Shown here: in pieces, positions 1 through 64,000 of the stretch
How positions within the stretch are numbered: the stretch's first letter is position 1
How the letters are laid out: the number at the start of each line of letters is the position of its first letter
Source: Verrucomicrobiota bacterium
GTDB lineage: Bacteria > Verrucomicrobiota > Kiritimatiellia > CAJWTS01
Length of the DNA stretch: 64,000 nucleotides
NCBI GenBank assembly: GCA_027623315.1
Contig: JAQBYD010000006.1
Coordinates: 27,209 to 91,208 of the forward strand
Direction: 5' to 3'
Translations under genes and position numbers: made by a program
Notes under the pieces: model-generated
Seen by the model: the letters and a program-made list of their open reading frames with translations, nothing else
Databases searched by the model: none
Told to the model about the DNA's origin: nothing

Positions 1-232
1 CGCCAAGCGGGCGACGCTCTCGAAGTGCTGCACGCTGAAGTCATCGTCGGCGACGACGATTCCGAATTCCTCTTCAAGACCGACGACCAACTCGAGAAGA
101 CTAACCGAGTCCACGTCGTAGTCTTCCACCAGCGACTTATCGGATTCCAGTTCTTCCGGCTGTATTCTCATGAAGAGGCGCTCTACGATCATGGCCTTGA
201 GGCGCGATTCTGTGTCGTCTGTCATGGATCCA
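1..232 (-). CDS. Acyl carrier protein, 5' part complete, 3' end cut by window edge
   Basis: My own translation of the minus strand from the ATG at 232-230: MTDDTESRLKAMIVERLFMRIQPEELESDKSLVEDYDVDSVSLLELVVGLEEEFGIVVADDDFSVQHFESVARLA. ACP size, acidic helix II and a DxDS(V)S phosphopantetheine-site-like motif. Not in the ORF track because it reaches the window edge. Confidence 0.75.
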
Positions 233-240
233 TTCTCCTT

Positions 241-1113
241 TCACACAATGGGCAGTTCGGTCACGCTGTCAAACGCCGGCGTGCAGATCTCGCGCCACTG
301 CGTCTCCTCATCGGGAGGTCCTTCTTCGTTCTCAAAGAGATGGCGCCAGCGCTGCTTGAACAGCATGCCGTGTTTGATGATCAGGTACGTATTCGGTAGA
401 GAATCCGTATTGGCCGTCGTGACGCTTTCAAAGTGATACATCTCCACGGTTGGGAGGTAGTGAGCCGTGTGGCCGCGCGAGCGCGCGCGATACACCAGAT
501 CAAAATCTTCGAACTCGACGGGATTGAAGGCCTCGTCGAACCCGCGGCACTCATCGAGCACGGCGCGTTTGAACATGACGCAGGCGCTGATCAGGCATTG
601 CACCTCTACGGTCTGGTTGAAGGCCGGGGCATCGCGGGCCTCGCCACGGCCGCGAAACTGCACGCGGCCGGACCTTGAGATGCCGACGCCGGCGCACTGG
701 ATGTGATGCGGTGGGTAGGGGTAGATTAGTTTGGGCCCGACCATGCCGCGCGCGGGTTCGGCGTCGAGCGCGTCCATCAAGTCCTGCAGCCAGGATCGCG
801 TGCACAGGGCCACGTCATTGTCGATGAACACGATGTGGGACCCATGCGCCCGTTCGATGCCCTGGTTGCGCGCGGTCGAGCAGCCGATGTTGGAGTCGTT
901 GTGGTGGACCGTCACCTTGACCCCGCTGGATTCCGCCCGGCTCGAGAACTCTTCGAGCCACTCCGACGTGCCATCGGTTGAACCATTGTCGATGATGATC
1001 ATTTCCCAGCTGGGATAATCCGTCTGCAGCAACGTCTGGAGGCAACGTGCAGTCACCTCCAGCTTGTTATGCGTCAGCGCGATGATGGAGATTAGAGGGG
1101 GCATAGCTATCAT
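241..1113 (-). CDS. Family 2 glycosyltransferase (GT-A)
   Basis: 290 aa. N-terminal IIALTHNKLEVTARCLQTLL...IIIDNGSTDGT and FIDNDV (DxD) are typical of GT2. Lies 8 nt upstream of the ACP gene on the same strand. Confidence 0.8.
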   Translation of the reverse strand: MIAMPPLISIIALTHNKLEVTARCLQTLLQTDYPSWEMIIIDNGSTDGTSEWLEEFSSRAESSGVKVTVHHNDSNIGCSTARNQGIERAHGSHIVFIDNDVALCTRSWLQDLMDALDAEPARGMVGPKLIYPYPPHHIQCAGVGISRSGRVQFRGRGEARDAPAFNQTVEVQCLISACVMFKRAVLDECRGFDEAFNPVEFEDFDLVYRARSRGHTAHYLPTVEMYHFESVTTANTDSLPNTYLIIKHGMLFKQRWRHLFENEEGPPDEETQWREICTPAFDSVTELPIV

Positions 1114-1143
1114 TCAGAACTATCCGTTACACGCACCCGCGCA

Positions 1144-2121
1144 TTATCCTGTTAACTCCCTGGCGGCTCGAACGATGTCCGCGCGGCCCGGCAGCGCTGC
1201 ATCTTCGAGGATCGGGCTGGCCGGGATGGGAACGTCGGGTGTCGTGACGCGCTTGATCGGAGCGTCAAGGTAGTCGAATACGTCTTCGAAGATGCGGCAT
1301 CCGATCTCGGAGCTGACGCTGCAGACGCGCGGCGATTCGTCTGTGATGATTACGCGACCCGTCTTGCGCACAGACTCGGCGATCGTCTGCATGTCGAGCG
1401 GCTTGAGCGTTCGCAGGTCGAGAACTTCGGCCCGGATGCCGTCCTCCTCGAGTTGCGCAGCGGCGGCCTCGGCCTCGATGGCCCCACGGCCCCATCCGAT
1501 GATGGTGATGTCTTCACCCTCGACGGCGATCCGGGCCTTCCCGATGGGGATCGTCGTGCGTGACGTCTTGGGGACGGGCCCGCGTGTGGAGTAAAGCGAC
1601 TTCTGTTCGATGAAAATGACAGGGTTGTCGTCCCGGATCGCGGACTTCAGAAGGCCCTTGGCGTCGGCGGGGGTCGCGGGAGCGACCACCGTGAGTCCCG
1701 GCGTATGCATGAACCACGATTCGAACGTCTGGGAATGCGTCGGTCCGTAACGACGACCGCCACCGGCTGCGGCACGAATCACAATCGGGCATTTGGCCTG
1801 CGGACCGTACACGTACCTCAGTTTCGCGGCCTGGTTAACGATCGGATCCATCGCCAGGGGGATGAAGTCCATGAACATGATCTCAACCACCGGGCGCGAC
1901 CCCATCAGCGATGCGCCGACGGCGATTCCCACAAATCCTGCCTCGGAGATCGGGGTGTCGATAACGCGCTGCGGGCCGAAGGTGTCGAGCATGCCGCGCG
2001 TCACGCCGAAAGCCCCGCCATAGGGGCCGATGTCTTCGCCCATCACGAAGACGTTACCGTCGCGGCGTAGTTCCTCGGTCAAAGCCTCGCGCAGGGCATC
2101 GCTGTAGCTGATGGTTCTCAT
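1144..2121 (-). CDS. 2-oxoacid (pyruvate/acetoin/branched-chain) dehydrogenase E1 component, beta subunit
   Basis: 325 aa, transketolase-like fold. Motifs MGEDIG...GGAFGVTRG, IDTPISEAGFVG. Overlaps the E1-alpha stop by 4 nt. Confidence 0.85.
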   Translation of the reverse strand: MRTISYSDALREALTEELRRDGNVFVMGEDIGPYGGAFGVTRGMLDTFGPQRVIDTPISEAGFVGIAVGASLMGSRPVVEIMFMDFIPLAMDPIVNQAAKLRYVYGPQAKCPIVIRAAAGGGRRYGPTHSQTFESWFMHTPGLTVVAPATPADAKGLLKSAIRDDNPVIFIEQKSLYSTRGPVPKTSRTTIPIGKARIAVEGEDITIIGWGRGAIEAEAAAAQLEEDGIRAEVLDLRTLKPLDMQTIAESVRKTGRVIITDESPRVCSVSSEIGCRIFEDVFDYLDAPIKRVTTPDVPIPASPILEDAALPGRADIVRAARELTG

Positions 2122-3077
2122 ACGGTGACCCCATCGAGTAACGTGGCGGGGTCGGGGTCCGGGCTCTGCTTGGCGAATTTTACGGCGGCGCTGACGATGC
2201 GCCGCACGTTGGCCTTGATCTCCTGATCAACTTCCGACGACAGGATGCCTTCGCGGCGAAGGGTTTTGGCCAGTGCCGCGATGGGGTCACGGCGGGCCCA
2301 CGCCTGTTCTTCTTCACGGGAACGGTACTTTCGCGGGTCGCCGCGGGAATGCCCGGAACGTCGATACGTCTTGCATTCGATCAGGGTCGGGCCTTCGCCG
2401 TCGCGTGCGCGGCGACAAGCCTTGCGCGTAACGTCCAGCACCGCGCGGAGGTCGTTGCCGTCGACCGCCGTGCCGGGAATGCCATAGCTGTCCGCGCGCC
2501 GCGCGATGTCGGTGATCGCCATCGAGTCCTCCACGTTCATCGACATGGCGTAGCGGTTGTTCTCGCAGACGAAGAGGACCGGCACTTTCCAGATCGCTGC
2601 CATGTTCAACGACTCGTGAAAGCTGCCCTGGTTGGCTGCACCATCTCCGAAGAAACACACGACGAGCCCTTGCGTGCCCTTCTGCTTGAGGGAGAGGGCT
2701 GCGCCCGTGGCCAGCGCGATGCTGCCGCCGGTGATGCCGTTGGCACCGAGAAATCCAAGTTTGAAATCAGCCATGACCTGGCTGCCACCGCGTCCGCGGG
2801 AGTAACCGGTTTCCTTGCCGAACAATTCGGCCATGATGCGTGACGGATCGCCGCCGCAAGCGATGAAGTGCCCGTGACCCCGATGCGTGCTGGTCACGTA
2901 GTCTCCCTTTCGCAGAGAGTCGCATACACCCACGGCCGTGGCTTCCTGCCCGATCGCGGGATGCGCGGTTCCTGCGATCAGGCCTTTGCTAAAGAGCTCT
3001 TCGACGCGTTCTTCAAAGCGCCTGATCACCAGCATCGTTTGGTACTGTTTGAGACTTTTCTTCACATTAGGTGTCAC
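2118..3077 (-). CDS. 2-oxoacid dehydrogenase E1 component, alpha subunit (TPP-dependent)
   Basis: 319 aa. TPP-binding GDGAANQG...NN motif, HRGHGH and YRxxGHS motifs typical of PdhA/AcoA/BkdA. Confidence 0.85.
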   Translation of the reverse strand: MTPNVKKSLKQYQTMLVIRRFEERVEELFSKGLIAGTAHPAIGQEATAVGVCDSLRKGDYVTSTHRGHGHFIACGGDPSRIMAELFGKETGYSRGRGGSQVMADFKLGFLGANGITGGSIALATGAALSLKQKGTQGLVVCFFGDGAANQGSFHESLNMAAIWKVPVLFVCENNRYAMSMNVEDSMAITDIARRADSYGIPGTAVDGNDLRAVLDVTRKACRRARDGEGPTLIECKTYRRSGHSRGDPRKYRSREEEQAWARRDPIAALAKTLRREGILSSEVDQEIKANVRRIVSAAVKFAKQSPDPDPATLLDGVTV

Positions 3078-4266
3078 TTTTACACAGAGACAGGGTGGCG
3101 ACTGTACCGCCGGGATCGGCCGTCGTCACGAGCATGTTTTCCAACGGCGCCCCGCGTGTGGAGTCCGTAATCGGCGCAACCCTGGCCGCCGGGTCCGGGT
3201 TATCCGCATGGAGTGTAGCTGGAAGCACGCCTGATTCCATAATCAGGATTGCAGCGGCACTTTGAAGGGCCGAGGCGCATCCGCCCGTGTTGCCGAATAT
3301 CGGTACCAGGCTCGTGACCGGAATGGGGTTAGGCTGCTCGTCGAGGAATGCACCGATCCCGGCGCCCAACCAGAGGTCTTGCTCCACGCTTCCGTTGCCC
3401 CCGGCGCAGATCGCATGCGGCGTTCGCGTGGTCGCGGCGGCAAGGGAATGATGCACGGTCGCGGCATATCCGCTCGACTCGACGCCGGCGGCCAGCGAGG
3501 CGCCGGTGATCTCGCCGAGGATCGCGGCTCCGCGCGCGCGCGCGTGGTCGCGCGACTCCAGGACCAAGGTTACCGCGCCTTCGCCGAGCACCGTGCCGTT
3601 GCGGTGAGCCGAGAAGGGGGCGCAACACTCGTCTCCACCGTCGCCCGGCGACAGCTCTCCGAGTTCGCTAAGCCCTTCATAGGCCGCCAGGCTGAGAGCG
3701 TCGACGCCCCCCGCCAGGGCCAGGTCGCAGCGTCCGGTCCGGATCCGGTCGTATGCGTCGATGATGGCGCAGCCGGATGCCACGTTTCCCGACGCGTAGT
3801 TGGCATGGTAACCGCAAATGCCGAACTCTATGGCGATCAGGCTGATCGGCGTGTTGGAGTAGGTATGTGGGAAGAGAAACGGTTTCACCAGCCGGGGGCC
3901 CTTGGCCACAAGGTCCTCGAAGAACAGCGCCATGGTGTCCATGCATCCGAAAGCGGAACCGTAGAAGAGTGCCGCGTTCGCTACGTCCTCCCGGGACAGG
4001 CCCGCGTCGTCGAGGGCGAGTTGGGTGGCGCCCAGGGCAAACTGCGAGGCGCGGTCGAGATAGGTCTGACGCGTCTGCAGGATCTGCTCGAGATCGAAGT
4101 CGCGAATCTCCGCGGCGCGCCGCGTCGGCATGCCTTCGACGTCGAACAAGGTGATGTCGTGGATGCCCGATGTCGCGCTCTCGAGAGCCTGCCGCGTGGC
4201 CACGCGGCCCGTGCCGATCGCGGAGACGGGGCCGATTCCGGTGATGACGACGTCACGTGTGCTCAT
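3067..4266 (-). CDS. Beta-ketoacyl synthase-like protein, KS-beta/CLF-like partner with degenerate active site
   Basis: 399 aa, thiolase/KAS fold. Aligns to FabF but the position of the second catalytic His (KSMTGHLLG) reads FGNTGGCAS, and the Cys position is ambiguous (GNVASGCAII). Overlaps the downstream KS by 4 nt (ATGA). Confidence 0.65.
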   Translation of the reverse strand: MSTRDVVITGIGPVSAIGTGRVATRQALESATSGIHDITLFDVEGMPTRRAAEIRDFDLEQILQTRQTYLDRASQFALGATQLALDDAGLSREDVANAALFYGSAFGCMDTMALFFEDLVAKGPRLVKPFLFPHTYSNTPISLIAIEFGICGYHANYASGNVASGCAIIDAYDRIRTGRCDLALAGGVDALSLAAYEGLSELGELSPGDGGDECCAPFSAHRNGTVLGEGAVTLVLESRDHARARGAAILGEITGASLAAGVESSGYAATVHHSLAAATTRTPHAICAGGNGSVEQDLWLGAGIGAFLDEQPNPIPVTSLVPIFGNTGGCASALQSAAAILIMESGVLPATLHADNPDPAARVAPITDSTRGAPLENMLVTTADPGGTVATLSLCKSDT

Positions 4267-5465
4267 CGACTTCTGGCCTCACGAAGTACGAGCGCGGCAT
4301 TGGTCCCACCGATCCCGGCCGAATTGGAAAGCACGCAACGCGTGGTGTGCTCACGCGGTTGATCACGAACGAGATCGATGTCGCAAGCCGGATCCGGTTG
4401 ATCCGCGTTGAGGGTCGGCGGGATCAGGCCGCTACGGATAGTCATGATGGAGGCGATCGCCTCGGCACTTCCCGCGGCTCCCATCATGTGGCCCGTGGCG
4501 GACTTGTTGGCGGTGACGGGCAGGGACGAAGCGCGCGCACCGAAGACTTCATGAATTGCGGTCGATTCGGCGACGTCGTTATGGGGCGTCGCCGTTCCAT
4601 GCGCATTGACGTGGTCGATCGCGTCGGCTGCCATGCCGGCGTCCGCGAGTGCCATGCGCATGACGTCGGTCGTGCCTTTGCTATCCTTGGACGGTGCGGT
4701 GAGATGATAGGCGTTGTTGTTCAGCGCGTACCCGCTGAGTTCCGCGTATATCGGCGCGCCACGCTGGTGGGCATGGTCTTCGCTCTCCACGATCAGAACG
4801 CCGGCTCCTTCGCTGAAAATGGTGCCGTCTCGCCGGGCGTCGAACGGGCGCACCGCGTCGTGGGACATGGCGCGCAGGGCGCTCAGACCGCTCCACGCGA
4901 AACGGGAGAGCACGTCGTAGCCGCCGGTGAGAACCATCTCGGCCCGCCCGGCCCGAATCCAGTCGGCGGCCAGTCCCATCGCGGCTGTGCCGGAGCTACA
5001 CGAGAGCGACAGAACGCTGCGCGGGCCGGTGAAGCACCACGTGTTGGCGACGTGGTCGGCGCTGCGCAGAAAGCCGTACTCGCTGAAGTCCTCCAGGCCC
5101 GATGCTTCGCTGGACTCGCCGAGCAGATGCTCCGCCGAGGTGATGCCGCCGAAGTTGGAGGCGGCGATGACAGCGACCCTGGCGAGGTCGACGTTCGCGG
5201 TGGCGAGCTGCGCGTCGGCGACGGCCTCGTCTGCAGCGGTCAGTAGGAACTGTGTTGCCAGGTTCGCATGACGGCCCGCGGCCGCGATGTGGGCCGGAAG
5301 TTCAAAAGAGGAGATCTCGCCACCACGCGTAAAGGGAAACCCTTCAGTATCGAAGCGCGTGATCTCTCGAATTCCGCACTGCCCTTCGAGCAGGGCGGTC
5401 CAGAACGCATCGACGCCATTGCCGATCGGCGAGACGATTCCCATTCCGGTTACGACAACAGACAC
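4263..5465 (-). CDS. Beta-ketoacyl-ACP synthase II-like (KS-alpha) with complete Cys-His-His triad
   Basis: 400 aa. LSLSCSSGTAAM (Cys), HVNAHGTATPHND (His) and KSATGHMMGAAG (His) match the FabF/KAS II catalytic motifs. Confidence 0.85.
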   Translation of the reverse strand: MSVVVTGMGIVSPIGNGVDAFWTALLEGQCGIREITRFDTEGFPFTRGGEISSFELPAHIAAAGRHANLATQFLLTAADEAVADAQLATANVDLARVAVIAASNFGGITSAEHLLGESSEASGLEDFSEYGFLRSADHVANTWCFTGPRSVLSLSCSSGTAAMGLAADWIRAGRAEMVLTGGYDVLSRFAWSGLSALRAMSHDAVRPFDARRDGTIFSEGAGVLIVESEDHAHQRGAPIYAELSGYALNNNAYHLTAPSKDSKGTTDVMRMALADAGMAADAIDHVNAHGTATPHNDVAESTAIHEVFGARASSLPVTANKSATGHMMGAAGSAEAIASIMTIRSGLIPPTLNADQPDPACDIDLVRDQPREHTTRCVLSNSAGIGGTNAALVLREARSR

Positions 5466-5509
5466 GAATGATCTCCTCTTGAACTACCTAATCTACTAAG
5501 CCTGATCCA

Positions 5510-6253
5510 TTACATCACCATGCCGCCATCGACCGACAAGACCTGGCCGGTAATGTAACCCGATCGATCCGAGGCGAGAAAGATCGCGGCCCGGGCGACA
5601 TCGTCGGGTTCGCCGAAGTGTCCGAGTGGTACTCGCTCGAGCAGGGCGGCGCGCTTAGCGTCGCTAAGCGCTTTGATCATATCGGTTTCGATCACCCCGG
5701 GAGCGATCGCATTCGCGGTAACGCCAGACGTCGCAAACTCGCGCGCGGCGGCCTTGGTCAGGCCGATCATGCCGGCCTTTGCTGCCACGTAGCTGGCGCG
5801 CATTGCGTCTCCCGTGATGCCCGCTGCAGAACTGATATTGATAATGCGGCCGTAGCGTGCGCGCATCATGTCCCGGCCGACGGCCTTGATGCAGGTAAAC
5901 GCGCCGCGAAGATTGATGTCCACCACGTCGTCCCACTCCTGGTCGCTCATAAACGTGATCGGCTTGTCGCGAAGGACGCCGGCGTTGTTCACGAGGATTC
6001 CGACAGGACCGAGTGCAGCTCGGACCTCGGCAACCATTTTCGCGACTGCCTCGGTGTCGCGCACATCGGTTCGGACGGCAACCGCGCTCCCACCCGCCTC
6101 GTCAATCTCGCGCACGGTGTCGGCCGCCGCGTCGGCATCGTTCACGTAGTTGATACCGACGGCTGCCCCGGCTCGGGCAAGTGCCATGGCTATGGCGCGG
6201 CCGATACCGCGTGATCCGCCGGTGACGAGCGCTGTCCGGCCCGCGAGGGTCAT
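5510..6253 (-). CDS. fabG: 3-oxoacyl-ACP reductase (SDR family, FabG-like)
   Basis: 247 aa. TGGSRGIGRAIA Rossmann motif, NNAG, S...YxxxK (SYVAAK) catalytic motif. Closest general match is FabG. Confidence 0.85.
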   Translation of the reverse strand: MTLAGRTALVTGGSRGIGRAIAMALARAGAAVGINYVNDADAAADTVREIDEAGGSAVAVRTDVRDTEAVAKMVAEVRAALGPVGILVNNAGVLRDKPITFMSDQEWDDVVDINLRGAFTCIKAVGRDMMRARYGRIINISSAAGITGDAMRASYVAAKAGMIGLTKAAAREFATSGVTANAIAPGVIETDMIKALSDAKRAALLERVPLGHFGEPDDVARAAIFLASDRSGYITGQVLSVDGGMVM

Positions 6254-6732
6254 GGCTTGGCCGCTGTGCGAACCATTTCTTCACTGACGATCTCGCTATC
6301 GCCGGCAGCCGCGACATCCGTGAGATCGATCCCGAGTTCGCGGGCGAGTCGTCGCGCTGCCGGCGTAGCGCGGACCCGCGCGCGTGGTCCGCTCGAGCGC
6401 TTTTTGGGTTGGGTCTTGCGCGATGTCTCGGCGCGCGCACGATGCTCTGTCATGAGCGTCTTGTTCTCCGGGTCGACATCGGGCAGTGGATCCGATGCGC
6501 TCCCGATGAGCGCAATCACGTAGTGCACGGGGACGTTGCTTTTCACAGGGGCAACGATTCTGCGAAGGGTCCCTGCCTTCGGCGATTCGAACTCGAAGGC
6601 GGTCTTGTCGGTAGTGACCTCGGCGATGGGTTCCTCTTTGCGGACCTTGTCGCCCTCGTTCTTCAGCCAGGCCGTTATCGTGGCCTCCTCGATATTAGCG
6701 CTTAGCTTGGGCATTCGTATCTTTGCGATCAT
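6250..6732 (-). CDS. Lipoyl-domain plus E3/E1-binding (PSBD) protein lacking the E2 acyltransferase catalytic domain
   Basis: 160 aa. N-terminal MPKLSANIEEATITAWLKNEGDKV...EVTTDKTAFEFESPKAGTL is a canonical lipoyl domain with the lipoyl-lysine in TDKT. An Ala/Pro-rich linker follows, then ATPAARRLARELGIDLTDV, a peripheral-subunit-binding domain. It stops there, with no CAT domain. Confidence 0.75.
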   Translation of the reverse strand: MIAKIRMPKLSANIEEATITAWLKNEGDKVRKEEPIAEVTTDKTAFEFESPKAGTLRRIVAPVKSNVPVHYVIALIGSASDPLPDVDPENKTLMTEHRARAETSRKTQPKKRSSGPRARVRATPAARRLARELGIDLTDVAAAGDSEIVSEEMVRTAAKP

Positions 6733-6764
6733 GTCTCGACGGTCCTCAACGTGCTGGAGCGGCC

Positions 6765-9700
6765 TCAGCCGCCCTGCTTGTCCGGCGCGGCCTTAATCGA
6801 CGCGGTCTCACTCGCGTCCGGACGGAGGCCGGGGACGGTGCCGCCCGGCAGCGGCAGACGAAACGGCGGCGAAGCGTTACCGGCCTTGTCACGCACCTCG
6901 ACGCTGATCCAGCTGCCTTTCGCGGGTGCAACCTGCGCCTGCGCCGGAGCAACGCTCAGCGAATCGGTTTCGTTCGCGACCCACCATCTGACGCCCGCCA
7001 CACCGCTCGCGTCATACGCGTCCAGGGTCACTTCGTCGGTCTCCTTCCATTCTCGCATCACGAAGAATGACTCGATGTCCAATGGGGAGATCTTATTCGT
7101 ACTGGCCTGGTGTAGAGATAGGCTGGTGATGGGCCGTTTGAGCAGGAGTTCGATCGGCTCCGCCTCGTCTTTTTCTTTAGCGGCGACGATGTTGTTCATC
7201 AATTCTTCGAACTCATCTTCTTCTGCCTGTGACTCGAGCAGCTTCTTCAGATCGACGATGACGGGTTGCCACTGCCCCGCCTTCCATGTGACGGGGTGAT
7301 CGAGTGCCAGGGCCCCTTTGCGCGGCGTCGGACCGGACAGGTGAACGGTGTAGTTGAGGTCCTTTCCCATCGTGAACGTCATCTCGATATTCGTCTCGTC
7401 GTCTTCTGCCACGGATGGCCTGCGCAGGCGCATCGCGATCAAGGGATGCTCCCCCGCTCGCCATATGTTGGGTTTGGCGAATGCCTGCGTCACCCACGCG
7501 TTGGTCATGGCTTCCGCGGCCGAGAAACGGGCGAAGGGGATCGGCCCATTGGTGCGAATGAGCGAGACGGTCGCGCCCTTGATGCCCGGTTCGAAAGTCG
7601 ATTTGAGAATCGCCGTGTTTTCGTACCCGGCGCTCCAGAGGATGTTGGAGGGATACGCGATCGAGAGAAGTGTTGGAGGCATCTTGTCTTTCGAGTAGTC
7701 GGAGGCAAACGGTACGCGCAGGTCCTCGACCGGGTTCCCTGCGCCGTCGCGAATATCGGAGAGAACCATCCAGTTGGTCACGCCATCCGTCGATGCTCGC
7801 AATGGTTGTCGGAAGCAGTAGGCCCAGGAGATCCCGAGCGTGTCCTTGTCCGGCGAATGGGCAAAGGTTGAACGCTCCAGGGGAAAGCTGAGAACGTCCT
7901 CGTTCCAACGCGCCTTCACGGTGGAGTAGTCCAGCGGAGCTCCAGAGCCCTGGAAGAAGTGAATCGCGATCTGGCCATCATTGGAGTAGGCCTTGCTGGC
8001 CTCGTCGAAGCGATAGTTACGACGCGGTGGCTCGCGATCCAGCAGGAATGGAATATCGGTAACCGACGACGATGTTCCCTTGGTGTCGGCCGCTCTAAAG
8101 AGGATGTGATGCCGGCCGTCTTCAAGACCGGCGAGGTCGGGGGTGGCCTGGTCGGCATTGGGAATTGCACGCCAGGGAAGGGCGGCGATGGCCGAGGCGT
8201 CGAGGTCCGCCGCCGGGGTCGCGCCGGGCAGAACGGCGATGGAGACCGAGGCGATCCCGTCAGGATCGGAGTAGTTCGGGGTCATGGCAAGTTGGGCGGC
8301 CTCGCGCACGGCTGGACCAAAGACGAGATCGTCGATCTCCCACCGGGTATAGAGTCCGGACTGGTCGACCGCGTGCTTGGAGCCGAAATTAACACTCGGC
8401 ATCAGGTAGTGCTCGTGATCGAACTTCGGATCCAGGGCGGCGCGACTGACGGGGCCGTGCCAGGTGTGCCACTGATCGTCGAGGGTCAGCGAGTCTCCTA
8501 CGACCTGACCGGTTTTGTCCTCGCTCAGGTGCACCACGTACGTGCCGAGCGCGAGAGATACGCGCCCCAGGCGCGGTGCGCGGTAACGAAACTGGAAGAT
8601 GGGAAACCGGGCCAGGTTGATCTTGCGGTTGATGCCGGCCGCCAGCCGGTGCGCGGCGCCAAAGTTGCGAACTCGCAACGCTCGTCCCTGCAGAGGGTCG
8701 TCGTGCTGGAGCGTGATTCGCGGGGGCGTTATGGCCAGACCTTGCGGTGGTGTGTCGGCTTCGAAGTTGATGAATAGCAACGACTCGTTGGCTAGTTCGG
8801 TCAACTCCGGGCGCTCGGGTAGGGGGCGTTCACTCCATTGGAGTTTGATTGCGTACGGACGCTGCCCCGCTTTGAATGTCCCTTCGAGAATGGGGGACTC
8901 TGCGTCCGTGAATGGCGAGCCTCGCGGGATTGTGGCCATGCGGCTGAACCCCGGCCCACGGACCAGCGGGACCGGAACTTTGGCGAGGGCCAACGTTCCC
9001 ATGATGAAACGCGGATCGGGATAATCCCCATCGTGTTGGATCAGGATGGTGCCCGTCCGATTGGTGGACCATGCGGCCGAAACGGCCAGCGACTCCGGCA
9101 GGTGAATCCACGCGATCGGGACGCGGTGCAGGCCGTTCGAGGACGCGTACTCCAAACGGTGATGTTGCAGGGCGGGATATGTCTGGGCCACGGTCCACGT
9201 GTTCAACTTCTCAAGCGTCTTGAACTCATGCGACGGCCCGCCCGCCTCGGGAGTGGTTTTGAACGGGGCGGTTGCGGTCCCGGACTTCGCGATCTCGAAC
9301 GCGGGCGGCACGTAGCGAACTTCGCGCAGGCCCTTGACGGCATAGGCGGCGCTGGGCCCGTTTCCGTGGAGGCCCTGCGCGACGAAGCTGGGTTGTAGAT
9401 TCCCGAATCCGGCGATTTGAACCACGAGGCCTGCGCGCTCGTCCTGACGAAGTTCAAGCTCTGGAAGCCAGACCTTGACGCGCTGCCAGTCTTCATTCTG
9501 GTGCCATCGGTCCCCGGACATGCTGACCGGGTCAACCGGCGAGCTGCCGGCCGCCGCGAACGTCTTGTCCGGGTTCTCCGATCCTGAGAGGTGGTGAAAG
9601 TACCGCCGCGCCACCACGAACCTGTTCGAAGGGGATAGCGTTCCGACGTCAAGATGGAAATTGAACTGGGCGCCGGGCGTGCGTTTGACGTCGAACTCCA

Positions 9701-12700
9701 GCCCGGCCAGATCCTTTAACGCTACGGGGGGAGCCTGACCAACCGCCGCCATGCTGCCGCCGCCCAGAGTGTTTCGTAACACGAAATACGGCTCACCATC
9801 GGCGGTCGTGTGCCAATCGAGCAGTGCTCTTCCCGCATCGGTCGTTGACGTCCAATACGCAGGCTGCATCAGGTCCGCGCTCGCGCCGCTGATGACCAGA
9901 CCGCCGTCGTCCCGTGTGAGTGTCTCCGCAACGGCCTCGGCCTTTTCGTCGAGCGAGACAGCGCGGAAGGATCGCGTTGCGGGGCGAATATCTTCAGCCG
10001 CAATCTTGACGCGCGCGATGACCATGGAATTGAGGTAGGTCCAGATCCCGAGCGACCCGGACTGGAGCGGTTCATGGTCGTCCACGGCGAAAACGAGCTC
10101 GTTATCGAAGTAGTACTCGAGGCGCTCACCGACGCGGCGAAGCTTCACGTAGTACCAGGCTCCGTGCACGGGGCGTCCGTCGGCGACCAGGGGGGTCAAA
10201 CCGTGCCGTGTGCTTCCTTCGCGAACGCGCGGCACGAGGTACTTGTCGGATTCGGTGAAGGTCTTCCCGTTGCGGTACAGCCGGGTATAGAGCTGCGAGT
10301 GATCGAAATCCCATCCGCTGCAGGTGACCGTGTATCCCTGGCTGGGGGCACCCGACGCACTGTGTACGGTCAGGTTCAGATCGCCGGGGCGCGCGTACCA
10401 GCCGTGGCGAGTCCCGGCGTACATCTCCACGCAAAAATCGCCGCTAAACTGGTACTTCGACCAGAGCGACGCGACGCCGTCTCGGGATTGCCCGTTCATG
10501 TGCGACCAACGCGGGTCGCACTGGAAGCGATTGACGATCTCCCACCGCCCACCGTTGACCGTCCAATCGTGGAGCGACTCCGTGAACAGGTAGTCTTTCA
10601 CCTGGTACCGCTCCGCCAGTGTATGCACCAGTTGCTGGACGGTGAACCCGGCGATGCGCACGCGCCGTCCCTCCAGGACGTGCGGCAGGGCGTGGGAGAT
10701 CAGGACGTTGTCGCCGCTGCTGATCCATGTCCAGTAGCCCTCGTGATGAATCGAGTAGAGCTTCACCTTCCCGTCCGGCGCGACCAGGTTTGTGGTCGTC
10801 GTATCAGCGACGACGCGGAACCCGCCGTCTTTCGGATCGCGCACCGCCAGGCGTATGGCGTCGGCATCAGCGATTATGCGAATGGCACCGTTCGTCTCAC
10901 CTTCTTTGACACCGAGATGTATTTCCGAGCCGTCAACCAGGGGCATTTGGAGTTTGAAGCGTCCGAAGAAGTCGCCCTTATGCCACATGGTCTTATTCGT
11001 ATGGGTGAACCATTCACCTTCGGGCGATGACCAGTGACGCATGAACTTGTCGTCCGCGAAAATGCGGTTCTTCTCATATTGGTTGTGGTGAAGGTCGTCC
11101 CGGTGAAAGTCGTATCGCACATCCCGGACCTGGGCGGCGCTATTGGGGCCGACGTAGATACCCGATGCGCCGCGCGGCTCCTCGGTGGGATGGTGGATCA
11201 GGACGAGGGTGTCGTTGTCGTACATGCGCATCTCTCGCGGATTGCCGGCGTCGATCATCAGGGAGCGCCACATGTCGCGGACGCGCGATTGCCCGCCGGG
11301 CTGCGTGAATTCCGTGATCACTTCGGGCTCCGAGTGGTTCACGCGCTCCAGCTTGTAGACAACGCGGTCCGGTTCCTGGCGGCGCGTGAAGCGGTAGTAG
11401 GGCTTGTCCGCAGCCGTATACCCCGCAAGAAGCCCGATATGGCTCTCGGCTTGATGGGGCTGGAAGTGAGCCGAGAAGATATGCGCGGCGTCGGCCGGCG
11501 AACCGACGACGATCCATTGCTCGGAGCTGCTGGACCCGACCTTCAGCGCGTCCCACTCGCGCCGCGGGATAAATAGCCCGGATAAGGGCCCGCGTGGAAA
11601 GATGCGCCCCTCTTCGGCGATGGTGTGGTAGCGCAGTTCGTGGATGTCGCCGAGGTCCAGGCCGTGATTGCTCGCGGCGTCAACATCGTCGAAGCGAGTT
11701 CCGGCGTCACCGTGGGCATACAGTCCCAGCAGCCCGCCGTCGGGTAACTCGTGCCGAATATCGAAGACCTTGACGTTGTCCAGGTAGCACTCGATGCGGT
11801 TGAAGTAGGTCTTCACGCCTAGCTTTACCCATTGCTCACGGCCGACATCGGTGTCGGCCACCGCCAACACGGTGGGGGTTCCTTCGTCGTCGGGAGAGGC
11901 CTTCTTCAGCCGCAGCCGGCTTTCGCCTCCGCCGCGAAGGGGTTCGGCCGTGAATGCAAAGTAGTCGTTCGAGCCACGATGCAGGAACACCAGCCCGGCC
12001 TCGATGGGCATAATTTGCATGGATGCTTCGTAGGTGAAGGCGTCGTAGAAGGTGTGGCCGGTCGTGATCACGGCGTTGGTTCCGGACCCGTGCAGGCTGT
12101 AGAAGTTCGGGCTGTGCTCCGCCTTGAGGCCCGTTCCCCCCTCCAGTTTGTCCTGCACCGTGATGTGATCGAGGACGGTGTGAAGTCGCCACGTACCCGA
12201 CTCGATCTCCCATGCGTCGAGCTGATTCTCGTCGCCCTCGGGGACCAGGAAGTCGTCGTGAAAGACAAAGTCTTCGATTTTCTGGTACCGCGCGTCGGTC
12301 TCTCCCGATGTCGGGAACTGGTCGGCAGGCATCGAGAGGCTGCCGGGTGGGACGAAAGGAGATGGAAACGCCGCGACCGGCCGGCCCTGCAGATAGATGG
12401 CCCACATTTCGTTGCGGATCTTCAGAACCACCTCTGCGTCCTCGATCGATTCCGTCGGCAGAGCGTTCAGATGAAAGCGACTTCCGGCTTGCAGGGCGCG
12501 GGGGAAAGCGGATGCCGGGACGGGGGTTATGGTCCCGCGAGTTCGCTCAAGTCGCACGAGAATGGCGGCTTCTCGATCACCCTGCGCGATTCGCAGGCTC
12601 AGCCCGGCGTCCGGGTTCCACCGTGCCCGGAAAGAAAGGTTTCCGGTGGGAGTGTCGAATCCCAGCACGTCCGTAGATTCCGCATCGGCATAGGCCAACT

Positions 12701-12761
12701 GTGCCGCTGCCATCAGCAGCACGAAACCCCTTGTCAAAATAGAGAATTTGGATCGTCCCAT
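6765..12761 (-). CDS. Giant secreted protein (~1998 aa) with repeated concanavalin-A-like lectin/LamG/DUF1080-like beta-sandwich segments
   Basis: The track ORF runs 6765..13463, but its first 234 aa are low-complexity read-through. A convincing start is the ATG at 12761-12759, giving MGRSKFSILTRGFVLLMAAAQLAYA, a signal peptide. Internal segments such as DWTVNGGRWEI...GDFCVEMYAG...SGSLGIWTYLNSMVIARVKI resemble DUF1080/LamG folds. The domain call rests on motif resemblance only. Confidence 0.6.
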   Translation of the reverse strand: MGRSKFSILTRGFVLLMAAAQLAYADAESTDVLGFDTPTGNLSFRARWNPDAGLSLRIAQGDREAAILVRLERTRGTITPVPASAFPRALQAGSRFHLNALPTESIEDAEVVLKIRNEMWAIYLQGRPVAAFPSPFVPPGSLSMPADQFPTSGETDARYQKIEDFVFHDDFLVPEGDENQLDAWEIESGTWRLHTVLDHITVQDKLEGGTGLKAEHSPNFYSLHGSGTNAVITTGHTFYDAFTYEASMQIMPIEAGLVFLHRGSNDYFAFTAEPLRGGGESRLRLKKASPDDEGTPTVLAVADTDVGREQWVKLGVKTYFNRIECYLDNVKVFDIRHELPDGGLLGLYAHGDAGTRFDDVDAASNHGLDLGDIHELRYHTIAEEGRIFPRGPLSGLFIPRREWDALKVGSSSSEQWIVVGSPADAAHIFSAHFQPHQAESHIGLLAGYTAADKPYYRFTRRQEPDRVVYKLERVNHSEPEVITEFTQPGGQSRVRDMWRSLMIDAGNPREMRMYDNDTLVLIHHPTEEPRGASGIYVGPNSAAQVRDVRYDFHRDDLHHNQYEKNRIFADDKFMRHWSSPEGEWFTHTNKTMWHKGDFFGRFKLQMPLVDGSEIHLGVKEGETNGAIRIIADADAIRLAVRDPKDGGFRVVADTTTTNLVAPDGKVKLYSIHHEGYWTWISSGDNVLISHALPHVLEGRRVRIAGFTVQQLVHTLAERYQVKDYLFTESLHDWTVNGGRWEIVNRFQCDPRWSHMNGQSRDGVASLWSKYQFSGDFCVEMYAGTRHGWYARPGDLNLTVHSASGAPSQGYTVTCSGWDFDHSQLYTRLYRNGKTFTESDKYLVPRVREGSTRHGLTPLVADGRPVHGAWYYVKLRRVGERLEYYFDNELVFAVDDHEPLQSGSLGIWTYLNSMVIARVKIAAEDIRPATRSFRAVSLDEKAEAVAETLTRDDGGLVISGASADLMQPAYWTSTTDAGRALLDWHTTADGEPYFVLRNTLGGGSMAAVGQAPPVALKDLAGLEFDVKRTPGAQFNFHLDVGTLSPSNRFVVARRYFHHLSGSENPDKTFAAAGSSPVDPVSMSGDRWHQNEDWQRVKVWLPELELRQDERAGLVVQIAGFGNLQPSFVAQGLHGNGPSAAYAVKGLREVRYVPPAFEIAKSGTATAPFKTTPEAGGPSHEFKTLEKLNTWTVAQTYPALQHHRLEYASSNGLHRVPIAWIHLPESLAVSAAWSTNRTGTILIQHDGDYPDPRFIMGTLALAKVPVPLVRGPGFSRMATIPRGSPFTDAESPILEGTFKAGQRPYAIKLQWSERPLPERPELTELANESLLFINFEADTPPQGLAITPPRITLQHDDPLQGRALRVRNFGAAHRLAAGINRKINLARFPIFQFRYRAPRLGRVSLALGTYVVHLSEDKTGQVVGDSLTLDDQWHTWHGPVSRAALDPKFDHEHYLMPSVNFGSKHAVDQSGLYTRWEIDDLVFGPAVREAAQLAMTPNYSDPDGIASVSIAVLPGATPAADLDASAIAALPWRAIPNADQATPDLAGLEDGRHHILFRAADTKGTSSSVTDIPFLLDREPPRRNYRFDEASKAYSNDGQIAIHFFQGSGAPLDYSTVKARWNEDVLSFPLERSTFAHSPDKDTLGISWAYCFRQPLRASTDGVTNWMVLSDIRDGAGNPVEDLRVPFASDYSKDKMPPTLLSIAYPSNILWSAGYENTAILKSTFEPGIKGATVSLIRTNGPIPFARFSAAEAMTNAWVTQAFAKPNIWRAGEHPLIAMRLRRPSVAEDDETNIEMTFTMGKDLNYTVHLSGPTPRKGALALDHPVTWKAGQWQPVIVDLKKLLESQAEEDEFEELMNNIVAAKEKDEAEPIELLLKRPITSLSLHQASTNKISPLDIESFFVMREWKETDEVTLDAYDASGVAGVRWWVANETDSLSVAPAQAQVAPAKGSWISVEVRDKAGNASPPFRLPLPGGTVPGLRPDASETASIKAAPDKQGG

Positions 12762-13104
12762 CGGTTGCCCTGAACCTGCTCCGCGAGCATGATGTGTTCC
12801 ATGATTACGCATTATACAAGACTTCCGCGCCCGAATCGCGCTCGCCGTGGGGCCGGTAGCCAAGACTTCACGCTTAGACTCGCCTATAACATCCGAAAAG
12901 CCAAGTGTTTTGGGATAAAAGCGAGCTTCGATCGCCCTGTCCCGGCCGCCTGGATCGCCGTTCAAGCCCCATTTCGGGCTCAACTTTCTTTCGACTGGGG
13001 CCAGCGCGGACCCCGCCCGGCCCGTGCATGCGTCCCCCGGTACCCATTCCACGAGCAGATGCGATTTCTTGTATGCATTTGTAACCTTGCGGTCCCCATG
13101 GACG

Positions 13105-13482
13105 ATGTACCGTATAGAGGCCGCCGTAGTGCCGCTCAAGGTGAGAATCGTGAAGCAGATTCTCGAGCAAGAGTATGATGAGGCGGCGGTGCGTGCTGCC
13201 AGCGAGGAGATTGCAGACCAGATCCAGACGGCTGCTTTGACGCTCTCGACGGCCGTCGGTGAGGTGCGAGACGTCCTCACGGACGAACAGATCGCCAAGC
13301 TGGAGACGATGAAGAAGAAAGCGATCGCCCGGCACGAGCAGCGCTTGGGCGCCATGGTCGAGATCATCGATACGTTGAAGGATGGATCCCGCTCCGTTAC
13401 GATGCAGCATTGGGCCGGCGTGGAACGCATCCGCGTCCGGCCTGTCTGCTGGAATGAATGCATCCGAGGATATCACCGATGA
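13105..13482 (+). CDS. Small LTXXQ-motif (Spy/CpxP-like) protein, no obvious signal peptide
   Basis: In frame with track ORF 13024..13482. ATG at 13105 gives MYRIEAAVVPLKVRIVKQ...LTDEQIAKLETMKKK. The start is uncertain and the ORF overlaps the sigma-factor start by 29 nt. Confidence 0.4.
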   Translation: MYRIEAAVVPLKVRIVKQILEQEYDEAAVRAASEEIADQIQTAALTLSTAVGEVRDVLTDEQIAKLETMKKKAIARHEQRLGAMVEIIDTLKDGSRSVTMQHWAGVERIRVRPVCWNECIRGYHR

Positions 13483-14041
13483 CTGGGCTGTCATTCAGCG
13501 CGTGCGGGATGGTGACGTCGATTCGTTCGAGGAGCTTGTGACCGCCTACCAGGAACTCGTGTTCGGAATCGTGGCCCGGCGCGTTGCCGGCCCGGACGTG
13601 GAGAGCGTGGCGCAGGACATCTTCGTCTCCGCGTTTCAATCGTTAAAGGCCTATCATCCACGTGAACCTTTTCGCCGATGGCTCAGCACGATCGCGGTCC
13701 GTCGTTGCGTTGATCACTGGCGCAAGAAGGGTCGGATCCGGGAGATGACGGGGTCCGAGTTGAGCCCGGCGCAGTCCGATTGGCTCGAGCAGGCGGCTTC
13801 GTCGCTTTCACGCGACGAGTTCGAGAAGGCCCTGGTGCACGAAGAGGCGGCGGAAGTACTTGACCTCGCGCTACGCAGGATGGATCCTGAAGGGAGAGCG
13901 CTGATCGAACTGGTTTACTTCGAGGATCAACCGATGAAGGACGTGGCACGCTTCCTGGATATCAGCGTCTCGAACGCGAAGGTTAGATCTCATCGCGCGC
14001 GCCAGAAGTTGCGCAAGATTGTCGAGGACATGCTATCGTGA
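13454..14041 (+). CDS. ECF-type RNA polymerase sigma-70 factor (sigma-24 family)
   Basis: Start revised to ATG 13454 (MNASEDITDDWAVIQRVRDGDVDSFEELV...). Region 2 (YxxLVFGIVARRV, DIFVSAF) and region 4 (YFEDQPMKDVARFLDISVSNAKVRSHRARQKLR, an HTH) are recognisable. Confidence 0.85.
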   Translation: MNASEDITDDWAVIQRVRDGDVDSFEELVTAYQELVFGIVARRVAGPDVESVAQDIFVSAFQSLKAYHPREPFRRWLSTIAVRRCVDHWRKKGRIREMTGSELSPAQSDWLEQAASSLSRDEFEKALVHEEAAEVLDLALRRMDPEGRALIELVYFEDQPMKDVARFLDISVSNAKVRSHRARQKLRKIVEDMLS

Positions 14042-14343
14042 GTGACCGCGCAAAACAGACGGAAAAGGCGCTCAAGGAGGCCTATCTTCGCCGGGAGAGT
14101 CCGGTGCTGCCCGAGGACTTCTCGAGCCGCGTGATGGCGGCCGTACACGACCAGCATCGGCAGTCCCAAGTCGTTGATTTTCCCGCCGGTGATGGAGGGC
14201 TGTGGATGTTCGCCCGTTTCGCCGCGGCCGCGGCCACCATGGCGATCGTGTTCGGTTACTCACAATACGCGTATGGAGATTTGCTCCCGTCAATTTGGTC
14301 GTCGGACATGATTGGTCTGACGTCCATGATGTCGGGGTTCTGA
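14038..14343 (+). CDS. Putative anti-sigma factor (small, single C-terminal TM segment)
   Basis: 101 aa. ATGA overlap with the ECF sigma gene. Hydrophobic stretch MFARFAAAAATMAIVFGY. Position and size are typical of cognate anti-sigma factors. No sequence motif support. Confidence 0.5.
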   Translation: MSDRAKQTEKALKEAYLRRESPVLPEDFSSRVMAAVHDQHRQSQVVDFPAGDGGLWMFARFAAAAATMAIVFGYSQYAYGDLLPSIWSSDMIGLTSMMSGF

Positions 14344-14344
14344 T

Positions 14345-14713
14345 ATGAAGAACATGCGAACGTGGCTAGGTCTTCTGCTGATCTTTTTCAGCGGGGTTGT
14401 CATCGGAGGTGTCGGTGGCATGGCCATGACCGGAAAGATGATCCGGTCGAGGTTACATGGCGATCCAGGAATCATTCAGAAGCACGCCGTGCGGCGACTC
14501 GGCCGCACACTTGACCTGAACGAGGAGCAGCGAGCGGCCGCACAGCAAATCGTGGGCAATGCCGTCCAGCAGGCGCATGACCTGCATCGCGAGGTTAAAC
14601 CGCGCTTCAAGAAGATTGTCTCCGGAGCTGTAACCAATTTGCACGAGCACCTCACGCCCGAGCAACGGGTGAAGCTGGATGAGATGCACGAACACTGGCA
14701 AGGACGGCACTGA
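14345..14713 (+). CDS. Periplasmic LTXXQ-motif protein (Spy/CpxP/ZraP family)
   Basis: 122 aa. N-terminal signal/anchor MKNMRTWLGLLLIFFSGVVIGGVGG. Two LTXXQ-type motifs (LNEEQRAAAQQI, LTPEQRVKLDEM). Starts 1 nt after the anti-sigma stop. Confidence 0.7.
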   Translation: MKNMRTWLGLLLIFFSGVVIGGVGGMAMTGKMIRSRLHGDPGIIQKHAVRRLGRTLDLNEEQRAAAQQIVGNAVQQAHDLHREVKPRFKKIVSGAVTNLHEHLTPEQRVKLDEMHEHWQGRH

Positions 14714-15152
14714 CGGTTATTGGTTGTTGGTGTGTCGCCTTGAAATGGGTTGTCCCCCTATGCCGGGGCGAGAACTATCTGATACGATGGCATACGAGCA
14801 AGAGCTTACTGAACTGGAAGAACACGTGGCTACGGCAAAGAGTTTCGTGGCCAAGCTGCCGAAGAAATAGCGTGCAACGCTTTGGAGTGCGGCGACCCGG
14901 CGCCGCTCTGGCACGGCTCGCGTGGATCGCGCCGGAGGAAATACACGCCATCGCTTAGGCATGACGCTGAAGCGTTCGTGGTGGCACCCGCGCAATACGC
15001 AGAGCGGCGCCAGGTCGCCGCACTCCAGGGAGTCGCTGGCGCGGCTCGCACTTGATCCGACGCCACCCGGACCCATTCCACGACCGGCTGCCGATTGTAA
15101 TATCCCGCCGACCCCGACTTCTTTACGATGTCCACAATCAAAGGAGGTTGAA

Positions 15153-15707
15153 ATGACGAAGTGCCCGGTCTGCAAGAGACAAGGAATGACTAGAGTGGCG
15201 ACTGGTGATGGACTGTCCGTGCTCGCGTGCGATGCGTGTGGCGGCCAGTGGCTGTCGCGCAAAGATTACGAAGCGTGGCTCTCCGCCCACGGGGAGACCT
15301 TGCCGGAGAAGGCGTACTCCGAGGTGAAATTCGATATCGAGGACGTCCACGATGCAAAGGTCTGTCCAGACTGTTCGCGCTTTCTCCTGAAGTATCGCGT
15401 GGGTCACGGCCTGGACTTCTATGTGGACCACTGCGGGTCGTGCGGCGGTGTTTGGCTCGACAAGCATGAGTGGAACGCGCTGAAGGATAAGAATCTTCAT
15501 GACGAGATTCATCGCGTATTCTCGACGCACTGGCAGGCCGACGTGCGGAAGGAGCAGATGAGCGACTGTCTTGACAGCGTATACCGTTCCCGCTTTGGCG
15601 AGAAGGACTACGAGATGGCCCGCCAGGTACGTAGCTGGATTCAGGCGAGCGAAGATCGTGACGCACTCATCCGGTTTCTGGCGGATGACGATCCGTACGC
15701 GGTCTAG
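15153..15707 (+). CDS. Tandem zinc-ribbon (zf-TFIIB-like) domain protein
   Basis: Start revised to ATG 15153, preceded by AAAGGAGG 8 nt upstream. Two repeats of CPxC...CxxCGGxWL (CPVCK..CDACGGQWL and CPDCS..CGSCGGVWLD). Confidence 0.7.
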   Translation: MTKCPVCKRQGMTRVATGDGLSVLACDACGGQWLSRKDYEAWLSAHGETLPEKAYSEVKFDIEDVHDAKVCPDCSRFLLKYRVGHGLDFYVDHCGSCGGVWLDKHEWNALKDKNLHDEIHRVFSTHWQADVRKEQMSDCLDSVYRSRFGEKDYEMARQVRSWIQASEDRDALIRFLADDDPYAV

Positions 15708-15727
15708 AGCTCGAAATCCGATTAGAT

Positions 15728-16282
15728 ATGAGACTTCTTTTCATAGCGACGTACATCGTGGCGATGGGCATCAGTATCGTCGGCTATTCGATGTCGCCCG
15801 AGCACGTGGCGACACACTTTGGGATCGGAGGTCAGCCGGACGGCTGGATGTCGAAGGAGGTCAGCCTCGGCTTCTTTCTTGTGCTGAAGACAATGCTCTT
15901 TCTCCTGATGTGGTTTACGCCTGTGCTCGTAACGAGAATTCCGTCGCGCTGGGTGAATCTTCCCAACAAGGACTATTGGCTCACGGAGTCCAGGATGCCG
16001 CAGACGAAAGCGAAAATGGACCGGTCGATGTCGGAGTTCGGCGCGGCCATCATGGTGTTCTTCATCTTCGTGGAGCTCGTCGTGCTTGAGGCTAATCTGT
16101 TCGATCCTGCGCAGCTTGACGAAAGGATCTTTCTGACGGCCATGGGTCTCTACCTGGCCTATGTCGTGGTGTGGACCGTGCGACTCTATCGCGGATTTCG
16201 GAAGCCGGCCGGGGCCTGGCCGCCGGTTGGATCTCCTGCGACGAAGGGGCGATCGACAATGGGGCCCGACGAAGGGATTTGA
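15728..16282 (+). CDS. DUF1648 (SdpI/YhfL-like) integral membrane protein
   Basis: 184 aa, 4 predicted TM helices. HFGIGGQPDGWMSK resembles the DUF1648 signature. Confidence 0.55.
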   Translation: MRLLFIATYIVAMGISIVGYSMSPEHVATHFGIGGQPDGWMSKEVSLGFFLVLKTMLFLLMWFTPVLVTRIPSRWVNLPNKDYWLTESRMPQTKAKMDRSMSEFGAAIMVFFIFVELVVLEANLFDPAQLDERIFLTAMGLYLAYVVVWTVRLYRGFRKPAGAWPPVGSPATKGRSTMGPDEGI

Positions 16283-16395
16283 TTTAGGTCCCGGAGAAGC
16301 CTTAAGCTGTGTCGATTTCAGGACCGGGCACGGTCCGCTCCGTTGAACCATCGGAAGACGCTATGCACAGTCCATCCGAAATCGCGGCCGCGTGA

Positions 16396-16941
16396 ATGAC
16401 GCGCCAGCCGGAAACGCATCGCTCTCGAGTCGGAATCTCGAGCTGCCTGCTGGGTAACTCCGTGCGATACGACGGCGGCCACAAGCGGGACGCCTGTTGC
16501 ACGGATGTACTCTCAGACCACTTCGAGTGGGTTTCGGTGTGTCCCGAGGTCGAAATCGGGATGGGCACGCCGCGCGAAGCCGTGCGCCTCGTGGGCGGCC
16601 CTGCCCAGCCGCGAATGATCGGTAGCGAGACGGGACACGACTGGACGGATGAGATGATCCAGTACGCCCGGATGCGGGTGCAGGAGCTCGTGCGGCTGGA
16701 TCTCGATGGATACGTGCTCAAGAGTAAATCGCCAAGTTGCGGCATGCAGCGGGTCGCCATCGACTGGGGAGAGGGTGCGCCACCGGGGGCGGGGGCAGGA
16801 CTCTTCGCGCGTGAGCTGATGGCCGCCTGCCCGGATCTGCCGGTGGTGGAAGAGACCTTCTTGCGGGATCCGAAGCGGCGGGAGAGCTTCGTGGCGCAGG
16901 TGGCTTCTCGCCGTCTCCGGCGGACGCAGAGCGGCGCTTGA
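16396..16941 (+). CDS. DUF523 (YbbK/TudS-like, 2-thiouracil desulfurase family) protein
   Basis: 181 aa. ISSCLLGNSVRYDGGHK...CPEVEIGMGTPRE...SPSCGM is a Cys pattern typical of DUF523 Fe-S proteins. Confidence 0.65.
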   Translation: MTRQPETHRSRVGISSCLLGNSVRYDGGHKRDACCTDVLSDHFEWVSVCPEVEIGMGTPREAVRLVGGPAQPRMIGSETGHDWTDEMIQYARMRVQELVRLDLDGYVLKSKSPSCGMQRVAIDWGEGAPPGAGAGLFARELMAACPDLPVVEETFLRDPKRRESFVAQVASRRLRRTQSGA

Positions 16942-17160
16942 GAGGCGAGCCCTGCGTGGATGTTTCAATCTCCACCGAAGCTCACGAGATATCCGGGCTA
17001 AGAGCGGACCGGCTGAAGCCGGAACTACAAACCTTACGATTCGCTCGAGGACCAGTTCGTAGTTCCGCAACGAGTTCGGACGTGTCTCCGGACTGCAGAT
17101 CGAAGACTGGACGGTGAGTTGAAACTGCGTGAGTTTCTTGAGTGACTTTGCTGGAACAAG

Positions 17161-17189
17161 GGTAGAGGCGGCGAGACGCCGCTTCTACC
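17161..17189. terminator. GC-rich hairpin between convergent genes (possible bidirectional terminator)
   Basis: ggtagaggcggcg-aga-cgccgcttctacc, a 13-bp stem with one G-U pair, between the DUF523 gene (+, ends 16941) and the esterase gene (-, ends 17185). Weak U-tract only. Confidence 0.3.
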
Positions 17190-18051
17190 GGCACTGTTCA
17201 TCCACATACGCGCGCATGCGCTCGATGATATCGATGTCCAGGGCGTGCGTCCCGCCCGGGAGGATTGAGCCCGTATGCGGCACTTCATGCTTCTCGAGAA
17301 AATCGAGGAAGACCTGCGTGGCCTCCTTCTCGACGAGCGTGTCGGCGGCGTGATGCAGGATCACGGGTGCGATCTTGTGCTGCTTCATGGATTCCGCGAC
17401 AGCCTCCGTTCGAAATTCCTCAGGATAGTGGCCGGCGTACGCGAAATAGGAACGCACCAGAGATGGATGATGCACCGCCACCTTGTGCGCCCAGGCGGCG
17501 CCCTGCGAATGCCCAACGACGACAACCTTGCGGTCGTCGGTCCGATAGCGCTTCGTAACGTCCCGAATGCAGTCGGCGATCCAGTCCGAGTGAAGTCGCT
17601 CCAGGTCGATGTCGCCAAGGTGCTCGAGGGGATAGTCCGCGCCGGTAAAGTCACCCCAGGCTTCCGGGTAGGTGGGCCAGGCGGTCCATCCCGGTTCGCC
17701 GCGGCGCATAAAGACGCCTTCGTGCGGGTACGCCGCTCGCGGCGCGATGTAGATGACGCCGTCGCGACCGAGGGGGTCCGATAGGCTGCCATGTCCCGTT
17801 TCGGTGGATCCGTGGCCATGCAGAATGACGCAGACGGGATAGCGTTTGTCGCGCGCTTCCGCATGCGTGTAGTCCGGTGGAAGGTACACGGCGTAGAAGC
17901 CCAGCTTCTTTTGCACGAGGCCGTGGTGCAGCGGAGGTGCCGATGGCGCGCGCGCGACCGGTTCCGCGGCGCTCCGCGGGGCAAGCTCGGCAGCAGCGTT
18001 CGACGTGATCAGGATAGCCGCGAGAAGGGGGATGTACGTGCGTGTGTTCAA
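17185..18051 (-). CDS. Secreted alpha/beta-hydrolase fold esterase (phospholipase/carboxylesterase family)
   Basis: 288 aa. Signal peptide MNTRTYIPLLAAILITSNAAA, nucleophile elbow VVGHSQGAAWA (GxSxG), ILHGHGS oxyanion region. Confidence 0.75.
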   Translation of the reverse strand: MNTRTYIPLLAAILITSNAAAELAPRSAAEPVARAPSAPPLHHGLVQKKLGFYAVYLPPDYTHAEARDKRYPVCVILHGHGSTETGHGSLSDPLGRDGVIYIAPRAAYPHEGVFMRRGEPGWTAWPTYPEAWGDFTGADYPLEHLGDIDLERLHSDWIADCIRDVTKRYRTDDRKVVVVGHSQGAAWAHKVAVHHPSLVRSYFAYAGHYPEEFRTEAVAESMKQHKIAPVILHHAADTLVEKEATQVFLDFLEKHEVPHTGSILPGGTHALDIDIIERMRAYVDEQCR

Positions 18052-18075
18052 TGATTTCGATTTTCCGTTGGTTCT

Positions 18076-18945
18076 TCAGTGGAACTGGGCGTGCGGATGT
18101 TCGAGTGGTGCACCACGCGGGCCGTGCGAATGACCGGGCAAGCGCTCGAGTCCGACGGCGATCAGGACGCCTGCCAGCAGGGCCGTCGATAGGACGAGGC
18201 GATCGTGCCGGTGAAAGTGGACCTCCGGAAGAAGGTCGCCAAGTGAGATGCAGAGGAAGACGCCCGCCGAGAAGGCCAGTGCGCCTCCCAGCAGGTAGTC
18301 CTGCCACGCCTCAAAGTGACCCAGGCCGACCCAGACCAGCAGGGCCCCGAGTGGACACATCATAGCGAACCCGCAGTTCACCATGAGTTGCTTGCCGGTT
18401 GGCCAGCCGCGCGCGGCCATGAGCGACGTGATCGACAGAGCATCCAGCGGCTTGTGGAGTAGAATCGCCAGGAAGATCGCGAGCGAAACGGTCAGCGTGC
18501 CTGCAGCAGGCTCAGCCTTGACCGACGCGCCCAGGGCAACGCCGTCCATCAGCGTATGCACGCTCAATCCAATCGCCAGGCCGAGCCAGCTCAGCTGGTG
18601 TCCATGCGCGTGGTCATGCGAATCGTCGTGATGATGATCATGCTCCGTATCGTCGGCGCGCTCTGCCGGGCCATGAACGTGAAAGTGGAACGTGCGAATC
18701 AGGAAGAAGGTGGCCAGGAGTCCGATCAGCGTCCAGCCGGCGGCCGACTGATGCGACGGCAATCGACGAGCGGCCTCGGGAAGCAGGTGCAGCAGCGCGA
18801 CCCCGAGCATCAGACCCGCCACGAGGCTCATAATAATCTGCATGCGCAGGTGAGTCAGGCGCACGCGGGACGGAATCCAGCCTCCAAACATCGACGCGAG
18901 GACGATGAGCAGGCAATAGATCAGGATTAATGAGAGGGATGACAT
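18076..18945 (-). CDS. ZIP family metal (Zn/Fe) transporter with His-rich cytoplasmic loop
   Basis: The track start at 18993 is TTG. The ATG at 18945 gives MSSLSLILIYCLL... Eight TM helices, loop HFHVHGPAERADDTEHDHHHDDSHDHAHGH, conserved HxxxDG/ GxAxG-like TM motifs (HTLMDGVALGAS). Confidence 0.8.
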   Translation of the reverse strand: MSSLSLILIYCLLIVLASMFGGWIPSRVRLTHLRMQIIMSLVAGLMLGVALLHLLPEAARRLPSHQSAAGWTLIGLLATFFLIRTFHFHVHGPAERADDTEHDHHHDDSHDHAHGHQLSWLGLAIGLSVHTLMDGVALGASVKAEPAAGTLTVSLAIFLAILLHKPLDALSITSLMAARGWPTGKQLMVNCGFAMMCPLGALLVWVGLGHFEAWQDYLLGGALAFSAGVFLCISLGDLLPEVHFHRHDRLVLSTALLAGVLIAVGLERLPGHSHGPRGAPLEHPHAQFH

Positions 18946-19143
18946 CTTGAGAATCGACTGGGCGATGGTGCTGGAACGGACACCGAATGGCAAGGCGGGA
19001 TGAAGCGGTTACTCCGGGGAGAGTTACGGTTTTCGCGGGCAGAATCGTATCGGCCCGGGCTCCCTGATTCACAGACTGATGGCACGAGTCCTGCTCTTCA
19101 TCTATAGTAGAGGTGCTCTGGGGTCACCGCTGCGGGTTTGGGT

Positions 19144-22100
19144 ATGAGAATCGAAGATTTCACGGCACGAGTCATTGCGGTTGTTGTTGCATTGTTGGGC
19201 GTCGTCGGCCCAGATGTGTGCGCTGCTATGGAGAGGTCCGCTCGCGGGGAGTGGGTGCGACTGGATCGCGTGCCCGTTCGCAAGGAGCGGCTTCGCCCCT
19301 GGGTTCGTCCGGAGCATTTCGTGCCCTACAGACTCGACGCCCAGGCATTGCGGCGAACGCTGTTGAAGGTGCCCGGCCCCCCTGTCGCGGTCAGGAAATC
19401 CCCGGCGTTCGTGATTGAACTCCCCACGCCCCAAGGCGGGTTCGCGCGATACCGGATTACCGAGACGGCGCTCATGCATCCCGACCTTGCGCGGAAGTTC
19501 CCGGAGATCAAGACGTACGCGGGGCGTGGAATCGATGACCCACAGGCGTCGATCAGAATGGACTTCACCCCGCAGGGCTTTCACGCGCAGGTGCTTTCGC
19601 CCCGTGGCGCCTGCTACATCGATCCCTACTCGCACGGTGATACGACCACGTATGCCTGTTACTACAAGCGAAACTATCGCGCTCTCGGTAAACAATTTCA
19701 GTGTTTAGTCGACGAGGGCCAGGACGTTGCGGGGCGCGCACCCGTCGCGGCTCGGACCGACAACGGAGACACATTGCGCACCTTTCGTCTCGCGTGTGCG
19801 GCCACGGGTGAATACACCGCCTTCCACGGCGGAACGGTCGCTGCAGGGCTTGCGGCAATCGTCACGACGGTGAATCGGGTCGTCGGGATCTACGAGCTCG
19901 AGGTGGCGGTCAGCATGCAGTTGGTAGCGAACAACAACTTGATCGTGTACACGGGCTCCGGCACGGACCCCTACACCAACAACAACGGCATTGCCATGCT
20001 CGGGGAAAACCAGTCGAACCTGGACTCGGTAATTGGAAGTGCGAACTACGATATCGGGCACGTGTTCAGCACTGGCGGCGGAGGAATTGCTGGATTGGGA
20101 GTTGTCTGTAACAACAGCCGCAAAGCGGAGGGCGTGACCGGATTGCCGAGCCCGGTCGGGGACTCTTTCGACGTGGACTTCGTGGCGCACGAGATGGGGC
20201 ATCAGTTTAACGGTAGCCATACCTTCAACGGCTCGCAGGGAAACTGCAGCGGCGAAAATCGTACCGGATCGACGGCCTACGAACCCGGCAGTGGATCGAC
20301 CATCATGGCGTATGCTGGAATCTGCGGCACCGACAACCTGCAGGCCCACAGCGATCCCTACTTTCACTTCGCGAGCCTCGATCAGATCACTTCGTTTGTA
20401 TCGTCTGGCGGCGGTTCCGGTTGCGCGTCCAATAGCGTGACCGGTAACACGGTCCCGACGGCCGGCGCGGGCGCCGACTACACGATACCGCGGAGTACGC
20501 CGTTTGAGTTGACGGCATCCGGCAGCGATCCCAACGGAGACACGTTGACGTATGCGTGGGAAGAACGCGATCTCGGGGCCGCACAACAAGTGGGCGACGC
20601 GGATAACGGGGCAAGTCCCATTTTCCGGACATGGGATCCGACAAGTGATCCCGTTCGAACATTTCCGCGGCTACAGGATCTGCTCAACAACACGCTGTCG
20701 ACCGGCGAGAAGCTTCCAACCACAAGCCGCTCGCTGAATTTCAGGATTACGGTTCGTGACAACCGTTCCGGTGGCGGCGGATTCGATATGGACGACATGC
20801 TGGTGACGGTTGATGCAACTACCGGTCCGTTCACGGTGACGGCTCCGAACACCGCCGTGAACTGGTCCGGTGCGCGGACCGTCACGTGGAGCGTGGGGGG
20901 CACCGCTGGTGGCGCAGTGAACGCCACGAACGTCGATATCATGCTCTCGACCAACGGCGGAATGTCCTTCGATATCGCCCTTGCATCCGCCGTACCCAAC
21001 GATGGCTCGCATGGCGTGGTCCTGCCGGCCATCTCCAATACCCAGGCGCGGATCAAGGTGCAAGGGTCCGGGAACATCTTCTTCGACGTGTCGGACGCGA
21101 ACTTCACGGTTGAGTTCTCAGACGATCTGGCGGTGACACCGTTCGGCGGATTCTCGTCCACGGGAGAGGAGGGCGGGCCCTTCGCCCCGGCGTGCCGGGT
21201 CTATTCGCTATCCAACACTGGAGGTTCGAGTCTGACCTGGACCTCCGTCTATGCGGCGACGTGGCTTGACGTCTCGCCGCGGAGCGGCGTGTTGACTGGC
21301 GGGGGGACGACGAATATCGACGTCTGCGTCGCGAATTCGGCCACCGGCCTCACGGCCGCGACCTATTCGGATACGCTCACCTTCAGCAACGCAAGCAGTG
21401 GAGTCGCCCAGGACCGGGGCATATCCTTGCAGGTGGATCCATTCGTGCCGGGCGCGTTCGAGTTTACGACGACCGGATACTCGGTGCTGGAGTCGACCGC
21501 CAGTGCCACGGTGAGCGTGGCACGCGTCGGGGGGGCCTCAGGCGCGGTCTCGGTTCGATTTTCGACAAGCAACGGAACGGCGAGCGCCGGAACGGACTAC
21601 ACCACCAGCACGGGGACCCTTTCATGGGCAGCAAGCGATTCATCGAACCAGGTATTTACGGTGCCGATCACGGACGACTCGGATATCGAGGGCTCTGAAA
21701 CGATTAGCCTGTTCCTTAGTGAACCGACTGGAAATGCATCCCTCGCGGCCCCCAGCAATGCAACGCTAACGATCCTGGACGACGACGCAACCGTGATCGT
21801 GGCCGATGGGGCGACGCTGCTTGTAGAGGGGTGTTTTCCGACCAACGGCCTGATCGATCCCGGCGAGACCGTTACCGTGGATTTCTCCGTGCGCAGTACC
21901 AGCGGACCGAATACATCAAATCTTGTCGCTACGCTCGAGACGCACGGCGGTGTAACGTTTCCCGGCACCCCACAATCGTACGGGGTTCTGACCGCTGGCG
22001 GGGCCGCCGTGGCGCGCGGTTTTGCTTTTACACCAACAGGTACATGCGGCGGAACCGTGACGGCCCGGCTCGCACTGCAGGACGGCGCCCTCGACCTCGG

Positions 22101-25100
22101 GACGGTCGACTTTCTGCTGGATATGCCGGGCCGCGGCGCCACGACCCAGGAGTTTAACTATGCCGGATCGCCCGTCTCGATTCCGGACGCCAATGCGAAC
22201 GGCGTGGATATCCTGATCACTGTCAGCAATCTCTTCGGCTTGATCTCGGATCTCGATTTCAATATCGGCGGCAGCAGTTGCAGCAGCAGTCCGAATGCGA
22301 CCGGTAATGGAATCAACCATACCTGGGTCGGCGATCTCACTATTACGCTGGAGTCGCCAGAAGGAACGGTCGTCACCCTCATGCAGAAACCGGGGCCGGA
22401 TGCGGCGGGATCGAGCGGGAATCATTTCTGTAACACCGTTCTGGACGATGACAACGGAGTCAACTCGATCCAGAGCATCGCAAAGAGCGGGGCGCCTCCG
22501 CTCGGTCCACCGTACACGGGAGTTTTCACGCCGCTGCAGGCCTTGAGCGCATTCGACGGCGAGAATCCAAACGGCACGTGGACCGTCAACATCTCTGACG
22601 ATGCGGCCGGAGAGACGGGCGATGCGCGCGACCTTTCGGTGATCATTACCGCTGACGGTGGCGAATGCTGTGTGTCGTCGAACGCGGCCGACATTGCGAT
22701 CGGCAAGACCGCGAGCCAGTTGACGCCCCTCGAAGGGGCGTCGGTCGACTACACGATTGTCGTGACCAATCTGGGGCCAAACCTCGCAAGCGGTGTGGTG
22801 GCAACCGACGCCGTACCGGCTGGAGTGACCTACATTTCTTCCAGCAGTACAAATTATAGCCAGGCATCAGGGGAATGGGTCATTGGCAGCCTCGCCGTGG
22901 GGGCATCGACCTCGCTGGTCATTAGCGTAAGCGTGGACGGCGGGACCGCCGGAAACACGATTACGAATACAGCCACAGTGTCGTCCGCGAATCCACCCGA
23001 CCCGGTAACCGCCAACAATACGGCGACCGCCACATTCACCGTGCCGCTCGTGGATATCAACGTCACGAAGAGCGTCGACAATGCCACGCCGGGCGAAGAT
23101 GACGCGATCGTATATACGATCGCCGTTAGTAACCGCGGGCCGAGCGCCGCCAGCGGCGTTATCATCACCGATAGCGTGCCGGTCGGCGTGACGTACGTTT
23201 CCGACAACAGCGCGGACTACGCTCCCTCCAACGGGCTATGGAATGTCGGGGCGCTGGCTTCCGGGAGCGGGACGTCGTTGACGATTACCGTTACGGTGAA
23301 TGCGGCGACGCTCGGCCAAAGCATAACCAACCAGGCATCCGTGCTCGCCGTGGACCAATCGGATCAAACGCCCGGGAATGACAGTGATATCGCGACTATA
23401 CTCGTGTCCGGCATCGACGTTGGGATCACTAAACTGGTTGACGACGCAACTCCTGGTGCCGGCGACACGATTAACTATACGCTGATCGTCACTAATCTCG
23501 GCCCCGGTAATGCTTCCGGGGTTGTCGTCACGGATGCCGTTCCAGCCGGGGTGACGTTCCAGGGCGCGAGTAGTCCGGGATACAACCCGGGGTCAGGCCT
23601 CTGGAGCGTGGGCGACGTTGATGCCGGGTCCGGAGACACGCTGACGATCACCGTGACGGTCGATTCCGGCAGCGGCGGACTCGCAATCACGAATCGCGCC
23701 GCCATCAGCGCCACGGATCAATCGGACCTGTCATCGACCAACGATGCCGACACCGCGACGATTCAGGTATCGCTAATCGACGTTTCGATATCCAAATCGG
23801 TCGATAACGCGACACCGAATCCGGGCGCTACGATTATGTATACGGTGTTGGCGACCAACGTCGGTACGGACACGGCGGGCGGCGTCGAGGTAACCGATGC
23901 CGTGCCGGGAGGCGTCACCTTCGTCTTCGCGAATAACCCCGGCTACAATTCGTCCTCGGGGCTCTGGGTGGTCGGATCACTTGCGGTGGGCGAAGGCGCG
24001 ATCCTGGAAATCACGGTCACCGTCGATTCGGGAAGCGCCGGAAAAGCGATTACGAATTTCGCCGCGCTGAGCGCGATTGACCAGGTGGATGCCAATGTGT
24101 CGAATAATGAAGACATCGCCGTCATTTCCGTTCCCGGTGTCGATCTCGTAGATGTCGAAATCGCCAAGTCGGTGAATACAGCCGTCGCGAACGAAGGCGA
24201 CACCGTTATCTATACGATTGCCGCAACCAATGCGGGACCGGATGACGCGACGGGCCTGGTCGTGACAGACCTGCTGCCGGCCGGGGTGACCTATGTCTCG
24301 AGCGGTGGCGGAACGTATAATGAGACCAACGGCCTCTGGGCGATCGGCAGTTTGAACGCGGACGCTGTGACCAGCCTGGTCGTAACTGCCACGGTTGACG
24401 GTGGAACAGGAGGCACCGCGATCACGAACCTCGCTGCCGTCAGTGCGCTCGACCAGGCCGATTCGAATTCTGGCAACGATTCAGACACGGCCGTCGTCGC
24501 CGTGACGCTGGTCGACATCGGGATTGCAAAAACCGTCGATAAGCTGGTCGTGAACGAGGGCGACACCGTCGTCTACACAATCACGGTTACGAACGCAGGT
24601 CCAGATGCGGCGAGTGGGCTCGTTGTCACCGATGCCGTGCCGGCCGGCGTGTCGTTCATCTCCTCCGATAGCGCGACCTACAACGAGACGAATGGCTTAT
24701 GGGCGATCGGCAATCTCGCCGCCGGTTCGACGACTAGCCTGGTGGTCACGGCAACCATAGACGGCGGGACGGGTGGCACGTCGATCACCAACGTAGCGAC
24801 TGTGAGTGCACTCGATCAGGCGGACTCGAACGGTGGCAATGACAGCGATACCGTCGTCATCGCCGTAACCCTGGTCGATATCGCGGTTGCAAAATCGGTT
24901 GATCAAACCGTGGTGGATGAGGGTGATACGATCATCTACATAATTACCGTCACCAATGCGGGACCGGACGGCGCGACGGGCCTGGTCGTGACGGATCTCC
25001 TGCCGGCGGGGGTGACCTATGTCTCAAGCGGTGGCGGAACGTATAATGAGACCAATGGACTGTGGACGATCGGCGGCCTCGCCGAGAGTTCTGCGACGAG

Positions 25101-27105
25101 TTTGACCGTGACCGTGACCGTGGATGGTGGGATCGGTGGTGCCGTGATCACAAATGTCGCCGAAGTCAGCGCCGTTGATCAGGCCGACGCAAGCGCTGGA
25201 AACGACTCCGACGACGCCGTGGTCGCCGTTACTCTAGTTGATATCAGAGTCACCAAGACCTCCGACCAGGCGACCGTCGATGAAGGCGACACGGTCGTGT
25301 TCACGATTGCCGCAACCAATGCGGGACCGGACGATGCGACGGGCCTGGCCGTGACCGATCTGCTGCCGGTGGGCGTGACCTATGTGTCCAGCGCTGGCGG
25401 AACGTATAATGAGACCAACGGCCTCTGGGCAATCGGCAGTTTGAGCGCGGGCGCTGTGACCAGCCTGGTCGTAGCTGCCACGGTTGACGGTGGAACAGGA
25501 GGCACCGCGATTACAAACCTCGCTGCCGTCAGCGCGCTGGACCAGGCTGATTCCAGTGCCGGTAACGATTCCGATCAGGCCGCGGTTGCGATCACACTCG
25601 TGGATATCGGCGTGACAAAAACAGCCGACAGCTCGTTCGCGGACGAGAGCGACACGATCGTGTATACAATCGCGGCCACGAACGCCGGGCCGGACAACGC
25701 AACGGGGCTGGTCGTGGCGGACTTGTTGCCGGCGGGAGTCACGTTTGTCTCGGCGACAGGCGGAACGTATAACGAGACCAACGGACTTTGGACGATCGGC
25801 GGCTTAAGCGCGAGTTCCGTGACGAGTCTGGTCGTGACCGTGACCATCGACGGTGGTACCGGCGGGTCGGGTATTACGAACATCGCCACGGTGAATGCTG
25901 TGGACCAGGCGGACTCGAGCGCGGGTAATGATTCGGACAGCGCGGTGGTGGTGGTGACGCTCGTGGACATTGTCGTCACAAAGACCGTAGACCAGTCTAC
26001 GGTGGACGAGGGCGACACGATTGTTTTCACGATAGTGGCGACCAACGCCGGGCCGGACAGCGCGACGGGGTTGATTGTGAGCGACGTACTTCCGGTCGGG
26101 TTGACTTTCGCTTCCAGTGCGGGCGGTTCATACAATCACACAAACGGCCAGTGGACGATTGGCGGCCTTGCCGCGGGGGCCGTCACAAATCTCAGCATCA
26201 CCGTCGCGGTCGATGGCGGGACAGGCGGTACATCGATTACCAACACCGCTGCCGTCAGTGCGCTCGATCAGGCCGACTCAAATTCCACAAATGATTCCGA
26301 TTTTGCCGGGATCACGGTTCTCGCAGTCGATCTCGCCCTCGAGAAAACAGATCTCGTGGACCCGGTTGTGAGCAACAACGTCGTGATCTACACTTTGGCG
26401 GTGACGAATTTGGGGCCGGGGCAAGCGACATCGGTGGCCGTCGAGGACCCTTTGCCGGCCGGGATGACGTTCAATCCCACGGGGAGTGATCCGGGTTGCT
26501 CTTCGACCGGCGGCGTCGTGACATGTACGATCGGCACGCTCGCCTCGGGTGCAAGTACGAGTATTGTTGTCGTCGTTAATGTCAGCACCTCGCTGGTTGG
26601 CGTGGTCACGAATGCTGCGTCCGTGTCGACTGCCTCTACGGACGCATCTCCGGGTAACAATGTTGCCGCCGAAGATACCACCATCGCCGACTTTGACGGC
26701 GACGGCTCTCCGGACTTCCACGACCCGGACGACGATAACGATCTAGTTCCCGACTTCTGGGAGTTGCTCTATTCGCTCGATCCCTATGATGCGAGCGACG
26801 CCGCGCTGGATGGTGATGGCGATGGCTTCTCGAACGGGGATGAATACGTCGCGCAGACGGATCCCGGGGATCCTGATTCCTTCTTCAAAATCGAGCGAAT
26901 TACGATCATGAGCCCGGTAGAAATTCATTATCAGTCGCAGAGCGGAAGGGTCTATACGCTCCAGTACACGGACGATCTGATGCTCGTTCCGTTTACGAAT
27001 CATCCGTTCTATATCGAGATTCCGGGCACCGGCGGCCCAGGTCTGTTCATCGACAGCAACGGGCCGCCACGCCGCTTCTATATGATGGGAGTGGATCTTC
27101 CCTGA
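19144..27105 (+). CDS. Giant secreted multidomain protein: reprolysin/pappalysin-like zinc metalloprotease + Calx-beta + proprotein-convertase P-domain + 11 DUF11 repeats + Ca-binding TSP3-like repeats
   Basis: The track start 19138 is TTG. ATG at 19144 gives MRIEDFTARVIAVVVALLGVVG, a signal. Zincin motif HEMGHQFNGSH. Calx-beta segment: YSVLESTASATVSVARVGGASGAVSVRFSTSNGTASAGTDYTTSTGTLSWAA...SETISLFLSEP. P-domain-like segment: GDLTITLESPEGTVVTLMQKPG. Eleven ~121-aa repeats (...VTNLGP..ASGV.VTDAVPAGVTYVS...) are DUF11-like. C-terminal DFDGDGSPDFHDPDDDNDLVPD...DGDGDGFSNGDE are aspartate-rich Ca-binding repeats. Confidence 0.8.
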   Translation: MRIEDFTARVIAVVVALLGVVGPDVCAAMERSARGEWVRLDRVPVRKERLRPWVRPEHFVPYRLDAQALRRTLLKVPGPPVAVRKSPAFVIELPTPQGGFARYRITETALMHPDLARKFPEIKTYAGRGIDDPQASIRMDFTPQGFHAQVLSPRGACYIDPYSHGDTTTYACYYKRNYRALGKQFQCLVDEGQDVAGRAPVAARTDNGDTLRTFRLACAATGEYTAFHGGTVAAGLAAIVTTVNRVVGIYELEVAVSMQLVANNNLIVYTGSGTDPYTNNNGIAMLGENQSNLDSVIGSANYDIGHVFSTGGGGIAGLGVVCNNSRKAEGVTGLPSPVGDSFDVDFVAHEMGHQFNGSHTFNGSQGNCSGENRTGSTAYEPGSGSTIMAYAGICGTDNLQAHSDPYFHFASLDQITSFVSSGGGSGCASNSVTGNTVPTAGAGADYTIPRSTPFELTASGSDPNGDTLTYAWEERDLGAAQQVGDADNGASPIFRTWDPTSDPVRTFPRLQDLLNNTLSTGEKLPTTSRSLNFRITVRDNRSGGGGFDMDDMLVTVDATTGPFTVTAPNTAVNWSGARTVTWSVGGTAGGAVNATNVDIMLSTNGGMSFDIALASAVPNDGSHGVVLPAISNTQARIKVQGSGNIFFDVSDANFTVEFSDDLAVTPFGGFSSTGEEGGPFAPACRVYSLSNTGGSSLTWTSVYAATWLDVSPRSGVLTGGGTTNIDVCVANSATGLTAATYSDTLTFSNASSGVAQDRGISLQVDPFVPGAFEFTTTGYSVLESTASATVSVARVGGASGAVSVRFSTSNGTASAGTDYTTSTGTLSWAASDSSNQVFTVPITDDSDIEGSETISLFLSEPTGNASLAAPSNATLTILDDDATVIVADGATLLVEGCFPTNGLIDPGETVTVDFSVRSTSGPNTSNLVATLETHGGVTFPGTPQSYGVLTAGGAAVARGFAFTPTGTCGGTVTARLALQDGALDLGTVDFLLDMPGRGATTQEFNYAGSPVSIPDANANGVDILITVSNLFGLISDLDFNIGGSSCSSSPNATGNGINHTWVGDLTITLESPEGTVVTLMQKPGPDAAGSSGNHFCNTVLDDDNGVNSIQSIAKSGAPPLGPPYTGVFTPLQALSAFDGENPNGTWTVNISDDAAGETGDARDLSVIITADGGECCVSSNAADIAIGKTASQLTPLEGASVDYTIVVTNLGPNLASGVVATDAVPAGVTYISSSSTNYSQASGEWVIGSLAVGASTSLVISVSVDGGTAGNTITNTATVSSANPPDPVTANNTATATFTVPLVDINVTKSVDNATPGEDDAIVYTIAVSNRGPSAASGVIITDSVPVGVTYVSDNSADYAPSNGLWNVGALASGSGTSLTITVTVNAATLGQSITNQASVLAVDQSDQTPGNDSDIATILVSGIDVGITKLVDDATPGAGDTINYTLIVTNLGPGNASGVVVTDAVPAGVTFQGASSPGYNPGSGLWSVGDVDAGSGDTLTITVTVDSGSGGLAITNRAAISATDQSDLSSTNDADTATIQVSLIDVSISKSVDNATPNPGATIMYTVLATNVGTDTAGGVEVTDAVPGGVTFVFANNPGYNSSSGLWVVGSLAVGEGAILEITVTVDSGSAGKAITNFAALSAIDQVDANVSNNEDIAVISVPGVDLVDVEIAKSVNTAVANEGDTVIYTIAATNAGPDDATGLVVTDLLPAGVTYVSSGGGTYNETNGLWAIGSLNADAVTSLVVTATVDGGTGGTAITNLAAVSALDQADSNSGNDSDTAVVAVTLVDIGIAKTVDKLVVNEGDTVVYTITVTNAGPDAASGLVVTDAVPAGVSFISSDSATYNETNGLWAIGNLAAGSTTSLVVTATIDGGTGGTSITNVATVSALDQADSNGGNDSDTVVIAVTLVDIAVAKSVDQTVVDEGDTIIYIITVTNAGPDGATGLVVTDLLPAGVTYVSSGGGTYNETNGLWTIGGLAESSATSLTVTVTVDGGIGGAVITNVAEVSAVDQADASAGNDSDDAVVAVTLVDIRVTKTSDQATVDEGDTVVFTIAATNAGPDDATGLAVTDLLPVGVTYVSSAGGTYNETNGLWAIGSLSAGAVTSLVVAATVDGGTGGTAITNLAAVSALDQADSSAGNDSDQAAVAITLVDIGVTKTADSSFADESDTIVYTIAATNAGPDNATGLVVADLLPAGVTFVSATGGTYNETNGLWTIGGLSASSVTSLVVTVTIDGGTGGSGITNIATVNAVDQADSSAGNDSDSAVVVVTLVDIVVTKTVDQSTVDEGDTIVFTIVATNAGPDSATGLIVSDVLPVGLTFASSAGGSYNHTNGQWTIGGLAAGAVTNLSITVAVDGGTGGTSITNTAAVSALDQADSNSTNDSDFAGITVLAVDLALEKTDLVDPVVSNNVVIYTLAVTNLGPGQATSVAVEDPLPAGMTFNPTGSDPGCSSTGGVVTCTIGTLASGASTSIVVVVNVSTSLVGVVTNAASVSTASTDASPGNNVAAEDTTIADFDGDGSPDFHDPDDDNDLVPDFWELLYSLDPYDASDAALDGDGDGFSNGDEYVAQTDPGDPDSFFKIERITIMSPVEIHYQSQSGRVYTLQYTDDLMLVPFTNHPFYIEIPGTGGPGLFIDSNGPPRRFYMMGVDLP
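24130..26290 (+). repeat. Six near-identical ~363-bp tandem DNA repeats (DUF11 repeat units 5-10) inside the giant metalloprotease gene
   Basis: Strings such as accaatgcgggaccggacg.tgcgacgggcctggtcgtgac recur at 24228, 24952 and 25314. ggaacgtataatgagaccaa(c/t)gg also recurs. The encoded repeats (LVDI.V.KTVDQ..VDEGDT..YTI.ATNAGPD.ATGL.VTD...) are more than 80% identical to each other. Confidence 0.75.
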
Positions 27106-27343
27106 GAAGGCCGGTGTTCACGACCCGCGCGCCAGGGCCCACCAGCGTAGTCAAACTTGACCCATACGGTGGCGCCAGCCGGGGTCCACACTTTATAAAG
27201 TGTGGACCGCTCGCCGCGGGCGATTCGGGACTGTAGGCGCAACATCATGTGCACTTTGAGGAGGCCGGGTTACGCCCGGTAGAGGTCGAGGCGCATCTGC
27301 CCCTTTTTCGCCTTGATCCTGTCCAAATCATCTGTGGCGCCCG

Positions 27344-29755
27344 CTACTTCGATCCCACCCCGCGGCGCTCCATTACTTCGAGGATCAGGATCAGGGTCTC
27401 CTTTTCCGTGTCCTTGGAAATGGCGTTGGGGTCGAGTCCGGTCTGCTCAACCAATTTGCGGGTCCAGTCGAAGCCGGAGGCCTGTTGCTGGAAGCCCATG
27501 CCGGTGCGCCACGAGAGGTCGCGCAGGTTGTTGAGTAGCTGTTTGGCGATCTCGTCCTTGCCGGCGATCTCTGCGGCAAGGAGCCAGCAGGTGAGGTTGC
27601 GCGTCATGCTGATGGCCTCGGGCGCCGCCCACCGGTAACGCGGGAGATAGAGGGCACCGCCCTCCCAGGGGAAACCCTTTGCGAGGCGCTCGGTGGAATA
27701 TTTCAGCTCTGCCGCGAGAACCTTGCGCACGATGCCCCCGCGCAGGCGCTGCTCGAGCGTACCCAGCCACGCGGTGGCACGCTGCCTGTCGGCGTTGGTC
27801 TCTCCGCGCAGGGCGAGTTCGGTCAGCGGACGCACTGCGCTCGCGCGCATTCCGAGCAAGAGCGCGGCGACCGCCTCGCGCTTGGACGGATCGGCCGCCT
27901 CCTGCCTGAGCAGGTCCTTGATGGCTTCGGCGCCGCGAATGCGCATCAGTGCCGCGCCGGCCCACATCTTGACCAGGTTGGGCGCGGTCTTGTCGTCGAC
28001 GATCTGCTGCAAAGGCTTGACCGCCGTCTTGGTCCCGATGTCGGCCAGGCAGACGATCGCCCAGCCACGGCGGGTGTAGTCGGTTCCTTCGACCGCTTCG
28101 CCAACCAGTTGAGGGACGACCGTGTCACCGCGCGCGATCAACGTCGCCGCTGCATCTTGCGACGTCTTCGGATCGCCCAACGCATCCAGCAGTTTACTGA
28201 TGTCGCCGAGGTCCCTGGCGGATACAACCGTGCCGAAGCTTGCGATCGCAAGAATCAGGAAGAGGCGTGAGTGACGGGAGTAAACGACGAGGCCCATGAG
28301 GCAGACACAGCCCACAATGGTGCCCGAGATCCGGGAGGAGAGTTGTGACAAGCCGAAGCCTTTGAACACTCGATGGAACCATGAGCTCTGCTTTCTCTCC
28401 AGATCGCCACGTTTCAGGTCGTGCGCCGCGTACTTTTCGAAGGTCAGGTTCTGCTTGGCGATCACATCGCGCGGGAAGTCGCCCTCAATTACGGTCAGGC
28501 TCAATCCAGCAAAATCTTTGCCGATGGCTTCGAACGCACTGGCGCGTTCCTCGTCGATGACCTCACCGATGAGTTCGTCGACATTCTCGCCGCGCAGACC
28601 AAGGCGCTCGCCGAGCAGGAGAAGTTCTTTCTCACGCTCCTCGAACGGATGGGTCAGCTTCCCGGTGCGCAGAGCAAGGAGATCTGAGCTCATCAGGTCC
28701 AGGGCATGCCCGTTGTGGGGTGAGGGGTCGCGATCGTATTCGGGGCGTTTGAAGTAGCCCGCTTTCTCGGCCTGCTCGATCGTGCCACCGAGTACCTTTA
28801 CGGGCAACGGCTCGGTCATATGCTTGTAGAGCTGCGCGCCGGCGATGCGGCCTTTCACGAACTTTTCGGGCAACTCTTTGATTCGGACCGCCTGATCGCT
28901 GAAGAAGTATACAATGTTGAAGAGTTCGCCTTCGTTGAATGCCGAGAGCCGCATCGGCACGACCGGCTCCTTGACACGGAACCTGAAGCCCATGGCCTGA
29001 ACGGCCCCTTCGAATCCAGCGCCCGGCGTGCTCGCATCGGCTTTGCGCATCCCCGGCTTGGGCTCGACCGCCGCCTGGCTGCCGACGTTGGCCTTGACGG
29101 CCACGAAGCACCAGTCCTCTTCAATGTATTCTCTGCAGACGTCATCCATGCCGGTGGGATAGACGTAGCCGTGTTGCGACATCCAGCGCTGCAGGGCCCG
29201 CGGATCCGTCGCTGCGAGGACGGCGACCTGGTACATGCCGACGGCTTCCTCCTTCAGGACGGTGACGGTCCCGAGCGAGAGCTCTTCGGCTTCTGACATG
29301 TCGGCCATTGCCGATTTGAGCATGCGTCTCGCCATCATCGGCCGTGGCCGCATATCGATCACGATTTCCGGCGGTTCGATCGCTTTCTCGATATGAGCGA
29401 AAATCGGGTCGGGCACCTTGCGAATATCGGGTGGGGTGGGGAACGGGATCAGCATGCCGAAGTCGTTGAGCTTTCCCTTGAAGCCCGGCCGCAGCGCGAT
29501 GTCTTCAACGCCGTCCTTGAAGAAGACGTAGGTGAGTTGATCACCGACACGCATCAGTTCGGGAGTCCCGCTGGTCAATGCGATAGGAGGTACCATCCCG
29601 CAAGGGTCTGCGTGGGCGCCGGATGTGATGGCGATGGCCGCCAGGCAGATCGCCACGATCGACGTCCGGTGACGTAGACCCCGGAAGATGAATCGGCCAG
29701 GTTTACGATGAGGTTGGGCTCTTTTCATATGCATTGAATCTCTACGCGGTTTCAT
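27344..29755 (-). CDS. DUF2330-like secreted/membrane protein with C-terminal HEAT/PBS-lyase-like repeat region
   Basis: 803 aa. The ATG at 29755 is preceded by GAAGGAG on the minus strand. N-terminal anchor plus ...ADPCGMVPP. A central TM segment (GTIVGCVCLMGLVVY). The C-terminal ~330 aa are alpha-helical repeats (LLDALGDP...AAATLIARGD...) resembling HEAT/PBS lyase repeats. Confidence 0.55.
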   Translation of the reverse strand: MKPRRDSMHMKRAQPHRKPGRFIFRGLRHRTSIVAICLAAIAITSGAHADPCGMVPPIALTSGTPELMRVGDQLTYVFFKDGVEDIALRPGFKGKLNDFGMLIPFPTPPDIRKVPDPIFAHIEKAIEPPEIVIDMRPRPMMARRMLKSAMADMSEAEELSLGTVTVLKEEAVGMYQVAVLAATDPRALQRWMSQHGYVYPTGMDDVCREYIEEDWCFVAVKANVGSQAAVEPKPGMRKADASTPGAGFEGAVQAMGFRFRVKEPVVPMRLSAFNEGELFNIVYFFSDQAVRIKELPEKFVKGRIAGAQLYKHMTEPLPVKVLGGTIEQAEKAGYFKRPEYDRDPSPHNGHALDLMSSDLLALRTGKLTHPFEEREKELLLLGERLGLRGENVDELIGEVIDEERASAFEAIGKDFAGLSLTVIEGDFPRDVIAKQNLTFEKYAAHDLKRGDLERKQSSWFHRVFKGFGLSQLSSRISGTIVGCVCLMGLVVYSRHSRLFLILAIASFGTVVSARDLGDISKLLDALGDPKTSQDAAATLIARGDTVVPQLVGEAVEGTDYTRRGWAIVCLADIGTKTAVKPLQQIVDDKTAPNLVKMWAGAALMRIRGAEAIKDLLRQEAADPSKREAVAALLLGMRASAVRPLTELALRGETNADRQRATAWLGTLEQRLRGGIVRKVLAAELKYSTERLAKGFPWEGGALYLPRYRWAAPEAISMTRNLTCWLLAAEIAGKDEIAKQLLNNLRDLSWRTGMGFQQQASGFDWTRKLVEQTGLDPNAISKDTEKETLILILEVMERRGVGSK

Positions 29756-30100
29756 TCTCTTCTCCTTCTACTAGTTCCAGTCTAATTTCTACCGTCGCCG
29801 GAATGCTCTGCTTGCCGTTGCTTAGGAACAGGATTCCAAGGTTCTTCCACTCGCCCGTTTTCTGAACCGTGAACCACGGTCCGGCCGCGAAGTGGCGGCC
29901 CTCAATTCATATGCGTGACCAGAGGTGGTACAGGCCCACGCGCTGAACGGTGAAGCTGAGTTCGGGCGGGGTGATGTCGGTGGCGTTGTCCGCGTGGGTG
30001 GTCAGAAGTGAGCAGTGAGAACCGGGTAGTGATAAGTTGGGGCTGTGCGCGCTACCCACTAATCACCCCGCCTGCGGCGGGGCAAGCTTCTCACTGACCA

Positions 30101-31201
30101 CTACTTCTCAAAGGCCAGGAGTTCAATCACGGGCGCGGGCGTGTCGCTTCGCTTGGAAGCGCGGACGATGAGCTTAATGGCTTCGCGTCTGCCGATCGGG
30201 TCAACGCCCCGCACCACGCGCCGGACGGACACCGACACGCCGTGCACGTATTCGTTGACGGTGACGGGTCTGGCTCCGGGTGTGCCCACGGTGGCCCGGC
30301 GGTGCGTCCAGCGTCCCCAGATGCTGGCGATCGCGGGCAATGCCTTGATGGCGGCCTCAATGTAGGGCTCTCTGAGGTGCGGGCAGATGCGTGCGGCTTC
30401 CAGGTTGGCATGAAGCTTCTCGAGGATCGCGTCGCGGTCGAATTCGAAGGTGGAATCGTCACGCCACGCGCCGAGTTCGAACCACTCGGCGTCGATCTCC
30501 CAGTCCATCTTCGCAAGCCGGCAACCCCAGGTGTTGATGGAATCGCTGCCCGCGCCGAAGCAGTACGAGTCCGACTCGTCGCTGGCGTCATGCGCGCGGA
30601 TGCATGCCTCGACGCCGGCTGCTTCAGCCATGATCGCGGTGATCTCTTCTGGCGGCTCTTCCTTCTCAACCTCGTCAGGATCCGGCCTTGAGGGAGTTTC
30701 CAGAGCAGGAGGTTCGGGCGGCGTCTCCGGCTCGAGCGGAGGCAAGGGCGGCGGCGCCGGGGAGGCCTCTATTGCGCCCGGCGAATCGAAGGGATGCCTG
30801 GACGTGGATTCCCCGGCGCGGGTCAGCACACGGTCAAGGTCCTTCCGAGCGCCTTCCACCAGCGCGTCCATGTCGGCCTGGCTGACCTGGAGCTGTGCCG
30901 CGAAACTCTCGATCGGTTTGCTTTCCGCTGCATCGATGGTCCCGTCCGCCAGCGCGATCATGACCATGTCGTGGACGTTGTCCAGCCGGCGCTGGCGGGA
31001 GTGAACGTAGCCGAGGCTGTAGGTACCCTGGCCGAGCAGGCTCCGCGCGGCCATGAAGTGGCGTTGCTCCGCACCAATTCGTTCAGCAATCGCCTGGAAC
31101 ACGAGCGCTTCTTCGCGCGCATCCTTGCCGTCAGCCTTCGCCACGCTGAGCACGTTGGCGAGATACGTGGCCTTGTCTGCATGCGTGAAAGAGTCTTTCA
31201 T
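30101..31201 (-). CDS. TerB-like N-terminal domain protein with Pro/Glu-rich linker and uncharacterised C-terminal domain
   Basis: Start taken at ATG 31201 (MKDSFTHADKATYLANVLSVAKADGKDAREEALVFQAIAERIG...MIALADGTIDAAESKPIESFAAQLQVSQADMDAL). The track start at 31240 is GTG. Two amphipathic pairs with conserved D/E match the TerB/DjlA-N tellurite-resistance fold. Linker PPLPPLEPETPPEPPALETPSRP. Confidence 0.55.
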   Translation of the reverse strand: MKDSFTHADKATYLANVLSVAKADGKDAREEALVFQAIAERIGAEQRHFMAARSLLGQGTYSLGYVHSRQRRLDNVHDMVMIALADGTIDAAESKPIESFAAQLQVSQADMDALVEGARKDLDRVLTRAGESTSRHPFDSPGAIEASPAPPPLPPLEPETPPEPPALETPSRPDPDEVEKEEPPEEITAIMAEAAGVEACIRAHDASDESDSYCFGAGSDSINTWGCRLAKMDWEIDAEWFELGAWRDDSTFEFDRDAILEKLHANLEAARICPHLREPYIEAAIKALPAIASIWGRWTHRRATVGTPGARPVTVNEYVHGVSVSVRRVVRGVDPIGRREAIKLIVRASKRSDTPAPVIELLAFEK

Positions 31202-31252
31202 AGGCTTGGGCGGCGACGGCACGGCGATGCCGTGCGTCACCGTGCGCCGGCG

Positions 31253-32749
31253 TTACTCGCCGGCTGGTTTCTTGTCCTCGGGCTGCGGCCCACTCGAGGT
31301 TTTGCCAAGGAAGTCCGGCAGATCGAGCCCAAGTTGTGCTGCCAGTTCGTGCATCGGAGGCAGCGCGCCCATCAGGCGTTGACCCAGCCCGGACATGCCC
31401 TGGTTATCGCCGCCGCTATCCCAGACGAAGATCTTGTCGATCGGCAGATCCTGAATGGCCTGGGCCTGCACACGAGCGACCTCCAGCAGTTTTTCGATCA
31501 GCAGGAGCGAAGCCGCTTGCTCGCCTGACGAGCAGGCTTCAACCAGCTTGTTGTAACCTTCGGCTTTGCCGGTGAGGATCGCTTGCACGCCTTTGGCCTC
31601 GGCGCTCATCTTGGCCAGGATCGCTTCGGCCTCGCCCTGCGCGACGCGAATCGACTGCTCCCGGTTGGCATCGGCCGCGATCATGACCCGCTCGCGGTCC
31701 GCGTCGGCGGGTACCACGATCTCGGCTTTCAATCTCGCGGTCTCGCGCTCGGAACGAGCTTCCTCGGCTAGCTTCTGGGCGACTTCCTGTGCAACGCGAA
31801 TCGCGCCGTCAGCCGCACGCTCGGCGGATTGACCCCGGTTTCTCGCCTCCTCCTCGGCCACTTTCTGGTTGGCGCGGAAGCCCGCCTTGTCGGAGTCGGC
31901 CTTGGTTTCACCCGATACGGCTTCGGCATCGAGGATCGCGGACTGCTGCCGGCGGTCGCGGTCTGCGCGGGCTTCGCCGATCTCCGCGTCCGCGTTCGCG
32001 GCGGCTACGGCCACGCGCTGGTCACGGCTTCGCTCGGCAACACCGGTCTGTCCCGTTTTTTCCTGCTCGGCGACGTCGACATTGGCCTGGTTGATCGCCT
32101 CGGCCGCGGCGCGGCGCCCGAGGGCCACGATGTAACCGGATTCGTCTTCGATATCGCGAATGTTGACGTTGATCAGGGACAAACCAATCTTTTCGAGTTC
32201 GCCCGAGACCGCCTCGTTCACCTTTTTCAGGAACGCCTGTCGGTCCTGGTTAATCTCCTCGATCTTCATCGTCGCGATCACTGCACGCATCTGGCCGAGG
32301 ATGATGTCCTGCGCCTGTCCTTCGATATCTTTGGCCGGCAACCCCAGCAGGCGAATCGCCGCGTTCTCCATCACGCCTTTTTGCGTGGAGATAGCGGCGG
32401 TAACCGTGGTGGGGACCGTGACGCGGATATTCTCAAACGAGAGTGCATTCTTGAGGTCGATCGGAACCACGAAAGGCTCCAGGTCGAGGTAATCGTATGC
32501 CTGGAACAACGGCCACACGAATGCGGCGCCGCCGTGGATGCACTTGGCCACTCCCTGGTTCGTCTTTCCGTAGATCACCAGGATCCTGTTCGACGGACAG
32601 CGCCGGTAGCGCGTCATAAAGCTGAATAGAAGCACGATGATGATCGCACCAAACAGCAGCGATAGAATTAACCCGACCGGGATCTGGCCGGCCGCCGCGA
32701 GTATGATTGGAAATTGTGCTGTGCTCATTTGTGTTGCTAATGCCTCCAT
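31253..32749 (-). CDS. Flotillin-like SPFH/band-7 protein (YqiK/FloT-like)
   Basis: 498 aa. N-terminal TM (IILAAAGQIPVGLILSLLFGAIIIVLLF), SPFH core, and a long Ala/Glu/Arg-rich coiled-coil flotillin repeat region (AEAEIGEARADRDRRQQ...). Confidence 0.8.
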   Translation of the reverse strand: MEALATQMSTAQFPIILAAAGQIPVGLILSLLFGAIIIVLLFSFMTRYRRCPSNRILVIYGKTNQGVAKCIHGGAAFVWPLFQAYDYLDLEPFVVPIDLKNALSFENIRVTVPTTVTAAISTQKGVMENAAIRLLGLPAKDIEGQAQDIILGQMRAVIATMKIEEINQDRQAFLKKVNEAVSGELEKIGLSLINVNIRDIEDESGYIVALGRRAAAEAINQANVDVAEQEKTGQTGVAERSRDQRVAVAAANADAEIGEARADRDRRQQSAILDAEAVSGETKADSDKAGFRANQKVAEEEARNRGQSAERAADGAIRVAQEVAQKLAEEARSERETARLKAEIVVPADADRERVMIAADANREQSIRVAQGEAEAILAKMSAEAKGVQAILTGKAEGYNKLVEACSSGEQAASLLLIEKLLEVARVQAQAIQDLPIDKIFVWDSGGDNQGMSGLGQRLMGALPPMHELAAQLGLDLPDFLGKTSSGPQPEDKKPAGE

Positions 32750-32768
32750 TGTTCTTCTCCTTTTCTAA

Positions 32769-33413
32769 CTATTTCGGCACGGGAGTGACCTCAATCGTGA
32801 GATCGTCCAAAACCCGCATTACTTTAACCGACGATCCGGCTTTCAGAGCGCTACCGTCAGACGTCTTCGCCTTAACATTCGATAAGATACCACTCACCAA
32901 CACGCGCACTTCGCCGCTTCCGTTCTCGGGGATATCGAGATAGATCGAGCCGAGAGACCCGACGCACGAAGCGATCTGCTGGGTTCCGGTATGCGTAAGT
33001 TTTCGTAAGAGGTAGAGGATGCCCGCGACGCTGCCCATTCCGGCAAGGCCCCAGAGGGTCGAGAGGGTCATCGCGCGGCCCATCTCGACACCATTGTTCA
33101 GGTAGAGCGCACCGCCCCAGGTGAAGAGGGTAAAGAATGCGATCAGCGAGCGCACGCTCAGCACTTTGAAAGCCGCTACGGTTGCCGTGGCATCGGTTTC
33201 GGCGCCGTGCTCGAAGTCGTCATACGTGTGATCCACTTCGGCATCACCGATTCCGCCCGTATCGACGTCCACATCGGTGTCGAGGTCGACATCGCTATCA
33301 CCGAGGCCGATCATCGCCGAGATCATCTGCCACGTGAAAAAGACACTGCAGAACGCCGCGGCGCAATAGAACCCGCGGTTCACCTGGCTTAGTTCCTGCC
33401 ACCATTCCGACAT
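32769..33413 (-). CDS. NfeD-like (YqiJ-like) membrane protein, flotillin partner
   Basis: 214 aa. N-terminal TM helices, acidic D/V-rich loop, C-terminal OB-fold-like beta region (EVRVLVSGILSNVKAKTSDGSALKAGSSVKVMRVLDDLTIEV). Gene order NfeD then flotillin matches the conserved yqiJK arrangement. Confidence 0.65.
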   Translation of the reverse strand: MSEWWQELSQVNRGFYCAAAFCSVFFTWQMISAMIGLGDSDVDLDTDVDVDTGGIGDAEVDHTYDDFEHGAETDATATVAAFKVLSVRSLIAFFTLFTWGGALYLNNGVEMGRAMTLSTLWGLAGMGSVAGILYLLRKLTHTGTQQIASCVGSLGSIYLDIPENGSGEVRVLVSGILSNVKAKTSDGSALKAGSSVKVMRVLDDLTIEVTPVPK

Positions 33414-33691
33414 CGTTCGCCTCCTCGTTATCTGCGCCCCGGTGCAACCCGTCGCGCCCGGGCCAGTCGTTTATCAACCCTTCTACTTGACGCGTGGATC
33501 AACCTAGAACAACGGGCATTCCACCGCCATTACAAAAGCCCACATGGTTTGTAACGCCGGCCCTCTTGGGGACGGCGCCTCGAGATGCGGGATGTTAGGC
33601 GTGTGGTGCCCTGTTCGCCGCTCGAAGGTATGGATGTTTTCATCATATCTCCTCTCGTGGTTCGCTATGGGGGGGGCCAGGGGCGCGACAT

Positions 33692-34717
33692 CTACTTGCT
33701 CTGCTTGTTCTCCTGGGTCGCCTCGCCCGGCGGAATCGCGTCTATTGCGTTCAAGACCGCGTGCATGTTGCTTCCGCGCGCGATCCGTTTTCGACCACCG
33801 CCAGGTTCAATCAGCAGCGCGCGGAAGTATTCGGCAACCACATTGTTTTGCTCGATCTCGACGGTTCGGATGGTGCCGTCGATGCGGCACGGTACGCGCC
33901 AGACTTTGTTCCACCAGAGCTCTCCATCCCCGACGGGTGTCGCCATGTTGATGCCGGATCGGCCGTCCAGCACGAGGCCCTCCTTGTAGAGAGACATGTA
34001 GGCAATCGCCACGGCCAGTTGTGAGTAATCGATGTGTACGCCGACACCCTTATGGGTGTGGGTGCATGAGACCGCGTAGTTTTCGAAGAGGCCGGTGTCA
34101 TCGAAGCCATGCAAGCCTCCGGCGGCCATGCGGTTCATGAAGCTGAAGGAAGTCTGGTGCACGATATCCCATCGCGGCGAGTGATAGTTGGAAATCTTCA
34201 AGTCGGGCGGGAGGCGCGCCTTATCCAGCGTGGTGTCCCGGGTCATGGCGGCCCCGAGGAAGTACACGCCGCGCAGGTGGTCGAGCTTGCCGTTCGAATG
34301 ATCAAGCGCTCGCAGGAGCACCCTCGATCCGATGCTGAAGCCGACCAGGACATAGGGCGTCTGTTCTCGCTCCAGCCGGTCGAGAACGGTGGAGGTGAAC
34401 CCGACAGACTCCTCATCGGCGCGAACCTCGGCTTCCTGCCAGGACGCCCCGGCTTTCAAGACCTCGATCCGGACGGAGTCCCACTCGTAATTGATAATTC
34501 GGTTAGAGAGCTTCTCATCATCCAGGAACGCCTGAAGATTCGCGCAGAAGCGCGGTCTTTTCTTGGCCCCTCCGAATCCATGGATGTAGACGAATACGAG
34601 GTCGCTCGCCCGCTGCGGGGCGGGCACGTCCGCCGCGCAAGCGGGAAGCATTGACGCGGCGAGGATGACTGCCGCGATTCGCGCGAGGACGTGAGGTGGC
34701 TCGGAGAGATGGGTCAC
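33692..34717 (-). CDS. Putative lipoprotein with alpha/beta-hydrolase-like domain
   Basis: 341 aa. Signal plus lipobox-like AASMLPAC, FVYIHGFGG, nucleophile elbow VGFSIGSRVLL (GxSxG). Confidence 0.5.
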   Translation of the reverse strand: MTHLSEPPHVLARIAAVILAASMLPACAADVPAPQRASDLVFVYIHGFGGAKKRPRFCANLQAFLDDEKLSNRIINYEWDSVRIEVLKAGASWQEAEVRADEESVGFTSTVLDRLEREQTPYVLVGFSIGSRVLLRALDHSNGKLDHLRGVYFLGAAMTRDTTLDKARLPPDLKISNYHSPRWDIVHQTSFSFMNRMAAGGLHGFDDTGLFENYAVSCTHTHKGVGVHIDYSQLAVAIAYMSLYKEGLVLDGRSGINMATPVGDGELWWNKVWRVPCRIDGTIRTVEIEQNNVVAEYFRALLIEPGGGRKRIARGSNMHAVLNAIDAIPPGEATQENKQSK

Positions 34718-35001
34718 GGCGTGTCCTTGCGCAACGCGGCGAGGAACCCCGCGGACTCAACTTTCAAGTCAAGCAGGAGTCTGCCGCCGGCGGGTACGAC
34801 ATGCAGCGCATCGTCCAAGGTGCGTTTGTCCGTCACTTTACGTCACGCTAAACCTTGACATCGATAGAGGGGCCATTAGAACGTGGGCGACGGATCCAAT
34901 CTAATTCGAAATGACACGGAGGCCCATACATTGATTCGCAAGATTACAGAACCCCTTGCGACACGCGAGCCTCGATCCGGGACGCGCTCGAGGTCGGAGT
35001 C

Positions 35002-35898
35002 TTAGTCTTCTCGCGACCCGGAGAAGCGCTCGTACAGGACATCGGCAATCTGTTGCATGCCTTCCCTGGAGAAATGTTTCCTGTCATCTTTGAGATAGAA
35101 GTTCTGTCTCGTGACGGCATCATGGTCTTTCCATAGCAGCATGAAGTCGATGCTTGCTACCCCGTTGTCGCGGGCATACGTCTCGATGGTTTCCTGCTGT
35201 GCGCGCCACTTTGGTTTGTACTCCTCAAGGGACGTAAAGTGGTAGGGGAAATTCAGTACGATGGGCTCGAAGCCTTGTCGCTCCCCGAGTTGCTTCGCCG
35301 TGGCGAACAGGTGGTTGATCTGCGTAAAGTCCTTGCGTCTCCTGGCGCTGCTCCGCTCCCAGCGGTTAAGCATGGTGGAGACCAAGCGGCTGTGCAGCCG
35401 GCTTCCCCATGCCTTCGGGTGCATCTGGCGGGCCAGTTCGCCCAGGCCGTCGGATTGGGTCTCGTCGTTCAGGCAGACTCCGATCAGAAGGTAGTCCGGC
35501 TCGAAAGGCAGCACCTTGTCCTTTAGTACGATTTCCTCCTGGCGGGAGTTGTAGCCGACGACGGAGAAGTTCAAGACTTCGAAGTGAACATCGCTCGTTG
35601 CGTTCAGCTTATCCTCCAGGAGATGTTCAAACGTGTCTTCGACGGGGATCTGGTGACCGAAGGCAACGGAATCTCCGATCACGGCGATTCGGATCGTGTT
35701 GGCCGGCTTCTGGAGGGCGTATTCCTGATCGCGCATGCCAAAGCGGTTGATCTTGTAGGGTTTGTCACGGCTCTCAGCGGAGGGTTTAAGTTCGTAGACC
35801 AGATCCAGGTTCTCGGCGTACTGATGTACCACACCGTCGCTCAGCGGGCGGGGGTGTACGCTACCGCGTCGAGACGGATCAGTCCCCGGAGGATGCAT
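35002..35898 (-). CDS. SGNH/GDSL-family hydrolase (frameshifted relative to its N-terminal signal anchor, see findings)
   Basis: 298 aa with IAVIGDSVAFG (GDS block I) and C-terminal DxxH-like region. A stop lies immediately upstream. A 44-codon ORF (35841-35975, minus) in the -1 frame encodes MRSGHILGYRILVFSVTIVATLLGAECILRGLIRLD, a signal anchor. Confidence 0.6.
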   Translation of the reverse strand: MHPPGTDPSRRGSVHPRPLSDGVVHQYAENLDLVYELKPSAESRDKPYKINRFGMRDQEYALQKPANTIRIAVIGDSVAFGHQIPVEDTFEHLLEDKLNATSDVHFEVLNFSVVGYNSRQEEIVLKDKVLPFEPDYLLIGVCLNDETQSDGLGELARQMHPKAWGSRLHSRLVSTMLNRWERSSARRRKDFTQINHLFATAKQLGERQGFEPIVLNFPYHFTSLEEYKPKWRAQQETIETYARDNGVASIDFMLLWKDHDAVTRQNFYLKDDRKHFSREGMQQIADVLYERFSGSRED

Positions 35899-36097
35899 TC
35901 AGCGCCAAGGAGAGTCGCCACGATAGTGACGGAAAACACCAGGATCCTATAGCCAAGTATGTGTCCAGATCTCATGTCTACTCCTGCGCCTCGCGGGCGG
36001 TTGCGGATGAACGCCGAGCATACCTAAATCACGCCGACGAACAAGGAGTTTCGGAATCCATCGGCCGTCTCTTGCACGGCTATCGCCGGAAGGCCGA

Positions 36098-36811
36098 TCA
36101 GGAGCAGTTCCGCGTCGGCGCGGTGGTTTCGTATCCGAAAGCCTCAAAGTCTTCGCGGTAGAACGCCCGGACGATCTCGGCGGACTCGGGGCAATAGTAC
36201 TCCGAGTAGTCGTTGCGTTCGATTTGGTTGAGGTGCAGCGGGGCCGTGTGTGGGAGTTTGAGTTCTTCGAAGAGGCGTTTCAGGTCTGCCTCGAGCGTCT
36301 CAACGCTGCCGAGAAAGTCGAGTCGCGTGTGCTCGATCCAGCGCACCTGCGGATTGCACTGACTGGTTCCGTTGACGTTGAAGAGCCCGATTGGATCGCA
36401 GCCGCGCTCGCCGAGTTCACGGCAGAAAGCCAGGAAGGATTCCTGGCCGGCGCCGGGACACTTTGCAGCTCTCAGGTAGAAATAGAGAGACACCGCCCGG
36501 GCATAGGGATTGCGAGAGAATGCAAACTTGAAGGCAGATCTATCAAAGCGCCGCGATACGTGGCCCTGGCTGACCAGTTCTGCGTAGTCCATATGTGTGA
36601 ACGTGACCGTCCCGCGTTGGGCGAAGCGGTACTTGGCGTGGTAGGCCGTTTTGAATTGCGGCGCGTTCAGCATGTTGAAGATACTCGTGCCGGCGTTCTT
36701 CGGAATCCATATGAATACGGCGTTTCGTCCACGCGCGGAGAAATACTCCTTGAGAAAGCGCAGACCCGTGACGTCGAAGAGGCGTTTCGTCGTGCGATGC
36801 AGGTCGATCAC
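36098..36811 (-). CDS. Sulfotransferase (PAPS-dependent, Sulfotransfer_2-like)
   Basis: 237 aa. 5'-PSB motif FIWIPKNAGTSIFNML and a 3'-PB-like region (RNPYARAVSLY). Confidence 0.7.
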   Translation of the reverse strand: MIDLHRTTKRLFDVTGLRFLKEYFSARGRNAVFIWIPKNAGTSIFNMLNAPQFKTAYHAKYRFAQRGTVTFTHMDYAELVSQGHVSRRFDRSAFKFAFSRNPYARAVSLYFYLRAAKCPGAGQESFLAFCRELGERGCDPIGLFNVNGTSQCNPQVRWIEHTRLDFLGSVETLEADLKRLFEELKLPHTAPLHLNQIERNDYSEYYCPESAEIVRAFYREDFEAFGYETTAPTRNCS

Positions 36812-36990
36812 GCAGCCATTCAGACACCCGACCGGGTTTCCATCAACTTTTTTCGGTCGTTAATGACGCTTTCGTCTGTGACGCGTGCCCGGGGCGAGGG
36901 GTGCTGCTCCACGGTTGCAATTCACGGCCGAAAGTCTGATAGTTGGAGGCTCTCAACCCGGTAGAATTAACGCAACGAGGAGACCTCAGA

Positions 36991-38283
36991 ATGACTTTTA
37001 TTCCCGCACCCACAAAAGAAACGGTTATGGACGCGTATGGACCGGCCAAGGCTCGATACTCCGAGTTCGGCGTCGATGCAGATGCCGCGATCGATCAAGC
37101 GCTGGCGATTCCCATTTCGCTGCATTGCTGGCAGACCGATGATGTCGGGGGCTTGGAGAGCCTGAGTGCGGACATTTCCGGAGCCGGGATCATGGCGACC
37201 GGCAATTACCCCGGTAAAGCCCGCAGCGGCGATGAAGTTCGCGCGGATCTGGCCAAGGCGATCGAGTTGCTGCCCGGCGTGCAACGCGTGAACATCCACG
37301 CCAACTATGCCGAGTTGGAGGGCGATACGGTCGACCGCGACGAGTACGCCCCGAAGCACTTCGCCAAGTGGATAGCCTGGGCGAAAGAGCTGGGAATCGG
37401 TCTGGATTTTAATACGACCTTCTTTGCGCACCCGAAAGCGGACGACGGCTATACGCTATCGCATTCCGATCCGGCGATCCGCGACTTCTGGATTCGTCAC
37501 GGAATCACGTGCCGCCGCATCGCCGAGCAGATCGGTCGGGAACTGAAGAGCCCCTGTGTCCTGAACCACTGGATACCCGATGGCTGTAAGGACTATCCCG
37601 CGGACCGCTGGGCCGCGCGCCAGCGGCTTGTCGAAGCCTACGATGAGATGCTCGATGAACGACACGGGATCGACACCGCGCTGTGCATCGATGCGGTCGA
37701 GAGCAAGCTTTTCGGGATCGGCAGCGAAGAGTACGTCGTCGGATCGGCGGAGTTCTACAGCAACTATGCGTTGTCGCGCGATACGGTGCTGTGCCTGGAC
37801 ATGGGGCACTTTCACCCGACGGAGACCATCCACGACAAGATTTCAGCGCATCTAAGCTTCCACAAGAAGCTCTTGCTGCATACGAGCCGCCCGATTCGCT
37901 GGGACAGTGACCACGTCGTGGTCTTCAGCGACGACGTACGCAACGTGTTCCTTGAGATCGCGCGCGGGCACGCGTGGGATCGCACCATCATCGCACTCGA
38001 CTTCTTCGATGCCAGTATCAACCGCGTGGGGGCCTACGTGATCGGCACGCGCGCGACGCGCAAAGCGATTCTCTATGCGTTACTGGATCCGACGGCATCC
38101 CTGATCAGTCTCGAGAGTGCGGGCAAGAATGCGCAGCGTCTCGCGTTGATGGAAGAGTTCAAAACCATGCCGTTTGGCGCTGTGTGGGATATGGCCTGCG
38201 TCCGTTCAGGAGTCCCGCCGGCGTGCGGCTGGATTCTTCCCATGGAGTCCTATGAAGCAAAGATTCTCGGAGAGCGTTCGTAG
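36991..38283 (+). CDS. rhaA: L-rhamnose isomerase
   Basis: Start revised to ATG 36991 with AGGAG upstream. About 430 aa. Full-length similarity pattern to RhaA (IPISLHCWQ, VNIHANYAE, DMGHFHPTE metal-site region). Confidence 0.75.
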   Translation: MTFIPAPTKETVMDAYGPAKARYSEFGVDADAAIDQALAIPISLHCWQTDDVGGLESLSADISGAGIMATGNYPGKARSGDEVRADLAKAIELLPGVQRVNIHANYAELEGDTVDRDEYAPKHFAKWIAWAKELGIGLDFNTTFFAHPKADDGYTLSHSDPAIRDFWIRHGITCRRIAEQIGRELKSPCVLNHWIPDGCKDYPADRWAARQRLVEAYDEMLDERHGIDTALCIDAVESKLFGIGSEEYVVGSAEFYSNYALSRDTVLCLDMGHFHPTETIHDKISAHLSFHKKLLLHTSRPIRWDSDHVVVFSDDVRNVFLEIARGHAWDRTIIALDFFDASINRVGAYVIGTRATRKAILYALLDPTASLISLESAGKNAQRLALMEEFKTMPFGAVWDMACVRSGVPPACGWILPMESYEAKILGERS

Positions 38284-38292
38284 TCTGGTCGA

Positions 38293-41200
38293 ATGACGCA
38301 CCTGGCGAAAGAGGCCGCAGTGGACGGTTTGAGCCCTCACCCCCTTCGACGGCGAAACAGCCCGGGTGAGGCGACGTCGAATTACGCCAGGGCGCATGGT
38401 CTTGTGTTTGCCATGGCGCTGGTCGCGGCGTCGATTCGTGCCGAGGACGAGGGTTTTCGGATGAATCCGCGTGCGGTCATGCCGGCCGGTTGGGAAGCGT
38501 TGGCCGCCGAACCTTATGATTCCGGTGAATGGGCCGGGCCCGAACGCGACCGTCAGCCCGGCCGCACGCAGCAGCGGCTTCTCTATAGTTTCGAAAATCG
38601 TGAAGCTGGGAGTGAGGTCCTGAATCCAGGCGGTGAGCGCGTCGTGGTCACGATTTCTTCCGAGCACGCCGTGACCCACGGGGAGAGCGCTGCACGGGTC
38701 ATCGCCCCCAAGGGTCGAGACTACTCCGAACTCGTCTTCGGTGCGGAGGAGATCAGGGACTGGGCCGACTTCGATTATCTCGCCGTCGATCTCTACAATC
38801 CCGAAGATCACGCGCACTCGATACAGTTCGAGCTGTGGGACGACGCCACCGAAGATTATTACGGTCGCTACACCGTAGGTACGCGCACGCGCAAGGGGAT
38901 TCAGACGCTCCTATTCCCCATTCACCACGCCAGGCGCAACGGAAAACAGGGCATGATATGGAGTGAGCTGCGTCCCGAGGACAAGATCGATAAGAACCGG
39001 CTGCGTGTCGCCAAGCTCTTTTTCCAGACGCGCAAGGACCGCGGCGCCGTCTTCTGGATCGACAACATCCGCTTGCTGCAGGAGGACGCCGCGATGCCGA
39101 AGATAGCCGTAGAGCTTCCCGGTGCCGTGGTGGCGGCCTACGACTTCGGGGCGCCCGGGACAGCGGCTCGCGGATTTTCGCCGGTCTCACACGCTGATCG
39201 TTACGAGGGCCGCTACGGATTCACCGGGAGGGTGGCGCTCGAGGATGGCGGGCGCGGATGGCCGGATCCGCTCAGCGGCACCTTCGTCCGCCCGACCGGC
39301 AGCGGCCTGATGCAGTTCAGTGCGACCATCGCCAAGGGCGGCTACCAGGTGTGGCTGTGCGGTGGGCCGATCATCAGTCATCGGAACCCGGACACGCGCT
39401 ATCTTCTGAAGCTGAACGACGAGGTCATCTATGAAGATGATCCTGCGCCCGAGGTATTTGACGGCGAGACCTACCTGCATCGGTTTATGTGGACGCAGTA
39501 CTCGGCGCGCCCGCACGCGCTGTGGCTTGATTACATCCAACCGATGTACCCGGTGTTCAAGCGGAAGATCAAAGTCACCGATGGATTGCTGAAGCTGGAT
39601 ACGCGCAACTTCTTCGTCTCGTCAATCATCGTCGTTTCGGATAAGTCCGAGGCCGACTTCAACAGAATGAGCGCTCGCCTGGTGCAGCGCCGGGTGCGTG
39701 CCTTCGAACACGCCACCACGCCGCCCGAACCCCAGGCGCGTCCGGCTTGGGCGGGCTCGTCGGACTTTACGCTGTACGTGCCCCTCGCCGACAGCAAGAT
39801 GGGGCCGCGTGCGCGGCCGAACGAAGCGGAGCGCGTTGCGCCGCGCTTGCGGGGCTCTGGCGCGCGCGGGCAGAATGTATTCGTGAGATTGGCCCTGCTG
39901 CCGCACGTGGATCTCGGCCGTTGCTCGTTGCGCCTGGGTGATTTGCGAGGCGCGGGCGGCCGGCGTATTCCAATCGAAGCCATGCGGGGGCACGTCACAA
40001 ACTGGCGATACGGCGAGCGGCACACGTCGGAGATGGCGCTGTTGCCGACGCATTCGCTTTGGGGTGAGGCCGGCGTGACGCAGTGTTTCTGGCTCTGGGT
40101 GAAGATCCCGGATGATGCGGTCGCAGGGGTCTACAGCGGAATCGTATCGTTCGACCAGGATCGCGTCGCGACTTCCGGGGCCGCGGTTACACCCAATCCT
40201 CCCGCGGTTCCGCTGGAAATCGAAGTCTTCCCGTTTCGTCTCGAGCCGAAGCTGCCGCTCGCGTTGGGCATGTACTACGCAGGCCGTCAATATCCGCGTC
40301 CCTCGCCCGCAGACGCACGCATCGCGATGCGCGCACAGATGAAGTGGATGCGTGGCCTGGGATTCACGGCGTCCAGTATCCCGGCTCCGATTGAGCTGAC
40401 GGGATTGGATATACGCGCCGGCAAGGCGCAGATGCGGTTCGATCCGGAGCCTTTCCAGATCGCGATGGAGGAAGGGCTCGGGCAGTTGCCGCAGCAGACG
40501 TTCGTGGTCAGCCAACTTGGCCTCGCGCGCGGCCTCGCGCGCAAGCTCCCCCAGATCAGTGGAGCGGCCGTGGACCACGATCCGGGGGTGGAACTTCGCC
40601 AACCAGAGTTCAAGGGGCTTTGGCGTCACGCGCTTGGCCAGTACAAGGCGTTTCTAGAGGCCTACAAGATTCCATATGCCATGGAGATTGTGGATGAGCC
40701 GCGAGAGGTCCCGAACCCTTGGAACCGTAATCTGGCCGACACGATGATCTATGGAAAGTGGCTCGGTGAGCTGAAGCTGAACCGGTTTGTGACGCTAATG
40801 TCGGACTATAATGACGGCGTCGACTACAGTCGCGTGGTGGAGCAGGCTGACATCGTATCCATCCACGGCCACAAGGGCGCTCCGCGTATCTTCGGCAGGG
40901 CACGCGTGCTGGGGCGTCGTACTTGGTTTTACAATATTGGGATGAGCCGCCGGGACTGGGGCTTCTACCCCTGGGCGTACGACGCGACAGGGCGCTTCGA
41001 GTGGCACTGGTGCTTTGTGGATGGATGGAAGGTCGCACGCGGCGGATATCCGGGACGTGAGTGGCATAATCCGTTTACGCCGATGGAGGCGTCGGCGCCG
41101 AATGCGCCAATCTCCGTAGAAAATCCAGGAGGCTTCGTCTACACGTCGGCATTGCTTAACGCGTCGGAGGGGATCGCCGACTTCGCGTACCTGGTGACTC

Positions 41201-41367
41201 TGCAGCGACTGATCATCGCGAGCAGCGGCGACGATGAGAAGCAGGATGCGGCGCAGGCGGCGCGTGAGTTGCTGCAGGCGTTGCGCACCGAGATTCGCGC
41301 GGGAAAACCAGTCGACCTGGATCGTCGTCGCCGAGATCTCGCCGAGCGGATCATCGCGCTGCAGTAA
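38293..41367 (+). CDS. Large hypothetical protein (1024 aa), possibly a carbohydrate-active enzyme
   Basis: Long ORF with protein-like composition. No motif I can assign with confidence. The C-terminal region WFYNIGMSRRDWGFYPWAYDATGRFEWHWCF is vaguely reminiscent of DUF4091/GH-like folds. Confidence 0.45.
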   Translation: MTHLAKEAAVDGLSPHPLRRRNSPGEATSNYARAHGLVFAMALVAASIRAEDEGFRMNPRAVMPAGWEALAAEPYDSGEWAGPERDRQPGRTQQRLLYSFENREAGSEVLNPGGERVVVTISSEHAVTHGESAARVIAPKGRDYSELVFGAEEIRDWADFDYLAVDLYNPEDHAHSIQFELWDDATEDYYGRYTVGTRTRKGIQTLLFPIHHARRNGKQGMIWSELRPEDKIDKNRLRVAKLFFQTRKDRGAVFWIDNIRLLQEDAAMPKIAVELPGAVVAAYDFGAPGTAARGFSPVSHADRYEGRYGFTGRVALEDGGRGWPDPLSGTFVRPTGSGLMQFSATIAKGGYQVWLCGGPIISHRNPDTRYLLKLNDEVIYEDDPAPEVFDGETYLHRFMWTQYSARPHALWLDYIQPMYPVFKRKIKVTDGLLKLDTRNFFVSSIIVVSDKSEADFNRMSARLVQRRVRAFEHATTPPEPQARPAWAGSSDFTLYVPLADSKMGPRARPNEAERVAPRLRGSGARGQNVFVRLALLPHVDLGRCSLRLGDLRGAGGRRIPIEAMRGHVTNWRYGERHTSEMALLPTHSLWGEAGVTQCFWLWVKIPDDAVAGVYSGIVSFDQDRVATSGAAVTPNPPAVPLEIEVFPFRLEPKLPLALGMYYAGRQYPRPSPADARIAMRAQMKWMRGLGFTASSIPAPIELTGLDIRAGKAQMRFDPEPFQIAMEEGLGQLPQQTFVVSQLGLARGLARKLPQISGAAVDHDPGVELRQPEFKGLWRHALGQYKAFLEAYKIPYAMEIVDEPREVPNPWNRNLADTMIYGKWLGELKLNRFVTLMSDYNDGVDYSRVVEQADIVSIHGHKGAPRIFGRARVLGRRTWFYNIGMSRRDWGFYPWAYDATGRFEWHWCFVDGWKVARGGYPGREWHNPFTPMEASAPNAPISVENPGGFVYTSALLNASEGIADFAYLVTLQRLIIASSGDDEKQDAAQAARELLQALRTEIRAGKPVDLDRRRRDLAERIIALQ

Positions 41368-42516
41368 CTACGGGTCCAATGCAATCGAACGCAGCGCGTC
41401 AACCGTTGCGGCGGCGGTTTTCTGCCAGCTGAAGCCGCGTGCGCGCTCGCGGGCAGCGGAGACGATCGCGTCGAGTTGTGCGGGGGCCATATCGAGTACC
41501 GTGTTGAGCATCCGCTCGAGATCTCCCGGGGTGTTTGGGTCAAAGTAGGTGATCGAGTCGCCGCCGACTTCGGGGATGGATGCTTCTCGCGCCGCGATCA
41601 CGGGCGTCCCCGCGGTCATGGCTTCGAGCACGGGTAACCCGAATCCTTCATAGAGGGACGGAAACGCGAAAAGCGCCGCGCCCTGGTAGAGCAGAACGAG
41701 GTCCTCGAACGCTACGTCCGAAAGCCGGACGACGCGGTCGGTATGCTTCGCGTTTCGCAACGCCTCTTGCAGCCGGGGCTCGCCCAGTCGCGCTTTGCCG
41801 ACGATGACCAGGCGGTGTTCGCGCGACTCGCAGATCGCATCGAATGCCTCGACGAGGGCGTGCAGGTTCTTGTGGGGATAGCTGTGTCCGATCGTCAGGA
41901 CATAGGGCCCCGCTCCGTTCAGCAGAGCAGCGAGGCGAGTTGAGCTTCCCGGCCCTGCTGGCGGTGTTGCCGCGAACGCCGGGTCGGCCGCTTCGGGGGT
42001 GACGCGCAACCTGTCCGGATTCGCGCCGGTGAACTGCGCTACCTCCTGGCGGGCAAACTTCGAGGGTGTCAGGATGACTTTGCAACGCCGTACCCCGGCC
42101 TGCACGAGGAGGTGTGTCGTGAGGCGTGCCAGCCAGGTGAGGTCCTCGGGAAATCGCTTGTACTGCATGTCATGAATGGTGAGTACCTGGGGGCATGGCG
42201 CCATCACCGCCGCCGTGTATCCGGGTGACCACAAGATGTCGCATCCCGATTTCGTGACGCGTCGCGGCAGCTCGGTCTGTTCGCGGATAATCCGGGCGTA
42301 GCGGTTGGTTGCCCTGAAGTTCAGGCGCTCGAAACGGGTTTCGGTGTAATCGGAGAGGAGTTCTCGCATCGAGGCATCGTTCTCGAGATTCGTAAAGAGG
42401 GTGAGGCGGATATCGGAATGATGCTTTGCGATGGCACGTACCGTTTCGCGGAAATAGGTTTCCGAACCGCCGACTTCGCCGGGGATCAGGAAGAGTGTGT
42501 TGATTGCGAGGTGCAT
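41368..42516 (-). CDS. Family 4 glycosyltransferase (GT-B, retaining)
   Basis: 382 aa. C-terminal E-x7-E motif region FAFPSLYEGFGLPVLEAMTAGTPVIA. Confidence 0.8.
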   Translation of the reverse strand: MHLAINTLFLIPGEVGGSETYFRETVRAIAKHHSDIRLTLFTNLENDASMRELLSDYTETRFERLNFRATNRYARIIREQTELPRRVTKSGCDILWSPGYTAAVMAPCPQVLTIHDMQYKRFPEDLTWLARLTTHLLVQAGVRRCKVILTPSKFARQEVAQFTGANPDRLRVTPEAADPAFAATPPAGPGSSTRLAALLNGAGPYVLTIGHSYPHKNLHALVEAFDAICESREHRLVIVGKARLGEPRLQEALRNAKHTDRVVRLSDVAFEDLVLLYQGAALFAFPSLYEGFGLPVLEAMTAGTPVIAAREASIPEVGGDSITYFDPNTPGDLERMLNTVLDMAPAQLDAIVSAARERARGFSWQKTAAATVDALRSIALDP

Positions 42517-42525
42517 CTCACGCGT

Positions 42526-43320
42526 TCACTCCCCATTCCTCCGCAGCCACTGCATTGCCGAGTACGAACCGACGATGCCCCACCAGACGCCGGTATGCAG
42601 AAACGCCTGCGGGCTGAACGCCCCGGAATCGGCCCGGGCGACGTCCCACTCTTCCCTGAATTGCGTGCAAAACTGTTGTCCGCTGATCGATTGTTTGTGC
42701 CAGCGGAATGATGCAAGCGCAGGTGCTTCGATGCGTACGGCACCCCCGTATCGCCACAATCGCAGCCACAAGTCGTAATCCCAGGCGGCGGTCAGGTCTT
42801 CGCGAAGCGGCCCGGCCACGTCGTAGGCGGCCCTTCGGAAGAACGTGGCCGGCTGCGAGATATAGTTGATGCATTGGATCGTGAAGCGCCCGGAGATTGG
42901 GAAGAAGCACTCCTTGAAGCGGGTGATTCCGCGCCGGATCTCTCGTTCCTGCTCGTCGATGATGGGGCAGTGACCGAAGGAAAGTGCGCGGTCGGGATGC
43001 GACTGCATGGTCCGCGCGACGCGCGTGAGCGCTCCAGGTGCCAGCAGGTCATCCGCGTTCAGCCAACACAGAATCTCGCCCGAAGCGCGCGACAAACCCT
43101 TGTTGATCGCGTCGGCCGGGCCACTATCCGGTTCGCTGACGAATTCGCTAATCTGATCGCGGTGCCGCTCGACGATCGCGTGCGACTCGTCCGAGCTTCC
43201 CCCGTCGATCACGATATGCTCGATGTCGAGATCTTCGGACCGTTGGGCCCCAACGCTCTGAAGGCACTGCTCCAGGAAGCGAGCGCCGTTGTAGTTCGGC
43301 GTGATCACACTGATTTTCAT
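42526..43320 (-). CDS. Family 2 glycosyltransferase
   Basis: 264 aa. ISVITPNYNGARFLEQCLQSV...HIVIDGGSSD and LNADD (DxD). Confidence 0.8.
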   Translation of the reverse strand: MKISVITPNYNGARFLEQCLQSVGAQRSEDLDIEHIVIDGGSSDESHAIVERHRDQISEFVSEPDSGPADAINKGLSRASGEILCWLNADDLLAPGALTRVARTMQSHPDRALSFGHCPIIDEQEREIRRGITRFKECFFPISGRFTIQCINYISQPATFFRRAAYDVAGPLREDLTAAWDYDLWLRLWRYGGAVRIEAPALASFRWHKQSISGQQFCTQFREEWDVARADSGAFSPQAFLHTGVWWGIVGSYSAMQWLRRNGE

Positions 43321-44522
43321 ATGTTAAGCTCTGCCAGCTCGTCGTCCGTCGCTCCCATGTGGCTCATCGCCGCAGCGATAATGTGCCTGCCGAGCGCATC
43401 GGGGGCAAGATGCCGGTCGAACGCGGTCTGGTTCTTGAGACGAATCTCCGCCCATCGCGAATCGGTAATCGAGGCGAGGAGATCCGGGATCTCGCGCCAT
43501 TCGCCCTCCGTGAACCAGATCTCAAAATCGTCCAGGCCGCAGTAGGGCATGAACTTCGGGCGGTCCATAAGGATGGGCGTGCCGCATACCATGGAGAGAA
43601 AACAGATCTCGCGCCAGCCCCAGTGCTTTCCGACGGCGTGAACATTTAGCCTGGACGATGCAAGCATCTGCTCGAAAGGCTCTTCGAAGGTCGCGCGTGA
43701 TTGAAGTAACGGCTCCGCGCGCCGCCACGATTCCGGTGAAAGCTGGTCGCGCAGCCATGCACGGTCGTAGTCATCGGTCACCTCGTTCAGTTCCCGTTCG
43801 ACGCGCCGATCGTCCGTGAGTGCCTCGACCACGTCGTGGAGCTGGGCCCGGTGTGCGGGTGAGGCCCAGAAGGTGTCCCGGACCACGATGTCGTATCGGA
43901 TCGGCAGGGAGCGATACGATTCGACCAAACGGTACCGAAGGTCGAAGCGCCTGTGTTCGGCATCACCGAGCGTAATCGTACGCGATCCCCGGCGCATGCT
44001 CCGCGCAAGAAGTCGTGACTTGAGCCACGATCCGAAATTCCGCCTATGCCGTGGAAAGTCGAGGGACATAGGCATGGGAATATAGGGCTGGACTTTACTG
44101 AACCACGCTCCGCAACTTTCGAGCGTGCTCTCGAAGCGACTCCTGAGCGTATCGACGGATTCCGTGTTCTGCCATGAATAGGGCTCGGGAAACTGCCGAT
44201 CATGGAACATCGAGGGATGATACGCGCTGCACAGGTAGAGGTCGACGTGCTGCATCGCCGGGGAGACAAAGAAAAAGCCTTCCGCAACGTCGACGATCAG
44301 AGTGCAGCGTCGCCCCTCCCATTCCACGACGATGAGACCGTGGCAACCGCGCAGAGACGAATCGATGTCGGGCGGCATGCCAAAATCGGGGGCGTCATCG
44401 GTGGCGATCTGCTTGAGCGGGATCCCGCGCCCCGCGGCGGCACGCGCGAGAGCATACTTGCTGTACCACGCGAGGCGTCCGGTCTCTCCGACCCAGGTAA
44501 TCGTTGGTGTCGATGACCGCAT
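43317..44522 (-). CDS. Hypothetical protein within the glycan locus (401 aa)
   Basis: Overlaps neighbours by 4 nt (operon context). No recognisable motif. Confidence 0.45.
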   Translation of the reverse strand: MRSSTPTITWVGETGRLAWYSKYALARAAAGRGIPLKQIATDDAPDFGMPPDIDSSLRGCHGLIVVEWEGRRCTLIVDVAEGFFFVSPAMQHVDLYLCSAYHPSMFHDRQFPEPYSWQNTESVDTLRSRFESTLESCGAWFSKVQPYIPMPMSLDFPRHRRNFGSWLKSRLLARSMRRGSRTITLGDAEHRRFDLRYRLVESYRSLPIRYDIVVRDTFWASPAHRAQLHDVVEALTDDRRVERELNEVTDDYDRAWLRDQLSPESWRRAEPLLQSRATFEEPFEQMLASSRLNVHAVGKHWGWREICFLSMVCGTPILMDRPKFMPYCGLDDFEIWFTEGEWREIPDLLASITDSRWAEIRLKNQTAFDRHLAPDALGRHIIAAAMSHMGATDDELAELNI

Positions 44523-44535
44523 GGCGATCAGCCGT

Positions 44536-45126
44536 TCAGCGTTGCCGACCGCCCTTGAACTGTCGGGTCAAGTTGCGCGCCGTGGATTTGACGCGGCTTA
44601 CCAGATCGGAGCGTCGTTGATTCGCGTGCGGAAACGGGTCCTCCGGAACGGGAAGATCGAGAAATGGGCACAGCTCGTCCCAGCCGTCTCCCGTCGTGAG
44701 GTTCAGCTCCAGAAGGTCGTCCGGTCGGTCCCGAAAGTAGCGATTCACATCGTCGTGGTGGCGGTGGTACGCAGCGGTAAATTTCTCCCGGTCGAAATAG
44801 ACGCTCTCGTAAAGCATCATACGACGCATCATGACGACGTCTTCTGCTTGTTCGTCGATCAGGTCGGTATGCATGTACTCGATCGATGCGAGCCACGCTT
44901 CCAGGTCGCGCATGAGAAGGATGAACTTTGATCCGGGAAAGCGGACGTCGAGATACTTGTAGAAAATGGTGCATCCGTTATCGGCTGCCCCGTCCAGATC
45001 TTTGAGTTCCTCGAAGGGCGGATTGTGCCGGACATTCTGGTAGCCCAGAATCTCCAGTGCCTTGCAAAAGGAATTGGTTCCTGTGCGTCCTAACCCAATG
45101 GCCCACGCCTTGTGTTTGATGCTCAT
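44536..45126 (-). CDS. Sulfotransferase family protein
   Basis: 196 aa. P-loop-like PAPS 5'-phosphate binding motif IGLGRTGTNSF. Size and motif fit bacterial Stf/Sulfotransfer_3-like enzymes. Confidence 0.6.
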   Translation of the reverse strand: MSIKHKAWAIGLGRTGTNSFCKALEILGYQNVRHNPPFEELKDLDGAADNGCTIFYKYLDVRFPGSKFILLMRDLEAWLASIEYMHTDLIDEQAEDVVMMRRMMLYESVYFDREKFTAAYHRHHDDVNRYFRDRPDDLLELNLTTGDGWDELCPFLDLPVPEDPFPHANQRRSDLVSRVKSTARNLTRQFKGGRQR

Positions 45127-46034
45127 TTTCGCTCTCCTGCCGCGTCCCGGGATTTCTTTTCGTCCGCAGCCAATCGCGACCAGACGCCGGCGTGATAGCT
45201 AACGCGGGCGTCGATCACGAACGGAAGGTACAAAATATACCTTGGATTGGCGCGCATAAACTCGGGGATCAGCGCCAATGAGACGATGAATGCGTAGGGC
45301 AGAATAAGAACCCAGTAGAAGCCGGGGTGTCGGAGCAAGATGGAGAGTTTCGCCAGCGCAGACATTTGGTCGCGGTGACGTGTCTGAACGATGAGACCCG
45401 AGCGAAAGCCGAAGTCCCACGCTGAGCGCATGATGCTTCGGTAGCGGTCGCGACCGTGATGATGGCGCACGGTGACGGCCGGCTCGAAGAGTGTGGCCCA
45501 GCCGCAGGCGTGCAAGCGGAAACAGAACTCCCAATCCTCCGATGCGCGCAGATCTTCGTCGAACCCGCCCGCTTCATCAAATGCCCTGCGCCGCACCGCC
45601 AGGGCCGCGGAGCCGAGATCCCGTCGGCCTCGCGTGACGAACTGGTATGGCGCGAATAGGGAAAAGTCCGCGCAACGGGACCAGAAGCCGGGAGGTCCGA
45701 CGACGCGGCAACCGACCGCACCCACATCGTCGGCATCATCCAGTGCCGCCGTGAGCGCGGCCGACCAGCCGTCGGGAACGACGCAGTCGTCGTCGACGAA
45801 ACAGATCGTCTCACCTTGGGCTGCCGCGACGCCCAGGTTGCGCATACGCCCGGGCGGGTAGACCGTATCGGTCTCGACAACGACAATCACGGCGCGGGTC
45901 TCGGGATCAAGCTCATCCGAGTATGGTGTAACGATCACGATCTCCTGCTCGACGCCTGCGTTTCCGGCGATCAACGACGCAACCGTCTGGCCAACCCGGC
46001 CGGGGCGGGTGGTGGGTATAATGACGCTGATCAC
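45123..46034 (-). CDS. Family 2 glycosyltransferase
   Basis: 303 aa. ISVIIPTTRPG..., FVDDDCVV (DxD), EDWEF. Confidence 0.8.
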   Translation of the reverse strand: MISVIIPTTRPGRVGQTVASLIAGNAGVEQEIVIVTPYSDELDPETRAVIVVVETDTVYPPGRMRNLGVAAAQGETICFVDDDCVVPDGWSAALTAALDDADDVGAVGCRVVGPPGFWSRCADFSLFAPYQFVTRGRRDLGSAALAVRRRAFDEAGGFDEDLRASEDWEFCFRLHACGWATLFEPAVTVRHHHGRDRYRSIMRSAWDFGFRSGLIVQTRHRDQMSALAKLSILLRHPGFYWVLILPYAFIVSLALIPEFMRANPRYILYLPFVIDARVSYHAGVWSRLAADEKKSRDAAGERK

Positions 46035-46050
46035 GGTAGACGCTTCAGGT

Positions 46051-47094
46051 TTACTCCGGAGACACCGCCGGAGCAGCCGCGCCGACGGTAGCGTGTTTTA
46101 CGAACGCGGCGGCGAGGGCAAGGCGCCGGCCCCGTGATGTCTCGACCTGCGGCGCGATTCTCGAATTGCTGTAGGCTGCGAGAATGTCGCGACCCAACGC
46201 AAGATTGTGAAAGCAGAGGCGGTACCACGCATCCGCGAGTTGCTGGTCAAACGCTGGTCCTGACTCCCCGGAGACATTCTTGCGCACCGTGATGAGGCGG
46301 CGCAGATGGGTTGTCGCCGCTTCGAATTCTTCGCGTGTCTTACATCGGTATCCCGGTCCCCGGCCCACGCGGCGGTGCCACAGCGCATCGTCGCCGGTCG
46401 GCCGTAGGCCCAGGCGCTCCAACTGGCGCTGATGAATTCGCGTGGCCTGGGTGTCCATTTCCGAACCGTCGCCCGTTGTCATGCTTCCGGCTCGAACGCG
46501 ATATGCGAGCAAGACGGCGGGGATGTTTGCGCATCGCACCTGGGGCACCAGGCGGTCCCAGAGGTCGTAGTCTTCAGCAGGGCAGAAACTCCCATCGTAA
46601 CGCATGCTATTCGGGTCAAGCGTTGCGCTCCTCCACATGACGCCAGGGTGGACAAACGGGCAGTCGAAGTAGACCGCCGCCTGGATGGCCGCATGGCTGA
46701 CGGGTGGCCGCAGTTGCGACGGTCTGCCGAGTCCGAAGGTGCGGGCCCAGGTTCCACAGAGCGCCACGTCGGGGTTCGCGTCCATAAAGGCGACTTGCTC
46801 GGCGAGGCGGCCGGGCAGGCTCACGTCGTCGGCATCCATACGGGCGACCAGGTCGCCCGTCGCCGCCCCGATGCCGTGATTCAGGGCACCGGCGAAGTGC
46901 ATCCGTGCTTCCGGTCGGAGCAGGCGAATGCGCGTGTCCTCGTAGGCCGCGACGATGGCGGCGCTGTCGTCGTCAGAGCGATCGTCAATGACCAGCAGTT
47001 CCCACTGCTGGTGCGTCTGCGCGAGGATGCTGTTGACCGCATCGCGCACGGTCTCGTGCGCGTTGCGCATCGGCATGATGATGGAGACTTGCAT
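46051..47094 (-). CDS. Family 2 glycosyltransferase
   Basis: The track ORF extends to 47517, but its N-terminal 141 aa are Arg/Pro-rich junk. ATG at 47094 gives MQVSIIMPMRNAHETVRDAVNSILAQT...LLVIDDRSDDDS...RMDADD, a canonical GT2. Confidence 0.75.
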   Translation of the reverse strand: MQVSIIMPMRNAHETVRDAVNSILAQTHQQWELLVIDDRSDDDSAAIVAAYEDTRIRLLRPEARMHFAGALNHGIGAATGDLVARMDADDVSLPGRLAEQVAFMDANPDVALCGTWARTFGLGRPSQLRPPVSHAAIQAAVYFDCPFVHPGVMWRSATLDPNSMRYDGSFCPAEDYDLWDRLVPQVRCANIPAVLLAYRVRAGSMTTGDGSEMDTQATRIHQRQLERLGLRPTGDDALWHRRVGRGPGYRCKTREEFEAATTHLRRLITVRKNVSGESGPAFDQQLADAWYRLCFHNLALGRDILAAYSNSRIAPQVETSRGRRLALAAAFVKHATVGAAAPAVSPE

Positions 47095-47102
47095 GGATCG
47101 GA

Positions 47103-47939
47103 TCACGCCTCTTCGGCGTTGCCGTGCCGCAGGCGCGTAAGCTTTGCCTGCAGTCCTTTGGGGAGGTGCTCGAAGACGCGATCCGCGATCGCCCCGAGGG
47201 CCGGGCGCATGGTGACCAGATCTCCGGAAAAGCGTCGCAGCGGGCTGTGTACGACGGCGCGGTAGCGGGTGCTGCGGTTGAGTCGTGCGGCCGAACCCGC
47301 GACATCGCCGACGCTTCCGTGGATGACCTTGACGCGTGCGCCATTTCCGAGGAATCCCGGCGCCAGTGTGCGCAGATTGTATTCCATCGGCAGGATCAGG
47401 AAGCGCAGCTCCGAGCGATAGAGCGCCTCGCGAAACGCATGCTGATCGTGGCGCGGAGTCTCGGGGCGAGTCATCTGGTCGGCATAGGTGCGCGGCCAAT
47501 CCTCGAGAAAGTCCCATACCGCATCGCTGCGACGGTAGCCAATGACGCCCGTGTTCGGCTCAGGAAAGGCATCGGGACAGTCCGCCACGGGATACGGATA
47601 CCGATTGGGTGCATAGGCGACGGTCACATCGAAGCGGAGCAGCGCTTCAAAAACATCGGCGATGCTTTCGCATACGTAGGTGTCGGTATCGAGCATGATC
47701 GTGCGCTCGTAGGGGGTTTCGCGCAGGGCGTGCATCTTGTCGAGGCAGGATCGCGTCACGTCGCGCAGGAGGACCGCGCTGTGAAAGGGACGGGGCGGGT
47801 CTTGCGCCGCGGACACATCGTCTGTGAAGAGCGTCAGCGGGGTCTCCGGCATCACGCGCATCACCGATTGCGCCGAGTCGATGGCTTCCTGGAGATGCCG
47901 CGGGCCGGTGGCGATGTAGATGATGCCCGTTTCAGTCAT
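47103..47939 (-). CDS. Putative nucleotide-diphospho-sugar transferase (GT-A-like, DxD)
   Basis: ATG at 47939 (MTETGIIYIATGPRHLQEAIDSAQSV...). IMLDTDTYV DxD-type motif. 8-nt overlap with the upstream gene. The family is not resolved. Confidence 0.45.
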   Translation of the reverse strand: MTETGIIYIATGPRHLQEAIDSAQSVMRVMPETPLTLFTDDVSAAQDPPRPFHSAVLLRDVTRSCLDKMHALRETPYERTIMLDTDTYVCESIADVFEALLRFDVTVAYAPNRYPYPVADCPDAFPEPNTGVIGYRRSDAVWDFLEDWPRTYADQMTRPETPRHDQHAFREALYRSELRFLILPMEYNLRTLAPGFLGNGARVKVIHGSVGDVAGSAARLNRSTRYRAVVHSPLRRFSGDLVTMRPALGAIADRVFEHLPKGLQAKLTRLRHGNAEEA

Positions 47940-48747
47940 CTTGCGCAGTCTCCAGCTCGGTCTCCCCGCGCGCATCGCGAACCCGTTTCTGAACGTCCTT
48001 TTCCAAGGCGTAGAGGTCTGGCGGCGGCCCGACCGACTTCTTGCCGGGCCGGGATTCGTTGACGCGATTGCGATGGTACACCAGGTACTGCAACCATCCG
48101 CGCAGGGACGGCCCAGGCAGCTCCAATTGTTTGATCAGAAATCGAAATCCACGCAGGCGCGAAATCCCGGCAAGCGTCACGCGCACGTAACGGCAACCCT
48201 GTTCGCGACAGAGGGTTTCGTAGACATCCGTACGCCTGGCCATTTCCAGGCAGTACCAGTAACAGACCTGGTAGTCATTCAACTCCCCGCCGCCACGGAT
48301 GGGCAGCACGTTCGGGTCATCCGGAGACAGGTAGAAGCGCAGCCCCTTGTCTGAGCGCCCGGGGATGGTGCCCAGTCCGACCATACTCAGCGCGACCTCG
48401 CGCGCGGGCCGCGAGAGCGCGACGATGTCCGGCCGCAGGCCAAGGTTCAGCATCGGCTCGAGGAATCCCTTGCAAAAGAGGTGGCTGGTTTCGACGTAGG
48501 TCGGCATGGGGGAGGCTGCCACACCGGTCAGCTTGCGTGAGAGGAGGAACTGCGTTGCTTCGGCCGGCGAACGTAGCGCGCTACGCATCACGTCCGCGAA
48601 CTCTGGAGCCGGCTCGTGGTGACTGTCGATGTGCGGTAAGAATTTGAAAAGTTCGGCCAGGTACGCCGTGCCACAGCGGCCGGTGGCCACACTGAAAATC
48701 AGCCTTTTGCCGGTGAGCCCTTCCGGCAGATCGGGGTGAGAGGTCAT
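47932..48747 (-). CDS. Sulfotransferase-like protein
   Basis: ATG at 48747 in ATGA overlap with the upstream GT4 stop (MTSHPDLPEGLTGKRLIFSVATGRCGTAYLAELF). The RCGT P-loop-like 5'-PSB motif matches Sulfotransfer_3-type enzymes. Confidence 0.55.
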   Translation of the reverse strand: MTSHPDLPEGLTGKRLIFSVATGRCGTAYLAELFKFLPHIDSHHEPAPEFADVMRSALRSPAEATQFLLSRKLTGVAASPMPTYVETSHLFCKGFLEPMLNLGLRPDIVALSRPAREVALSMVGLGTIPGRSDKGLRFYLSPDDPNVLPIRGGGELNDYQVCYWYCLEMARRTDVYETLCREQGCRYVRVTLAGISRLRGFRFLIKQLELPGPSLRGWLQYLVYHRNRVNESRPGKKSVGPPPDLYALEKDVQKRVRDARGETELETAQDD

Positions 48748-49868
48748 CGGGCTTCGTTTGCCAGTTCTGAGAAGAGCACGGCGTGTCGCTGCAGCCACTC
48801 TCGCACGTCAAAGAGCTCCATAGCGCGTGCGCGTGCGCGGGTCGAGTATCCCTCATAGTCCTCCATGATATTGCGCATCGCGTGTGCGAGAAGAATCGGG
48901 TCCGGAGGGGTGTCCACCGCAAAGTCGATGATTCCGGGGACGGCGAGCCCTGCGTCACGTCCGACCAGTTCGGGGACCCCACCGGTATCCGAATAGACCA
49001 CCGGCAGGCCGCACGACATGGCTTCTACCACAAGTCGCGGAGATGGGTCGTTGACCTTCGTGTGCAGGAGTAGATGGGAGTTCGACAGGACGGAGGCCGC
49101 GGCTTGTTGGGTATAGGGACCGATGATGGTGATATGGCCCTCCAGTTCAAGGTCGTTGATCATGGCGTCCAATTCACCGCGCGCCACGGACTCATCGCGG
49201 TGCCAGCACAGGCGCCCCGCGATCGTGAGGTGGATCTTTCCCCGGCCACGCAGGATGGATCGCGTGGCCTGCAGGGCACAGTCGAGGCGATAGCGACTCC
49301 AAAAACTTCCGGCGCACAGGACGCGCAGGCCGTCCGAGAGAGGTGGCCGGTCATCTGAGGGGAGGAAACGATCGGTGGGGACCGGATTGTGCCAGATCTG
49401 CCAGCCACAGGTCGGCGTGCAGAGGAACTCCTCGGCGGACAGTTTGCAGAATTCACTCTGGTATACCACGTGATCCGCGAGTTGAAGGAGTTCGCGCATC
49501 GGCGCGTTGGCTTCGTGCCAGCCTTTCCCGTACCAGCCCGGGTAGTGCACGCCGTTTTGGTTAATCACGATCTTCGCGCCCGCCTCCTTGGCCCAGGTCG
49601 CCATGCGCACCGGAAAGTAGGGCAGGGCACTGCTAACCAGGTAGAGGATATTTGCGCCGCATGGCGTGTTGGGAAACCGTTCGGCGAGATCCTGAAGTTT
49701 GATCAAGCCTCCGCCCGCAATCTCATCCACACCCGGAATCGTATCGTGTCCATAGAAGATATGGGGTTGACCGTCTCGCTGGATTTGCGACCAGCGCCGG
49801 CGTTCGCCGGCATGCGTCGTCAGTTTGATCCGGACAAGGTTGAGGCGGTCGAGCAACGTCTGTTTCAT
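48744..49868 (-). CDS. Family 4 glycosyltransferase
   Basis: 374 aa. C-terminal LLHTKVNDPSPRLVVEAMSCGLPVVYSDTGGVPELV (GT4 EX7E region). Confidence 0.8.
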   Translation of the reverse strand: MKQTLLDRLNLVRIKLTTHAGERRRWSQIQRDGQPHIFYGHDTIPGVDEIAGGGLIKLQDLAERFPNTPCGANILYLVSSALPYFPVRMATWAKEAGAKIVINQNGVHYPGWYGKGWHEANAPMRELLQLADHVVYQSEFCKLSAEEFLCTPTCGWQIWHNPVPTDRFLPSDDRPPLSDGLRVLCAGSFWSRYRLDCALQATRSILRGRGKIHLTIAGRLCWHRDESVARGELDAMINDLELEGHITIIGPYTQQAAASVLSNSHLLLHTKVNDPSPRLVVEAMSCGLPVVYSDTGGVPELVGRDAGLAVPGIIDFAVDTPPDPILLAHAMRNIMEDYEGYSTRARARAMELFDVREWLQRHAVLFSELANEAR

Positions 49869-51583
49869 GTCGATTCCTCCAGTAGACGACGGGCAAGATC
49901 AACGTACTGCATGGTGACTTCCTGAAAAGTTCGAACGTAGATCATCCGTCGGTAGACGCCGACCCGGTCGGCCATACGGTCGAGTTGGCCGAGTATATCC
50001 GATTCGTCGGTAAAGGGAAGCCCGGCGAACCCGACCAGCGTCGCATTGCCGCCTGTGTCACGGTAGAGCGCGGGGCAACCGCATGCCATGGCTTCCAGGA
50101 GTGCGTTGGAACAGGGCTCGTTCATGCTGGCCGATATGAAGATGTCGTGTTGTCGAAGCAGGGCCGCGAGACGTCGTGACGACACGGCGGGGACGTGCCG
50201 GATATTCTCGAACGTCTCCTGGGTCCGTCCGACAAAGGTGTAGTCGAAGCGATCCCAGTCCAGGTGTTGATCGAGCCACTTCAGCAGGGGTCCGCCCTTC
50301 AAGGGGTTTGGGGACCACGCAGAGGTAATCAGACGAATCTTGTCTCCGGTCCGTGTGGGCTTTCGTCCGTTCTGGTTGAAAATCACGTTGTCGACGCCGT
50401 TGATCAGAATCACCGGTCGAACGGCATCATATCCGATCTCGTGATGTTTCTGCATGCAGTACGGTGACTGGTAGACGGTGGCGTCGGCGTACTTCTGGTT
50501 GAAAGCGTGGATTTTGTGGTCTGCTTCGAAGTCGGCGTCGCGGTAGAACGCAACCGGGCCATCCACGCGATGGATCAGCTTGGGCTGGTGCTTGTCCAAT
50601 AGTTTTTCGAGCCGATCCGCGTTGAAGTTCGCCGAGTTGCAGATCACGACCGAGGACGGCCCGGCGAGGCGATTCGTGAGCACGCGCGCACCGAGGCGGG
50701 TCAGTTCTTTTCGTAGTGCGTTCATGAACTGATTCCCGCCGCCCCACGGAGGTCGATGGAACTCGTGCCATAGTGAGAACGTGAGCCCGAATCCCGGGCG
50801 ATGGGCAACCAGGGCGCGGCGCGCGCGATTCACGAACTGCCCGAGCGCTGCGGGGGACGCCCCGGCACGGGTGGCCGGCGCGCGTCGCGCTTGAACGGGC
50901 GGTACTCGGTCGAGTTCGGACAGCAATTTGCGCAGCGGACCGATCGCTGCACTTGGCGTGTGGAGCTCGCGGATGCGGGCCAGGTGCGCTGCGCAGGTTT
51001 GCGCCAGGTCGCCCGGACGCTCACAGAATGCATGAAGCTTTGCGAGGCCGTCTTCGAAACTGTCGAAGAAGCAGGTCTCATCGAGGATGTCGAGTGCGGC
51101 GCCGACGCGCGTGCAGAGGATTGGCGTCTGCGTCGCTGCGGATTCGAGCGCCGAGCGCGGTCCGCCCTCCCACCGACTGCTAATCAGGTGCAGGTCGGAG
51201 GCGTGGTAGAGCAAGTTCATCGTCTTGGCAGCGAGTACATTAAGCGGCATGTCATCATGCGTAGTCTCTTCGCCGACGAAAGTGAACGGGACGCCGCGGT
51301 CGCGCAGGCGTTCGCGAATCCAGTGCCTGCGAGGTCCCGCGAGCAGAACGTGGATCGGGTGCCCGGCCTCGAAGCACGCGGCGAGGAGTTCAAGCAGAAG
51401 CTCCGTGGCTTTCTGTTCCTTGGGGCGAGAGAGATCCGATCCCAGAGTGTCTCGCATGAAGTTACTGATAACGATTCGGTTCGGTGGAATGTCAAAGCGC
51501 TCACACAGCGCTTCGCGAGTCAATCCGTCCGGCGGTTGCGCGGTGAAGTGAGTCGGGTCAACGCAATAGTAGATGCGAAGCAT
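49865..51583 (-). CDS. Two-module glycosyltransferase (tandem GT-B/GT4-like halves)
   Basis: 572 aa. The first half ends with a GT4-like C-terminal region ([38 protein letters not shown]). The second half holds another one ([32 protein letters not shown]). Confidence 0.65.
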
Positions 51584-51589
51584 CGGCTT

Positions 51590-51802
51590 GCCCAGGTCGC
51601 TCAGGATCCTCGCCGCCTCGTCAAGCTGGGCAAGCAGTCACGCCCCAAAATAAAACTGGGCATCTGCGGCGAACACGGTGGCGACCCCAAGTCCGTGGAG
51701 TTCTGCCACCACGTCGGTCTGAACTACGTGTCCTGCAGCCCCTACCGCGTGCCGATCGCACGACTCGCCGCTGCGCACGCCGCGCTGAAGAGCACGAAAT
51801 AG
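51590..51802 (+). pseudogene. ppdK: 3'-terminal remnant (~65-70 codons) of pyruvate phosphate dikinase gene
   Basis: The + frame reads ...[62 protein letters not shown]. This matches the conserved PPDK C-terminus ([19 protein letters not shown].[24 protein letters not shown]). Everything upstream in this frame is antisense to the GT gene. The 5' boundary is approximate. Confidence 0.7.
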
Positions 51803-51823
51803 CCCCAGTCCCACAGGATTGCA

Positions 51824-51860
51824 AAAGCGCACGAGGTATACGCGCCTCGTGCGCTTTTTT
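51824..51860 (+). terminator. Rho-independent terminator downstream of the ppdK remnant
   Basis: aaaGCGCACGAGG-tatacgcg-CCTCGTGCGC followed by TTTTTT, 22 nt after the TAG stop. A perfect 10-bp GC-rich stem. Confidence 0.75.
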
Positions 51861-52256
51861 GTGTGCCGGTCCAAGCCCCTGCTGACCGTCGCGTGGGGTT
51901 GACTCGCAAACTTTTGTCTGCAATGGATGATCTGCGCCGAAAACTTCGTGCGATCACAGGTCGTTGCGTCACGATCTTGCGCTGCAGACCGCGGTTGATC
52001 GCGACCGGGATTTGAGCAGCGGCTGGTCAAAGCAGAATGCAAGCGTACCAAACCCGTCTGTTTTTCCCACAACCACAAAGCCCGAACAAGGCCATTTCAA
52101 TCCACTGAAGCTGTAGCACATATCCACGCATCGCGCTTAATGTGCGGCACTGCAGCGCTATAAAGCGATGAGTAGGCCCACGGTGCTGTCCGTCATGAGG
52201 ATAGGTAGAGCGTGGTCCGCTTTTCTTTTGGAGGAAAATGGTAACTACTCAGGTAG

Positions 52257-52271
52257 GCAGGGTTCAGGGTT
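52257..52271. repeat. Left arm of 15-bp perfect inverted repeat (cagggttcagggttc)
   Basis: Tandem heptamer agggttc x2. The exact reverse complement occurs at 52671-52685. Confidence 0.8.
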
Positions 52272-52283
52272 CGGGAGGAAGAG

Positions 52284-52676
52284 ATGGAAACGTATCGACG
52301 CTTAGAAGACTGGGTCGTCGATCAGAAACTTTGTCGTCTGCCCATTGAGATAGGCGCACTTACCCACCGGTGGCCAGCGGAGGAGAAGTACGATGATCGG
52401 CACGTTCGCAACACGATCGAGGGAGTCAACAGAAGCCGGGGAGAGGCGGCGGAGACTGTGCATCACCTGTACATGGCCCACCTCAAAGGATATGAAACTC
52501 AGACGACGCACGAGGAGTATCGCGTTCGATATCAGGAGTGCATCCGGATGCTCAACGATATGGAACGTACTCTTGAAAAGCAATTGCCGGAGTCCGAGCG
52601 TCGCTGGCCCAATGTGTCCGTGCGGGAAGATGGCGAAACCTATGGAGCCTCCGCTTTTGGATTTCCTGAACCCTGA
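52284..52676 (+). CDS. Small hypothetical protein (130 aa) bracketed by the inverted repeats
   Basis: ATG 52284 preceded by GGGAGGAAGAG, a strong SD. Charged helical protein METYRRLEDWVVDQKL... The stop codon TGA lies inside the right IR. Confidence 0.5.
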   Translation: METYRRLEDWVVDQKLCRLPIEIGALTHRWPAEEKYDDRHVRNTIEGVNRSRGEAAETVHHLYMAHLKGYETQTTHEEYRVRYQECIRMLNDMERTLEKQLPESERRWPNVSVREDGETYGASAFGFPEP

Positions 52677-52685
52677 ACCCTGAGT
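52671..52685. repeat. Right arm of 15-bp perfect inverted repeat (gaaccctgaaccctg)
   Basis: Reverse complement of 52257-52271. The two arms are 399 bp apart. Confidence 0.8.
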
Positions 52686-53013
52686 AGTTGCGGAAAATGT
52701 ATGCAAACGACATACCCGTGGCCGGCCAACAGACTCGCTCAGTTATTTAAAACCATTGCCCAAAATGAAAGTCTCAACGCAATCAACCTGATGAACAAGG
52801 GCAACGTAAACCTGATCCTGAATCGACCCAGCGGCACGGCAGCCTGTATTGCCAAAGTCAAAATGCGTTCGGAGGCTATATGGCGCAGTCTTCCGATTAT
52901 CATTACCGGGCCCGCGGCGCGAGCCGCTATTGATGCCAGTGGCTTTGTCCGGAAAAACGACGGGGTGTTTCCCGCATCCGGGAATACCTTGTTAGTCCTT
53001 AAAGGGTTCGGAC

Positions 53014-54195
53014 TTGTTCTTGCGGTCATGCATCGCAGGCACTATTTTAGACTCCGTGAATATCCTGACCGCATATGCATGGTTTAAGCCCACGGGCATG
53101 GGTTCACGCATGCACCGTACTATGGAGCTGCTGGCCGAGTACGGTCATGACGTGGATTGGGTCGGCGTGTCCCCGCCTCCGATAAAAAGCCGTCAACTGC
53201 ACTTCCACCGTTTGTTTGAATGGCATGACAGCCCCAATCACCGGAAGCTCTATTTCTGGTTCAGGTACCATGCCGCCGCGATCAATGCCTGCAACCGGCT
53301 CTCCCGATCGAAACCCTATGCCGGCTTTGTATCTTTTACGGTAAGCGCGGCCTTTCCTCTAATCCGTGCAGTCAAACGGTCTGACAAGCCGTTCATTGTA
53401 TTCATCCGGTCGAATGAGATGGTCGAAAACAGGATAAAAGGGGTGACGGCTCCTCTCCAGTGGCTGGTAAACAAAGCTTCGAAAAAGGTTATTGAAGCCG
53501 CCTCCACGCTTGTATTCGTGAATCAGACCCTGCTTGATCGCTACTGTGAAGCCTATGGACCCCACATACGAAAGCGGTCTTTGGTCCTGTACAATGATCT
53601 GCCTGAAGTTCCGTTAGCCGCGTCTTCCCACACATCTATACCGGAGGTTAAAAAGGCACCCCTTGCTGTCGTCTGCGGACGGCTTGATAAAAATAAAAAT
53701 ATCGCCCTGGTGCTGCGCGCTATGACGGGCGATATCGCCAATGCATGGCACCTGCTGATTGTTGGAGACGGACCTGAGCGCAGCGGACTGGAGGAGTTGG
53801 TTCAGTCATTGAACTTAGCGGAAAGGGTCAAGTTTGCGGGATGGAGCAATGATGCCCCTGGCCTGACGGCACAGGCTGACTGCTTTATTCTGCCTTCGTA
53901 CAGCGAGGGTGTTTCCAATGCGCTTCTGGAAGCGCTGGCATGCAAAAAACCCTGTCTCGTCAGTGACATCCCCGAACACCGGGAGCTTTTCCCTGACGGA
54001 GAGAACCTGTTCAATCCAGATCAACCCGAAACACTTTCCCGCATGCTGGCCGCCCTTTTTAGCGACGACCCATTGGCGGATCGAATCAGAGCCGCATGTC
54101 GGGAGGCTGAACTGTTATTCCCGACCGACTGGGATTCGGAAGCCTATCGCATTATTACCACGGCGATGAATTGCACTGAGAGTCATGGGATATGA
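53014..54195 (+). CDS. Family 4 glycosyltransferase
   Basis: The track start 53014 is TTG. Alternative starts are GTG 53056 or ATG 53098. The start is uncertain. C-terminal FILPSYSEGVSNALLEALACKKPCLVSDIPEHRELF (EX7E region). Confidence 0.7.
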   Translation: MFLRSCIAGTILDSVNILTAYAWFKPTGMGSRMHRTMELLAEYGHDVDWVGVSPPPIKSRQLHFHRLFEWHDSPNHRKLYFWFRYHAAAINACNRLSRSKPYAGFVSFTVSAAFPLIRAVKRSDKPFIVFIRSNEMVENRIKGVTAPLQWLVNKASKKVIEAASTLVFVNQTLLDRYCEAYGPHIRKRSLVLYNDLPEVPLAASSHTSIPEVKKAPLAVVCGRLDKNKNIALVLRAMTGDIANAWHLLIVGDGPERSGLEELVQSLNLAERVKFAGWSNDAPGLTAQADCFILPSYSEGVSNALLEALACKKPCLVSDIPEHRELFPDGENLFNPDQPETLSRMLAALFSDDPLADRIRAACREAELLFPTDWDSEAYRIITTAMNCTESHGI

Positions 54196-55343
54196 AGATT
54201 CTATATTTTCATACAGGCCGGGTAGAGGCGCGGCAGGCCAATCTTACTCAAACGCTACAGATGGTTACCGCGTTCACGGAACTGGGCCACGCAGTGACAT
54301 TAGCGTTGAACACATCGCGCTGCACCCAGGCAGAGGGTGAACAGATAGTGAAGGAGCAGCTCAATCTCACCGAACTGCCATTTCTGATCAAAATCTACAA
54401 AGGGCGGTCTCTATGTGGGCGGTTTCGATCTCTGGGCGCCGCGGATGCAGCCCTCAAGCTAAGCCAAGAGACCCGCTATGATTTCATTTTTGTTCGAAAC
54501 CCGCTTCCCTTGCCCCTTTTAAAGAAGGCCGCCTGCCCGGTGATATTTGAGGCGCACCATACAGACTGCTTCGATAAGCTCCCGTTTTTTGATTGGTGGT
54601 GGCGCCGTCGAATCGTCGCCCTGGCGTGCTCGGATCAAATGCCCGTTATGATTGCCATATCGCAGGCCCTTGCAAATTGGTGGACCGCGGCGGGTGTGCC
54701 GTCCAGTAAAGTGCTGGCGCTGCATGATGCCGTCAATCCGACCTTTATCCCGGCCGGTCTGGATCAGATGTCGGCCCGCAAAGAACTCGAACTTGCCGCT
54801 GAGCGACCTGTTGTGCTTTACGCCGGCAGTTTATATGCCGATCGGGGGGCTGACACAATTCTGCGTCTTGCGGATATGCGCAGGGATGCCTTGTTTGTTG
54901 TGGTGGGTGGACCTGAGGAAACAGCGAAAGCGTTAGCGGCGAAAGCGGAAAAGACACAAATTGAGAATATCCGTTTTGAGGGGCGTGTTCCTCATTACCG
55001 TATCGCGCACTATCTTGCGGCCGCCGATATTCTGCTCATGGTCTGGTCATGGAAGGTCAAAACCATTCATTACTGCAGCCCATTGAAATTATTCGAATAT
55101 ATGCTGGCTGAGCGTGAGATAGTCGGGCAGGCATTCCCGACTATTCTGGAGGTCATAGAGGACGGTGTGCATGCGCGACTTGCGGATCCGGACTCCTTCG
55201 AGGATTTAGTGGATAAGCTGAGCGGAGCGCTAGACCATCCGAATCCGGAATTAGCCCGGGCGGCACGCGTGCTGGTAATTCGGGAATATACCTGGCAAAA
55301 CCGTTGCAGGCAGATTATTGAAGCGTTTGAAGGACCCCTATGA
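54192..55343 (+). CDS. Family 4 glycosyltransferase
   Basis: 383 aa. MKILYFH... N-terminus, C-terminal GT-B region. ATGA overlap with the previous GT4. Confidence 0.8.
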   Translation: MKILYFHTGRVEARQANLTQTLQMVTAFTELGHAVTLALNTSRCTQAEGEQIVKEQLNLTELPFLIKIYKGRSLCGRFRSLGAADAALKLSQETRYDFIFVRNPLPLPLLKKAACPVIFEAHHTDCFDKLPFFDWWWRRRIVALACSDQMPVMIAISQALANWWTAAGVPSSKVLALHDAVNPTFIPAGLDQMSARKELELAAERPVVLYAGSLYADRGADTILRLADMRRDALFVVVGGPEETAKALAAKAEKTQIENIRFEGRVPHYRIAHYLAAADILLMVWSWKVKTIHYCSPLKLFEYMLAEREIVGQAFPTILEVIEDGVHARLADPDSFEDLVDKLSGALDHPNPELARAARVLVIREYTWQNRCRQIIEAFEGPL

Positions 55344-55345
55344 AA

Positions 55346-56245
55346 CTATGTCCCGGAATAGCCCAGTTTTCGATTCAGGGGGCCTGCTGTTCGCTCAAAG
55401 ACAGCTAAATCCTTTTCGGTCAGCCTGCTTTTCCATGTCTCTACATTTACGATTTTATCTTCACCGCTGAACCGCATCCTGTTTCCACCGATAAGGTGCC
55501 GCTCCCGGCCTCTTAAGTGCAGTATATCCTCTGTGTAGGGTTTTTCCAGAAAGTCTGCGAGTTCACGCATGGTACTTTCCGGGTCGCGGCAAAGATCTTC
55601 ATACCGCAGTGCTTTCAGGTTCATGGAAGGGCCGGATCTAAATATGGATCCCGCCATCCGGTTGTCGTGGAGCCATGTTTTGGCAGCACGCTCTGCCGGC
55701 ACCTCTTTACGCATGGCGGAGGCCATGACGGCGCGCCCATCCCGAATTAGATGAATCACCCGTGCATTGCGCGGGAGCCGGGTCCTCAACCATTGCGCTG
55801 TCATAATGGACTTCGATGAATCGACAACGGCCTCGGCGGGTGCCGTTTTCAGGACGGCATCATAGAGCCGGATCATATTTTTGAGGATTGCATCGCTGCC
55901 AAATCCGGCGCAGCCCTGTGGGTGAATGACCGCGGAAGCCAGCCGGGCATAAAAGCTGAGCTTCTGGAGTTGGTTGTTTCGCTCGGCTTCGAGGGAGAGG
56001 CGGAAGGCATTTATGGTTTGATCGGCCGCTGTATCCCCCGCCAGCCCCAGTTCGTCTAAAATGGGATTCCAGAAGGGGCATGTTTGCGGTGGTTTCCCGC
56101 AGGTGCAGTGTTCATGCGTTTTGAGGAACAGAGGCAGCCATTTCACTTCACCCAGCGAGACGGTGCCGGACATGTTTCCTATAAGCAAATCCAGAAGCGT
56201 GGATCCACTGTGCCCCGAACTGAAAATGTATATGTATCGAACCAT
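55346..56245 (-). CDS. Sulfotransferase (Sulfotransfer_3-like, P-loop 5'-PSB)
   Basis: ATG at 56245 gives MVRYIYIFSSGHSGSTLLDLLIGN, a PAPS 5'-phosphosulfate-binding loop. The track start at 56296 is GTG. 3'-PB-like RDGRAVMAS. Converges with the upstream GT4 (3-nt gap). Confidence 0.65.
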   Translation of the reverse strand: MVRYIYIFSSGHSGSTLLDLLIGNMSGTVSLGEVKWLPLFLKTHEHCTCGKPPQTCPFWNPILDELGLAGDTAADQTINAFRLSLEAERNNQLQKLSFYARLASAVIHPQGCAGFGSDAILKNMIRLYDAVLKTAPAEAVVDSSKSIMTAQWLRTRLPRNARVIHLIRDGRAVMASAMRKEVPAERAAKTWLHDNRMAGSIFRSGPSMNLKALRYEDLCRDPESTMRELADFLEKPYTEDILHLRGRERHLIGGNRMRFSGEDKIVNVETWKSRLTEKDLAVFERTAGPLNRKLGYSGT

Positions 56246-56317
56246 GTTCGCGTCAGTTCGAAATAGTAATGAAGTGCGTGGTCTGCTGCGGATCACTTCT
56301 TTCGAATAGCCTTTGCA

Positions 56318-58099
56318 TCATTCCGCATCAGTATCTGGTGAAGCCGGGCCGCTTTGCGCCAGCCTAAAGAAATAACCCTGTTGGGCCATAAGTTCATCAT
56401 AGGTCCCCTGCTCCACAACTTTCCCTGCATCAAAGACGAGAATCCGGTCGGCCTTGCGAACGGTTGTCAAACGATGCGCGATTACGATCGTGGTGACCTT
56501 GCCTTTAAGTTCTACGATGGCTTCCTGGATCTTTTTTTCAGAGGTCATATCCAAAGCACTGGTCGCTTCATCCAGTATAAGGATCTCGGGTTCTACCACG
56601 AGCGCCCTGGCCAGCGCAATGCGTTGACGTTCTCCCCCCGACAGACCGGCGCCATGTTCGCCCAGTACGGTTTCATATCCTTCCGGAAGGCGCTGAATAA
56701 ACGCATCCGCATGCGCCAAACGGCAGGCCTTTTGAATACGCTCCATGCTCAGGCCTTCGCTGCGGAAGTCCACATTCCGGGCGATGGAATCGTTGAGAAT
56801 GAAAGGGTCCTGCGATACGTAACCCATCTTTTTACGATAGCTGGTCATACTGAGGGTGGCCAGTTGATCGTTCCCGACCCTTATCTCGCCGCTGTTCGGC
56901 CGCAGAAGCCCCACGAGTAAATCCGCGGTTGTCGATTTTCCGGCTCCCGATCCGCCGACCAAACCGATCATGGCACCGGATGGAATATCGAAATTCAATG
57001 GGCCAATGCAATGCTCCTGCCCTCCCGATGCGTAGCGGTAAGTGACTTCCTGAAAGGAAATTCCATCGCCCACACTTTCAAAAGTGCGTCCTGCATTCTC
57101 GTCGGGATATTGATTGGATTTTAATTCGCTGATGTTTTCTTCAAAGACATCCAGAGCCGCCATGTGTCTGAGAATTTTGTAGTGCATGTTCTGAATCGTT
57201 CTCAGGGACTGATACATTCTGGCTGCCGCGACGATAAAGGCAAAAAAGATTGTGAGGTTGAAATCGAAAATGAGGTAGATCATCAGCGCCAGGACTATCA
57301 CCATTGGCTCAAAGATCGAATTGAGTGAACCTTCGGCTACAGCCAGCTTCAATTCGGTTCGACTATACCTGGACAGGGTCTTGTCCATGTGCCGCCCGAT
57401 GCCGTCTTCGCAGACGAAGCTTTTCATGACGCGGTAACCGCTGAGGCTATGATTTACGGTTTCCTGAATTTCAGCCTGGCAGGCCGCGACAGTATGCCCC
57501 CAGCGCCGTGCTGAGAGGAAAACCGATCGGATCAGGAAATAAATGACCGCAGAGAAGGCCAGTACAAAAAGAGAAAGTTCCCAGGATATCAGCACGACCA
57601 CAATAACCGAAAACAGGACATCCACGGCGGAGGTGGCATAGCGTGAGACGAAGTTCAGCAACCGGGAAATCATACGCGTTTGCGTCACGACGACATCCGT
57701 AAGTTTCCCGAAATTCCGGCTGTACAGAAAAGGAAGTTCCGCATGCAGCAGCGCATCCAGTGCGATGCGTTTCTTGTGACATTCCAGGCCTACCTCGACT
57801 GATTTCATCAGGGCATTCTGAAGCACCAACATGGCGGATCGTGCTGCGACAATGAAGAAGGTAACGATCAGGATGTTTTGAAAGGTAGGTTCAAGCCCAA
57901 TTCCGTTGAACAACCCGATGAACAGCCGCCCGAACAAGCTGTCCGGATTAGGGGCCTCGTCCATGAGTGCGGTCATCAGCGGGATAATGGCCGCAATACT
58001 CGCCCCGCCTAAAAAGCCGGTAAAAAGCAACAACAGAAAAATAATTGACAGCCTTAATCGGTAATATTTTAACCCGAGGCGAATTACATTGGCTATCAT
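56318..58099 (-). CDS. ABC transporter, fused permease/ATP-binding protein (type I exporter, MsbA/PglK-like)
   Basis: 593 aa. Six N-terminal TM helices, Walker A GGSGAGKST, signature LSGGERQRIALARAL, Walker B ILILDEATSALD, H-loop IAHRL. Confidence 0.85.
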   Translation of the reverse strand: MIANVIRLGLKYYRLRLSIIFLLLLFTGFLGGASIAAIIPLMTALMDEAPNPDSLFGRLFIGLFNGIGLEPTFQNILIVTFFIVAARSAMLVLQNALMKSVEVGLECHKKRIALDALLHAELPFLYSRNFGKLTDVVVTQTRMISRLLNFVSRYATSAVDVLFSVIVVVLISWELSLFVLAFSAVIYFLIRSVFLSARRWGHTVAACQAEIQETVNHSLSGYRVMKSFVCEDGIGRHMDKTLSRYSRTELKLAVAEGSLNSIFEPMVIVLALMIYLIFDFNLTIFFAFIVAAARMYQSLRTIQNMHYKILRHMAALDVFEENISELKSNQYPDENAGRTFESVGDGISFQEVTYRYASGGQEHCIGPLNFDIPSGAMIGLVGGSGAGKSTTADLLVGLLRPNSGEIRVGNDQLATLSMTSYRKKMGYVSQDPFILNDSIARNVDFRSEGLSMERIQKACRLAHADAFIQRLPEGYETVLGEHGAGLSGGERQRIALARALVVEPEILILDEATSALDMTSEKKIQEAIVELKGKVTTIVIAHRLTTVRKADRILVFDAGKVVEQGTYDELMAQQGYFFRLAQSGPASPDTDAE

Positions 58100-58180
58100 A
58101 TGAGTTATCTTTAACTGATGTTTACGGTCACTTGTCGTACGATCAAGCGGATGCGAAATGGCGGACTGTTTGAAAAAAAG

Positions 58181-59473
58181 TTAAAGGAGGTCTTCGGGCT
58201 TTCGTCCAGCTTTTAATATAATCTCAAGTGAGGCTAAAAAAATAAGTTGATTGGACAAATCAGCATGATTGTTCTGGTGTGTATTCCATATTTCATCCAA
58301 GTCCAACCAGTTGACAATGTTTCGTTTTTTCAAATCATTCAAATTCTCTCTCATTGAATCTCTGAGATCTTTCCTGCTTTGTATGGAGGTTTTGAAATCC
58401 AGATAGTTCAGCATCCTATTTCGAACAGCATTCGGCCTTTTTGACGGAAATTTTTTACGCAATATGTTGCCGGCATGTGCGCAGGCATAAGGCAGTTTGC
58501 CTGTCTTTAGTCCCAGGCCATAATGAGATTTAAGCGGGATGCGGCTCATTTCCGGAAAATATTCCAGAATCATACCTTTATACAGACTGCAATTTTTGCG
58601 ATGCACCCTGGGCAGGTTAGTGAAAAATGCCAGCACCTCGGGGTCTGAAAATGGCGTTTCAAAGCATAGTCCTTTATGTAGAACACTCGGCGCTATCAAC
58701 TTCGCCTGTCGGTTTGAAAAATCCCAGCATTCTTCAATTGAGAAAGTGGTACCTGTTGCATTATCCGGATAGTCGAGAAGTGAGACATACTGCTTATGCG
58801 CTAGTACGTCTAGGCGCAGATTGCTTGTTTTACGTCCCTCTTTTTCGAGAAAACGGTAAGCCGCCAGCGGCTTTGTTGGTGCTGGTGAATGAGGCATGCG
58901 TGACCCGGCGAGATAGTCACCAAGGAAACCAGACCAGACCCGAGTGTTACCATAGCGTTCAACAAGTTTTGTTACCGGAGCTCCATGATATACCTCTGTC
59001 TGTAAATCGAAAGCTTTGGCTTTTAGAACAAGAGACTCCGTATCGTAAGGGCATTCATGTAGCGATAACGGATTGTGTTCCACCCCGTAAAACCTAGCGA
59101 CCTGGGCGCCAATTTCAAAATCAAAAGATCCCGGAAGCCCATACGTGAAGGTTGTGACCTTCGCGGCGGGCACCTGCTCCATTAAAAGAGCAAGAATAAG
59201 CCTACTGTCTAATCCACCACTCAGCGGAACCGCCTGGATCTTATCGGTGTCCAGTCGTTTGTCGATGGAGTTGCGTATAAGATGAATAGCCGTCTGCTTG
59301 AGTTCCTGCGTCGTCGCATGCTGTATATCTGACCTTGGTCCATAAAAAGTTCTGAGCGCAGGCGGGCTGCAGTAATTCAGAAAATAGCCAAGCCGAAGGT
59401 AGGCGTTCAGGGAAAGACTGTTTTTGAAATCATCGGCCTGAACCGCTGGACTACCCCCATCCCATGTATTCAT
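58181..59473 (-). CDS. Asparagine synthetase-like amidotransferase (AsnB C-terminal synthetase domain only, no glutaminase domain)
   Basis: 430 aa. PP-loop SGGLDSRLILALL as in AsnB/WbpS-type enzymes. No N-terminal Cys glutaminase domain. Confidence 0.65.
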   Translation of the reverse strand: MNTWDGGSPAVQADDFKNSLSLNAYLRLGYFLNYCSPPALRTFYGPRSDIQHATTQELKQTAIHLIRNSIDKRLDTDKIQAVPLSGGLDSRLILALLMEQVPAAKVTTFTYGLPGSFDFEIGAQVARFYGVEHNPLSLHECPYDTESLVLKAKAFDLQTEVYHGAPVTKLVERYGNTRVWSGFLGDYLAGSRMPHSPAPTKPLAAYRFLEKEGRKTSNLRLDVLAHKQYVSLLDYPDNATGTTFSIEECWDFSNRQAKLIAPSVLHKGLCFETPFSDPEVLAFFTNLPRVHRKNCSLYKGMILEYFPEMSRIPLKSHYGLGLKTGKLPYACAHAGNILRKKFPSKRPNAVRNRMLNYLDFKTSIQSRKDLRDSMRENLNDLKKRNIVNWLDLDEIWNTHQNNHADLSNQLIFLASLEIILKAGRKPEDLL

Positions 59474-60492
59474 GGTGATACGGCCCCAGCATCTACAGTA
59501 CTTTCAATAAAGGTCTGCATTAAGCCGATATAATGTTCCCGATATTCTTCAAACGTATCCGGACGAACAAGGTGAGGACGTGTCCTATTCTCCGTGGGGT
59601 CCATTTCATTTGCGATAGATTTCCAAACATGTGTAAGAAAGTGCTTTCCATCATACGAGTTATCGGTGTCATAGGTCAACGCCCCTGGGGCTGAAAAATC
59701 GTAAAACTCATCCGCAATAATTGAAAGACGCCTTGCCACATGAAAAAATGATTCTTCGTTTTTGTAGTAATCCTTATATACTTCCCATGGACTTACGGGT
59801 GGAGCATAAAGAATGTAGTGTGCGTTGGGGAAAACTGAATGTAGCTCGTCATAGAGTTCCACCCATTCAATTTGATATTTTTGAGGACTAATTTTTCTGC
59901 GAAATGCTGGGCGATAAGGTTTGAGCCCGGGGATAGGCTGGCAGGCAAAGTTTTGGTCATAATATCGTTGTCCGGTTCTCGATGGAAATTGTCTGCGGAG
60001 GGTCTGTCGAGACCATTGAACAACATCCCAACTCATATAATTAGCCCATTTAGAGGGTGGTCGTTTGAACTCGTCAACCCAGTCGGGTACCTCACGCTGC
60101 GGGTCGCCATAAAAATTAAACATGGATGCTTCGACGAGAAGGACCTTGGGCTCATATCCTTTACTCTTTAAGTAGCGCGCATACGCTATAAACTCCCTGA
60201 TTCGTCCTGCACTGAATGACAAATTAAACGAATCACCACCACAGAAATCACGCTGATCAAGTAAAGTCGTTCTGGAGCTCCCAAGGATCAGGCAGGCAGG
60301 ATCGGATTTCCGGCGTTCGAAAAGATAAATTTTTGTTAGTCTCTCGTTAAAAGCAATATTGGTGTCAAAGAGCTTATTGCCGCCAAAGGCCCACAGCGGA
60401 TCCACCACCAGGTTAAACCCCACCACGGCGCCCAATCCAATGACTAGCAGTCCACATAGAACACAGGCATATACTTTGAAAGAATTACACAT
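59470..60492 (-). CDS. Membrane-anchored hypothetical protein, possible DltD/AlgJ-like O-acyltransferase partner of the MBOAT
   Basis: 340 aa. N-terminal anchor MCNSFKVYACVLCGLLVIGLGAVVGF. CLILGSSRT resembles the DltD GSS block. 1-nt gap, in line with the MBOAT gene. Assigned mainly from context. Confidence 0.4.
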   Translation of the reverse strand: MCNSFKVYACVLCGLLVIGLGAVVGFNLVVDPLWAFGGNKLFDTNIAFNERLTKIYLFERRKSDPACLILGSSRTTLLDQRDFCGGDSFNLSFSAGRIREFIAYARYLKSKGYEPKVLLVEASMFNFYGDPQREVPDWVDEFKRPPSKWANYMSWDVVQWSRQTLRRQFPSRTGQRYYDQNFACQPIPGLKPYRPAFRRKISPQKYQIEWVELYDELHSVFPNAHYILYAPPVSPWEVYKDYYKNEESFFHVARRLSIIADEFYDFSAPGALTYDTDNSYDGKHFLTHVWKSIANEMDPTENRTRPHLVRPDTFEEYREHYIGLMQTFIESTVDAGAVSP

Positions 60493-62042
60493 TAGAAATT
60501 GAAGTAGATAAATTCACTGACACGGTTTAATCGTACGAGACAATATAATAAAATAACAGCTATGAAGCAGGCCCATACAGGGCTCGGGGCCCATTGGAAC
60601 CAGCGGGGGCGTCCCGCTTCAACCTTGTATCCTGCCGTGTGCATATAGGGTCGGCAGCTTCGAAAAAGCTGCATCGAATTCGGAGCAAGAAAACAAAGGA
60701 GGAAGGCGCACAGGATTAACCGGATATCCCCGGATACCCGCACTTTACGTATTTGAGCCCATTCAGCGCCGGATAGCCATTCGGACAGCGCGGGACTTCC
60801 CGCGATCCATTCCTTCGGGATAATCATTCCGTTGGATCCAATCATGCCGTTCAGCACAGCCAGCGCTCCATCCAGCGATTCTGCCCGAAACAAAACCCAG
60901 CTGATAACCACGGCCAGAAAGGTTATCGACTGGGCCAAAATTTTCCATGCCGCATTGGTATCGGATAACAGGCCCCACTTAGGTTTGAGATGGTGCCAGC
61001 CATGGTTGATGCAAATATACAATCCATGCAGCCCCCCCCAAATGACAAAAGTCCACCCGGCTCCGTGCCATAATCCACCCAGCAGCATGGTGATCATCAG
61101 GTTTCTGTAGCGGAACAGTCGCCCTTTTCGGCTGCCGCCGAGCGGAAAATACAGGTACTCCCTCAAAAACCGTGACAAGGTCATATGCCACCGGCGCCAG
61201 AATTCGACAATGCTCCTGGACTTGTACGGGGAGTTGAAGTTGACCGGCAAGCGGATGCCGAAACATCGCCCCAATCCTATCGCCATATCGGAGTATCCGG
61301 AGAAATCAAAATAGAGTTGAAAGGTATAGCCGAGTGCACCCATCCACCCGGAAAGAAAATCTATGGGCCGTCCCAGTTCGGCACTCTGAAAGACTGGATT
61401 CGCAATGAGTGCCAGATTGTCGGCAAGAATAGATTTTTTGAAAAGGCCCAAGGCAAAAATGCTTAACCCCACGATAAGGTTTCGAAGGATCTGCTTTTTC
61501 CGGGGAGCCATACGTTCAAACTGGGGAAGCATTTCCCTGTGATGAACGATCGGGCCTGCAATTAACTGGGGGAAAAAGGAGACGAAAAGGCAGTAATGGA
61601 TGAAGTTGTATTCTTTGGTCTCGTGGCGGTAGGAGTCCACCAGATAGGTGATCTGTTGAAATGTGAAAAAGGAGATGCCAAGAGGCAGTAGAATGTCCGG
61701 GACACGCCATCCGCCATTCAGTAACGCATTGGTGTTTTCAATGAAAAAACCGGCGTACTTGTAGTAGCCGATGGTAAGGAGATTGACCCCAATCCCCAGG
61801 GCAAGCATCCGACGCGTTCGCCACTTTTCTTTCAGCATCAATCGTCCCATGCCGTAGTTGAACAGCATGGAAACGGCGATCAATATGAGATATTGAGGGT
61901 TCCACCAGGCATAAAAAAACAGGGATGCGACAGCAAGCCATGCATAACGCAGTTCCCTGTTATTAAACTGTTGAAGGCAAAGGTACACCGCGAGGGTAAT
62001 CGGAAAAAACCAGAAGATGAATTCAAAGGTGTTAAAAAGCAT
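60492..62042 (-). CDS. MBOAT-family membrane-bound O-acyltransferase (AlgI/DltB/PatA-like)
   Basis: 516 aa, polytopic. Conserved WRRWHMTLSRFLREYLYFPLGGSR and catalytic His region LGGLWHGAGWTFVIWGGLHG. Confidence 0.85.
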   Translation of the reverse strand: MLFNTFEFIFWFFPITLAVYLCLQQFNNRELRYAWLAVASLFFYAWWNPQYLILIAVSMLFNYGMGRLMLKEKWRTRRMLALGIGVNLLTIGYYKYAGFFIENTNALLNGGWRVPDILLPLGISFFTFQQITYLVDSYRHETKEYNFIHYCLFVSFFPQLIAGPIVHHREMLPQFERMAPRKKQILRNLIVGLSIFALGLFKKSILADNLALIANPVFQSAELGRPIDFLSGWMGALGYTFQLYFDFSGYSDMAIGLGRCFGIRLPVNFNSPYKSRSIVEFWRRWHMTLSRFLREYLYFPLGGSRKGRLFRYRNLMITMLLGGLWHGAGWTFVIWGGLHGLYICINHGWHHLKPKWGLLSDTNAAWKILAQSITFLAVVISWVLFRAESLDGALAVLNGMIGSNGMIIPKEWIAGSPALSEWLSGAEWAQIRKVRVSGDIRLILCAFLLCFLAPNSMQLFRSCRPYMHTAGYKVEAGRPRWFQWAPSPVWACFIAVILLYCLVRLNRVSEFIYFNF

Positions 62043-62065
62043 ATCACCGGCGACCCAATTGGAAA

Positions 62066-62815
62066 TTAATGTTTATCTTTAAATTGAATGAACGCCGCCG
62101 CGTATCTCTTTCCCAGTTCCTGCGCGGACGAATAGTCGAAATGCCAACGATCATAGGCCGTGAGCCCGTCGGAGGTAACAAAGGCGGTCCCTGGCGCTTT
62201 CTCAGTCAAATTCGCGAGTCTCCGGTTAAACTCTGGCGCATTGTGTATGCCCCCGGCAATGAAGGGGACTTCCATTTCGAGTGTGCTCCGAAATTCATAT
62301 ATAAGGCTGCAGAGTTGATCCAAGTATTCTCTATCTTCTATATTGCGCTCACCCTGATGCCAGAGAATGGCCTCGAGGTGCCCCTCATTTTGTTCAAGGG
62401 CACTGCGAATGCGGCGAATTGCCTCACTAAAATAGGGCTGCCCTTTCCGCCACTCTGTAATACTAGATCCCCCTCGTGCATTGATAACCAACCCGACCTG
62501 AATTCCCGGCTTGTACTCAAGAAGATGTTTTCCAAAAGCTTCACAGAAATTATACCGCTGAAGACCAAGACTTTTACGGATTGTCGAGTATCGGTTGTAA
62601 GGTTGCCGAGCGGTTTCCCATTTATTTTCAGCATTAAAAAGCAATATATCAGAGACTTCTCCTGATGCCTCGGGAATCGGACTCCGCCCAGCCATATTAC
62701 TTTGCCCGATACAGAGAAAAACCCATAATGCAGGCTTTTTTTGATCTTTTTCCTTCTTTATCTGAAAGACTTTACTGCACATAAAGCTTAATATAAGCCC
62801 AAGCATAAGCAGCAT
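62066..62815 (-). CDS. SASA/DUF303-type carbohydrate esterase (sialate-O-acetylesterase-like SGNH hydrolase)
   Basis: Block I CIGQSNMAGRSP, central GG, C-terminal DxxH-like (DRWHFD). The track start is 62905. I prefer ATG 62815 (MLLMLGLILSFMC, a signal), which removes the 77-nt overlap with the upstream gene. Start uncertain. Confidence 0.6.
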   Translation of the reverse strand: MLLMLGLILSFMCSKVFQIKKEKDQKKPALWVFLCIGQSNMAGRSPIPEASGEVSDILLFNAENKWETARQPYNRYSTIRKSLGLQRYNFCEAFGKHLLEYKPGIQVGLVINARGGSSITEWRKGQPYFSEAIRRIRSALEQNEGHLEAILWHQGERNIEDREYLDQLCSLIYEFRSTLEMEVPFIAGGIHNAPEFNRRLANLTEKAPGTAFVTSDGLTAYDRWHFDYSSAQELGKRYAAAFIQFKDKH

Positions 62816-62828
62816 GCCGAGCACTTTT

Positions 62829-64000
62829 TTACAACTCAACTGCTTCCATAAGAAAGGCATCGCAACCAACCTCGTTGAACTGCATAGGAGGCAGTTCGGG
62901 TTCAATAGCCCTGAGAAGTTCTACTTTTTCAGAAAGTTCCTTTTCGTGAAGGCATTCAAATTTATAGCGGGCAATCGATTGACCCCTGAAGAGAGCTCCT
63001 CCAAACTTACTTTTCCGTAAACGACCTAAGCCATTTCGGTAATTTCTTAAGAGTTCTTCTTTAGGCGTTGACGGAAAAGTTTTCACCTCAGGGGCGCATC
63101 CTGCGTAATGATTAGAGATAAGTTCGACAATTGAGCTGGTGGAAGATCCGTCAAGTTTAGCAATGACAGGCTCCAGGAGCTTTTGACGTGCCGACCGCTG
63201 TTCGGAGCTAAGTTGATAAGATCCGTCCAGTGTGCTTTTCACCCAGTTGATCAAGTCTTTGTGGTTATCAAGCGTTTCACTTATTGCCCTCGGCAGCGGC
63301 TTGCTTAGCTCTGGATGGTAAATTGGCGCGTACATAGCAACTGGCAGGCCGTGAACAAACGCTTCGACTGCCGTTGTGCAGCCATGATGAATGACGGAGG
63401 CCGCATTGATCAGCCACATTTGCACCGGCCCCTCTCGCAGGACAAAGATATTTTCAACTTGCTTGAAGGTGTGTCTGTAGAAATCAAGATTTTCGGTAGG
63501 ATGAGGGCGAATAACAATAGAGCGTGGCGCTATGGCCTTGCTGAGTGCGTGGATGGCTTCAATAAAGAAGCCGGATAAAAGGCCATGATAATGGCATAGC
63601 ATATCTTCATGGAGACTGTTGTAGGATTTTCCCTGCGCTTGATTGCGCAGGGCTTTAAGTTTTTCGGCACCGAGATAATGATGAGCACGCTGAAAGTTGG
63701 TGTTGATTAGAACGTACGGCTCATTTTTGAATCGACTGTCTTTCTGCTGTGCTTCGAAATACGAAGCAAACCTTTTAGCGCATAAATCAAATCTGGGGTT
63801 CCCAACTACATTAAATTTTTCTGGGTCATCAGATGCCTTTTCTCGGAGGAGTTCGGTTTTTTGCCATTCCCCCCATAGCAGTGTCATCAAGGAAAGACTG
63901 ACAGCGCTTGGAGGATTGCGTTGTACCAGAGCGGTGCTGTTTTCGACGTAAATTCCACCCTCCTCATCCATACGGATCAAATCACCGCCTCGTTCCTGCA
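62829..64000 (-). CDS. Putative capsule-polysaccharide biosynthesis glycosyltransferase (KpsS/KpsC-like family?), N-terminus probably beyond the window
   Basis: The frame stays open to the window edge. The track M at 63980 is TTG. Internal ATG at 63971. Motif IHHGCTTAVEAFVHGLPV. The family assignment is tentative. Confidence 0.45.
   Translation of the reverse strand, partial: QERGGDLIRMDEEGGIYVENSTALVQRNPPSAVSLSLMTLLWGEWQKTELLREKASDDPEKFNVVGNPRFDLCAKRFASYFEAQQKDSRFKNEPYVLINTNFQRAHHYLGAEKLKALRNQAQGKSYNSLHEDMLCHYHGLLSGFFIEAIHALSKAIAPRSIVIRPHPTENLDFYRHTFKQVENIFVLREGPVQMWLINAASVIHHGCTTAVEAFVHGLPVAMYAPIYHPELSKPLPRAISETLDNHKDLINWVKSTLDGSYQLSSEQRSARQKLLEPVIAKLDGSSTSSIVELISNHYAGCAPEVKTFPSTPKEELLRNYRNGLGRLRKSKFGGALFRGQSIARYKFECLHEKELSEKVELLRAIEPELPPMQFNEVGCDAFLMEAVEL

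What the first reader, a model, noticed from the sequence alone, without database searches (positions are those of the whole stretch)
52700..64000. Compositionally distinct (lower-GC) glycan-modification module: ABC exporter, AsnB-like amidotransferase, MBOAT + DltD-like partner, SASA esterase, sulfotransferase, GT4s
GC content drops visibly after about 52.7 kb (AT-rich stretches appear, for example 58.1-58.4 kb), which suggests separate horizontal origin. Gene content implies a glycan that is O-acylated (MBOAT 60492-62042 plus a membrane-anchored partner), trimmed or de-O-acetylated (SASA-type esterase), amidated on uronic or sugar-acid residues (synthetase-only AsnB, as in WbpS-type enzymes), sulfated (55346-56245) and exported by an MsbA/PglK-type ABC transporter, not by Wzx. 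Together with the high-GC module, this yields an unusually decorated product: sulfate + O-acetyl + amide.
Basis: partly seen in the sequence, partly recalled or inferred. Interest (0 to 1): 0.6.

Follow-up and report, generated by a model that had tools for sequence, protein, structure and literature searches.

The report
Strain-variable sialic-like surface-sugar gene cassette
A low-GC block of about 20 kb, carried by only some co-occurring strains of an uncultured Verrucomicrobia bacterium, most likely makes, attaches and decorates a sialic-acid-like sugar on the cell surface; it is a fairly ordinary kind of swappable surface-sugar locus with an unusual mix of decorating enzymes.

Summary
The GC drop is real and strong: 0.615 left of 51.8 kb against 0.53 then 0.47 to the right, and gene GC3 of 0.75 against 0.55 with no overlap. 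It starts at about 51.8-52.0 kb, not 52.7 kb. It continues past the window for about 21 kb, to the end of the source scaffold.

The unassigned partner protein has an SGNH, DltD-like fold.

It holds a TIGR04396 protein with sialyltransferase motifs, a short NeuB-type synthase, a CMP-sugar synthetase and a GT28-like protein. The cassette is therefore built around a nonulosonic (sialic-like) acid.

The block is strain-variable. Contigs from the same samples share the high-GC flank almost base for base, then switch inside a pyruvate-phosphate-dikinase gene remnant to a different cassette. All eight differences in the switch zone fall on third codon positions.

A syntenic cassette (42-79% protein identity for most genes) occurs in an unrelated metagenome.

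Verdict: a new member of a known kind, namely a hypervariable surface-glycan cassette. Which polymer the MBOAT-SGNH pair acylates, and what the AsnB-like enzyme amidates, are inferred only.

The parts
51602..51802 (+). Remnant of a pyruvate phosphate dikinase gene: the last ~66 codons plus the stop. It anchors the junction. Haplotypes a and b are identical up to 51738, then differ at 8 sites (51739-51781), all at third codon positions, and become unalignable after the stop.
   Evidence: PF02896 PEP-utilizers_C, 47.3 bits (cutoff 22.8), profile positions 245-291 of 293. No other PPDK motif anywhere in the window or related contigs. SNP positions; sequences.
51823..51858 (+). Perfect 14-bp hairpin followed by a T-run: the intrinsic-terminator-like end of the former PPDK gene. 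Variant b has its own, different hairpin at the same place.
   Evidence: Inverted repeat I6, 100% complementary; sequences; the terminator scan lists the inner part at 51841-51853.
52258..52682 (+). Four-helix-bundle (23S-rRNA-IVS-protein family) gene at 52284-52676, bracketed by a 19-nt inverted repeat. It is the first gene of the low-GC stretch and probably a small passenger element, not a glycan gene.
   Evidence: TIGR02436, 30.2 bits (cutoff 24). Repeat arms at 52258-52276 and 52664-52682: 2 matches against 0.02 expected by chance. GC3 0.595.
52701..53087 (+). 128-aa ORF called as a gene by three gene callers. No family match; function unknown and possibly not a real gene.
   Evidence: no Pfam hit. 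GC3 0.566.
53122..54195 (+). GT4 glycosyltransferase (357 aa; the longest ORF starts at 53014).
   Evidence: PF00534, 108.8 bits; PF13692, 104.7 bits. Gene call.
54192..55343 (+). GT4 glycosyltransferase (383 aa), 47% identical to its counterpart in L013.
   Evidence: PF13692 52.1, PF00534 51.4, PF13439 42.5 bits.
55346..56245 (-). Cytoplasmic PAPS-type sulfotransferase (299 aa); last gene of the minus-strand operon.
   Evidence: PF13469, 51.7 bits (cutoff 27); PF00685, 34.6 bits. No membrane segment.
56318..58099 (-). ABC half-transporter with a fused membrane domain and ATPase, MsbA/HepA-like. Proposed exporter or flippase of the lipid-linked glycan.
   Evidence: PF00664 + PF00005. HepA 325 bits and MsbA 323 bits, both below their equivalog cutoffs. 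MsbA 9bd6 aligns full length, 238.7 bits. A homologous exporter occurs in 6 of 36 TIGR04396-family loci and next to NeuB in 5 of them.
58181..59473 (-). Stand-alone AsnB-type synthetase domain (430 aa, PP-loop S85-G-G-L-D-S90, no glutaminase domain). Proposed ATP-dependent amidation of a sugar carboxylate.
59470..60492 (-). Membrane-anchored SGNH-fold partner of the MBOAT (340 aa). Invariant G71-S72-S73-R74, G96, F125-N126 and D281-G-x-H284. Proposed to carry the acyl group from the MBOAT's tyrosine to the glycan.
60492..62042 (-). MBOAT acyltransferase (516 aa) with the WHG histidine (H326) and the C-terminal acyl-shuttle hexapeptide F511-I-Y513-F-N-F516 (codons at 60495-60512).
   Evidence: PF03062, 129.3 bits. 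DltB model 182.7 bits, below its cutoff of 375. FXYXXF motif defined in PMC12148441 and present in 5 of 5 MBOATs paired with this SGNH family.
62066..62860 (-). SASA/CE6-family carbohydrate O-acetylesterase (264 aa) with an N-terminal hydrophobic segment, so extracytoplasmic. GQSN and DRWH motifs are present.
   Evidence: PF03629, 158.8 bits (cutoff 24.8). Nearest solved structures are 1zmb (acetylxylan-esterase-related) and 2apj. Hydrophobic segment. Motifs read from the translation.
62829..64000 (-). 3' 1172 nt of the TIGR04396 gene. The full gene is 461 aa and its start lies 214 nt past the window end. Proposed transferase for a CMP-activated nonulosonic acid; it carries the sialyltransferase motifs D83-E-E-G and H238-P.
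   Evidence: TIGR04396, 273.6 bits (cutoff 125) for the full protein; BFO_1060 family 72.7 bits, below its cutoff of 200. Motifs invariant in 6 sequences; the same motifs are described in validated Pse/Leg transferases (PMC5420450). Family neighbourhoods.

Best explanation
The low-GC segment is one allele (variant a) of a hypervariable part of a surface-glycan locus in an uncultured Verrucomicrobia bacterium. It is about 20-21 kb long and was brought in by recombination, with one crossover in the 3' end of a former pyruvate phosphate dikinase gene.

Its core is one operon on the minus strand: GT28-like protein, CMP-sugar synthetase, short NeuB-type synthase, TIGR04396 transferase, SASA esterase, MBOAT, SGNH partner, AsnB-like synthetase, ABC exporter, sulfotransferase. 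Glycosyltransferases flank it: two GT4s on one side; a large GT-C-like membrane protein, a GT4 and a polyprenyl-phosphate GT2 on the other.

Proposed mechanism, with all steps inferred from family membership:
(1) In the cytoplasm, the NeuB-type enzyme condenses PEP with a sugar to give a nonulosonic (or related ulosonic) acid. The cytidylyltransferase activates it as a CMP-sugar, and the TIGR04396 protein transfers it to a lipid-linked oligosaccharide built by the GT4s.
(2) Still in the cytoplasm, the sulfotransferase adds sulfate. The AsnB-like enzyme adenylates a sugar carboxylate and converts it to an amide, using ammonia or another amine because it has no glutaminase domain.
(3) The MsbA-like ABC transporter moves the lipid-linked glycan across the inner membrane.
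(4) Outside, the MBOAT takes an acyl group (probably acetyl) from cytoplasmic acyl-CoA onto its C-terminal Tyr513. The membrane-anchored SGNH partner passes it via Ser72 or Ser73 to a glycan hydroxyl. The exported SASA esterase removes such groups again, so the level of O-acylation can be adjusted.
For: Foreign and variable:
- GC3 separates completely between the two sides, and the tetranucleotide signature differs.
- Contigs L004, L006 and L008 share 20.4 kb of flank with one SNP. They then diverge inside the PPDK remnant into a different cassette with its own terminator, a 701-aa membrane protein, a GT2 that is 62% identical, and a homologue of the 893-aa protein.
- All 8 differences in the switch zone are at third codon positions.
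- Three assemblies carry the cassette contiguous with the a-type PPDK end (L001, L002, L003). A k=31 Logan contig (L010) joins the flank to the a-type end at 100% identity.
- A syntenic cassette occurs in an unrelated metagenome: NeuB 79%, ABC 60%, MBOAT 59%, GT28-like 56%, TIGR04396 55%, partner 50%, AsnB-like 42%.

Ulosonic-acid core:
- PF03102 at 100 bits, with the GLSDHS and EKHF motifs aligned to C. jejuni PseI.
- CTP_transf_3 at 74.9 bits, best equivalog PseF.
- TIGR04396 at 273.6 bits with sialyltransferase motifs.
- Of 36 family loci of at least 8 kb, 19 carry a CMP-synthetase homologue, 11 a NeuB and 6 the ABC exporter. L144 adds a HAD phosphatase, two full-length NeuB genes and a sulfotransferase.

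O-acylation:
- MBOAT with WHG and a terminal FIYFNF.
- Adjacent SGNH-fold protein with invariant Ser, Gly, Asn and Asp-x-x-His blocks and a membrane anchor.
- The pair is conserved in all five loci examined.
- An MBOAT + SGNH transferase + esterase trio mirrors the PatA/PatB/Ape1 operon (PMC12148441).

Amidation:
- Whole-protein AsnB-synthetase fold, with all top matches being carboxylate-adenylating C-N ligases.
- A family member in Oceanobacillus kimchii sits beside a UDP-sugar 6-dehydrogenase in a polysaccharide locus.

Topology.
Against: - No step has biochemical support, and nothing shows that all these enzymes act on one glycan.
- The genes for the usual early steps of pseudaminic, legionaminic or neuraminic acid synthesis are absent from the cassette.
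- The NeuB-type protein is only 231 aa, lacks the C-terminal SAF domain and scores far below the NeuB and PseI equivalog cutoffs. The cytidylyltransferase is also below the PseF cutoff. So the sugar could be something other than a classical nine-carbon acid.
- More distant MBOAT-partner pairs sit in housekeeping neighbourhoods without glycan genes, so this pair's target is not fixed by family.
- The nearest solved relatives of the SASA protein are acetylxylan-esterase-like, not sialate esterases.
- The SGNH model is only moderately confident (pLDDT 67).
- The far end of the cassette was not reached, and no donor lineage was identified.
- One Logan contig (L005) stops at 51623, earlier than a simple two-haplotype picture predicts.
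Confidence: 0.6

Rival explanations
1. The join between the high-GC and low-GC parts is an assembly artefact. On this view the low-GC contig belongs elsewhere, either in the same genome after an intact PPDK gene or in another organism, and was joined to the high-GC cluster through the shared PPDK 3' sequence.
For: In two of three assemblies the cassette contig ends inside the PPDK remnant (L002 at 51685, L003 at 51660). In those same assemblies the high-GC flank continues into a different sequence (L004, L006, L008). An NCBI MAG contig of the flank also stops there (L009 at 51687), and a Logan contig stops at 51623. The composition differs sharply on the two sides.
Against: A Logan contig built with k=31 and no scaffolding (L010) runs from 46038 to 52682 at 100% identity. 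It crosses the remnant into about 880 nt of a-specific sequence. That should not be possible if the 137-nt shared stretch were present twice in the genome sampled. L001, L002 and L003 overlap L010 by about 1 kb of a-specific sequence and continue into the cassette. The same run also yields a cassette contig, L183. Variant b has the same architecture (remnant, stop, hairpin), as expected of allelic arrangements. No other PPDK motif occurs in any contig held.
Confidence: 0.08
2. The segment is real and in place but is not a recent import. It would be an old, vertically inherited hypervariable glycan region whose low GC reflects local mutation or selection pressures, with alleles a and b kept in the population by diversifying selection.
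For: Variant b is also compositionally off (GC3 0.60-0.67 against the host's 0.75), so the whole variable region deviates whichever allele is present. No integrase, tRNA or direct repeats flank it. Surface-glycan loci are commonly lower in GC than their genomes (own knowledge).
Against: The neighbouring 16-kb glycan cluster at 35-51.6 kb has fully host-like GC3 of 0.70-0.77, so glycan function alone does not lower GC in this genome. The two haplotypes differ by one SNP in 20 kb of flank and then become unalignable, which indicates recent replacement rather than ancient divergence in place. The synonymous-only differences in the switch zone point to alleles that diverged as parts of functional genes in different lineages. 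The cassette's GT2 has its best genome matches (44-54%) in Planctomycetota, CPR bacteria and archaea rather than Verrucomicrobia. This rival overlaps with the best explanation: both treat a and b as alleles and differ only on timing.
Confidence: 0.2
3. The MBOAT, SGNH partner and SASA esterase form a self-contained O-acetylation and de-O-acetylation system for another polymer, such as peptidoglycan (as with PatA/PatB/Ape1) or an unrelated exopolysaccharide. On this view they merely travel with the ulosonic-acid genes.
Against: In both known copies of the cassette, the MBOAT and partner lie inside the operon between the TIGR04396 and AsnB-like genes, with overlapping or abutting reading frames: 60492 is both a start and a stop, and 59470-59473 overlap. 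The strain-variable presence argues against a housekeeping wall function. In L013 the SASA gene is absent and a GDSL esterase sits at another position, so the esterase is a looser component.
Confidence: 0.15
4. A Dlt-like aminoacylation system. On this view the AsnB-like enzyme activates an amino acid or other carboxylate as an adenylate, and the MBOAT and SGNH partner transfer it to the glycan as an ester, by analogy with DltA/DltB/DltD.
For: The best NCBIfam match of the MBOAT is the DltB model at 182.7 bits. DltD gives the longest fold alignment with the partner. An adenylating enzyme is encoded directly downstream.
Against: The DltB score is below half its cutoff of 375. There is no carrier protein or DltX-like microprotein gene; the gaps in the operon are at most 82 nt. 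The MBOAT carries the acyl-shuttle motif fused to its own C-terminus, which the literature ties to acyl-CoA-using systems (PMC12148441). Family members of the AsnB-like enzyme occur without any MBOAT, and MBOAT-partner pairs occur without it.
Confidence: 0.04

Closest known systems
PatA/PatB/Ape1 peptidoglycan O-acetylation cluster, and the wider MBOAT/SGNH acyltransferases (AlgI/J/F/X for alginate, WssH/I for cellulose, PatA1/B1 for secondary cell-wall polysaccharide) (PMC12148441)
   Same: An MBOAT with the catalytic His and a C-terminal FXYXXF tyrosine shuttle. A separate, membrane-anchored, extracytoplasmic SGNH-fold protein is encoded next to it, and an esterase gene lies in the same operon.
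   Different: The SGNH partner belongs to a family with no Pfam or NCBIfam model, although it has 2096 cluster representatives at E <= 1e-3. The esterase is SASA/CE6-type rather than Ape1-type. The trio sits inside an operon for a CMP-activated ulosonic acid, a polymer class not among the known targets of these systems.
Tannerella forsythia protein O-glycosylation locus, with strain-specific Pse or Leg modules and the Tanf_01245/BFO_1060 transferases (PMC5420450, PMC6120980)
   Same: A strain-specific nonulosonic-acid module, followed by a transferase with D/E-D/E-G and HP motifs, inside a larger glycan locus that also encodes an AsnB-type enzyme.
   Different: The window's transferase belongs to TIGR04396 and scores below the BFO_1060 family cutoff (72.7 against 200). 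The T. forsythia AsnB is 605 aa with the glutaminase domain. That locus uses Wzx, has a full pseBCFHGI set, and has no MBOAT/SGNH pair.
WbpS/WbqG/PGN_1234 uronamide-forming amidotransferases (eps_aminotran_1, TIGR03108) (PMC7468200)
   Same: An AsnB-type synthetase domain encoded in a glycan locus. The predicted chemistry is conversion of a sugar carboxylate to an amide.
   Different: WbpS-type enzymes are full-length, with an N-terminal glutaminase domain (628-position profile). The window's protein is 430 aa, synthetase-only, and scores 19.8 bits against a cutoff of 816.9. Its best structural match is the hydroxyamidotransferase TsnB9.
Serotype-determining O-antigen and capsule loci exchanged between conserved flanking genes (own knowledge, e.g. 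galF-gnd in E. coli, dexB-aliA in pneumococcus)
   Same: Alternative, mutually unalignable cassettes at one chromosomal site in near-identical genomic backgrounds. They have lower GC than the genome, divergent versions of shared genes, and a crossover in a conserved flanking gene.
   Different: The anchor here is a truncated, non-functional PPDK fragment. The second anchor was not found. The host is an uncultured aquatic Verrucomicrobia bacterium.
Known bacterial sialate O-acetyltransferases (NeuO, NeuD, OatC, OatWY, C. jejuni Orf11) and eukaryotic CASD1/SIAE (PMC8319020)
   Same: If the MBOAT-SGNH pair acts on the ulosonic-acid glycan, the outcome would be an O-acetylated sialic-like acid plus a matching esterase. 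CASD1 likewise combines a multi-pass membrane part with an SGNH-like catalytic domain.
   Different: The listed bacterial enzymes are other proteins that act during capsule or sugar-nucleotide synthesis; no MBOAT appears in that review. CASD1 is not an MBOAT. The target of the pair here is not shown.

Membership tests
Bacterial MBOAT/SGNH polymer O-acyltransferase systems (PatAB type) | MBOAT domain with the conserved catalytic histidine | tested here: met
   PF03062, 129.3 bits against a cutoff of 27. WHG at residues 325-327, conserved in 5 of 5 related MBOATs.
Bacterial MBOAT/SGNH polymer O-acyltransferase systems (PatAB type) | C-terminal FXYXXF acyl-shuttle hexapeptide fused to the MBOAT | tested here: met
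   The protein ends in FIYFNF. All five MBOATs paired with this partner family end in EF[IL]YF[NQ]F. The motif is defined in PMC12148441.
Bacterial MBOAT/SGNH polymer O-acyltransferase systems (PatAB type) | Adjacent gene for an extracytoplasmic SGNH-fold protein with a Ser/His/Asp triad | tested here: met
Bacterial MBOAT/SGNH polymer O-acyltransferase systems (PatAB type) | Auto-acylation of the motif tyrosine from acyl-CoA, then transfer to the polymer | not testable with these tools
   Needs a biochemical assay with labelled acetyl-CoA and the Y513F and S72A/S73A variants.
Dlt system (DltA/B/C/D/X) | DltB equivalog score; DltD Pfam domain; carrier protein, ligase and DltX microprotein genes | tested here: not met
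   TIGR04091 scores 182.7 bits against a cutoff of 375. The partner has no DltD Pfam hit. There is no room for extra genes in the operon. The shuttle motif is fused to the MBOAT instead of sitting on a DltX.
WbpS/WbqG (eps_aminotran_1, TIGR03108) | Full-length AsnB with an N-terminal glutamine amidotransferase domain, scoring above the family cutoff | tested here: not met
   19.8 bits against a cutoff of 816.9, matching only profile positions 232-321 of 628. The protein is 430 aa and its alignments start at the PP-loop region.
AsnB-type synthetase domain (PF00733; AsnB, beta-lactam synthetase, carbapenam synthetase, TsnB9) | PP-loop SGGxDS and the synthetase-domain fold | tested here: met
SASA (PF03629) carbohydrate esterases | Domain score above cutoff and catalytic motifs | tested here: met
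   158.8 bits against a cutoff of 24.8, covering profile positions 3-226 of 226. GQSN and DRWH are visible in the translation.
SASA (PF03629) carbohydrate esterases | Specificity for O-acetylated sialic acids | not testable with these tools
   The nearest solved relatives are acetylxylan-esterase-like (1zmb, 2apj). No sialate esterase was matched at E <= 0.001.
Nonulosonic acid synthases (NeuB/PseI/LegI) | NeuB TIM-barrel domain with the metal-binding histidines | tested here: met
   PF03102, 100.1 bits against a cutoff of 22.1. GLSDHS and EKHF align with C. jejuni PseI 8h2c.
Nonulosonic acid synthases (NeuB/PseI/LegI) | Equivalog-level score and a C-terminal SAF/antifreeze-like domain | tested here: not met
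   NeuB 97.9 bits against 399.65; PseI 97.5 against 340.25. The protein is 231 aa with no SAF hit, whereas the NeuB genes in L144 do carry SAF. The L013 orthologue is also short, at 230 aa.
CMP-ulosonic acid synthetases (CTP_transf_3; NeuA/PseF/KdsB) | Domain score above cutoff; assignment to a specific equivalog | tested here: inconclusive
   PF02348 at 74.9 bits against a cutoff of 22.6 is met. The best equivalog, PseF, scores 102.8 against 205.7 and is not met.
TIGR04396 'surface carbohydrate biosynthesis protein' | Score above the family cutoff | tested here: met
   273.6 bits against a cutoff of 125 for the full 461-aa protein, and 215.7 bits for the part inside the window.
BFO_1060 family (validated Pse/Leg-derivative transferases of T. 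forsythia) | Family score; D/E-D/E-G and HP sialyltransferase motifs | tested here: inconclusive
   The score of 72.7 bits against a cutoff of 200 is not met. The motifs D83-E-E-G and H238-P are present and invariant in 6 sequences (motifs described in PMC5420450).
MsbA/PglK/HepA-type ABC exporters | Fused ABC_membrane + ABC_tran half-transporter; equivalog-level identity | tested here: inconclusive
   The architecture is met, and MsbA aligns full length. All equivalog cutoffs are missed: HepA 325 against 725, MsbA 323 against 602, PglK 216.5 against 1000.
Classical integrative genomic island | Flanking tRNA gene, integrase or transposase, direct repeats at the ends | tested here: not met
   The only tRNA call is at 6514-6588. 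No integrase or transposase domain appears among the cassette genes. Only short chance-level direct repeats were found. The far end was not reached.
Classical integrative genomic island | Deviant composition and presence in only some strains | tested here: met
   composition; alternative junction in the same samples.

The most novel reading that the evidence does not exclude
The MBOAT, its SGNH partner and the SASA esterase form a post-export O-acylation and de-acylation system dedicated to a nonulosonic-acid glycan. This would be the first bacterial sialic-like-acid O-acyltransferase of the MBOAT/SGNH type and a functional parallel to eukaryotic CASD1/SIAE. In the same pathway, a stand-alone, glutaminase-less AsnB-like enzyme would amidate the ulosonic-acid carboxylate and neutralise the sugar's charge. 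The short NeuB (no SAF domain), short cytidylyltransferase and GT28-like protein would make a non-classical ulosonic acid from a common precursor.
Probability: 0.25. Interest if true: 0.6.

Novelty: new member of a known kind. Interest (0 to 1): 0.35.

Why it matters
The finding gives a concrete, sequence-resolved case of surface-glycan cassette replacement between co-occurring strains of an uncultured aquatic Verrucomicrobia bacterium. The crossover can be located to within about 40 nt. Variation of this kind is thought to drive escape from phages and grazers in free-living bacteria.

It also marks out three poorly characterised protein families for testing, all encoded in one conserved operon:
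- an MBOAT-associated SGNH family with no Pfam model;
- TIGR04396, as a probable nonulosonic-acid transferase;
- a roughly 400-aa synthetase-only AsnB family.

If the MBOAT-SGNH pair does act on the ulosonic-acid glycan, this would extend the known targets of such systems beyond peptidoglycan, alginate, cellulose and teichoic acids or wall polysaccharides. Otherwise the locus is an ordinary, if richly decorated, polysaccharide gene cluster.

Tried and rejected
- Classical island markers: only one distant tRNA, no flanking direct repeats, and no integrase among the genes. The 'integrative island' reading is rejected.
- Rfam over the whole window: no match.
- Promoter and terminator scan of 51.5-64 kb: promoter-like sites at chance level, 14 against 12.3 +/- 3.2. 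No conclusion drawn about an internal promoter in the AT-rich 58.1 kb gap.
- Sequence search of the partner protein against solved structures: only noise. The fold search was needed.
- The first homologue search for the partner gave 7 hits and suggested a very rare family. The exhaustive profile search corrected this to 2096 representatives, so 'rare family' is rejected.
- Pfam scan of ten diverse partner-family members: no model covers them; one sub-threshold GDSL hit.
- Genome scan with the TIGR04396 pair: no relative confirmed.
- Genome scan with the GT2: 80 loci, none with the cassette, and no informative close relative of the host. Neither a donor lineage nor a second anchor could be identified.
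- Look-up of the 2232-aa protein to annotate the left end: not on record.
- Simple insertion model (variant a = variant b plus an insert): rejected. The shared genes are only 35-62% identical and are differently oriented.
- Dlt-like aminoacylation with the AsnB-like enzyme as activator: rejected (see rivals).
- Literature search for the sample accessions: nothing found, so the environment of origin is not established.
- GT28-like protein as PseG: no PseG model hit, and only MurG at E = 0.67 among solved structures. Left unresolved.

Full report
1. OBSERVATION

The compositional break is real. In 1-kb windows, GC is 0.567-0.659 everywhere in 1-52 kb and 0.434-0.542 everywhere in 52-64 kb. Segment means are 0.615, 0.531 (51.8-58.1 kb) and 0.470 (58.1-64 kb). 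At 300-nt resolution the first step lies at about 51.85-52.0 kb and a second at about 58.0 kb.

Third-position GC separates the genes completely: 0.750 +/- 0.023 for 27 genes on the left and 0.555 +/- 0.058 for 17 genes on the right (U = 459 of 459, p = 3e-8). Four genes form a still lower core at GC3 0.42-0.47: the AsnB-like, partner, SASA and TIGR04396 genes.

Markov-normalised tetranucleotide profiles also differ. High-GC segments correlate 0.46-0.59 with the rest of the high-GC part. Segments wholly in the low-GC part correlate 0.24-0.32 with it.

The neighbouring glycan cluster at 35-51.6 kb has fully host-like GC3 (0.70-0.77). Low GC is therefore not a general property of glycan genes in this genome.

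2. SOURCE AND EXTENSION

The window is part of a 100,139-nt metagenome scaffold (ERZ23495043 scaffold_355). The same DNA occurs in a second ENA assembly, in a JGI metagenome and in Logan contigs. NCBI names the organism 'Verrucomicrobia bacterium' and marks it as a MAG.

The low-GC stretch continues beyond 64000 for another 8.8 kb, to the scaffold end: 21,009 nt in all, GC 0.512. The last gene on the scaffold (256 aa, no family match) has GC3 0.77. This is a one-gene hint that the far boundary lies just before it.

3. GENE CONTENT

- two GT4s;
- Sulfotransfer_3;
- ABC_membrane + ABC_tran (HepA and MsbA models at about 325 bits, below their cutoffs; MsbA aligns full length);
- Asn_synthase over the PP-loop only;
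- MBOAT at 129 bits;
- SASA at 159 bits.

The ORF at the window's edge is the 3' part of a 461-aa gene of family TIGR04396 (273.6 bits against a cutoff of 125). Upstream of it in the same operon lie a 231-aa NeuB-family protein (PF03102, 100 bits), a 200-aa cytidylyltransferase (CTP_transf_3, 75 bits; best equivalog PseF) and a GT28_C/MJ1255-like protein. Beyond these are a divergently transcribed 893-aa multi-pass membrane protein with weak PMT_2/WsfD similarity, a GT4, and a GT2 of the polyprenyl-phosphate glycosyltransferase type (AglJ/PpgS-like).

3a. The MBOAT pair

The MBOAT has the WHG histidine and ends in FIYFNF. This matches the FXYXXF acyl-shuttle motif that defines acyl-CoA-using MBOAT/SGNH systems (PMC12148441).

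The family is not rare: an exhaustive search found 2096 cluster representatives at E <= 1e-3. In all five loci examined an MBOAT with the same terminal motif lies directly upstream.

3b. The AsnB-like enzyme

The protein belongs to a family of roughly 400-aa proteins found in polysaccharide loci. In Oceanobacillus kimchii a member sits beside Wzx and a UDP-sugar 6-dehydrogenase.

It is not a WbpS-type enzyme. WbpS/WbqG belong to eps_aminotran_1 (PMC7468200), and that model scored 19.8 bits against a cutoff of 816.9.

3c. TIGR04396

The protein carries the D/E-D/E-G and HP sialyltransferase motifs (invariant in six sequences). The same motifs are described in the genetically validated Pse/Leg-derivative transferases of T. 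forsythia (PMC5420450). Its score against that family's model is below the cutoff (72.7 against 200).

Of 36 metagenomic loci of at least 8 kb that hold a family member, 19 have a cytidylyltransferase homologue, 11 a NeuB homologue and 6 a homologous ABC exporter. None has an MBOAT, partner, AsnB-like or SASA gene. One such locus, L144, holds the exporter, a HAD phosphatase, two full-length NeuB genes, a cytidylyltransferase and a sulfotransferase.

So synthase, activator, transferase and exporter form a recurrent core. The acylation, amidation and esterase genes are additions particular to this cassette.

3d. SASA

The domain assignment is solid. The nearest solved relatives, however, are acetylxylan-esterase-like proteins, so the Pfam name alone does not establish sialate specificity.

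4. THE SEGMENT IS STRAIN-VARIABLE

Contigs L004, L006 and L008, from the same two samples that also yield the cassette as a separate contig, match the window from 31368 to 51790 and then continue with different sequence.

Over those 20.4 kb they differ from the window at one site (45918). They then differ at 51739, 51748, 51751, 51769, 51772, 51775, 51778 and 51781. All eight sites are third codon positions of a reading frame that ends at 51800-51802; the chance of that under random placement is (1/3)^8, about 1.5e-4.

That frame is the last 66 codons of a pyruvate phosphate dikinase gene (PEP-utilizers_C, 47.3 bits, profile positions 245-291 of 293). The rest of the gene is gone, displaced by a minus-strand glycosyltransferase gene. 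Both variants keep the stop codon and a terminator hairpin, though a different one in each, and are unalignable beyond it.

Variant b continues with a 701-aa membrane protein that shows no detectable similarity to any protein of variant a, a GT2 that is 62% identical to variant a's, and the C-terminus of a homologue of variant a's 893-aa protein (35% identity, E = 2e-10). The arrangement also differs. Its genes have intermediate GC3, 0.60-0.67.

The two variants are therefore alternative alleles of a hypervariable locus; variant a is not variant b plus an insert. The synonymous-only differences suggest that the two PPDK ends diverged while they were parts of working genes. This is what one expects if cassettes are exchanged by homologous recombination with a crossover at about 51700-51739. 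That last step is an inference.

5. IS THE JOIN REAL?

The cassette contigs L002 and L003 stop inside the remnant, which could indicate a chimeric scaffold. Three points argue against this:
- A k=31 Logan contig (L010) runs from 46038 to 52682 at 100% identity, crossing the remnant into about 880 nt of a-specific sequence.
- L001, L002 and L003 overlap that a-specific kilobase and continue into the cassette.
- The same run also yields a cassette contig, L183.

I put the chimera rival at about 0.08. One loose end remains: the Logan contig L005 stops at 51623, earlier than a two-haplotype picture predicts.

6. A SECOND COPY OF THE CASSETTE

A 25-kb contig from an unrelated metagenome (L013) has nearly the same genes in nearly the same order: GT28-like 56%, cytidylyltransferase 52%, NeuB 79%, TIGR04396 55%, MBOAT 59%, partner 50%, AsnB-like 42%, ABC 60%, GT4 50%, membrane protein 31%, GT4 47%. 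The sulfotransferase is barely related (25% over half its length). There is no SASA gene; a GDSL esterase lies upstream instead. Its GC is 0.52.

The operon is thus a conserved unit. Scans of 185,579 species-representative genomes found no further copy. The cassette's GT2 has its best matches (44-54%) in Planctomycetota, CPR bacteria, Chloroflexi and DPANN archaea.

7. MECHANISM (INFERRED)

Topology predictions place the NeuB-type, cytidylyltransferase, TIGR04396, sulfotransferase and AsnB-like proteins in the cytoplasm, and the SGNH partner and SASA esterase outside. The most economical reading has four stages:
- cytoplasmic synthesis, CMP-activation and transfer of a nonulosonic-type acid onto a lipid-linked oligosaccharide;
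- cytoplasmic sulfation and ATP-dependent amidation of a carboxylate;
- export by the MsbA-like transporter;
- periplasmic O-acylation through the MBOAT Tyr513 shuttle and the SGNH partner, with the esterase removing acyl groups.

An MBOAT + SGNH transferase + esterase trio parallels the PatA/PatB/Ape1 operon.

Weak points:
- The classical early pathway genes are absent.
- The NeuB-type protein lacks the SAF domain and, like the cytidylyltransferase, misses the equivalog cutoffs.
- Nothing proves that the enzymes share a substrate.

8. COMPARISON AND NOVELTY

Each component belongs to a known superfamily, and the locus as a whole is a familiar kind of thing: a swappable surface-polysaccharide cassette.

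Not described, as far as the literature I could search shows, is an MBOAT/SGNH pair inside a nonulosonic-acid operon. A review of sialate O-acetylation lists NeuO, NeuD, OatC, OatWY and Orf11 as the bacterial enzymes and never mentions MBOAT.

I class the finding as a new member of a known kind and score interest at 0.35. The more novel reading, a dedicated MBOAT/SGNH O-acylation system for a sialic-like glycan plus amidation of its carboxylate, gets a probability of about 0.25.

Noticed in passing
window 52258-52682: A four-helix-bundle gene of the 23S-rRNA-intervening-sequence protein family (TIGR02436, 30.2 bits against a cutoff of 24) is bracketed exactly by a 19-nt inverted repeat, CAGGGTTCAGGGTTCGGGA (2 matches against 0.02 expected). 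The Logan contig L010 ends exactly at the outer end of the right arm. It may be a small mobile or RNA-processed element sitting at the cassette boundary.
   Followed up: partly
window 51602-51858: A PPDK gene remnant (the last 66 codons) with its terminator hairpin intact. The 5' part of the gene has been displaced by a minus-strand 572-aa glycosyltransferase gene that starts at 51583. No other PPDK motif occurs in any contig held.
   Followed up: yes
window 51623 (end of locus L005): The Logan contig from run SRR2027830 stops about 115 nt before the first difference between haplotypes a and b. That is earlier than a two-haplotype graph predicts. A third haplotype, or an intact PPDK copy sharing sequence, may be present in that sample.
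   Followed up: no
window 35000-51583: The high-GC glycan cluster has host-like codon composition. It holds Sulfotransfer_2 (36098-36811), Sulfotransfer_4 (44536-45126), a GDSL lipase, an RhaA-like isomerase (36943-38283), at least seven GT2/GT4 genes, and four proteins with no Pfam or NCBIfam match (38293-41367, 1024 aa; 43317-44522; 47103-47975; 47932-48747). No Wzx, Wzy or initiating phosphoglycosyl transferase was seen.
   Followed up: partly
window 19138-27105: One 2655-aa ORF (reprolysin-type metalloprotease, Calx-beta and CLIPPER repeats). It is intact here and in a JGI contig (2625 aa) but split into 1165-aa and 1468-aa genes in the NCBI MAG contig L011. This is either a frameshift or an assembly difference.
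   Followed up: no
window 6514-6588: ARAGORN calls a tRNA-Val (anticodon cac) here, but the Rfam scan of the whole window at gathering thresholds reported nothing, not even the tRNA family.
   Followed up: no
window 241-6253: A compact set of genes on the minus strand: GT2, TPP-dependent E1 alpha and beta subunits, two ketoacyl synthases and a short-chain dehydrogenase. It may be a small acyl-chain or polyketide-like pathway. It is unrelated to the finding.
   Followed up: no
loci L100-L179 (e.g. L144 1-13500): Across metagenomes, TIGR04396-family genes recur with cytidylyltransferase genes (19 of 36 loci of at least 8 kb), NeuB genes (11 of 36) and an MsbA-like ABC exporter (6 of 36, next to NeuB in 5 of them). 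L144 also has a HAD phosphatase, two NeuB+SAF genes and a sulfotransferase. This suggests a widespread, uncharacterised module for exporting nonulosonic-acid glycans.
   Followed up: partly
loci L018 (10001-11206) and L019 (10001-12979): The synthetase-only AsnB-like family occurs in Oceanobacillus kimchii beside Wzx, GT4s and a UDP-sugar 6-dehydrogenase. In another metagenome contig it occurs as two adjacent paralogues near a PEP mutase and a sulfotransferase. It also occurs in a Lokiarchaeota MAG, according to a source annotation.
   Followed up: partly
window 58181-60492 and 62066-64000: Within the low-GC cassette, four genes (AsnB-like, SGNH partner, SASA, TIGR04396) have GC3 of 0.42-0.47. 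The MBOAT gene lying between them has 0.60, and the rest have 0.55-0.62. Their L013 counterparts all have 0.54-0.58. The cassette may itself be a mosaic.
   Followed up: no
loci L020-L099: The polyprenyl-phosphate GT2 of the cassette has relatives at 34-54% identity in Planctomycetota, CPR bacteria, Chloroflexi and DPANN and other archaea. In 14 of 80 loci it sits near a homologue of the cassette's 404-aa GT4, so the two form a recurrent gene pair.
   Followed up: partly
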